Assembly: GCA_024679065.1 (NCBI GenBank)
Contig: JAGIQG010000040.1
Span: forward strand, 12,152,001 to 12,216,000
Reading direction: 5' to 3'
Length of the DNA: 64,000 bases
DNA from: Sphyrna mokarran
Lineage: Eukaryota
The notes beneath the pieces are model-generated. The model did no database searches, was not told the origin of the DNA, and saw only the letters and a list, made by a program, of their open reading frames with translations. Below, piece after piece: positions 1 through 64,000 of this stretch. Made by a program: the position numbers and the translations under genes. The stretch's first letter is position 1. The number at the start of each line of letters is the position of its first letter.

Positions 1-25677: not shown

Positions 25678-27040
25678 TGATCAGCAAGTTTGCAGACGAT
25701 ACAAAGATGGCTGGACTTGCGGATAGTGAGGAGCATTGTCAGGCGATGCAGCAGGACATAGATAGGCTGGTAGCTTAGGCAGACAGATGGCAGATGGAAT
25801 TTAATCCTGATAAATGCAAGGTGATGCATTTCAGGAGAAAGAATGTGTGGGGGGGAGGTATATGATAAAGGTTAGACCTATTAAGAGTACAGAAACGCAG
25901 AGGGACCTGGGGGTGCAGGTGAACAAGTCTCTGAAGGTGGCAGAGTAAGTGGAGGAGGTTGTGAAGAAAGCATATAGTATGTTAGCCTTTATAGGAAGGG
26001 GTATAGAGTACAAGAGCTGGCCTTTAATGTTGCAGTTGTATAAAACCTTGGTTAGACCTCATTTGGAATACTGCGTCCAGTTCTGGTCGCCTTACTACCG
26101 GAAGGACGTGGAGACTCTGGAGAGAGTGCAGAGGAGGTTTACCAGGATGCTGCGTGGTATGGAAGGTCTGAGTCACGAGGAAAGTTTAGGCAAATTGGGA
26201 CTGTTTTCCTTAGAAAGACGTAGACTTAGAGGAGATGTAATAGAGGTGTACAAGATTATGACGGGTATAGGTAGAGTAGACAGGGTTAAGCTTTTTCCTA
26301 GGAAGGACTCGAATAGCACGAGGGGTCACGGGCTTAGGGTGAGAGGGGTAAGGAATAATTTGGATACTGGAGGGAGCTTTTTCACACAGAGGGCAATGGG
26401 GGTATGGAATGCGCTGCCAAGTAAAGTGGGGGAGGCAGGCACTCTGGAGTTATTTAAGAAATACTTAGATGGGCACATGAACAGAATGGAAATGGACGGG
26501 TATAGAAAACTGATTTAAAATAGGGATTATGAATCTTGGGAAGTGTGTAAATAGATGATGATATTGATGTACTTGTTTTTATCCTATACGTGCTTTGGTT
26601 CACCTTGTTGTGTAACGAGGGGCATACAGCAATGGGTCGTGAGAGGGCTGCTCTTGGATTTTTTTCGTGAGTATCCTAGTGCTTCACGTCGTTAGTGCAC
26701 GTTTGACCTGGACCATTTGATGGGCAACACGACAGCTCAGTGGCTATTGCTGTGTTGTGCAGATACATGGATGTGGGCCTGTGTCTGTGGGAGTTTGTGC
26801 ATTCTCCCCGTGCTTGCGTGGGGTTTCTCCGGGTGCTCCAGTTTCCTCCCACATCCCAAAGATGTGCTTTTAGGCTAATTGGCGAAACAAATTCTCCCTA
26901 AATTGCCTCAAATTTGTTTTTTAATCCATAGATCTATAAACATAGACAGGGATCACGGTAGAGGTGGGAACATCGGGGTGACGGCACGGGCTCGTTGGGC
27001 CGAAGGGCCTGTTTCCCGTGCTGTTTTGTTCTTTGTTCTT
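25678..27040 (+). mobile_element. 5'-truncated CR1 LINE whose 3' region contains an HE1-like SINE body
   Basis: SKFADDTK...LYKTLVRPHLEYCVQFWSP...; ORF2 stop at 26518; SINE-like body from about 26780; (GTTCTTT)n tail; empty site in the left arm near 16725. Confidence 0.88.
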
Positions 27041-27347
27041 TGTAAGATACTATATTCAGGTAATATTCAGTCGTGGATTCGCTGGCGGGAGGGTACAGTT
27101 TCAAGTCATGTTGTTGACGCTGGATTGATAACGCAGAGAAGCAGGCTGAAGCTTTGAGAACCAGGGTTCGAATTCCAACACAGCAGGTTAACTGAATTCA
27201 AGGCAAAGTAGAATGACTGTGAGTGAGAATAGAAAATTTCAATTATGCAACATTTCCTCATTAGATCGAATATATTTTGACCATGTTTCTGCCAATTTTG
27301 AAGCGTCCGACCAGTATGTAAATATTGCTGCAGTGTTTTTTCACTAT

Positions 27348-27420
27348 GGGCCAGTGGCGCAATGGGTAACGCGTCTGACTACGCATCAAAAGATTCCAGG
27401 TTCGACTCCTGGTTGGCTCG
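27348..27420 (+). tRNA. tRNA-Arg(ACG), probable pseudogene
   Basis: Arg body with G37>C and an anticodon-stem mismatch (TCAAA versus TCAGA). Confidence 0.8.
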
Positions 27421-28089
27421 TTGTGTAATTTTCACATTAGTTCATAAACTCCATAGTATTGTTGATGAAAAGTATATTTCCACTAATTTTCAACCAATTC
27501 AAAGAAATGTTGACCAAATGCAGTCAGCTTCTATGAAGATATTTATCTTAGTTACTTATTTTTCAAAAACAATGTTGACTAAAAAGACTGAAATACTTTA
27601 AGTCCTTTTGAAAAAAAAAGATTTTTTAAAATGACAAATTCTCGTTAAAGTATTTGGGAAAAATACTTCAGCAAGTTTAAGTTACCTTCTAAAAAGTTGG
27701 AAATTTCTCGAAAAGAAATGGAAACTACATTTTTTTCAGAATGGTGAAAACTGTTCCTAAAAAAAAGTTGACGAAATCTGTTGAAGAATTTCTTTTAAAC
27801 ATGTTTAATTTTAAGAAGCAAAATACACAGAATTGTTTTTTTAAAAGTTTCAGTTAAAACAAATGGAGGAACTTTTTGGAGTAAATTTTATTTAAAAAAG
27901 TTCAAATTAGCCAGAAGTTTCTGGTCTGCGATGCTGGGATTCTTGTCCATTGGAGCGAAGGAAATTGAAGAGTGATTTAATCAAGGCGGACGAGATTAGG
28001 GCAAGTTTAGAAGAGGGGCGGCAATTTATAAGATTTGGGGCAAGGCGGGGGCATCACACATGCACACACACTTACTCTCTCTCTCTCCC

Positions 28090-28146
<57 letters not shown>

Positions 28147-28409
28147 CACACTTTCTCGATAATTGCCAGGCTCGAGTCGAATTGTTATTGTGTGACACCA
28201 ACCGCTTCTTTTCTTTTGCAACAGAGAAGTTAAAGAGCAGCGAATGCACGAAAAACACTGACGTTGCACGCAGCAGGCACCAGAGGATTATCATACTGTG
28301 CATTCTCATACCAATTGAACTGGCTGACAAATTATGCTCTCCTTTGGTGCTTTGTAATAAATTTAAACGAAACACTCTTCAGTAAATCAACCATCTGCAT
28401 ATGAAAACG

Positions 28410-28481
28410 AGGTCCCACCGAGATTTGAACTCGGATCATTGGGTTCAAAGTCCAGAATGCTCACCATTACACCACGGAACC
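28410..28481 (-). tRNA. tRNA-Gln(TTG), probable pseudogene
   Basis: Gln body with two anticodon-stem mismatches (CTGGA/CCCAA). Confidence 0.8.
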
Positions 28482-29795
28482 CAATACGCAGTAATAGCCT
28501 GAAAATCGTGATTCAATGTTTCTGCCACCATAAATAAGAAGAGAGAAATGTGAGTCCCGTTAAACAATCCCGTCAATGACCAACACCAATTCATACTTAC
28601 ATTGCCCTTGCTGGCTTCTCTTGTAAAAACTGAGTAAGTTGCCTTCAACTGCATTAAATTTCACTGTAGCTGCCCACATTCAAAAAGCAATGTTAGCAGA
28701 GAACTGATCTGGACCTTACTGTGGTAAATCTATTGACCAACATCAGCTTATCACAGCTCTGCTTTCATCACACTGTCCCTTACATTTATTTTCACCTGGA
28801 ATTTGCATATTTTGATCTCTTAATACGCAGCCAGCAGCTCCCTTCTTAGCCATGATCATCACCATTTATTTTTTATTATTGATGTGAAATATTTGTCGTC
28901 ACTCCTTTATTCACTGTTCTGACCAATGAAACAAGTATACTGAATGTCTTCTTCACCACTGTAGCCACCTGTGACTCCACTTTCAAGGAGCTATGAACCT
29001 GTACTCTCCCAGATTTCTTGGTTCTTTAACTGTCCCCAATACCTCAGCATTAACTAATTGCTGTCCTGGTTCAGTCTATCAAATGCATCACCTCGCATTT
29101 ATCCAAATTCAACTCCATCTGCCTTTCATTAACCCACTGGCCCAATTGATCAAGATCCCTTTACAATCCGAGATAACTTTTTTTTCACTATCCACTATGC
29201 CACCAATCTTGGTGTCATTTGCAAACTTACTAACCACTCCTCCTAAATTCTCATCCAAATCATTAATATAAATGACAAATCACAATGGATCCACCCATGG
29301 TGTTAGAAATCACAAGTTATTTTCTCCAAGATTTTGGGTTCAGACTTTCCCCACTTTTTCACTGATGCGATGCTGACAGCTCTACATTTCCAGGTTTAAA
29401 ATGTTCTCCCAGGTTAGGGGAACATTTGCATAATGTGTTTCTTTTTTTTTTGTCACAATCCTATCTCCCAGCAGCATTGAAAGATACTGGTCAATCCTTC
29501 CGATTTTTTTTCCCCAAAATTCCTTCTGTCTGGAACGCTTACACAAACCCTGACTTTTTTTGTGATGCATTTACAAAAAATATTTTGGATGGAAAATATT
29601 AACCTGTTTGTTCAGTGACTGTAATTAATGTCGGAATTAATTCAACAGTAGTAATCGTGTCTCTGGAGCATTCCCATCCATGCTTCATAAAGGAGTTATG
29701 GACGGTGTCAGTGGGAGCGTCACAGTGATAAGCAACTCCACAGAGAAGGAGTCGAGGTATCGAAGTTGGGAGAAAGAAATTGCAAGCTTTCGGAA

Positions 29796-32700
29796 ATGGA
29801 TCTGAATCCACAAAAAGTAGATCTGGATGTTCCCACAATGGTTCAGCATCTGAGGGACACAGATCAGAATGTTACAACAATTGAGAGGAGTTTATCTTCG
29901 ATACTTCACATTCTTTCTCAAGATTGGCTGTCTACAACTGAGCGTGTTGGATATGTACTGAAACTGGTTCGATACTTTTACTATCCAATCCTGGCTATTG
30001 TTGGTGTCCCTGGTAAGTATCTCCACTGATTATTAATGGTGTCGACTGTATTTAACTCTGCCACTCTTGCCGTCTGCTCTACCCTGTTTGCTACTGTTGC
30101 TTATGGTCTGCGTCCTTATTGAGTTATCACATGTACAAAGCGCTGATCACTGTCCTAATGATGCCTGTGTTGTGCAGTTGAGTTTGTAAAGATGGAAAAG
30201 ATGTTTAGAAAGATGAAAAAGAATTGTGAAAACCGATAGGAAGGGGAAAAGTATGCGATCTCTTTAAAATTTTGTTTTTGTTTGACGCTGAGATGTTTAA
30301 ATTGCAGAGTACACAGAAACTTTAAGTTGCAACATTTATTCCAGGGGCCAAAAACAAAGGAGTTGCCTTGGTAACCGGCATGGTATGTTTTGCATTGTGG
30401 TCAGCACAGTACGAAGTCACACAACACCACTGTAGTCCAACAGATTTATTTGGCACCTTTGGCTTTTGGAATGTTGTTCTTTCTTCAGGCGAGTGAGGAG
30501 TTGTGTTCAAAAATAGGACATATAAAGACACAAACTCAATTAACAAAATAATGGTTCGAATGTGAGTCTTTACAGGTAAGCAAGTCTGAAAGATACAGAC
30601 AATGTGAGTGGAGAGAGGGTTAAGCACACGTTAAAGAGGTGTGTATTGTCTCCAGCCAGGGCAGTTAGTGAAATTTTTGCAAGTCCAGGCAAGTCGTGGG
30701 AATTACAGATAACGTAACTTAAACCCAAGATCAGGGTTGAGGCTGTCTTCATGTGTGCGGAACTTGGCTATCAGTCTCTGTTCAATGATTCTGCACTGCC
30801 GTGTGTCTTGAATGCCTCTTTAAAGAATGCTTACCTGAAGATCTGAGGCCGAATGCCAGTGACTGCTGAAGTATTCCCCAACTGGAAGAGAACGCTCCTG
30901 GTGATCGACAAACCTGGGTTTGCAAAATCTCACTAACTGTCCTGACTGGAGACAATACAAAACTCTTTAACCTGCACTTGGTGCTCTCTCCAATCACATT
31001 GTCTGTATCTTTAAGGCTTGATTACCTATAAAGACTCACATTCCAATTATTATTTTGTAAATTGAATTTGTGTCTTTATATGCCTTGTTTGTGAACAGAA
31101 CTTCCACTCACCTGATGAAGGAGCAGCGCTCGAAAAGCTTCTGCTGCCAAATAAATCTGTTGCATTTTAACCTGGTGTTGTGAGATTTCTTACTGTACTT
31201 ATCACAGTCCAATGCCAGCATCTCCACATCTTGGTTTTGCATTGTGCCAGCCCATGAATTTAAATAAAACACACAGCTAAGGGGACCTATTTGAAGTTAT
31301 TGTTGCCAACCTCAAGCCAGTCTGAGTCCGGGGTTGTTGATGGGTCATTAAGATTATATTTAAAAAACGCAACTGCCTTCAGGGCAGATCCATCAGTGCT
31401 TGAGCCAGGAGTACAACCAGAAGCAGGGCCCGATCACCTGAAACAGTTAGATTTAAGACAGACATGGGGAGAAATCACTTCTCTCAATGAGTGATGAATC
31501 TGTTGAATTCATTACCTGAGAGTGTGGTGGATGTTAGGACTTGATGAACTCGAGGAGACAGAGTTTTGAATAGTGATAGATTAGAGCATGGGCTGGGGGT
31601 GCGGCTTGTGGGGAGAGGATGCTTGGTAATGGAAAGGGGGAAGAGTGGATTGGGTAGTATTGTACTTGTTGTGCCTCTGATAGTTAAGGGTTCACTTGGC
31701 AATTGTCCAGAAGGCCTATTCCACTGGAGAATTCTGCTGTGCCTGCTACCACCCGGCCAACTTACATCAGATCATAGATTCACTAAAACAAAATAGTGGG
31801 GAAAACTCTGGTGACTTTGGATTTTATTTTAAAGGTGCAGACCATGCCCCTATGGGACAGCGCCACACGCCCTAACCTCCCCCCATCCCCACACTACTCC
31901 CCTCCCCCATCCTCAGTATTCTGTGCACATTCAGTAGAAGGGATTCTTTAGTTCCTGACAATGAAATGAAACAAAACTTTTTTCCAACTTGTAAAACAAA
32001 TAAAAAGCTTTAATAAAGAAACTTCATAACTCTTACTCGAGGCCTCACCCTGGGTCAGTCCAAACTCCCACAAACACCAGCAGCTTCCGACTGAAATTGA
32101 GTCATCTGATCACCACACCATTTTCTCATTGGTCAGATAGCTTACAGCTTGTTCCCATTGGCCACTGTAACACATCTAATGTGATTCCTTTGGTTGTTAC
32201 ATTGGTTCCATTCTAACATTCCACTCAAACCCGCCTCCTCCTCAATCTGATCCCTGACAACGCAACCAACCCAAACCCATCACTTTCCAGTCACTTTCCA
32301 GTTATTATGCTCCCACCAGTTTACCAGATTCTCCGTCTCTTCCCTGTTCCTGTTGTCAACATTGTTTGAGATCTGACCCACTGCAGTGGTGTCATCAGCA
32401 AACTTGGATATCACGTTGGAGGGGAATTTGGTCATACAGTCATCGGTCTATAAGGAGTATAGTAAGGGGCTGAGGACACCGTGTTGTGGGACACCGCTTA
32501 TGAAAATGATTGTGGAGGAGGTGTTTTGACTGTCCTTATTTATTGCTGTCTGTCAGGATCAAATTGCAGTGGGATGAGCATAGCCCCCAGGCCACTGACT
32601 TTGTACATGAGTTTCATTGGATTAATGTTGTTAATGGTTGAGCTGTGCTCGATAAATAAGAGTCAGTGTCACATTGTTGACTGTAGGTCCAGGGCGATGG

Positions 32701-35645
32701 TATCGGTGGATTGTTGCAGAGACAGGTGAACTGTAGTGAATCCAGGCAATCTGGGAGGCTGGAACTGATTCATGTCATAACTATTCTTTTGCTGCATCAC
32801 ATGATATTGGACAAATGTGTCAGTGAACAATATTCATTAAGGCAGGCTGATTGGTTTTCCTTTGGTAGTGGCCTTGGTTTGAGTTTTTCTTACTTGGTGC
32901 ATCGATCAACAACTTTCCTACTGAGAGAAGACTCACTGAGCTTCATGGTCCAGCAGGTCATAGTGGACCAGCTGCAAATACACTGGGCACAATGGCTTGT
33001 GCTAAACACTGAACCCTGAAGCATTGAAAGCAAACCCTGATAGTTGTGCTCTGCGTCATTCGAGTGTGAGATTACTGTTTCTTCCTGTGTTATGCGAACA
33101 GCAGCCACAACTCTGTGGTCTCCTCTCCAGAGTACAGGCTTTTGTAAGTATAATAGAGATTCTGAGCTGTCAAGGCATTAGGATTTCTCTCTCTCTCTGC
33201 CAACTGCTGTTAGATTCCAGAGGAATGGGAGAAATCAACACTGTTTGGTACGAGCTCTGCTGCAGGGATTGTCAATAAGCTGTCTGAAAAGTGACAGATT
33301 ACTACCTACAGGATTTCACAGGATTTTTTTTTTGTCAGGGTTACCCCCAAAATCTTCTCACTCTCCAAATCCCCCACCAAGTAGAGAGACTATTTACCTG
33401 TAGCTGAGTGAGGGTCAATGTTGAGGACCCCTGGAAAACTCTTTCCAAAATAGCATGGAGCAGCACGGTGGCACAGTAGTTAGCACTACTGACTCACAGC
33501 ATCAGGGACCTGGCTTCAATCCTAGGCTTGGGTCATTGTCTGTGGAGAGTTTGGACATTCTTCCCGTGTTTGGGTGGATTTCCTCCAAATGTTACACTTT
33601 CCTCTCATGATTCAAAAGATGCACCGGATGATTAAAAACAAGGGGCCTGTTCTGGAACTCTTGCTGTTTGTAATTTTTCTAAATGGCCAGGACAAGGAAT
33701 TGGAGGGATGGGTTAGTAAGTTTGCCGATGACACTATGGTTGGTGATGTTGTGGATAGTCTGTAGGGATGTCAGAGGTTGAACGTGACATAGATAGAATG
33801 CATGATTGGTCGGAGAACTGGCAGGTGGACTTCAACCCGAACAAATGTGTAGAAGTCCATTTCGGCGGATCCAATGGGATGAAGGAATATAATATCAAGG
33901 GTAAGCCTCTTAGCAATGTCGAGGTTTAGAAAGACCTTGGGGTCCGGGTCCATAGGGCTCTTACATCAGCATCGCAGGTGGAGGGTGTGGTCAAGAAGGC
34001 AGATAGTGTACTGGCCTTCATCAATCAAGGAATTGAGTTTAGAAGTCAGGAGATAAGGCTGCAGCTTTATAAGACTGTAGTCACACCCCACTTGGAGTGC
34101 CGTGAGCAGTTCTGGTCGCCTCTTTACAGGAAAGATGTGGAAGCTTTTGAAAGGGTGCAGAGAAGATTTACAAGGATGTTGCCAGGATTGGGTGGCATGC
34201 CTAATGAGGGTAGGTTGAGGGGGCTCGGTCTTTTCTGCCTGGAGAGACGAAGGATGAGAGGTGACCTGATAGAGTTTTATAAAATGTTGAGAGGTATAGA
34301 TAGGGAGGATTCACAGGCTATTCCCCAGGGCTGAAATAGTCGCTGTGAGAAGATTCAGGTTTAAGGTGCTGGGGAGTAAGTACATTGGAGATGTCAGGGG
34401 TAGGTTTTTCACTCAGAGGGCGGTGGGTAAGGGAATCAGCTGCCATCAGTAGTAGTGGTGGCGACCTCTTTGGGGTCTTCCAAGAGACATTTGGATGTGT
34501 ACATGGGATTTAATGGGATTGAGGTTTATCGGTAGACCTAGTAGGTAGGGATAGAATCAGTGCAACTGTGGGCCAAAGGACCTGTTTGTGCTGTAGTGTC
34601 CTATGATCTATGTTCTATCAAAAGAGATTTAAATGATTCAGTTTGTGTACTCATTTTTAAAATTTTTGTTCCATCTGCAGTTGAAATGGTGACTTATTCC
34701 CCTGAATCATATCTAATGTTGTTCTTCATTTTCTTCCTGATAGTGAATGTAATCACAATTGTGACATTGATGAGCAGAAACTGTGGTCTGTCCAGATGTG
34801 TCACTCGTTACCTGGTGGCCATGTCAGCGGGGGATCTGCTAGTTGTTATCCTCGACCTGATATTGAGACACATTCCCATCGTTTATTGGAGAAAGTTTTA
34901 TTTTCTGCTATCAGTCCCCGTGTGTAACATCCACGCTGTCCTGCTTTATGCAGCCACTGACTGTTCTGTCTGGTTCACTGTCACTTTCACCTTTGATCGA
35001 TTTGTGGCCATTTGCTGCCCCAAGCTGAAAAGTAAATATTGCACTGAGAAATCAGCGGCTGTGGTTCTGGGAACAGTGACGGCGCTGAGCTTTTTAAAGA
35101 ACATTTTCTGGTATTTTATGTTATTAAATCGCTATGAACTGGTGAACAACCCCTGGTTTTGTGGTTTCACATGGGAAGCTGCAGAATCTCCTGTCTGGGG
35201 AACAATCGAATTTCTCCACAACATTATAACCCCGTGTGTCCCATTTGCCCTGATTCTGCTGCTCAATGCTCTCACCATCAGGCACATTTTAGTGAGCAGC
35301 AGAGCCCGCAGGAGACTCCAGGCTCACAAAAATGGGGAGAATCCCAGAGATCCAGAGATGGAGAGTCGAAGGAAATCCATCATTTTACTGTTTGTTATCT
35401 CAGCCAATTTCATCGTCTTATGGTCGATATTAATGGTTTATTCAATATGGATTCGGATGTATAATTTGGGCTATCAGTCAATCAGGTTGCATCTTTTTGT
35501 AATGGAATTGGGCTTCATACTACAACTCACAAGTTGCTGCACAAACACTGTCATTTATGCTGTGACACAGACTCTCTTCAGACAGCAGCTAAAAGATCTA
35601 CTGCAATATCCCCTTACTGCTATTCTTCAACTCAAGACACCTTGA
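29796..35645 (+). CDS. Orphan class A GPCR, GPR139-like family, copy B; exon 1 29796-30012, exon 2 34744-35645; 372 aa
   Basis: Same exon lengths and phase as copy A; open 7TM frame with DRFVAICCP. Confidence 0.9.
30395..31235. mobile_element. Penelope-like element remnant (duplicate of 3440-4280)
   Basis: Collinear with 3440-4280. Confidence 0.7.
33463..33620 (+). mobile_element. HE1-like SINE (partial)
   Basis: GCACGGTGGCACAGTAGTTAGCACT head. Confidence 0.75.
33628..34617 (+). mobile_element. CR1 LINE 3' portion in the intron of GPCR copy B
   Basis: WVSKFADDT and LYKTVVTPHLE...QFWSP motifs; absent from copy A. Confidence 0.88.
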
Positions 35646-35660
35646 CAGGAAACTACAACC

Positions 35661-35976
35661 ACAAGACAGCTCAGTGACTATCGCTGTGCTGTGCAAATAC
35701 ATGGATTTGGGCCCGTGTCTGTGGGAGTTTGCACATTCTCCCCGTGTTACGTGGGTTTTCTCTAGGGGCTCCGGTTTCCTCCCACACCCCAACGATGTGC
35801 TCTTAGGCTGATTGGCAAAACAATTTCTCCCTAAATTGTCTTGCAAATTTAGTTCTGATACATAGATCTATAAATATAAACAGGGATCATGGGTAGAAGT
35901 GTGAACATTGAGGTGGCGGCGCGGACTCGTTGGGCCGAAGGGCCTGTTTCCCGTTCTGTTTTGTTCTTTGTTCTTT
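35661..35976 (+). mobile_element. Truncated retroposon 3' end just after the GPCR B stop codon
   Basis: Matches 26730-27040; absent from copy A. Confidence 0.8.
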
Positions 35977-35977
35977 A

Positions 35978-37370
35978 ACCCCTGACTATTTCTGTTGGGC
36001 ATTCATACGGTAAACAACAAAACACTCTCACAGAAACAGAAATAGTTATAGATAGGGACAGAGGGAGGAGAGTGTTAGAAACAATGTGAGTGATAGAGAG
36101 ATTGAGAGAGATTGGCAGAGAGAGGGAAAGGTACAAAAACAAGGATAACTTGATTTTGAAAGAATTTCTAACAGATACAGAGAAAGAAATAGACAGAGAG
36201 AAAGAACACAGACAGAGAGAGGTTCTCACAAAGCGAGAGAGAAAGGGATAAAGAGTGGAGAAAATGGTGAGGGTGATACACAGGGAACGAGAAAGGGAGA
36301 TAGAAAAAGACAGACTGGAGGTTGTTATAAGAGAGGGAAAGGGAGATGGAAGGAAGATAGGAGACAAAAAGTGAGGCAGAGGAAAATAGCCAGACACAGA
36401 TAGAAATAAAGATATCGAGATACGAAGTGGGAGAGAATGGGATAGAGTGAGACTGAATGAGTATAATGGAAACAAAAAGAACAAAAGACAGACAGAGAGA
36501 GAGAGGGGGGGAGGCACAGAAACACAAAAAAGAAGCAATACAATTCAACTCAATACACCCTGACAGGAAACAACAAATACAAAACTCCTGACTCTTTCTG
36601 TCGGGCATTCACGCTTAAACTCCAAAACACCCTCATAGAATCAGAAATAGTTACAGATAGAGAGGAAGAGGACAGTGTTAGCAACAGTGAGCGTGATAGA
36701 GAGAGAGAGAGAGAGAGACTGGCAGAGAGAGAGGGAAAGACACAAAGACATGGAAGACAGCAGAGTTTTAAAGAGTTTCTAACAGGTACAGGGAAAGAAA
36801 CAGACAGACAGAGAGAAAGAACAGAGACAGAGAGTGGCTCTCACAGAGTGAGAGATACAGGGATAAAGAGTGGAGAAAATGCCAACGTTGATATACAGGG
36901 AATGAGAAGGAAGACAGATTGGAAGTTGTAATAAGAGAGGAAAGGGAGATGAAGAGAAAACGGGAGACAAAAAGTGAGGCAGAGCGAAATAGCCAAAGAC
37001 AGAGAGAAACAGAGATATAGAGACAGAGAGCGGGAACAAAAGGGAAATAGTGAGAATGAATGGGTATAATAAAAACAAAAAAAAACAAGAGACAGAGCGA
37101 GAGAGGGGGGAAAGGGCGAGAGAGACAGACAGACAAATTAGTAAAAGGGGGCAGAGAGTGGGGGAATGAGAGTGAGACTGAGAGGGAGCAGGGGAGACAG
37201 AGGAACAGAGGAGAGAGAGGGGGAGTGGGGGGAAGGGAGACAGACAGAAAGATACAGAGAGAAACATCGAAAGAGAGACAGAGGCACAGGGAGAAACAAG
37301 GAAAGAGTGACAAAGAGAAAGAGAAAGACAGACAGACAGAAAGAAACACAGAAAGTGGCGCGGAGACATA
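35978..37370. repeat. GA-rich low-complexity tract, two tandem units of about 590 bp
   Basis: Unit start CCTGACT...GGGCATTCA repeats near 35980 and 36587. Confidence 0.75.
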
Positions 37371-38298
37371 TTTAATGATAACCATCAGGTGGAGTTATTG
37401 GAATATGAGTTCCCTGATTGAGAGTATTTAATGCTGTCCAATCCGGTGGCCCTGCAGGCTTTTATAACTTAGTGTGTCTTGGTTACGGGAACTCAGGGTG
37501 CGTACACTCAGGGTGCAGACTGGTAGTTTTATCACTAGATCAATAATACAAAAATTCAGCTAATGTTCTGGGCACCCGTGTTCCAATCCTATCTCGGCAG
37601 AATTTGAATAAATATATCTGGAATTCAGAATCCGCTGGTGACCATAAAACAACATTGTCAATTTTCAAAAAAAATTCTGGTTCGCCAATGTCCCAGGGAA
37701 GGGAATCTGTAGTCGTTCTGTGGTCAGGCCTAACCGTGATTCCAGGACGCTTAATTGCCTTCTGAACACGGGCAACTAGGCGGCCGAATTGCGAAGGCAG
37801 ATGCCTTGAGTTGGTTACAATTAACAGACACTTGTATTCCCAATGGAAGAGACGTTAATCATGAACTTTATCAAAAGTCTCCCAATGACAGCCAATAATA
37901 TTCAGCTATCGAGGGAAAAAATACCCAGTCCTGAATAAACTGAAGTAGCTAGTGCTGATGGGGGAATCCAAAAGGCTGTTACAGCCGGAATTGTACCGTA
38001 TTGGAGAGACAGAGAGCAGCTGACTGTGGAAGATGGCACACGCCTATGGGGTTCAAGAGTGTCATCCTGAGCCAGGTTTACCATCCCATCCTGGCTGAAA
38101 TTTATTTCGGAAGCTCTGCTTCTGTGTGTCTGTGCCTGTTTGTTTATCTGAATGTGTGTATTTAGCTGAGAGGCAGTGTGTGTGTGTATGTGTGTCTGAG
38201 TTTGTCTCAGCATTAGTGTCTCCTCTGTGTATCCGTGTTTCTGTGTCCTTGTTTGAGTGTTTTTATGTCTTTATATATTGTCTGAAAGTGCGTGCATA

Positions 38299-38338
<40 letters not shown>

Positions 38339-38369
38339 TGTATCAGCTTTTGTCTAAGAGAGTTTGCGA

Positions 38370-39105
38370 TAGAACAAAGAACAAAGAACAACACAGCACG
38401 GGAAACAGGCGCTTCGGCCCAACGAGCCCGCACCACCGTCCTAACGTCTTAATGACATATAGAGACCAATATAGGGACAATTTGTTACCCAATCAGCCTA
38501 ACAGCACATTTTTGGGATGTGGGAAGAAACCGGAGCACCCGGAGGAAACCCACGCAACCACGGGGAGAACGCGCACACTCCCGCAGACACAGGCCTAAAT
38601 CCATGTGTCTGCACAGCAACAGCGATAGTCTCTGAGCTGTCATATTGCCCACCTGATGGTCCAGTTTAAGCATACACTAACGACATGAAGCACTAGGCCA
38701 CTCCTGAAGTAACATCCAAGAGCAGCCCTCGCACGACCTGCCGAATGCATGCACCTTGTTGGTCAACAAGGTGGACCGAATAGCCTGTGGTAACAAATAA
38801 AGTATTTAAACAGTCCTCCTATATCCCTCTATCTGCAGACCGCTCATGTGGCTGTCCAAGAGACCCTTAAACAACCCTAGCGTGCCTGCTCCCACCACCT
38901 TACTCGGTAGCGCATTCCACACCCCCACTACCCTTTGTGTGAAAAAATGCCCTCTAATATTCGTCTTATACATAGCCCCCCCTCACCCTAAGGCCGTGAC
39001 CCCTTGTTCTATCCGATTCTAATGGTGGAAAAAGCTTACCACCATTTACTCTATCTATACCCCTCATAATCTTATATACCTCTAATAGATCCCCTCTCAG
39101 CCGAT
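38370..39105 (-). mobile_element. CR1 3' end plus SINE-like body composite
   Basis: LRGDLLEVYKIMRGIDRV...; same architecture as 26220-27040. Confidence 0.8.
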
Positions 39106-39560
39106 GTTGTCTGAGTGTGTGTGCATGGTTGAGTGTGCGTTTTTCTGTGTGCGTGTTTGTTTGAGTGCGTTTATGTGCGTGTGTGAAATTATGTATGCGT
39201 GAGAGAGAGAGAGAGAGATTGCTCACTATACTCCATGACTGCAAGCTTCTGCTCTTACTTGCATTGAAACATTTATAGTAGCTCTTTCTCAGCACACGTT
39301 CACTTTTCCATTAACTCTTTCAGCGCTGAGCCGAAAGTTCATATCTACAGCACACATAAGATCAGATTAATTTCCATGTCCTGAAACTATCGAAACAGCC
39401 CAATATATGCATTTGGAGCTCTGCTTTAGGACTCTGTAGTTGTAATTTTGGTTCTGGCTGTTTGCAGCTGAATGTTTGAGTTGTATTAATTTCTGCATCT
39501 CTGATCATCCAGAGGCAAAAAAAAAACAGAGAGAATCGTGACATCCGCCTGCTCCCGCTG

Positions 39561-39587
39561 TGCAATGGGCAGTCAGCAGGGGGCGGA
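39561..39587 (+). promoter_or_regulatory. Candidate CTCF site
   Basis: AGTCAGCAGGGGGCGG core preceded by TGCAAT, resembling the upstream motif. Confidence 0.5.
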
Positions 39588-42500
39588 CGTAGGGCGCACC
39601 TGGACACTGAAACAAAAATGTTCATGCATTCATATAGGTTGTTCAATCATTCATTCAAAACTGAATAGCATATTTGGAAGATAGAGATGGGAAGACAGTG
39701 ACCATGTCACTGAACTGTCCCAGACTAATATTATGGGCACACGAGTTCAATTCACTTCCCCACATAGCACCCTCAGTGCACCAAATGCAATTTGAATTTT
39801 TGAATTCAAAAATATCTTTTAAGTTTCCTTATTTGTGTCATAGGCAGGCTTACATTAATACCGCAATAATGTCACTGTGATAATCCTCTATTGGGCACAA
39901 TCTGGCGCCTGTTCAAGTACATTGGTGTAGAATTTAGCATTGTCAATGTTCCCAACAAGTACATCTTTCAGACTGTGGGAGGAAACCGGAACACCCAAAG
40001 AAAACCTACGGGTACAACCTGCGGACTCCGCACGGACAACGACCGAATCGAACCTGGGTTCCTGATGCTATGATACAATAGTTCTAACCAATATGTCAGT
40101 GCGCCGTCAATCCAGGTATACACAGGAATGTGAGAAAGAATATACTTGGGATAGATGGGGTGCACCAAAAGTTCACCAGACTGATACATGAATTTTGAAG
40201 AGAGATTGAGACGTGCATTCAATGAAATTCGGAAGAATAGGAGGTCTTATTGAAAGATATAAAATTCTGACAATTCCAGGATTAGGACCCAACAGTACCG
40301 AAGGAACGGCCGCTATATTTTCAAGTCAGGATGGTGAGTGACTTGGAGAGTGAATCTCATTTTGATGATGTTCCCAGGTATCTGCTGACCTTATGATGTT
40401 ATCGCGGTAATGGCTGTGTCTTGAGAAAGTATTGTCTAGCGCTCTGGGCCCACGAATTCAAATCGCACCAACGGTGACAAGTGTAACTTAAATTTAATTA
40501 ATAAAAATGTAGAATTGAAAATTCGGCTGAATATTAGATACCTTAAGAAAATTGTCATCTGTTGTTGCAATAGCACTTTCTGTGTACCAGTTCTGCACCA
40601 ATATTCATTGGGGTTTGGAAGAAAATTGGGGTGAGGGTGGTCTTACAGAAACAAGGGAATAAATAGGATAGAAGCAAGGATGCTGTTTCCACTGGCAGAT
40701 GAAATTAGAACTAAGGGACAAGACTTCAAAATAAAGACGAAGTGATTTTGAATTGTGTTGAGGAGGAACCTCATCACCTAAATGGCTGTGACTCTGTATA
40801 AATTCCTGCCCAGTGAAATAGCTGAGGCTACATCGTTAAACAGTTTTAAGGTAAAGATAGATTTTTGAGCAGAAAAGGGATTCAGTGCTATGGTAAGCAG
40901 GAGAGTAAGTGGAGTTGAGTCTACAAAAACATCAACTATGTTTTTATTGAATGGCATCAGGCCTATTCCTGCTTCCAGTTTTTCTGTTCTTTCAGAAAGG
41001 AAATCTGTCTACAACCTGGACTGTGTGTGAGACAAGACCGAGAGAAATGTGGCCAACATTTACCTATCTTCTGAAACATCCAGTTACACAAGAGGCGAGA
41101 GGCTGCAGCAACCACATGGTGTAGAAAAATTAAAAATAAACTGTTCATCTCTTACATCTTCCAACCCTCATGCAAATACGTTAATCTGAAACCTGAACTC
41201 GGTTTCTCACTTGCACAGTTACTGACTGGTTTAATGCAGGCAGCGTTTCCTGTTTTTGTCTGAAATGCTGCACTTTGGCCTAAGCTGGTTTCTTCCCTGA
41301 AAAGAAATGTGGGGCTCATTTTTTAGAATTCCAACTCAGCCTGTTTTCATCCTCGCTCTCCCTGCCTACCAGTCCCTCCTTAGTCTGCTCCAATGCTCCA
41401 GTGAAGTCCCAAGGACAGTCTTTAGAAAAAAGGGGGTGGCACATTTGGGAGAGAGAAGCATGGGAAGATTTTCCTCTCAGAGGGTCATGTGTCCCTGGAA
41501 GTCCCTCCCTCAGAAGGCAGTGGAAGCAGACTTTCAATATTTCTAAAGGCAGAAGGAGCTGGATTCTTAATAAACAAGAAGGGTGAAATGTGCTCAGGGT
41601 TGGCAGAAGCTTATAATAAGGTCAGCCATAATCTTGTTTACCGGCAGAGCAGGGAGAAAGAGGCCAAGTGAAAAACTGCTATTTCTCAGTAGCCTGTATG
41701 TTACTGTATACATATCAAAATTTCATAGCAGCTTAGTAAGGTGCACGTGTAACAGGCGTAACAAAAACTGTTCCTGAAATCGATGATGAGCAAGTTGGAC
41801 TTTCATCGCCAACTGTTAGGCTCTGTCATTCATTGTCTCAAAGACCAGAGTAAACATTTTCTGCAGTGACTTTCAAAAGAGAATGATTACAAATTGGAAA
41901 ATATAACATGCAGAGGGACATGTCCCAACAGCAAATACAGTTTTTTTTTTAGCTCAATGAGATAGCAATAGTGCTCGTTAGGCCAAATTGCCTCATTTCT
42001 GAATATATAAATTGGATGAGTAACGAGATTGATGGAAATGTAACACTTTCATTTGATTCATTAATGGTTGCTGCCTGAAGAATCGGGTAAACAGGAACTT
42101 GTTAATTCTATGATTCTTTCTCAATAATTTTCATTCATTTGTCTAGGAGTGTTGTTCGCAGGGCCAAAAATTGTTGCTGATCCGAAATGCAAATTATGGC
42201 GGAATCCTTAATGCATAACAAAACCAGAACATTCTGGAACATCTCAGTGGGTCTGACAGTATCTGCGGAGAGAGAATGGAACCAAAGTTTAGAGTCCGGA
42301 TGACAATTCGTCAGGGCCATCTGGACTTGAAAGTTAACACTATTCTCTCTTCACAAATGATGTTCGAGCTGCAGAATTTTTCCTGCATTTTCTGGTTTTG
42401 TTTTGGCTCTTGCTAATTGCATTTGAATAGTATAGTTTGCTAATGAGCATCTCAGATGATGGTTTATAGTCAAACAGGGAAGGGAACGGTGTGGTGATAT

Positions 42501-43199
42501 TATCACTAGAGTATCAATTCATAAACTCAGCCAATCTTCTGGGTTCCCCTGTTTGAAACCCAATTCAATAAAAATATCTGAAACGTCGAATCTACTGATG
42601 AGAGTGAAATCTTTGTCAATTGTCAGAGATAAAAAAACATCTGGGTCACTGTATCCTTTAGAGAAGGAAACCTGCCGTGCTTCCCTGGTTTGGCCAACAC
42701 GTGAATCTGGAGCCACATCAATGTGGTTGACTGTAAACTGTCCTCTAAGAGCAACTGGAGATGGGCAATAAACGTCCATGTTCCATGAAAGAATAAAAAT
42801 GCTGTGTATCAGGGAGTCACATGAAGGCCAGACTGTGGAAAGACCGCAGATTTTCTTTCTTAAGGCGGATAAGAAAGTGTTTCCACTCAACCTGATTGGG
42901 GACTTGGGACGGGGTTATACAAGCAAAGATCGGATAGAATCCATCGGAGTACAGAAGATTGAGTGATGATTTTTGAAACATATCTGATCCTTTGGAGGGC
43001 CGGGGGGGAGTCGAAGGGGTGATGGGAGCAGCGGTGTTAGAGTGGAAGCTGACGGAATGTTTAACTTTCCGGGACAGATTGGAAAGAGAGAGAAGTAAAG
43101 AATTGTTTCTTTTTTCAGATGCCTGCGTGCCTTTGGAACTGTCTTCTGCGGAAATCTCCTGCAGCTTCAGTCGCTGGGAAAGTCTCTGAAAAGATTCAG

Positions 43200-43372
43200 G
43201 CTTGTCGACAGTTGGCAACATCTGGCCTCTCACCACTCCCCCCGGCTCTGCCTAACTGCCATCTCGCTGCTGGAGTTTCCAGTCCCGGGTGATTAAACCA
43301 CAAGTTCTGTTCTTTGAACAAACTGAGAGGCTCAGTGAGCTGTTGAGTGAAACCACACACTGGGCGGACTTC
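43200..43372. promoter_or_regulatory. Candidate TCR alpha 3' enhancer
   Basis: E-boxes at 43209 and 43219, RUNX AACCACA at 43296 and 43351, TCF/LEF CTTTGAA at 43312, GC box at 43361; about 4.3 kb 3' of the TM exon. Confidence 0.4.
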
Positions 43373-44799
43373 TTTCTGCCGTTGGTCGCCTTGTCAACCA
43401 GACCCTGGTTCCCCCAATCAGCAGTGAACGCATGTATCATTACATCTCAACAGTTTCTATCAAAATAAGCAACCCAAAGTCGATTAACCCTCCTGCTGCC
43501 AAGAAACAGAAAAAAATAAACACTGATAGGATTTTCAGAATGTGAACTTCGAGACTGAGAATGTAATTTGTGTCATTCCTGTAAGAGAGCTGGATCATTC
43601 CTCTCAAAATACCAAATACCGGTTGAGCAGTCACACTAAAGTTTGATGTTGGGAAGAACTGTCTCTGGGCAAATCATCCAGAGTCCTTAGCTCTGCAGTG
43701 CCAGAGACACTGGTTCGAATCCAGCCTTGAGGAGCTGCCTGTCTTAAATGTGCACGTTCTCCCCGTATCTGCATCGGTTTTATCCGGATGCTCTAGTCTC
43801 CTACCTCAGCCCAAGGATGTACAGGTTGAGTGTACTGGCCATGCTAAAATGGACCTATATATCCCACAGATGTGCAGGATTGACCAGGATTGAGGGGAGG
43901 GTCTGGATTGATTTCTCTTTCGGAGAGTCAGTGCACACTCGTTGGAACGAATGGCCGCTTTCTGCAATGTATTGTTTCTACAATTCTATTTTAACACGGA
44001 CACAAAACCCATCATGATAAATTGTTCTTCCCTTCCCCTTCAGGGGTGTTATAACAGCATCTTATAATGGCATGGTGATTAATCCAGAAAGCCAGAGCTA
44101 ATGTTTTGAGCACACATGAGAATTGAATTCCAGCCATGTCAGTTAGAGAAACCTGAATTCAATAAAAACAATCTGGAATTCAACAATCGAACCATGAGTC
44201 ACTTGTTGTTAAAACCCATCTGGCTCACTTCACGTACAACAGCACGGTCAATGCAAACCACACGGTTCAATGGTGATTCGGGATGGGAAATAGATTCTGG
44301 CCCTGCCCCCAATGCACTTACCAATGAGTGAAGTAACAAATACATTGCGTGTGGGAGTCGCTGGCCTGGCCAACATTTATAGTCCATCCCAAACGGTCCG
44401 AATTACCACTTTGGCCGTTGTAGTTAAACTGGGAAGAGGAAGAACGTTTCCCTTTGGGTGTTGGGAACATTTTGGGATTCTTCTCGCTTTCCCAGCCTGG
44501 TGTGATTAGCTCCTCAATTCCCTCATCCCTATTAGGAAGCTTCCCCTCTCCCATTACCTTAATTCCCATTGTTTTTCGTTGTTATATTTTAAGGTGGGTG
44601 GGGGGAAGGGGCTGGGTGGGGGAGAAGGGGGTTGTGGAGACAGCAGAATAATGATAAGACCACAAAAACAAAATTCCTGAATGGAGGGCTGTGACAAGGG
44701 CTTTTCTCAAGGATCACTGCTGGCACCATTGCTGTTTGCAAATATATGTATATATATCTAATTGAATTGATTAGTAATTTGAAGACTTCACAAAGGTTC

Positions 44800-45620
44800 T
44801 TCATTTGTGGATAGTGATGAGGACCATCAGAGAATACAGCAGGATATAGATCCGTTGGATGCTTGATCGAAGGGATAGCAGATGGAGCTTAATCTGGACA
44901 AATGTGAGGTAATGCATTTTGGAAGGACTAAAACAGAAATGAAATACACAGTAAATGGCAGAACCCTTAAGAGTATTGATAGGCAAAGAGATCTGGGTGT
45001 ACAGATACTCAGGTCATTGAAAATGGCAATCCAGCTGGAGAAGGTAGTCAAGGAGGCACACGGGGCAATGAGATTAAAAATTGGCAAGTCATGTTGCAGA
45101 CTTAAAGAATCTTAGTTAGTCTGCACTTGGAATATAGTGTTCAATTCTGGTCGCCCACACTACCAGCAAGATGTGGACACTTTGGAGAGGGTCCACAAAC
45201 AATTTACCAGAATGTTACCTGGTGTGGAGAGCATTCACGATGAGGAAAGGTTGGAGAAATTTGGATTGTTCTCACTGGAACAACAGAGGTTGAGGGGGTG
45301 ACCTGATAGTTAGCTAGAAGATTATAAGAGGCATGGACAGAAAGGATAGTCAGAAGGTTTTTCCCAGACTGGAGGAATCAATTGCCAGGGGGCATAGGTT
45401 TAAGGTGTGAGCAGCAAGGTTTATAAGAGGCATTTTTTTTTTACACAAAAGGTGGAAGTGGATACAGTAGTGAGTTTTAAAGGGCGCCTTGACAATACAT
45501 GCCTAGGATGGAAATAAAAGGATGTGGTCCCCGGAAGAGTAATGGGTTTTAGTTCAGTCGGGCAGTGTGGTTGGTGCAGGATTGGAGGGCCAAAATTCCT
45601 ATTCCTGCGCTGTAATTTTC
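44800..45620 (+). mobile_element. CR1 LINE 3' fragment
   Basis: MELNLDKCEVMHFGR...QRDLGVQI. Confidence 0.85.
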
Positions 45621-45829
45621 TTTTTTTGTTGTTTTTTGTACTGGAATGGTTATTGAACGAATGAACCTCAGTCCTGAGACCAGGGTTCAATTGACGGGAT
45701 CTGCCATAAGGAGCCAGTATTCTCATGATGGAGCGAATGGCCTCTATTTGCGCTGCGCGACGTCAAGTGCGCTCTGTTGACCATACCAAATGCATGTCTT
45801 ACCATCGCGTTAACAAAGAGACAGAAGAC

Positions 45830-46473
45830 ATCCTTCAGTAAAGACTGCAGATTTATTCAATATTAATAACAATGCACATGATAAAAGAACAAGATTACAG
45901 ATATGAACAAAAGTGTGATTAACGAACCAGAAGAGCATAAGGCGAAGCAGCTGAAGTGGACCATTCAGCCCATCGGCTCTGCTTCACCGTTCAATGAAAT
46001 CATGGCTGATTTAATATCATCCCCAACTCCACTTTACCACCTTCTCCCTAATACTCTCTCTTCCCCTGACTAACCGGACGATCTTAAATGTGTCTGAATG
46101 TCCCATCTGTGAAATAACCTGAGCTCAATAACCGGATTTTAGGCTAAGCTGATTGTGAGATATTTAAAAGCTCTTGCTCATCTTATTTGTGAGATGCCGT
46201 GTAATCACGAAGCTCTGCACAGTGGGAGAGGGGGGCTGGATTATCTCTAAGGAGCCGGATGTACAGCCTGGGGTTTGGTGCCTCCGTGGCACTGGGAGGA
46301 AAATCTGGAGTCCAAGATTCAGTACGGGAGTGAGAATATCACCTTGGCTACAATCTAAAAGCGGGTGGCATCCCACTAACCGCCTGATATTCGCTCTGAC
46401 TGAATTCCTTTGATTCAGAGAAGTAACTCCAGGCTGTCAAACTCACCCTTTCCTCCACTAGCTCTTGAAATAC
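45830..46473 (-). other. Putative untranslated last exon of the TCR constant gene
   Basis: Minus-strand T-rich acceptor ending at 46474 and AATAAA at 45852-45857; expected from the donor right after the TM stop codon. Confidence 0.35.
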
Positions 46474-47653
46474 CTAAAAAAAACACAGAGACTGATTAAA
46501 GCTGAGTGGATCAGCTAGGTGTCATTTCAAAACCAGCCTACCTACTCACCATTCAAATCTAACTACTGAGTGATTGAGTTTGATGAAAATCCGATCAGAC
46601 CCTTGCTGATTAAATATATATTACGCTCTTAAATTATATGCAATAAAAATGCAACGTTTAAAATAACTACCAGAATAAAACAGCCAAAAAGGAACTTGAG
46701 GTGCCATTAGCTAGATTGCCCCGTGAAGACGCTGGGACTGTCGCAATGGGCTGAGTGGCTGTTTTTTTTTCTGTAATAGAATTCTACTATTCTAAGAAAA
46801 GAATATAAAAATCGAAGTTCTATGTGTCCTAAAATTGAAAATGCTGCTTTCAAAAATGTCTCCGACACTAATGTAGGCAGAAACCATATAAATGTGAGAT
46901 CCACGCTGTTGCTGAAATGCATAATTGAAATGTTTGTGTCGCATAAGCAGTAGAATTCATGCAGAAGCACAAGTTTCAAATCAAAATAACAGTGGAAAAA
47001 TGTTACCCGAATGAGGATGTTTAAAAGTTAAGCTGCCATTTAAAACAAGCGAGTTTGAATTGCTTGAAGTGGAATCTATGATCAGGAAGTGTCTGGATTT
47101 TGATGTCCCAGTCAATGAGTTCATATCTGAATCCATTTAATCTTCCAACGCAGTTCTGTTTGGAATGAAAGGAACGACAATGGGAGAACATCAAAGATCA
47201 GCAAGAAAAGAACACGTTTTATCTTTAAAGTCTCCATTAACCTGCTCCATTAATATTCTCAGAAGCCAATGCAAGTGCACAAAAATCCCTGCAGTGCAGA
47301 AGGATGCGATTTGGCCCACAGAGTCTGCACCGACTCTCTGAAAGTGCCACACAGCGCAAGACCAGATGATGGGTGTAAAAGGCTGGTCTGTCAGTGACAC
47401 CCATAATTAAACACAACTCTGGAGAGGTTTAAGAAGTCAAGGTTGCGATTGGGGGCGGGGGTTGACGGGATGAAAAGCGATGAGGATGGGGCACTGGGGG
47501 AAGAGTCCGTTTATCTAAATGTATCCAAGTTACTGTTCACTCCACGGGTTAGCTTCAGCGCTGCCTTAACAGTGACCTCGCGAGACCCCGTCAATGGACT
47601 GTGTCCATCACACTTTGTCTTTCTGGGCAGGCATTTAGGTGACCGATCTTACC

Positions 47654-47763
47654 TCAAAATAACCACACCCTGGCCGTCATCAGGACACTGAAGGCAATGC
47701 TCTTGAGAAACAAAATTCTTAGCCCCGTCACCATCAAAGACAAAAAGTTCGCCCTCAACCGAT
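47654..47763 (-). CDS. TRAC: TCR alpha-like constant region transmembrane/cytoplasmic exon
   Basis: ttttggcag|AT CGG...; (D)RLRANFLSLMVTGLRILFLKSIAFSVLMTARVWLF*; R-x4-K pair diagnostic of TCR alpha/delta; TGA G|gtaag donor after the stop. Delta cannot be fully excluded. Confidence 0.85.
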
Positions 47764-47950
47764 CTGCCAAAATGAGAGAAACAAATGATAGACCTGGTTT
47801 GGTACATATATCACTTGGAACTGGAAAAGAAATGTATAACATTAATGTGTCTCTTTTCCATTATCTAACTGCTTGACTTTCGTCTGTCTGTCCATCCTGT
47901 CCGCCCGTCTGTCCGCCAGCCCGGCTGTCTGCTGTCCATCTATCTGTATC

Positions 47951-48182
47951 NNNNNNNNNNNNNNNNNNNNNNNNNNNNNNNNNNNNNNNNNNNNNNNNNN
48001 NNNNNNNNNNNNNNNNNNNNNNNNNNNNNNNNNNNNNNNNNNNNNNNNNNNNNNNNNNNNNNNNNNNNNNNNNNNNNNNNNNNNNNNNNNNNNNNNNNNN
48101 NNNNNNNNNNNNNNNNNNNNNNNNNNNNNNNNNNNNNNNNNNNNNNNNNNNNNNNNNNNNNNNNNNNNNNNNNNNNNNNNNN
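47951..48182. other. Assembly gap
   Basis: N run. Confidence 1.
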
Positions 48183-48370
48183 TCCACCCCACGCCCCATC
48201 CCTCGATTTATACCTCTCTCTACCTCACACTGTGTGACGATCTATCTTTCTCTCCATCTCACTATATCTTTATCATTCGATATCCGGGTCTGTACCCCTG
48301 CCTATCTCTCAGTTATCAATCTGTCTATTTGCAGTATTTTCCATTGATAAATGTTGAATAAAGCACATAC

Positions 48371-48418
48371 CGTTTTCTGTCGAGAAATCATATCGACTTG
48401 TAAGGCATTTAGTTTGAT
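48371..48418 (-). CDS. TRAC: TCR constant region connecting-peptide exon (48 nt)
   Basis: ccttccag|AT CAA ACT AAA TGC...GAA AAC G|gtatgt; phase 1-1; QTKCLTSRYDFSTEN with interchain Cys and an FET-like FST. Confidence 0.75.
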
Positions 48419-49299
48419 CTGGAAGGACACAAAACAAACTGACTTATTCAGTGAATAAGTGACATTACTGTGACCATGTTTGTTCTCAATATCACTCCCA
48501 ATAATGTTGTTGTTATAACCAATAGCCACGAAGAAAGTGAGAATCAAACAGCACGATTGGAGTTATTCACTTGATTATTCAAAACGGAGAAACATTGATA
48601 ACTCCTCCATTTAGTTCAGCCCAAATCTGAGTTCAACGAGTGTAGGTTCGATTACCCATCAGGGATTAAACCCCAGAATCCAGACCATTCCATCGGGGCG
48701 GTATTTCACTGTCTTCCGAAGAAGTGGTGAAGCTGAGGTCTGATTTCAGCTCTGCAGTGGATTAATGATTTCAGGACATTTCTCCAGAGGAGCGGGATTC
48801 TCCAGTACCCTGGTTAGTATTTAATATTTTCCTAAATTCGGTGATACACCAGCAGCTGCGGGTCCTGGACACTGCCCTGAACTATAATGATTCGCTCTTA
48901 TTATTTTTTTAATCATTTACGGAATTTGAACTTCACTGGCAAGTCAGCATTTACTGCCAATCCCTAATTGCCCCCTTCAGAAGATGGTTGTGAGTATCCT
49001 GCTTGAACCTCATGAGTCTGTGAGATGTACATACACACACAATGCTCTTAGGGAAGAAGTTCCACCATTTTAACCGAGCGACAATGAAGGAACTGCCGAA
49101 ATATTTCCAAGTCAGGATGCTGAGTGATAATGGTGTTCCCAGGTATGTATTGCTCTTGTCCTGCGAGATGATAACGGCCGTGAGTTTGGAAAATTCAGCG
49201 GGATGAGACTTGGGGAATTACTGCTGTGTATTTGGTGAATGGCACACACTGCTACCAATGTGAACTGGTAGTGGAAAAAGAGTAGATGTTTGAGAATGG

Positions 49300-49645
49300 A
49301 GCACTTAATGCTAGAGTAACACAATGGTCAGTACTGTTCCATCCCTACCCCCATCTCTCCCACCTTTCCTCCAGTCCACCAATAGCGTCAAGGACCTGGG
49401 TTCGATTCCGAGTTTGGTTGACTGTGCAGAGTCTGCATGTTTCCCCGTGTCAGCGTGGGTTTGATCCGGGTGCTCCGGTTTCCTCCCATAGTCTGAAAGA
49501 CGTGCTGATAAGATGCATGGACCATGCTAAATTCTCCCTCAGCTTCCCCGAACAGGCGCACAGGATGGCATTTAGAGAATTTTCACAGTAACTTCATCGC
49601 AGGTTTAATGTAAAGCGACTTGTGACACTAATAAATAAACTTTTA
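49300..49645 (+). mobile_element. HE1-like SINE
   Basis: GGACCTGGGTTCGATTCC...CCCCGTGTCAGCGTGGGTTT...CACTAATAAATAAAC. Confidence 0.75.
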
Positions 49646-51639
49646 ATCAAGCGGAGCTGCTATGTTCTGGGTTGTGTCAAATTTCTATCTATTTCTGGAG
49701 CTACATTCATCCAGGCAAGTGGTTAATACACTACCACAGTCATGATTATGTCTTGTGGATGGTGCAGAGGATTTGGGAGATTACAAGGTACCTTATTCAG
49801 CACAGGATTCCCAATCTCCGACATCCTCTTGCAGTCAGAGACTTATACGGATAATCCAGTTCAGTTTCTGAGCAACGTTAATCCTCAGGATGCTAATAGT
49901 GGGCGTTGACCATTTAGAAGTCTACAAGACTGTGAGAGGCATGTACTGATGGGATAGTTAGAAGTTTTTTTTCCCCCAGAGTGGAAAATTCAATTACTAG
50001 TGATCATATACAAAGAACAAAGAACAACACAGCACAGGAAACAGGCCCTTCGGCCCACCAAGCCCGCGCCGCCATTTTAACATTCAGTGGGCACTTCATT
50101 CCAATCTTTCTTCTACCTATGACTTTTGCCTACGCTTCTTGGACACAGCAAAAAAGGTGTGCAAATTTAGAGAATTTCATATGTGCCAGATGGGGGGACG
50201 TCTCATTTAGGGACAATTTGTTAGCACCAATATGTTTAAGTACAAGGGACAAGGTTTGAAGGAGATGTGTGCGACAGATTTTTTACACAGAGGGTGGAGG
50301 GTGCCTGGATTTTGTTGCTGGGAGTGGTAGTGGAAGCAGATGATTTTTTAAGGGCATCTTGGCAAATAGATGCATAGGATGGGAATAGAGGGAGATGGTC
50401 CCCTGAAGGGTAAGGAGTTTTAGTTAATCTGGGCAGCATAGCCGTTGTAGGCTTGGAAGGCCGAAGAGCCTGTTCCTGTGCTGTAATTTTCTTTGTTTTT
50501 TGTTTCTTTCATGGTAATGCCATTAAATGACAAGAACCGATTGTTGCCTTCTTTCCTGTTGGAGTTGGTCATTGTCTGGAACATGGGCGGTGCAAATGTT
50601 TTTTTTTTGGGCGACTGGCCTCGGCAATGTTGTTCAGTTACTTTCAGTAGTTTGTCCCAAATGGTCTTTTCTATGATTTCTTAAACTGCGCTTGTAATAC
50701 TCGATATGGAGGGCGCTTTGGCCGCTTATGTTGAAATAAAAAAGGGCTTATGGTATCAAATTCCTATGGTTAACATTTGGGTTCAGATATCTCAAATGTC
50801 TATTTGATGTGTTATAAACCTTGGGAGTTCTCACTGGGGCTGGTGACTATCAGGTATTTCGGTTAACAGAAAGTGTTTGTTGGGTTTTTGTAGTGGTTGC
50901 CAGAGCTTGGAACACAGTTAATTAAAAGGACACATAGTGACACACAATCTTAAACTAATACAGAAATTATGAAGTTATTTCAGATCTGAAATCCAAAGAA
51001 GGTGGACATTAAATCAGTGTGCAAAAGGTGAAATAGCAGGAAACACATATAAATACAATATAATACCTTCAATTAATAAAAGTTCAAAACTAATGAATCA
51101 GAATAACTTCTGAGCTATAAAAATTAAACTGAAACCTTTAGTTTTTCAAACTAAATATCATTATAGAGTGTGAAGGAAAGTGAGTGCTTCTTTTAAGATA
51201 TTACAAGTTAAAAGTTTAAACTAATTTACGACACAGTACTGATTTTTGAACCTTCACAGCTGATTTCTTCACACAATATGGCCTGAAACTCAAATATAAC
51301 TGTTATTGTCAATGGATGATGAGTTCACAGTTCCAGATCTTAGCTCATCCTGAGTTGATGGGATCCACAGGACTCTGTAGTTAAAGTATAAAAGTGTACA
51401 TTTACATTGGTCCACAGTCACGTGATATATTACACTTGTCAAATGAAAATGCAATTACAGACAAAGCCAGTGACATGATACTAATATATTATAATGAAGC
51501 ACAATTTGACATCAGGTTAATTGATTAATAAGCTTCAATTATGAGATCATTACACATGACTAAGCTACAAACAACTAAACATGAGCATTCCTGCAGTCGA
51601 ACAACAGGCTAAGACAGTCACACATCTCAGTGCTAATGT

Positions 51640-52290
51640 TTTCACAGGAACAAGGAGTAGGATTCGACTAATTGACCCCTTGAGTCTGCTCCATCATTTA
51701 ATCAGATCACGGCTGATCTGATAATAACTTTAAATCTACATCCTGCCTACCCCCAATCATCTATTGCCAAGAACCTATCCTATAACAGCATTAAAAATAT
51801 TCAAAGATTCTGCTCCCACCGCTTTTTCTGAAGAGCATTCCAGATGACTGTCTGAAAGAAAATATTTCACCTCCTCTGTTTTAAATGTGTGAACTTTTTT
51901 TTTAAACAGGAACCTCTATCTCTGGATTCTCACACAAGAAGAAACATCCTCTCCACACCAATCTGTCAAGACCCTTCAGAATCTTCGATGTTTTGATCAA
52001 ATTTCTCTCTCTTCTAAACTCCAGCAGACACAAGTCGAGCCTATTTCAAGTTTTACCCATAGTCCACACATTTCTGGCATTAGTCTGGTCAATTGACTGC
52101 TTCCAATGCATTTACATCCTTGCTTAAACAAGATGACTAGTACTGTACACAATACTTCAGATCTGGTCTCACTGGTGCTCTGGATAACTGAAGCATAACC
52201 TCCATATTTATGTAACCAATTCCCCTCAAATGATAGCTTTCCTAATTACTTGCTTTAGCTGCTTATTAGCTTTTTGTGATTCATGCAAAG
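51640..52290 (-). mobile_element. Degenerate CR1 fragment
   Basis: CTTCTAAACTCCAG and ACAATACTTCAGATCTGGTCTCAC are typical reverse-strand CR1 ORF2 segments. Confidence 0.6.
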
Positions 52291-52560
52291 AACAGCAAGG
52301 AAGCCAGGTTCGATTCCCGGTTTGGGTCACTAGCTATATAGAATTTGTGCATTCTCCCTGTGTCTGCGTGGGTTTGCTCCGGGAGCTCTGGTTTCCTTCC
52401 ACAGTTTGAAAGACGTGCTGGTTAGGATGCATTGGTCATGCTAAATTCTTGAATGGACCTGAACAGGCACGGAGTGTGGCAACTGGGGGATTTTCACTGT
52501 GATTTCATTGCAGTGTTAATGTAAGCCGACATATTAGTGACACTAATAAATAAACTTAAA
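52290..52560 (+). mobile_element. HE1-like SINE
   Basis: Same family as 49300-49645. Confidence 0.75.
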
Positions 52561-52739
52561 CTGCAGGTCTAGGTGCTGCTGTGACAATGCACCCTTTTGT
52601 TTAAACACTCTGCAATGCTGAGACTGGGGAGAGGAGTGAACAACAGGGAGCAGCATTGCAGCTTCTCTCCCCCCATTGAAACTGGGATTGTTGCTCCATC
52701 TGCTGCACCATCCCCACCACATCCACTGGGGGCTAATCT

Positions 52740-53380
52740 GGACAATAGGCTGCAGGCAGGACTTCACTGCGCCTGCGCTGCAATCAATCCCGCCGCCGCG
52801 GCCATCTTGCATTGCCAGGGGATACGGTCAGCGGCCATTTTGCGTTGCCAGGGAGACGGCGTCCCACGCGCTGCACTCTGGGGGAATTCCACTGCCGCAC
52901 ATGCGCCCAGGCAATTACATTTTAATCTTTTAATATTTTGAATCTTGATGATTATTATTCACATCCTCACCCGACAGACTTTCGGTTCCTTCTCCATTCG
53001 GGAATATCGTTTCTTTTTTTTAATTACGTCTCTTTTTAAAACAATCACAAAGCGCGGTGTACGCTGGGAAAATACTACAGCACATGCGCAGTTCCACTAC
53101 TTGCCTCTTTATAAAAATATGTATTTTGTTTAATTTTAATTCCGCTCCCGGTGGGATTTCCGGGTGGGAATTTCTCTCACTTTCTACATTTCTGAACCGT
53201 CCCTTTTTCCTCGACCGGGGGGGGAGGGGTTGATGGTGACGTCACGACAATATGGCTACTGTTCCCGCCTCTCTATAGGCCCCGTATGTTCCGCCAACGA
53301 GCAGCAAAAGGGCCGAAGCGGGCAAGAGGTGACACTGGGCGGAGCAGTGCCCGGGCGTGTCACAACGACGACTGATGGTC
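52740..53380. promoter_or_regulatory. CpG-rich housekeeping-type promoter cluster
   Basis: NRF1-like TGCGCCTGCGC and GCACATGCGC (twice), two YY1-like GCGGCCAT(C/T)TTG, RFX-like GTTGCCAGGG, CRE GTGACGTCA near 53237. Confidence 0.55.
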
Positions 53381-53844
53381 AGGAAGGGAAATAGCAGCAG
53401 CACCGTGTCTGCCCAAAGGCTTCCCCAGTTCAGCTGCTCAGAGACACTGGGAACCTCTTCAACTGGAAACTTCAGCTTCTTACATTCACCTCTATCCACT
53501 TGACTACCCCTCCATCCATCTCACCCTCCCTCCTTCTTTCCATCCATCTCTCTCTCTCCCATCCACACATCCTTCTCTGCAATAAAACCATTCATTCGGA
53601 ACAGCTGCTTCAATCTCATTACCTCAGTCTGTCTTCCAGTCTGTGTCAAATCGCTCTGTTCCCAGATACTTTATACATTAGATACTACTATTCAAATATT
53701 ATAATCTTTCTAATTCTGTATTTGTTCAAAGATCACAGACAACAGAGAAATCATCAATTGTACCCCCATTCTGAGCTATGAAAATTTATACATTTTCTCA
53801 TTTCACAAACTTTTGATTAACTTCTGTTATGATTTTAGTGATGA

Positions 53845-54730
53845 CGTGGCGATGCCGGCATTGGACTGGGCTAAACATAGTCAGAAGTCTCACAACACCG
53901 GGTTAAAGTCCAACAGGTATATTTGGTAGCAAAAGCTTTTGGAGTACTGCCTTCGTCAGATAAGTGAGAGTTCCATTCATAAACAGGGCATATAAAATAC
54001 AAGCTCAATTTGCAAAATAATGGTTGGAATGCGAGTCTTTACGGGTAATCAAGTGTTAAAGGTACAGTCTCACATAGAGCACCAGCCACCCAGTACACGG
54101 TGCATATCCTTGCAACTTGGCCAACGTTGTCTACCTGAAATGCTGCAGGAAAGGATGTCCAGAGTTTGGTACATTGGGGAGACCATGCAGATACTACCAC
54201 AACGGTTGAATGAAAACCAGTCGACAATCATCAGGCAAGAGTATTCTCTTCCTATTGGAGAACACTTTAGCGGTCACGGGCATTCGGCCTCTGATCTTCA
54301 GTACACTTTGTCCAAAGCAGCCTTCACCACACACGACAGCACAGAATCACTGAGCACAGACTGATAGCCAAATTCTAAACACATGAGAACGCCTGAACCG
54401 GGATCTTGGGTTCACGTCACGCTAACTGAAACCCCCATGACCTTCCTTGTTCTTGCCAAATCTCACTTACTGTCTCGGCTAGAGACAACGCACATCTCTT
54501 TAAACTTGCTGAACCCTCTCCCAACTCACATTATCTGTATGTTTAAGACCTGATAACCTATAAAAATTTGCATTCCAGCCATTATTTTGTAAATTGAGTT
54601 TCTGTCATTATATGCCCTGCTTGTGAACAGAACTCCCACTCACCCGAGGAAGGAGAACCTCTCTTAAAACTTGTGGCTTTTGCTACCAAATAAACCTGTT
54701 GGAATTTAGCCTGGTGTTGTGAGAGTTCTT
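53845..54730 (+). mobile_element. Penelope-like element with GIY-YIG endonuclease remnant
   Basis: WYIGET...QRLNE...LPIGEHFSGHGHSASDL; inverted terminal segments. Confidence 0.85.
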
Positions 54731-54799
54731 ATATTATTTTAGTTTGCAGCAGGTGGATTGGAGAATAACATCAACTGGTCATTGTCTCAGTTTATCTCT

Positions 54800-55040
54800 T
54801 TGTTTGTGAGAGTGTGTGTGATAGTTGTATGTCTGCGTGTGTCACTGCTTGTGTTTGTGTAAGTCTATGTTTTTATGTGCATGTCTGTGTGTGTTCGTGA
54901 ATGTGATTGTGTGTGCCAGTTTGTCTGCAGCTATTTGTTTGAGATTGTGTATATCTGTATATGTTTGTGTGTGTGTGCCTGTGAGTTTTCCTGTGTCGGT
55001 TTGAGAGTGCATATCTGTGAATGTGTTCGTGTGTGTATGT
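54800..55040. repeat. Degenerate (GT)n tract
   Basis: Read directly. Confidence 0.8.
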
Positions 55041-55169
55041 CTTCGAGTTCACTGTCACTGTTCCTGAGATTGGTATAGATTATGTGAATAGGTTCATCTG
55101 CATTAAATTATATTAAAATAAATACAATAGGAATAAGAAAAAAAAACACAATCCTCCAATACGATCCTT

Positions 55170-55850
55170 CATTTGTCTGAAGATATCCCCGTGATTCATA
55201 TATCTAAAGCCCTTCCTCAAACACCCGGTCTTTAGCCACAGATTCAATTATACTATCTCCCTTTTGCAAGCCTTACTAGCAAGTAGCATGGAGAATAATC
55301 CTGAGATTACTATCCCAGAGGTCCTGCTCTGTCTAACTCCCTGAGTTGTCTTCACAGGCCCTCTTCCCCTTTCATTCTTTCCCCTTTCCCCTCTGTCATT
55401 AATGCCAATGTGGACAATGACATCTATCTGTTCACATTCCCGTTTCAGGATGCCCTGTACCTGCTCAGAGACACCCAGGATTCTGAAACCATTGAGACCA
55501 CACAACATCCTAGAATGTTGTTCGCTGCCACGAAAACGCATGTCTATGCTCCTGACTATCGAGTTCTTCTACGACTTTCATTCACTTGGACCTAGCTCGA
55601 TCCTTCTCTACAGTAGAACTAGTCATGGTGCCAGAAGTCTGGCTGCTGCTGGTATTTTCCCCTGAGAGGCTATTTCCCCTCCCCCAACATTATCCAAAAC
55701 AGTATATCTGCATGAGAGGTAATTGTCACAAAACTGCTGCAATACATGCCTGTCTATCCTGGCAGTCACTCTTCTATCTATCTGGATGTGGACTTGTGGT
55801 GTGACACCTTCTTGAAGCTAGTTCTATCACACTCACTTCTCCCTGTATGT
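55170..55850 (-). mobile_element. CR1 ORF1 (esterase-like) remnant
   Basis: VIVHIGIND...IVISGL motifs. Confidence 0.7.
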
Positions 55851-55859
55851 TCGGCAGCC

Positions 55860-56990
55860 ATAGAGTCATAGAGGTTTACAGCATAGAAACAGGGCCTTCG
55901 GCCCAATTTATCCATGTCACCCTTTTATTAAACACTAAGCTAGGCCCACTTGTCATGTTTGGTCCATATCCCTCCATACTCATTTTACCCATGTAACTGT
56001 CCAAAATATTTTTAAAAATACAAAGTTGTACCCGCCTCTACTACTACCCTTGGTAGCTTGTTCCAGACACTCACCACCCTCTGTATGAATAAATTGTCCT
56101 TCTGGAACATCTTGTAACTCTCCCCTCTCAGCTCAAATTTACACACTTTAGTTTTAGACTCCCCTACGTTTTGGAAAAAAATTTGCCCATCAAACTGATC
56201 TGTGCCCCCCATTATTGTATCGACCCCTTTAGGCGACATTCACCCCTATAAGATCACCGCTCAATCTTATACAGTCCAGGGGAAAAAAAAGCCAACCTTT
56301 CCTTATAACTCAAACCATTAAGTCCCGGTAGCATCCTAATAAATCTTTTCTGCATTCTTTCTAGTTTAATAATATCCTTTCTATAATAGGATGATCAGAA
56401 TTGCACATAGTACTCCAGGTGTGGCCTTACCAATGTCTTGTGCAACTTCAACACGAAGTCCCAACTCTTGTATTCAGGTTCTAATGATTAAACGAAACAT
56501 ACTGAATGCCTTCTTTACCACTCTGTCCACCTGTGACTCCACGTTCAATGAGCTACGAACCTGTTACCGCTAGATCTTTTTGTTCTATAACTCTGCACAA
56601 CACCCTGCCATTAAATGAGTAAGTTCTGTCCTGGTTTGATTGACCAAAATGGATCACCTCGCATTTATCTAAATAAAACTCCATCTTCCGTTCATCACTC
56701 CACTAGCCCAATTGATAAAGATCCCGTTGCAATCCGTGGTAACCTTCTTCACTGTCCACTATGTCACCAATCTTGGTGTCATCTACAATCTTACTAACCA
56801 TGCCTCTAAATTTCTCATCCAAATTATTAATAAAAATGACAAATAACAGTGTACCCAGCACCGATCCATGAGGCACACTGCTCTTCACTGTCCTCCAGTT
56901 TGAAAAACAACTCTCTAGAACCACCCTCTGGCTTCTGTCATCAAGCCAATTTTGTATCCATTTGGCTCCCTCACCCTGGATCCAGTGAGA
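55860..56990 (-). mobile_element. CR1 LINE ORF2 fragment with tail
   Basis: WIQNWL...QRVV...SVPHGSVLG...SKIVDDTKIG. Confidence 0.85.
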
Positions 56991-57482
56991 TTGTTTCCAG
57001 CCGCTGCTCCAACCGGACCCTGCGGTCTGTGAGGAAGTGCACCTGATCACACTTCCCGCAAACAGTTACCAGGGATACTAGAAAGTTCCCTAATCTCCCA
57101 CATCTAGCAAGAGGAGCATATCACAGCCCTGACTGCCATCTCTACACTTGGACACGGAAATAAAAGAAGAAGCTTCCTTACTTTTGACAAAGAGGGACGA
57201 TCACAAACCCTGAGAAGCAACATCCAGAGGAGTGACGGGATCAGGTTTTGGGGTCGGGAGCTCCGAGTCAGTGATAACTGTGGAGCCTCGACTGAATCTT
57301 CCCAGCTTTCTGTCACCTTTCCATTCTCGAGTTTTATTTTAAACAATGGGCGTGGCCTAAATTAACAATGTCCAGGCCTGAGGTATTTCAGTTCAGTTCT
57401 GAGATCCAGTGTCCCAGAGCAGCCAGACTCTGCAGTCTCCAGCTCCCCGTCACATAAACCATCAGCTCCGGGCAGCAGGGAG

Positions 57483-57949
57483 ATGGGAATCCTTCTTGTT
57501 TTCACCCTGTGTGCCTGTTTACCCCGTGAGTACCGACCAAACTAACCCACATTGTGTGGATTGGATATAAAGCTGTCCCAGGCCATCCCAATTACAGACA
57601 CTGTTTGGGGTTTTAGCCCCGTTGTGTGGTTCGGATCTGGTGGTCCATCAAACTCTCTGTGTTTAATTTCCAGGATCTTTCAGTCAGTCAGTGACACAAA
57701 ACCCGACAGAGGTGACCAAGAAGGAGTGTCAGTCTCTCACCATCACCTGTGATTTCTATGGTTATGGTTATCGCTTAGTAAATGGCGAATTCTTCAAACA
57801 AACCCAGCCCGGGAAGGAGAGGGAGCTGATCTCCAACGGAGGGAGATTTACTGTGTCTGTGAACAAAGCAGGAAATACATTTTCGCTGGAAATTCGGGAT
57901 TTGAGAGTTGAAGACGCCGCCACCTATTACTGTAAAGCCAAGTACAAGA
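57483..57949 (+). CDS. NAR-TCR-type V gene segment (leader 57483-57525, V exon 57674-57949)
   Basis: Leader MGILLVFTLCACLP-C|gtgagt; V SVTQNPTEVTKKECQSLTITC...GEFFKQ...ISNGGRF...FSLEIRDLRVEDAATYYCKA; canonical Cys 61 codons apart as in VNAR (no CDR2); extra FR1 Cys at 57727. Confidence 0.9.
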
Positions 57950-57987
57950 CACAGTGATGGGCCTCAGCTTCCGGCGATACAAAAACT
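57950..57987 (+). other. V recombination signal sequence (22-bp spacer)
   Basis: CACAGTG + 22 nt + ACAAAAACT. Confidence 0.92.
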
Positions 57988-58333
57988 TTCTTTGCGGATT
58001 CTCACAGAACCAAAGGGAAAACCGGAGCTAATCTACCCTGAATCACCACCGCGCCCCCCAATCCCACTACCCGCCAATCCCTCACACTCCTGAGGCCACA
58101 GTTTATTTTTAATAAGACCTGATTATCACCGTTGCTATGTTGAGGTTTATAAATACGGAGTGTGAGTGGATGGGGCTGTCATTCCCGGGAGTGCTGTCGG
58201 TGAATTGAGAATGGAAATGACTGATCCCAGTTACAAACCCTGACACCAGATGGGATCCTCGGCTCACAGCCGGAACTGGGAGCCACTTTCTGCGCTGTTT
58301 AATTCATGTTCCAACATCCCACCCAGTCCCCGA

Positions 58334-58405
58334 GGTTTTGATGCTGAATTGTAACACTGTGTAATATTTGGGATGGTCACTGTGGAAAGAAGCTGAACAA
58401 ATACC
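58334..58405 (+). other. D segment (58362-58377) flanked by 12/12 RSS
   Basis: GGTTTTGAT-12-CACTGTG [TAATATTTGGGATGGT] CACTGTG-12-ACAAATACC. Confidence 0.88.
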
Positions 58406-58718
58406 TGTGCACAATTACACTATCAATACTCAGTACCCAGAGAGTGAATCATTGGTTTGATGATATTATCGCTGTGATCGGGATTATTTCTACTGTAATC
58501 TCCACCATTCACATCTTTCCTTGATTTTTTTTTGCTATATATAAAGTGAATATTTCCTTCCTGCGGCCATTTACTGAGAGATCGGGCCTCACAAAATTAC
58601 AGTTTGAACCGACAGAGACGTTAAAACCTTGAGTATTATTTATTGATTTTAAATCCCCCGAATAATTGGACACTTCTCAATGACTGGTGATGGTTTTCCG
58701 GCAGATTGGGATATCGGT

Positions 58719-58807
58719 GGTTTTTGTACCGGGGAGATTGAAGGCGGAGTCACTGTGTAAATATTATGATGTGGATGGATCCGGGACGGTGGTGAGGGTC
58801 ACAGCCG
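58719..58807 (+). CDS. NAR-type J segment (coding 58758-58807) with 23-RSS (58719-58757)
   Basis: GGTTTTTGT-23-CACTGTG, then KYYDVDGSGTVVRVTA-G|gtaagt. Confidence 0.9.
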
Positions 58808-60199
58808 GTAAGTGACTCCAAATCCCACCTTGTTACAGTCTGTCTCGTTTAATGTCCCCCTTCACTTTATCATTGTGATCAGTCTGGTTTCAATCCCATC
58901 CAATCTTCCTGTGGAAAATCATCCGTTACAGATTCCGAGTTGGGAGCAGGGTGTGATTCTGGAACCGGCTCCATTTCAGTCCCGGGGAAAGTCTCTTTGA
59001 GAGCTGATGGAGTCGGCGGTCAGTGGGACAGGGATAGTGGGACGAGGCTTCAGGGGAGAGGGTGGTGAGGCACGGGGTGGGGGTGCCAGTGTTAGGTGTG
59101 ATGTGGGAGTTGAGAATCTGGATGATTATCGGTTTAAGGAGCACATCAGCATCAAGAACTCTGACACTTCTGACAGCTTTTAACACACTCAACACTTCGG
59201 AATCCATTCTGGATGTTAACTGTGACAGAGGGAGATCTGGCTGTCGCTTCCAGACCGACAACGGGATCACAAAGCTCTCTCTCCTGGGCAGTAGATTGCA
59301 GTCCTAGCCCTGGAATGTCAATGAAATACCGGCTGACTGAGATCAGTGTCACTGCGGCCGGTTTATTTAACCGCAGCGACTCATTCAATACCTGAACCAG
59401 GAGACAAAAAAAGGAAAATGACACAGCGGACCTCAGGAATAATGAACTTATTGCTGTCGGAAGGAATGTTTTAATAGAGAAATCAGTGACTGAACTTACT
59501 GACGTTCGACCCGATATTTCTTTAAATAGCCTTCGTTTAACAAATCACTTTAGTTTTCTTAGTTCAAATTACTACCGTTAATGGTTAGTCCTGGAGCATA
59601 GATCTTCAGTAATTTTGCCAGGATATTTTAGGGCCAATAGCTTTTTGCAGAATCCAATACTATGTTCTAGTACCTTCAGCCGGTGCTCAGTTTTGTAGAG
59701 TTAATTAAACTGACATCACTGATGTTGGGGATCTCTGGAGGAATTCCAGATGGATCATCCAAAGGATATCTGTGCAGGAAGAATGTTGGCACTGCTTACA
59801 CTTTATCTTCAGCAGACTGACAACTCACTTATAGAGATACTGCTGGGATTGCCTCCTGAAGTCTTTCATTGAACAAGTATTACTCTCTTGTTCGCTAATG
59901 TCAATGCAGGGGACATGCTGGCTCATGAGGTTACAGATTGTGTTTGAGTACAATTCTGCTGTCCATGGCCCATTGTGCCTTAGATGCCAAGCAATCAGTT
60001 GCTAAATCTGCCGGAAATCTATTCTGTTCGGTCTGATGACGGTGCCACACTACAAGATGGAGTGTAGCTCAATGTGAAGTTAGGGCTGAGAGAGGGGGAT
60101 GATGTGGAAATCGTTGAGGGAGAACAGGAGAATAGCAAAGAATTGTGATGAGATTTTTTTGAACAAGCAATACGCAATTAATCGACAGGGAGAGATAGT

Positions 60200-60800
60200 T
60201 CGGATTATCTCTGGAGAATGCTAAAAATATAATTATCACGAATTGATAATGAGACTTGTGGAAGTTCGGAGTGAAATGGACTCCTGTCGGGAATACTGTG
60301 TAAAATTTGGTCTCCTTTGTTATAGAAAAGTCAACATACTTTGGAGGGAATTTACATTTTCTTTTGTGAAGAGATTGAAGACCCAGATTTTAATTTGAGG
60401 TTGGAGGAATTAGGAGTGATCTCATTAGAATTTACAATATTCTCAAAGGACTAGACAAAGCATATTTTAGGTGGTTGTTTTTTTTTTCCTAGGCGGGGGA
60501 GTCTATAACTTGAGGTCAGATTTTCAGAATAACAGTTCAGCCATTTGGATTAAGAAGAGGAGAAATTTCTTCAGTCAAAGCCATTGTGGTGAATCTGAAA
60601 ATTCTGTACAGCAAAGAGCAGTGGTTAGTCAGTGTTAAACACATTCAAGGCAGCGTTTGTTATATATCTGTTCACTAAAATAGTCCGGGGGAATGGGTCA
60701 ACGCAGGAATTTCTTGTTGAGGCAGAAGATAAACTGCAACGTTACTGACTGATGGCGTAGCTTTGAAATGTGAAACGGCCGCTCTTCCTTCTATTAGTTG
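60200..60800 (+). mobile_element. Highly degenerate CR1 fragment
   Basis: GGAATACTGTGTAAAATTTGGTCTCC and AGGAGAAATTTCTTCAGTCA segments. Confidence 0.55.
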
Positions 60801-62399
60801 GAAATTTTGCTTCGATTTCTGCATTTCTCAAGAAATCAATCCGCAACAATTTCTGGGGTCTCTTTACACCTGGAGATTAGAGAACAGTGAAGAGGATTCA
60901 TGGAAATGGTTCATGTAACGAACAGGTTAATGAGATGTATGTGACCAAATTATTTATTTTTGGGTGTGTCTGGAGCAAGGGGCTATTAATATCTGATAGT
61001 GTTACAATCCCAGTTGATGTTACTATTGGATAGGAAGCTCCCAGATGAAAATTTGACTGGAAATAATGTAGTGTATTCTTCTGTTTTAGAACAATGGGGG
61101 GAATTAAATAACTGGATGACCAATTAGATTTTAATAATAGAAGATAAAAACATTTATCAATCATGAAAAAATTTTCTATGACACAATTTACTATGACAGC
61201 CCAACTCTTCATGACTGTACACAGACTTTAAGGATAACACAGATTGCAAAATAAATCTTTGCTATAATGTACCCTGTAAATGCAAACTCAGTAAAGCAAA
61301 AGGTCATTGTCTTCAGCTACACCCCATTCCAATACCCAGTGGTAGATACCATACAATCAAATTTCTGTGAATTGCTCCTCAAAACCCCACAGATCATTAA
61401 AAGCTATGAGCCAACTGGCCTCTCCAGACTCTCACATAGACACGAGTGTTTCCCATTCCCCACGTTCGAAAAGTCATATCTTTGGTAAATTCTACCAAAT
61501 AATTCTTTGCCTACTCTACTTTCAGCAAGGATCCACTTCCAGAATTTCGCATTTTGATTTCACTATTCCTCTATCTTGAATTCCCATGTGCATTCAAGTT
61601 TCCATACAAGCTCAGAGGTGTGTCGCCATGCCAATACCGCTTCATTGGCCTCACCAATATTATAATTATATCTGAAAGCTGGCTGGCCAACTTTACCAGG
61701 TCTGTGCAGTTCAGCTCTGCATTTAGCTGGGGGCCTTTGTCTCTGTCCCGTCTTCAACTTTGAGAATCAGTGCATAGTTCAGTTTCGAGTTCCTTTGCCC
61801 CCCCTCCCCCCTCTCAGTTCAGTTGTCCTGGAACGTTTTCCTTTCAGTTCCTTGGTTTCTAAAACTATGTGTTATTTATTATCTGGGATTTTTTTATTCT
61901 CCTTACTCCACTTATTGTTTCTGCTTTGACAGAGCAGGTGTTTTTTGTCTCATTGCGTATCTCCTAAAGCCTTGGGTCCAGTTAAACGCCTTCCTAATAC
62001 AAAGGTGGCTCCTGGTTCCCAAGGAACAGCCTATTCCTACTTTACAGCATTTTATTTTTCATGCCATTAACTCCCTCGGCATAATACAGACACCTTTTAA
62101 AATAACGAAAAACCCCATACATGCAAACACATTTGTTTGATATCATGCTAACTAGAGTTTTACCCTATTTTGTGCAGAAATGCTAAACTAAACTCAATTA
62201 AATATATATCTTATTTTTAATATTCAATAATACAATCACAGATTGCAGAAACCACCTCCACCTACTGACAATAGTGATTCAGAGAAAATCTAAATATCAA
62301 GAAGCAAAATTTAAAATATCGGCCAGGATGTGGAACTCACTGTCATTTTGAATGTTTGGAGCAGCATGTACTGATGCATCTATGGGAAAACTTGAAAAT

Positions 62400-62870
62400 C
62401 AGTAAAGTCTGGCAACACCAATTTTAAATCCAATCGATTTATTTGATAGTAAATCTGCGAGCTTTCAGCCTTTGTGGCCTTCGTCAGGTGAATGAGGTGT
62501 TCTGGTCTCCAAGAGCACACATATCAGCACAGACAGTTTACAGATTGCTGATTAGAATGCGAATCCTTACACCTAACCTGCTATGCAAGTCTTAAAGCGG
62601 CTAACAGGAGAGGTTAGAGGGATTACTTATAGCCATTTTAAGACTTGAATGGCAGGTTAGGTGTAAGGATTCACATTCTAATCAGCAATCTGTAAACTGT
62701 CTGTGCTGTTATGTGTGCTTTTGGAGACCAGAACACCTCATTCGCCTGACGAAGGCCACAAAGACCGAAAGCTCGCAGATTTACTATCAACTAAATCGGT
62801 TGAATTTAAAATTGGTGTTGCCAGACTTTAATGAGTTTACCCCAGTCCAACGCCGGCATCTCTACATCAA
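62400..62870. mobile_element. Palindromic (fold-back) Penelope-derived element
   Basis: Arms about 62403-62602 and 62630-62830 are reverse complements; ends CCCAGTCCAACGCCGGCATCTC like the other Penelope-like copies. Confidence 0.8.
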
Positions 62871-64000
62871 AACTTGAAAATATCAGAGGGAGAACAGACT
62901 GACACAGGGAGCTGGATGGGAAAGATCAATTAGAAAACGGCGGGTTGAGGTTGGTCTGGAATATTTACACAGACATAACTGTGTAGGTCGAATTGTCTCT
63001 TCTTCTGCTGCTGTTCTATAAAATTTATAACATAGAGAAGACTCTGCCCAGAGAACCCGGGAGAGCGTCAGTTAATGAGCAGAAAAAAAATGAAATAATC
63101 AGAGATCCAGTGAGTAACAGTAAAACCACTGCGGAAACTGAACAGAATGAGCACAACTGACAACAAGTACAAGACTTTGGGATATGTTTCCAAGACACAA
63201 GAAACAAGAAACCCAAACAACAACAAGTAAATGAAACGAATCTGATTAGAGATTTCAATGTAAAGTGAAGGAGGGCAATCATAATACTGACAGAAAATAA
63301 ACAAATAGATTTTAAAGGAAGGCTCCCAGAAAGTGTTAAATTCAATTAAATGTCTGTACATTTGGCCACCGTTGTTCGGCATGTTTCTGCACCGTTGAAG
63401 CTGATGAATCACAATCATTTTTGTTGGATCTTGCTGTGCATTGTGATGTGAGCAGTTGGGTTACGCTTTGACAAGCACTTCTAGAAATGGATTGCGTCAC
63501 TGATAATGAAATATTCCCTCAGTTTGTGTCTCAACATGGAAACTGGAAGCTGAAACCGAGTATATATGGTAAAATCATTTAGCATGGAAGGGCGACATTC
63601 GGCCCCTCGGGTAGATGCTGCCCCTTTATAAATGAAATCCAATTCTTCCACAAACTATGAATATTCCTGATAAACCTGTTGTTTTCCTGTTCATGTATGT
63701 GATCATTCCTCATTCATAATTCACTCTTAAACCAGCTCTTACTAAGCTGACAATGTGTTCATAGATTCACAGAATTTACAGCAAAAAGACAGTTTTTTTG
63801 TTCCAAACTGATCCATGTGCCGATCAAAATGCCCATCTAAGCTCAGTCATTTGTCTGCTTTTGGCCCATTCCCCTCTAAAACTTTTATTTTGGACAGATA
63901 TGTCTTTTAAATGTTGCCAATGTCCCTGCCTCAACCACTTCCTCCGGCAGCTCATTCCTCATATGCATCACCCTCTGTGTAAAAAAAAGTTTGTTTTTCC

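What the first reader, a model, noticed from the sequence alone, without database searches (positions are those of the whole stretch)
45830..57400. Intact TCR alpha-like hinge and TM exons with no Ig-C exon or J segments upstream
Seen: CP (48371-48418) and TM (47654-47763) exons are open, in phase, have good splice sites and keep the interchain Cys and the CD3-binding R and K. I found no C1-domain exon or minus-strand J-RSS in the 15 kb upstream, which instead holds repeats, a CpG promoter and an oppositely oriented NAR-TCR cassette. The usual TM Asn (FNxLMT) is Ser. Inference: (a) a partial duplicate or inversion breakpoint, (b) a misassembly, or (c) an Ig-less alpha-like chain that could pair with TCR beta and CD3 as a surrogate, which would be notable because pre-T-alpha is known only from amniotes. 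A signal peptide exon was not identified.
Basis: partly seen in the sequence, partly recalled or inferred. Interest (0 to 1): 0.72.

Follow-up and report, generated by a model that had tools for sequence, protein, structure and literature searches.

The report
Orphaned shark TCR-delta tail exons
These two exons are the hinge and membrane end of a shark T-cell receptor gene, most like delta rather than alpha, and no constant-domain exon lies in the 15.6 kb upstream; they are likely a broken copy from a delta gene family that appears to have multiplied in this shark lineage.

Summary
The hinge (48418-48371) and TM (47763-47653) exons are open and in phase. No C1 exon, minus-strand J or RSS-flanked J lies in the 15.6 kb upstream, which holds an opposite-strand NAR-TCR V-D-J cassette. 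The label is wrong: the exons are TCR delta-type. TM identity is up to 29/36 to Mustelus asterias NAR-TCR/C-delta models against 20-22/36 to shark alpha. The ending is TAR (14 of 14 delta-side references), not T[IL]R (7 of 7 alpha). This removes the pre-T-alpha surrogate idea. Three TM residues occur in 0 of 37 references, the hinge is 5 residues shorter than in the Mustelus models aligned, and no convincing leader exon was found. Mustelus carries 12 C-delta gene models on 12 scaffolds, 6 of them NARV-Vdelta-C in one orientation. Read depth hints at several copies here too. Best reading: a decaying 3' half of one NAR-TCR-delta cluster, cut in the C1-hinge intron, probably by an inversion (0.5). 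A misjoin (0.27) is not excluded: no bridging contig was listed, no genome is held and no RNA could be tested. The side result, many Ig-style TCR-delta miniclusters, is the interesting part.

The parts
48371..48418 (-). TCR delta-type connecting-peptide (hinge) exon, phase 1/1, keeps the interchain Cys; 5 residues shorter than in 5 of the 6 Mustelus C-delta rows aligned (3 shorter than the sixth)
   Evidence: (11/16 identity to P0020 329-344)
47653..47763 (-). TCR delta-type TM/cytoplasmic exon with stop; keeps R and K; T11M, M13T and N26S are seen in 0 of 37 references
47951..48182 (.). Assembly gap (232 N) inside the CP-TM intron, flanked by simple repeat
45852..47155 (-). Candidate untranslated last exon (acceptor at 47155, AATAAA at 45857); not shown transcribed
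   Evidence: DNA held in all 4 runs laid
48419..53450 (.). Stretch where the C1 exon should be; repeat-rich; the inferred breakpoint lies somewhere here
   Evidence: breakpoint position is inference
52700..53400 (.). CpG-rich promoter-like element; behaves as a dispersed multi-copy sequence, not a locus-specific promoter
   Evidence: CpG o/e; word depth 3300-4600 in X1 bins against 217-282 at TM/UTR
57483..57525 (+). NAR-TCR V leader exon, intact
57674..57949 (+). NAR-TCR V exon, open, 70-74% identical to six Mustelus NARV; followed by RSS (heptamer 57950, 22-nt spacer)
58362..58377 (+). NAR-TCR D segment between two 12-RSS
58758..58807 (+). NAR-TCR J segment behind a perfect 23-RSS, with splice donor
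   Evidence: 13/16 identity to P0022 J

Best explanation
The two exons are the hinge and membrane end of a shark TCR constant gene, most like delta, with no C1 exon in the 15.6 kb upstream, and they are likely the non-functional 3' half of one copy in an amplified family of NAR-TCR/C-delta clusters, probably cut off by an inversion in the C1-hinge intron. Shown: exon structure; absence of C1, J and a good leader upstream; closest relatives are C-delta models; a NARV-D-J cassette sits head-to-head with the exons. Inferred: an intact unit runs promoter-NARV-D-J-Vdelta-Jdelta-C1-CP-TM in one direction, as in Mustelus gene models. One inversion, with a break in the C1-CP intron and another upstream of the NARV promoter, gives the layout seen. 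It predicts Vdelta, Jdelta and an orphan C1 on the + strand beyond 64000. Inferred: without V, C1 or leader the stub makes no receptor chain and is drifting.
For: Delta identity: the best hits are Mustelus models (80%). TM identity is 24-29/36 to six Mustelus rows against 20-22/36 to four shark alpha rows. TAR occurs in 14 of 14 delta-side references and T[IL]R in 7 of 7 alpha. The tree puts the window on the delta side, 90/97. NAR-TCR is described as a delta chain (PMC5931798, PMC12227049, passages). Amplified family: 12 Mustelus C-delta models on 12 scaffolds of different length, 10 distinct C sequences, 6 of 12 with NARV, 7 of 12 with the supporting Vdelta. TM/UTR and NAR cassette pieces have like word depths in X1 (217-260), X3 (13-19) and X4 (4-7), and assemble even in runs of only 98-313 Mb of contigs. 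I read this as multi-copy DNA of one copy class (inference). Decay: three TM residues in 0 of 37 references, including the invariant Asn; Thr13 is read as Met in 4 of 4 runs; 5-residue hinge deletion. The neighbourhood is duplication-prone: 1-4909 matches 26913-31865 at 93%, and there is a decayed V at 18694-18400.
Against: No contig bridging 48.4-57 kb was listed (lists were cut), so the junction is not shown to be real. DNA beyond 64000 could not be read, so the predicted orphan C1 is untested; no supporting Vdelta lies within 5.2 kb of the NAR J. Both exons keep open frames, splice sites, Cys, R and K. Relative-rate tests on the TM were not significant (p 0.125-1.0, 4 of 4 outgroups). Hinge length varies among elasmobranch delta-side rows. 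The tree split is not starred and the window is a long branch (0.57). Skate and stingray delta TMs are only 22-23/36 alike, the same range as alpha. NCBI names 5 of the 12 Mustelus models 'alpha chain MC.7.G5-like'. The laying tool warns that summed contig depth is no copy number, and no single-copy control was laid. The Mustelus evidence is automatic gene models, not DNA that I read.
Confidence: 0.5

Rival explanations
1. Assembly artefact: near-identical C-delta clusters were mis-joined or mis-oriented at a repeat in the C1-CP intron, and the real gene is whole.
For: Gapped scaffold with a 232-N gap inside the gene. The intron upstream of CP is full of high-copy repeats (depth up to 6e5 in X1). 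Multi-copy units are prone to chimeric joins (general knowledge). The Thr13 base is absent from 4 of 4 runs, which could be a consensus error.
Against: The stretch 48183-64000 has no gap. Both exons, on either side of the gap, carry atypical changes, as a damaged copy would. A window-type minority allele class exists at 46690-46745 in X1 (62-90 of 209-238 depth).
Confidence: 0.27
2. The gene is whole but has a long C1-CP intron (over 15.6 kb) into which an inverted NAR cassette and repeats were inserted; C1 lies beyond the window on the minus strand.
For: Splice sites, frame, Cys, R and K are intact. V and NARTCR segments lie in both orientations across shark antigen-receptor complexes (PMC12227049 Table S1).
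Against: The stingray C-delta model spans only 21.8 kb in all. The invariant TM Asn is lost. Needs an extra insertion event.
Confidence: 0.1
3. An expressed Ig-less delta-type stub: an upstream promoter and leader would splice into the hinge exon and give a short chain that could pair with TCR gamma and CD3.
For: The exons are open and in phase. A CpG promoter-like element lies 4-5 kb upstream with minus-strand donor-like sites. An Ig-less pre-T-alpha splice form exists in mice (recalled, from no call).
Against: Only 1 leader-like phase-1 exon in 15.5 kb (51476-51422, weak donor); 47.5% of 40 shuffles give one or more. Without a leader, a 50-residue protein with a C-terminal TM would be tail-anchored with the hinge in the cytosol (established cell biology, inferred here). 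The promoter is a dispersed repeat. The TM Asn is lost.
Confidence: 0.04
4. One reading: an Ig-less TCR alpha-like surrogate for TCR beta, a shark counterpart of pre-T-alpha.
For: The top PDB hit is a TCR alpha TM peptide (27.9 bits against 25.4 for delta). PTCRA is reported only in amniotes among tetrapods (PMC9614664 passages).
Against: Shark references place the exons with delta. R and K are common to alpha and delta (37 of 37 rows). No convincing leader. PTCRA has an Ig domain and a tail.
Confidence: 0.01

Closest known systems
Shark TCR delta constant gene (TRDC) of NAR-TCR; nearest: Mustelus asterias models XP_078058864.1, XP_078058183.1, XP_078058588.1
   Same: Hinge and TM exon layout, Cys, R and K, TAR ending, up to 29/36 TM identity, NARV-D-J cassette nearby
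   Different: No C1, Jdelta or supporting Vdelta in the window; NARV cassette on the opposite strand; shorter hinge; Asn26, Thr11 and Met13 changed
Shark TCR alpha constant (Chiloscyllium, Hemiscyllium, Stegostoma models P0021, P0035, P0038, P0039)
   Same: General alpha/delta TM motif with R and K
   Different: 20-22/36 TM identity, T[IL]R ending, unlike hinge; other side of the tree; no J array
[quoted passage not shown]
   Same: Only the idea of a non-rearranging chain with a hinge Cys and charged TM
   Different: PTCRA has an Ig domain and tail and a CNPY3 neighbour (PMC9614664 passages); here delta-derived, no leader found, no expression evidence
Elasmobranch IgH miniclusters (V-D-J-C cassettes)
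   Same: Mustelus C-delta models look like repeated self-contained cassettes, and broken copies accompany them (2 of 12 lack the start of C1)
   Different: TCR alpha/delta is described as a translocon in four elasmobranch genomes (PMC12227049); the cluster reading here rests on automatic gene models

Membership tests
TCR delta constant (TRDC), elasmobranch | Hinge and TM sequence group with delta rather than alpha | tested here: met
   TAR 14/14 against T[IL]R 7/7; up to 29/36 against 20-22/36; tree 90/97, not starred, long branch
TCR delta constant (TRDC), elasmobranch | Interchain Cys, TM Arg and Lys | tested here: met
TCR delta constant (TRDC), elasmobranch | Invariant TM Asn | tested here: not met
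   Ser; Asn in 37 of 37 reference rows, many of them near-copies
TCR delta constant (TRDC), elasmobranch | C1 exon and J segments upstream on the same strand (complete gene) | tested here: not met
   none in 48419-64000; beyond the window not readable
TCR delta constant (TRDC), elasmobranch | Spliced V(D)J-C transcript | not testable with these tools
   all 4 runs laid are contigs that run through introns
TCR alpha constant (TRAC) | Groups with shark alpha; T[IL]R ending; J-alpha array upstream | tested here: not met
Pre-T-alpha-like surrogate chain | Signal-peptide exon in phase upstream | tested here: not met
   1 weak candidate, at chance level; simple heuristic, which found the NAR leader as positive control
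Pre-T-alpha-like surrogate chain | Thymic expression and pairing with TCR beta/CD3 | not testable with these tools
   no RNA data could be laid
NAR-TCR V-D-J cassette | Leader, NARV, D and J with compatible 23/12/12/23-type RSS | tested here: met
   (V spacer 22 nt)
NAR-TCR V-D-J cassette | Supporting leaderless Vdelta downstream | tested here: inconclusive
   none in 58808-64000; may lie beyond the window
Multi-cluster (minicluster) TCR delta organisation | Several NARV-Vdelta-J-C units in the genome | tested here: inconclusive
   12 protein models on 12 scaffolds in Mustelus; for the window's species only depth hints; no DNA of other copies read

The most novel reading that the evidence does not exclude
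In this carcharhiniform lineage, TCR delta has left the single-translocon plan and is amplified as many self-contained NARV-D-J-Vdelta-J-C-delta miniclusters, like shark IgH: at least a dozen in Mustelus asterias and several in the window's species. The window shows the birth-and-death debris of that family, one cluster broken by an inversion.
Probability: 0.5. Interest if true: 0.68.

Novelty: new variant of a known kind. Interest (0 to 1): 0.38.

Why it matters
The orphan exons alone are probably a pseudogene fragment or a misjoin and matter little. The context may matter more. Shark TCR alpha/delta is described as a translocon and shark Ig as miniclusters (PMC12227049, PMC6795676, passages). 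A living lineage with many NAR-TCR-delta V-D-J-C clusters would blur that divide, bear on which layout is ancestral and on how NARV moved between TCR and Ig, and could be tested at once in a public chromosome-level assembly. The result also removes a tempting false lead: this is not a shark pre-T-alpha.

Tried and rejected
No whole genome is held, so the scaffold and other copies could not be searched. A word-based protein search with the TM frame found 0 of 32 candidates at E 0.01; the HMMER search found 20. Run search: no RNA holder listed, which is no evidence on expression. The 4 runs laid (4 of 23 listed) were swamped by repeats at 88% likeness. Tables were cut (932 differences, 1995 joints, 6492 loose ends and 180873 pieces not shown), and no CP-TM joint or bridging contig was among the rows shown. 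The CP bin had lower depth in 3 of 4 runs (93, 0 and 2.4, against 27 in X3); not interpreted. An RSS-like site at 57282(-) was considered as a RAG-type breakpoint: 22.5% of 200 shuffles give one or more and it has no V or J beside it, so it was treated as chance. Pfam on the TM frame and on 9 further ORFs (8 upstream, 1 downstream): no family at the curated cut-off. Repeat search 48183-59500: only SINE/LINE-like pairs, nothing marking the breakpoint. Relative-rate tests not significant. NARV lacking the usual Trp was first noted as a defect; all six Mustelus NARV have Phe there too, so this was dropped. Earlier findings of this scan: nothing in 3 look-ups. Two papers on the nurse shark locus were not held.
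Full report
Observation. The hinge exon (48418-48371, minus) is 48 nt, phase 1/1, with AG/GT ends and one Cys. The TM exon starts at 47763, stops at 47654 and has its donor one base later. The TM frame matches TCR alpha and delta TM segments in the PDB (22 sequences at E up to 10, best 1.5e-5). Upstream, the only open phase-1/1 exon candidates of C1 size lie in a LINE-like remnant, there is no minus-strand J motif, and no credible RSS points to a minus-strand J. Permissive tblastn with C1 domains of Mustelus and catshark delta and epaulette alpha gave nothing above 23.5 bits in the whole window. The same kind of search finds the TM at 60 bits and the 16-residue hinge at 26.6 bits. A NAR-type leader, V, D and J with four good RSS lie on the plus strand at 57483-58807.

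Identity: delta, not alpha. HMMER over 1.84 billion proteins gave 20 hits at E up to 0.001. The best are Mustelus asterias models (80%), then catshark, sevengill, basking shark and sawshark. I compared 21 references, chosen by me from the stored proteins. TM-exon identity is 24-29/36 to six Mustelus rows, 21-27/36 to eight other delta-side elasmobranch rows, 20-22/36 to four shark alpha rows and 21-23/36 to three bony-fish alpha rows. All 14 delta-side references read TAR near the end, as the window does; all 7 alpha rows read T[IL]R. The tree of hinge plus TM separates the 7 alpha rows from the rest at 90/97. This is not starred, the window is a long branch (0.57) and the tool warned of long-branch joins. 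The labels need care. NCBI names 5 of the 12 Mustelus models 'alpha chain MC.7.G5-like' and 7 'uncharacterized'. I call them delta for three reasons: they group with proteins named 'T cell receptor delta constant' (skate, stingray); 6 of 12 carry NARV, and NAR-TCR is a delta chain (PMC5931798 and PMC12227049, passages); and the catshark relative has the same name as the Table S1 row annotated IgWV-TCRD (matched by name and scaffold size, not by accession). The labels 'teleost alpha', 'basking delta' and 'unnamed delta' in the tree are my own.

State of the copy. Over 37 stored references (many are near-copies), three TM residues of the window occur in none: Met11 (Thr in 34), Thr13 and Ser26 (Asn in 37 of 37). 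The base giving Thr13 is read as the Met base in 4 of 4 runs, so it is private to this copy or an error. The hinge lacks 5 residues against 5 of the 6 Mustelus rows aligned, and 3 against the sixth. Against decay: frames, splice sites, Cys, R and K are intact; relative-rate tests are not significant (6:1, 5:2, 2:3, 4:2; p 0.125-1.0); and hinge length varies among elasmobranchs. A heuristic leader scan found the NAR leader as a control and only one weak minus-strand candidate upstream (51476-51422), which is chance level (mean 0.58 in 40 shuffles). The CpG element at 52.7-53.4 kb has more than ten times the depth of the TM region in X1 and so looks like a dispersed repeat.

Context: an amplified family. 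Mustelus asterias has 12 C-delta-bearing models on 12 scaffolds of different length, 34 kb to 20 Mb. They give 10 distinct C sequences with 0-20 differences over 116-118 residues; 6 of 12 include NARV, 7 of 12 the supporting Vdelta, and 2 of 12 lack the start of C1. Two models with the same C have different NARV (P0029, P0030). A gene model strings exons in one orientation, so these imply colinear NARV-J-Vdelta-J-C units (inference; I could not read their DNA, and some may be haplotype duplicates). Heptranchias has two C models on scaffolds of the same length. For the window's lineage, 4 of 23 listed runs were laid. Organism A differs by 0-1.4% in X1's pieces over TM/UTR and the NAR cassette, and by 0-3% in X2's UTR pieces. 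TM/UTR pieces and NAR cassette pieces have like word depths: 217-260 in X1, 13-19 in X3, 4-7 in X4. They assemble in runs with only 98-313 Mb of contigs. A depth over 200 is more than one whole-genome run of a multi-Gb genome should give single-copy DNA, so I read both as multi-copy and of one class. The tool warns that depth is no copy number, and I had no single-copy control. The rest of the window is typical duplicated V-region DNA: two intact-looking 7TM GPCR frames, a 4.9-kb duplication at 93% and a decayed V. Table S1 of PMC12227049 shows V and NARTCR segments in both orientations over megabases in other sharks.

Mechanism. Take one colinear unit and invert its 5' part, with one break in the C1-hinge intron and one upstream of the NARV promoter. 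The hinge, TM and UTR stay on one strand, and the NARV cassette now points away from them, head to head, as seen. This single inferred event explains both the missing C1/J and the opposite cassette, and it predicts Vdelta, Jdelta and an orphan C1 on the plus strand beyond 64000. No supporting Vdelta lies in the 5.2 kb available; great white NARTCR V models span 3.8-12 kb, so this is not yet a failure. The same layout could be an assembler's jump between near-identical units. No listed contig bridges 48.4-57 kb, and the lists were cut. Odds: real broken copy 0.5, misjoin 0.27, whole gene with a long intron 0.1, expressed Ig-less delta stub 0.04, alpha surrogate 0.01; the rest is unassigned.

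Novelty. The papers seen describe shark TCR alpha/delta as a translocon: PMC12227049 (parts 1-2 of 8, passages, whole Table S1; its PDF supplement was not read) and PMC6795676 (passages). Searches for multiple shark C-delta genes or clusters (listings only for papers not named here) showed no such report. The library lacks most subscription papers, and two nurse shark locus papers were not held, so absence from print is not established. PMC9614664 (passages) confirms PTCRA in amniotes and not in amphibians. PMC13434710 (passages) gave only the Mustelus assembly size.

Verdict. Most likely this is a broken delta-cluster fragment, with a misjoin still open. The multi-cluster NAR-TCR-delta lead deserves a direct check in the Mustelus assembly. 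Interest 0.38.

Noticed in passing
proteins P0002, P0020, P0022, P0023, P0025-P0031, P0037: Mustelus asterias has 12 TCR C-delta gene models on 12 scaffolds, 6 of them NARV-Vdelta-C; 5 are auto-named 'alpha chain'. Suggests Ig-style TCR delta miniclusters.
   Followed up: partly
proteins P0004, P0033: Heptranchias perlo has two different C-delta-like models on scaffolds of the same length (1,715,135), one with a NAR-type J and supporting Vdelta.
   Followed up: no
window 18694-18370 (-): Decayed TCR V segment with stops, a frameshift and a worn RSS-like tail.
   Followed up: partly
window 6219-7145 and 34545-35642 (+): Two long open 7tm_1 GPCR frames, 88% alike in DNA, near a 4.9-kb duplication (1-4909 / 26913-31865, 93%). 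A GPCR-like first exon seems to lie at about 20310-20204 (-), read by eye.
   Followed up: partly
window 50900-53450: Medium-copy module with a CpG-rich promoter-like end (motifs resembling YY1 and NRF1 sites, recalled and read by eye, pointing along the minus strand); depth 800-8600 in X1. Family not identified.
   Followed up: partly
window 57244-57282 (-): RSS-like site with a 23-nt spacer just upstream of the NARV promoter, no V or J beside it; within chance.
   Followed up: yes
window 19136-19264 and 47951-48182: Two N gaps (129 and 232 nt); the second splits the hinge-TM intron.
   Followed up: yes
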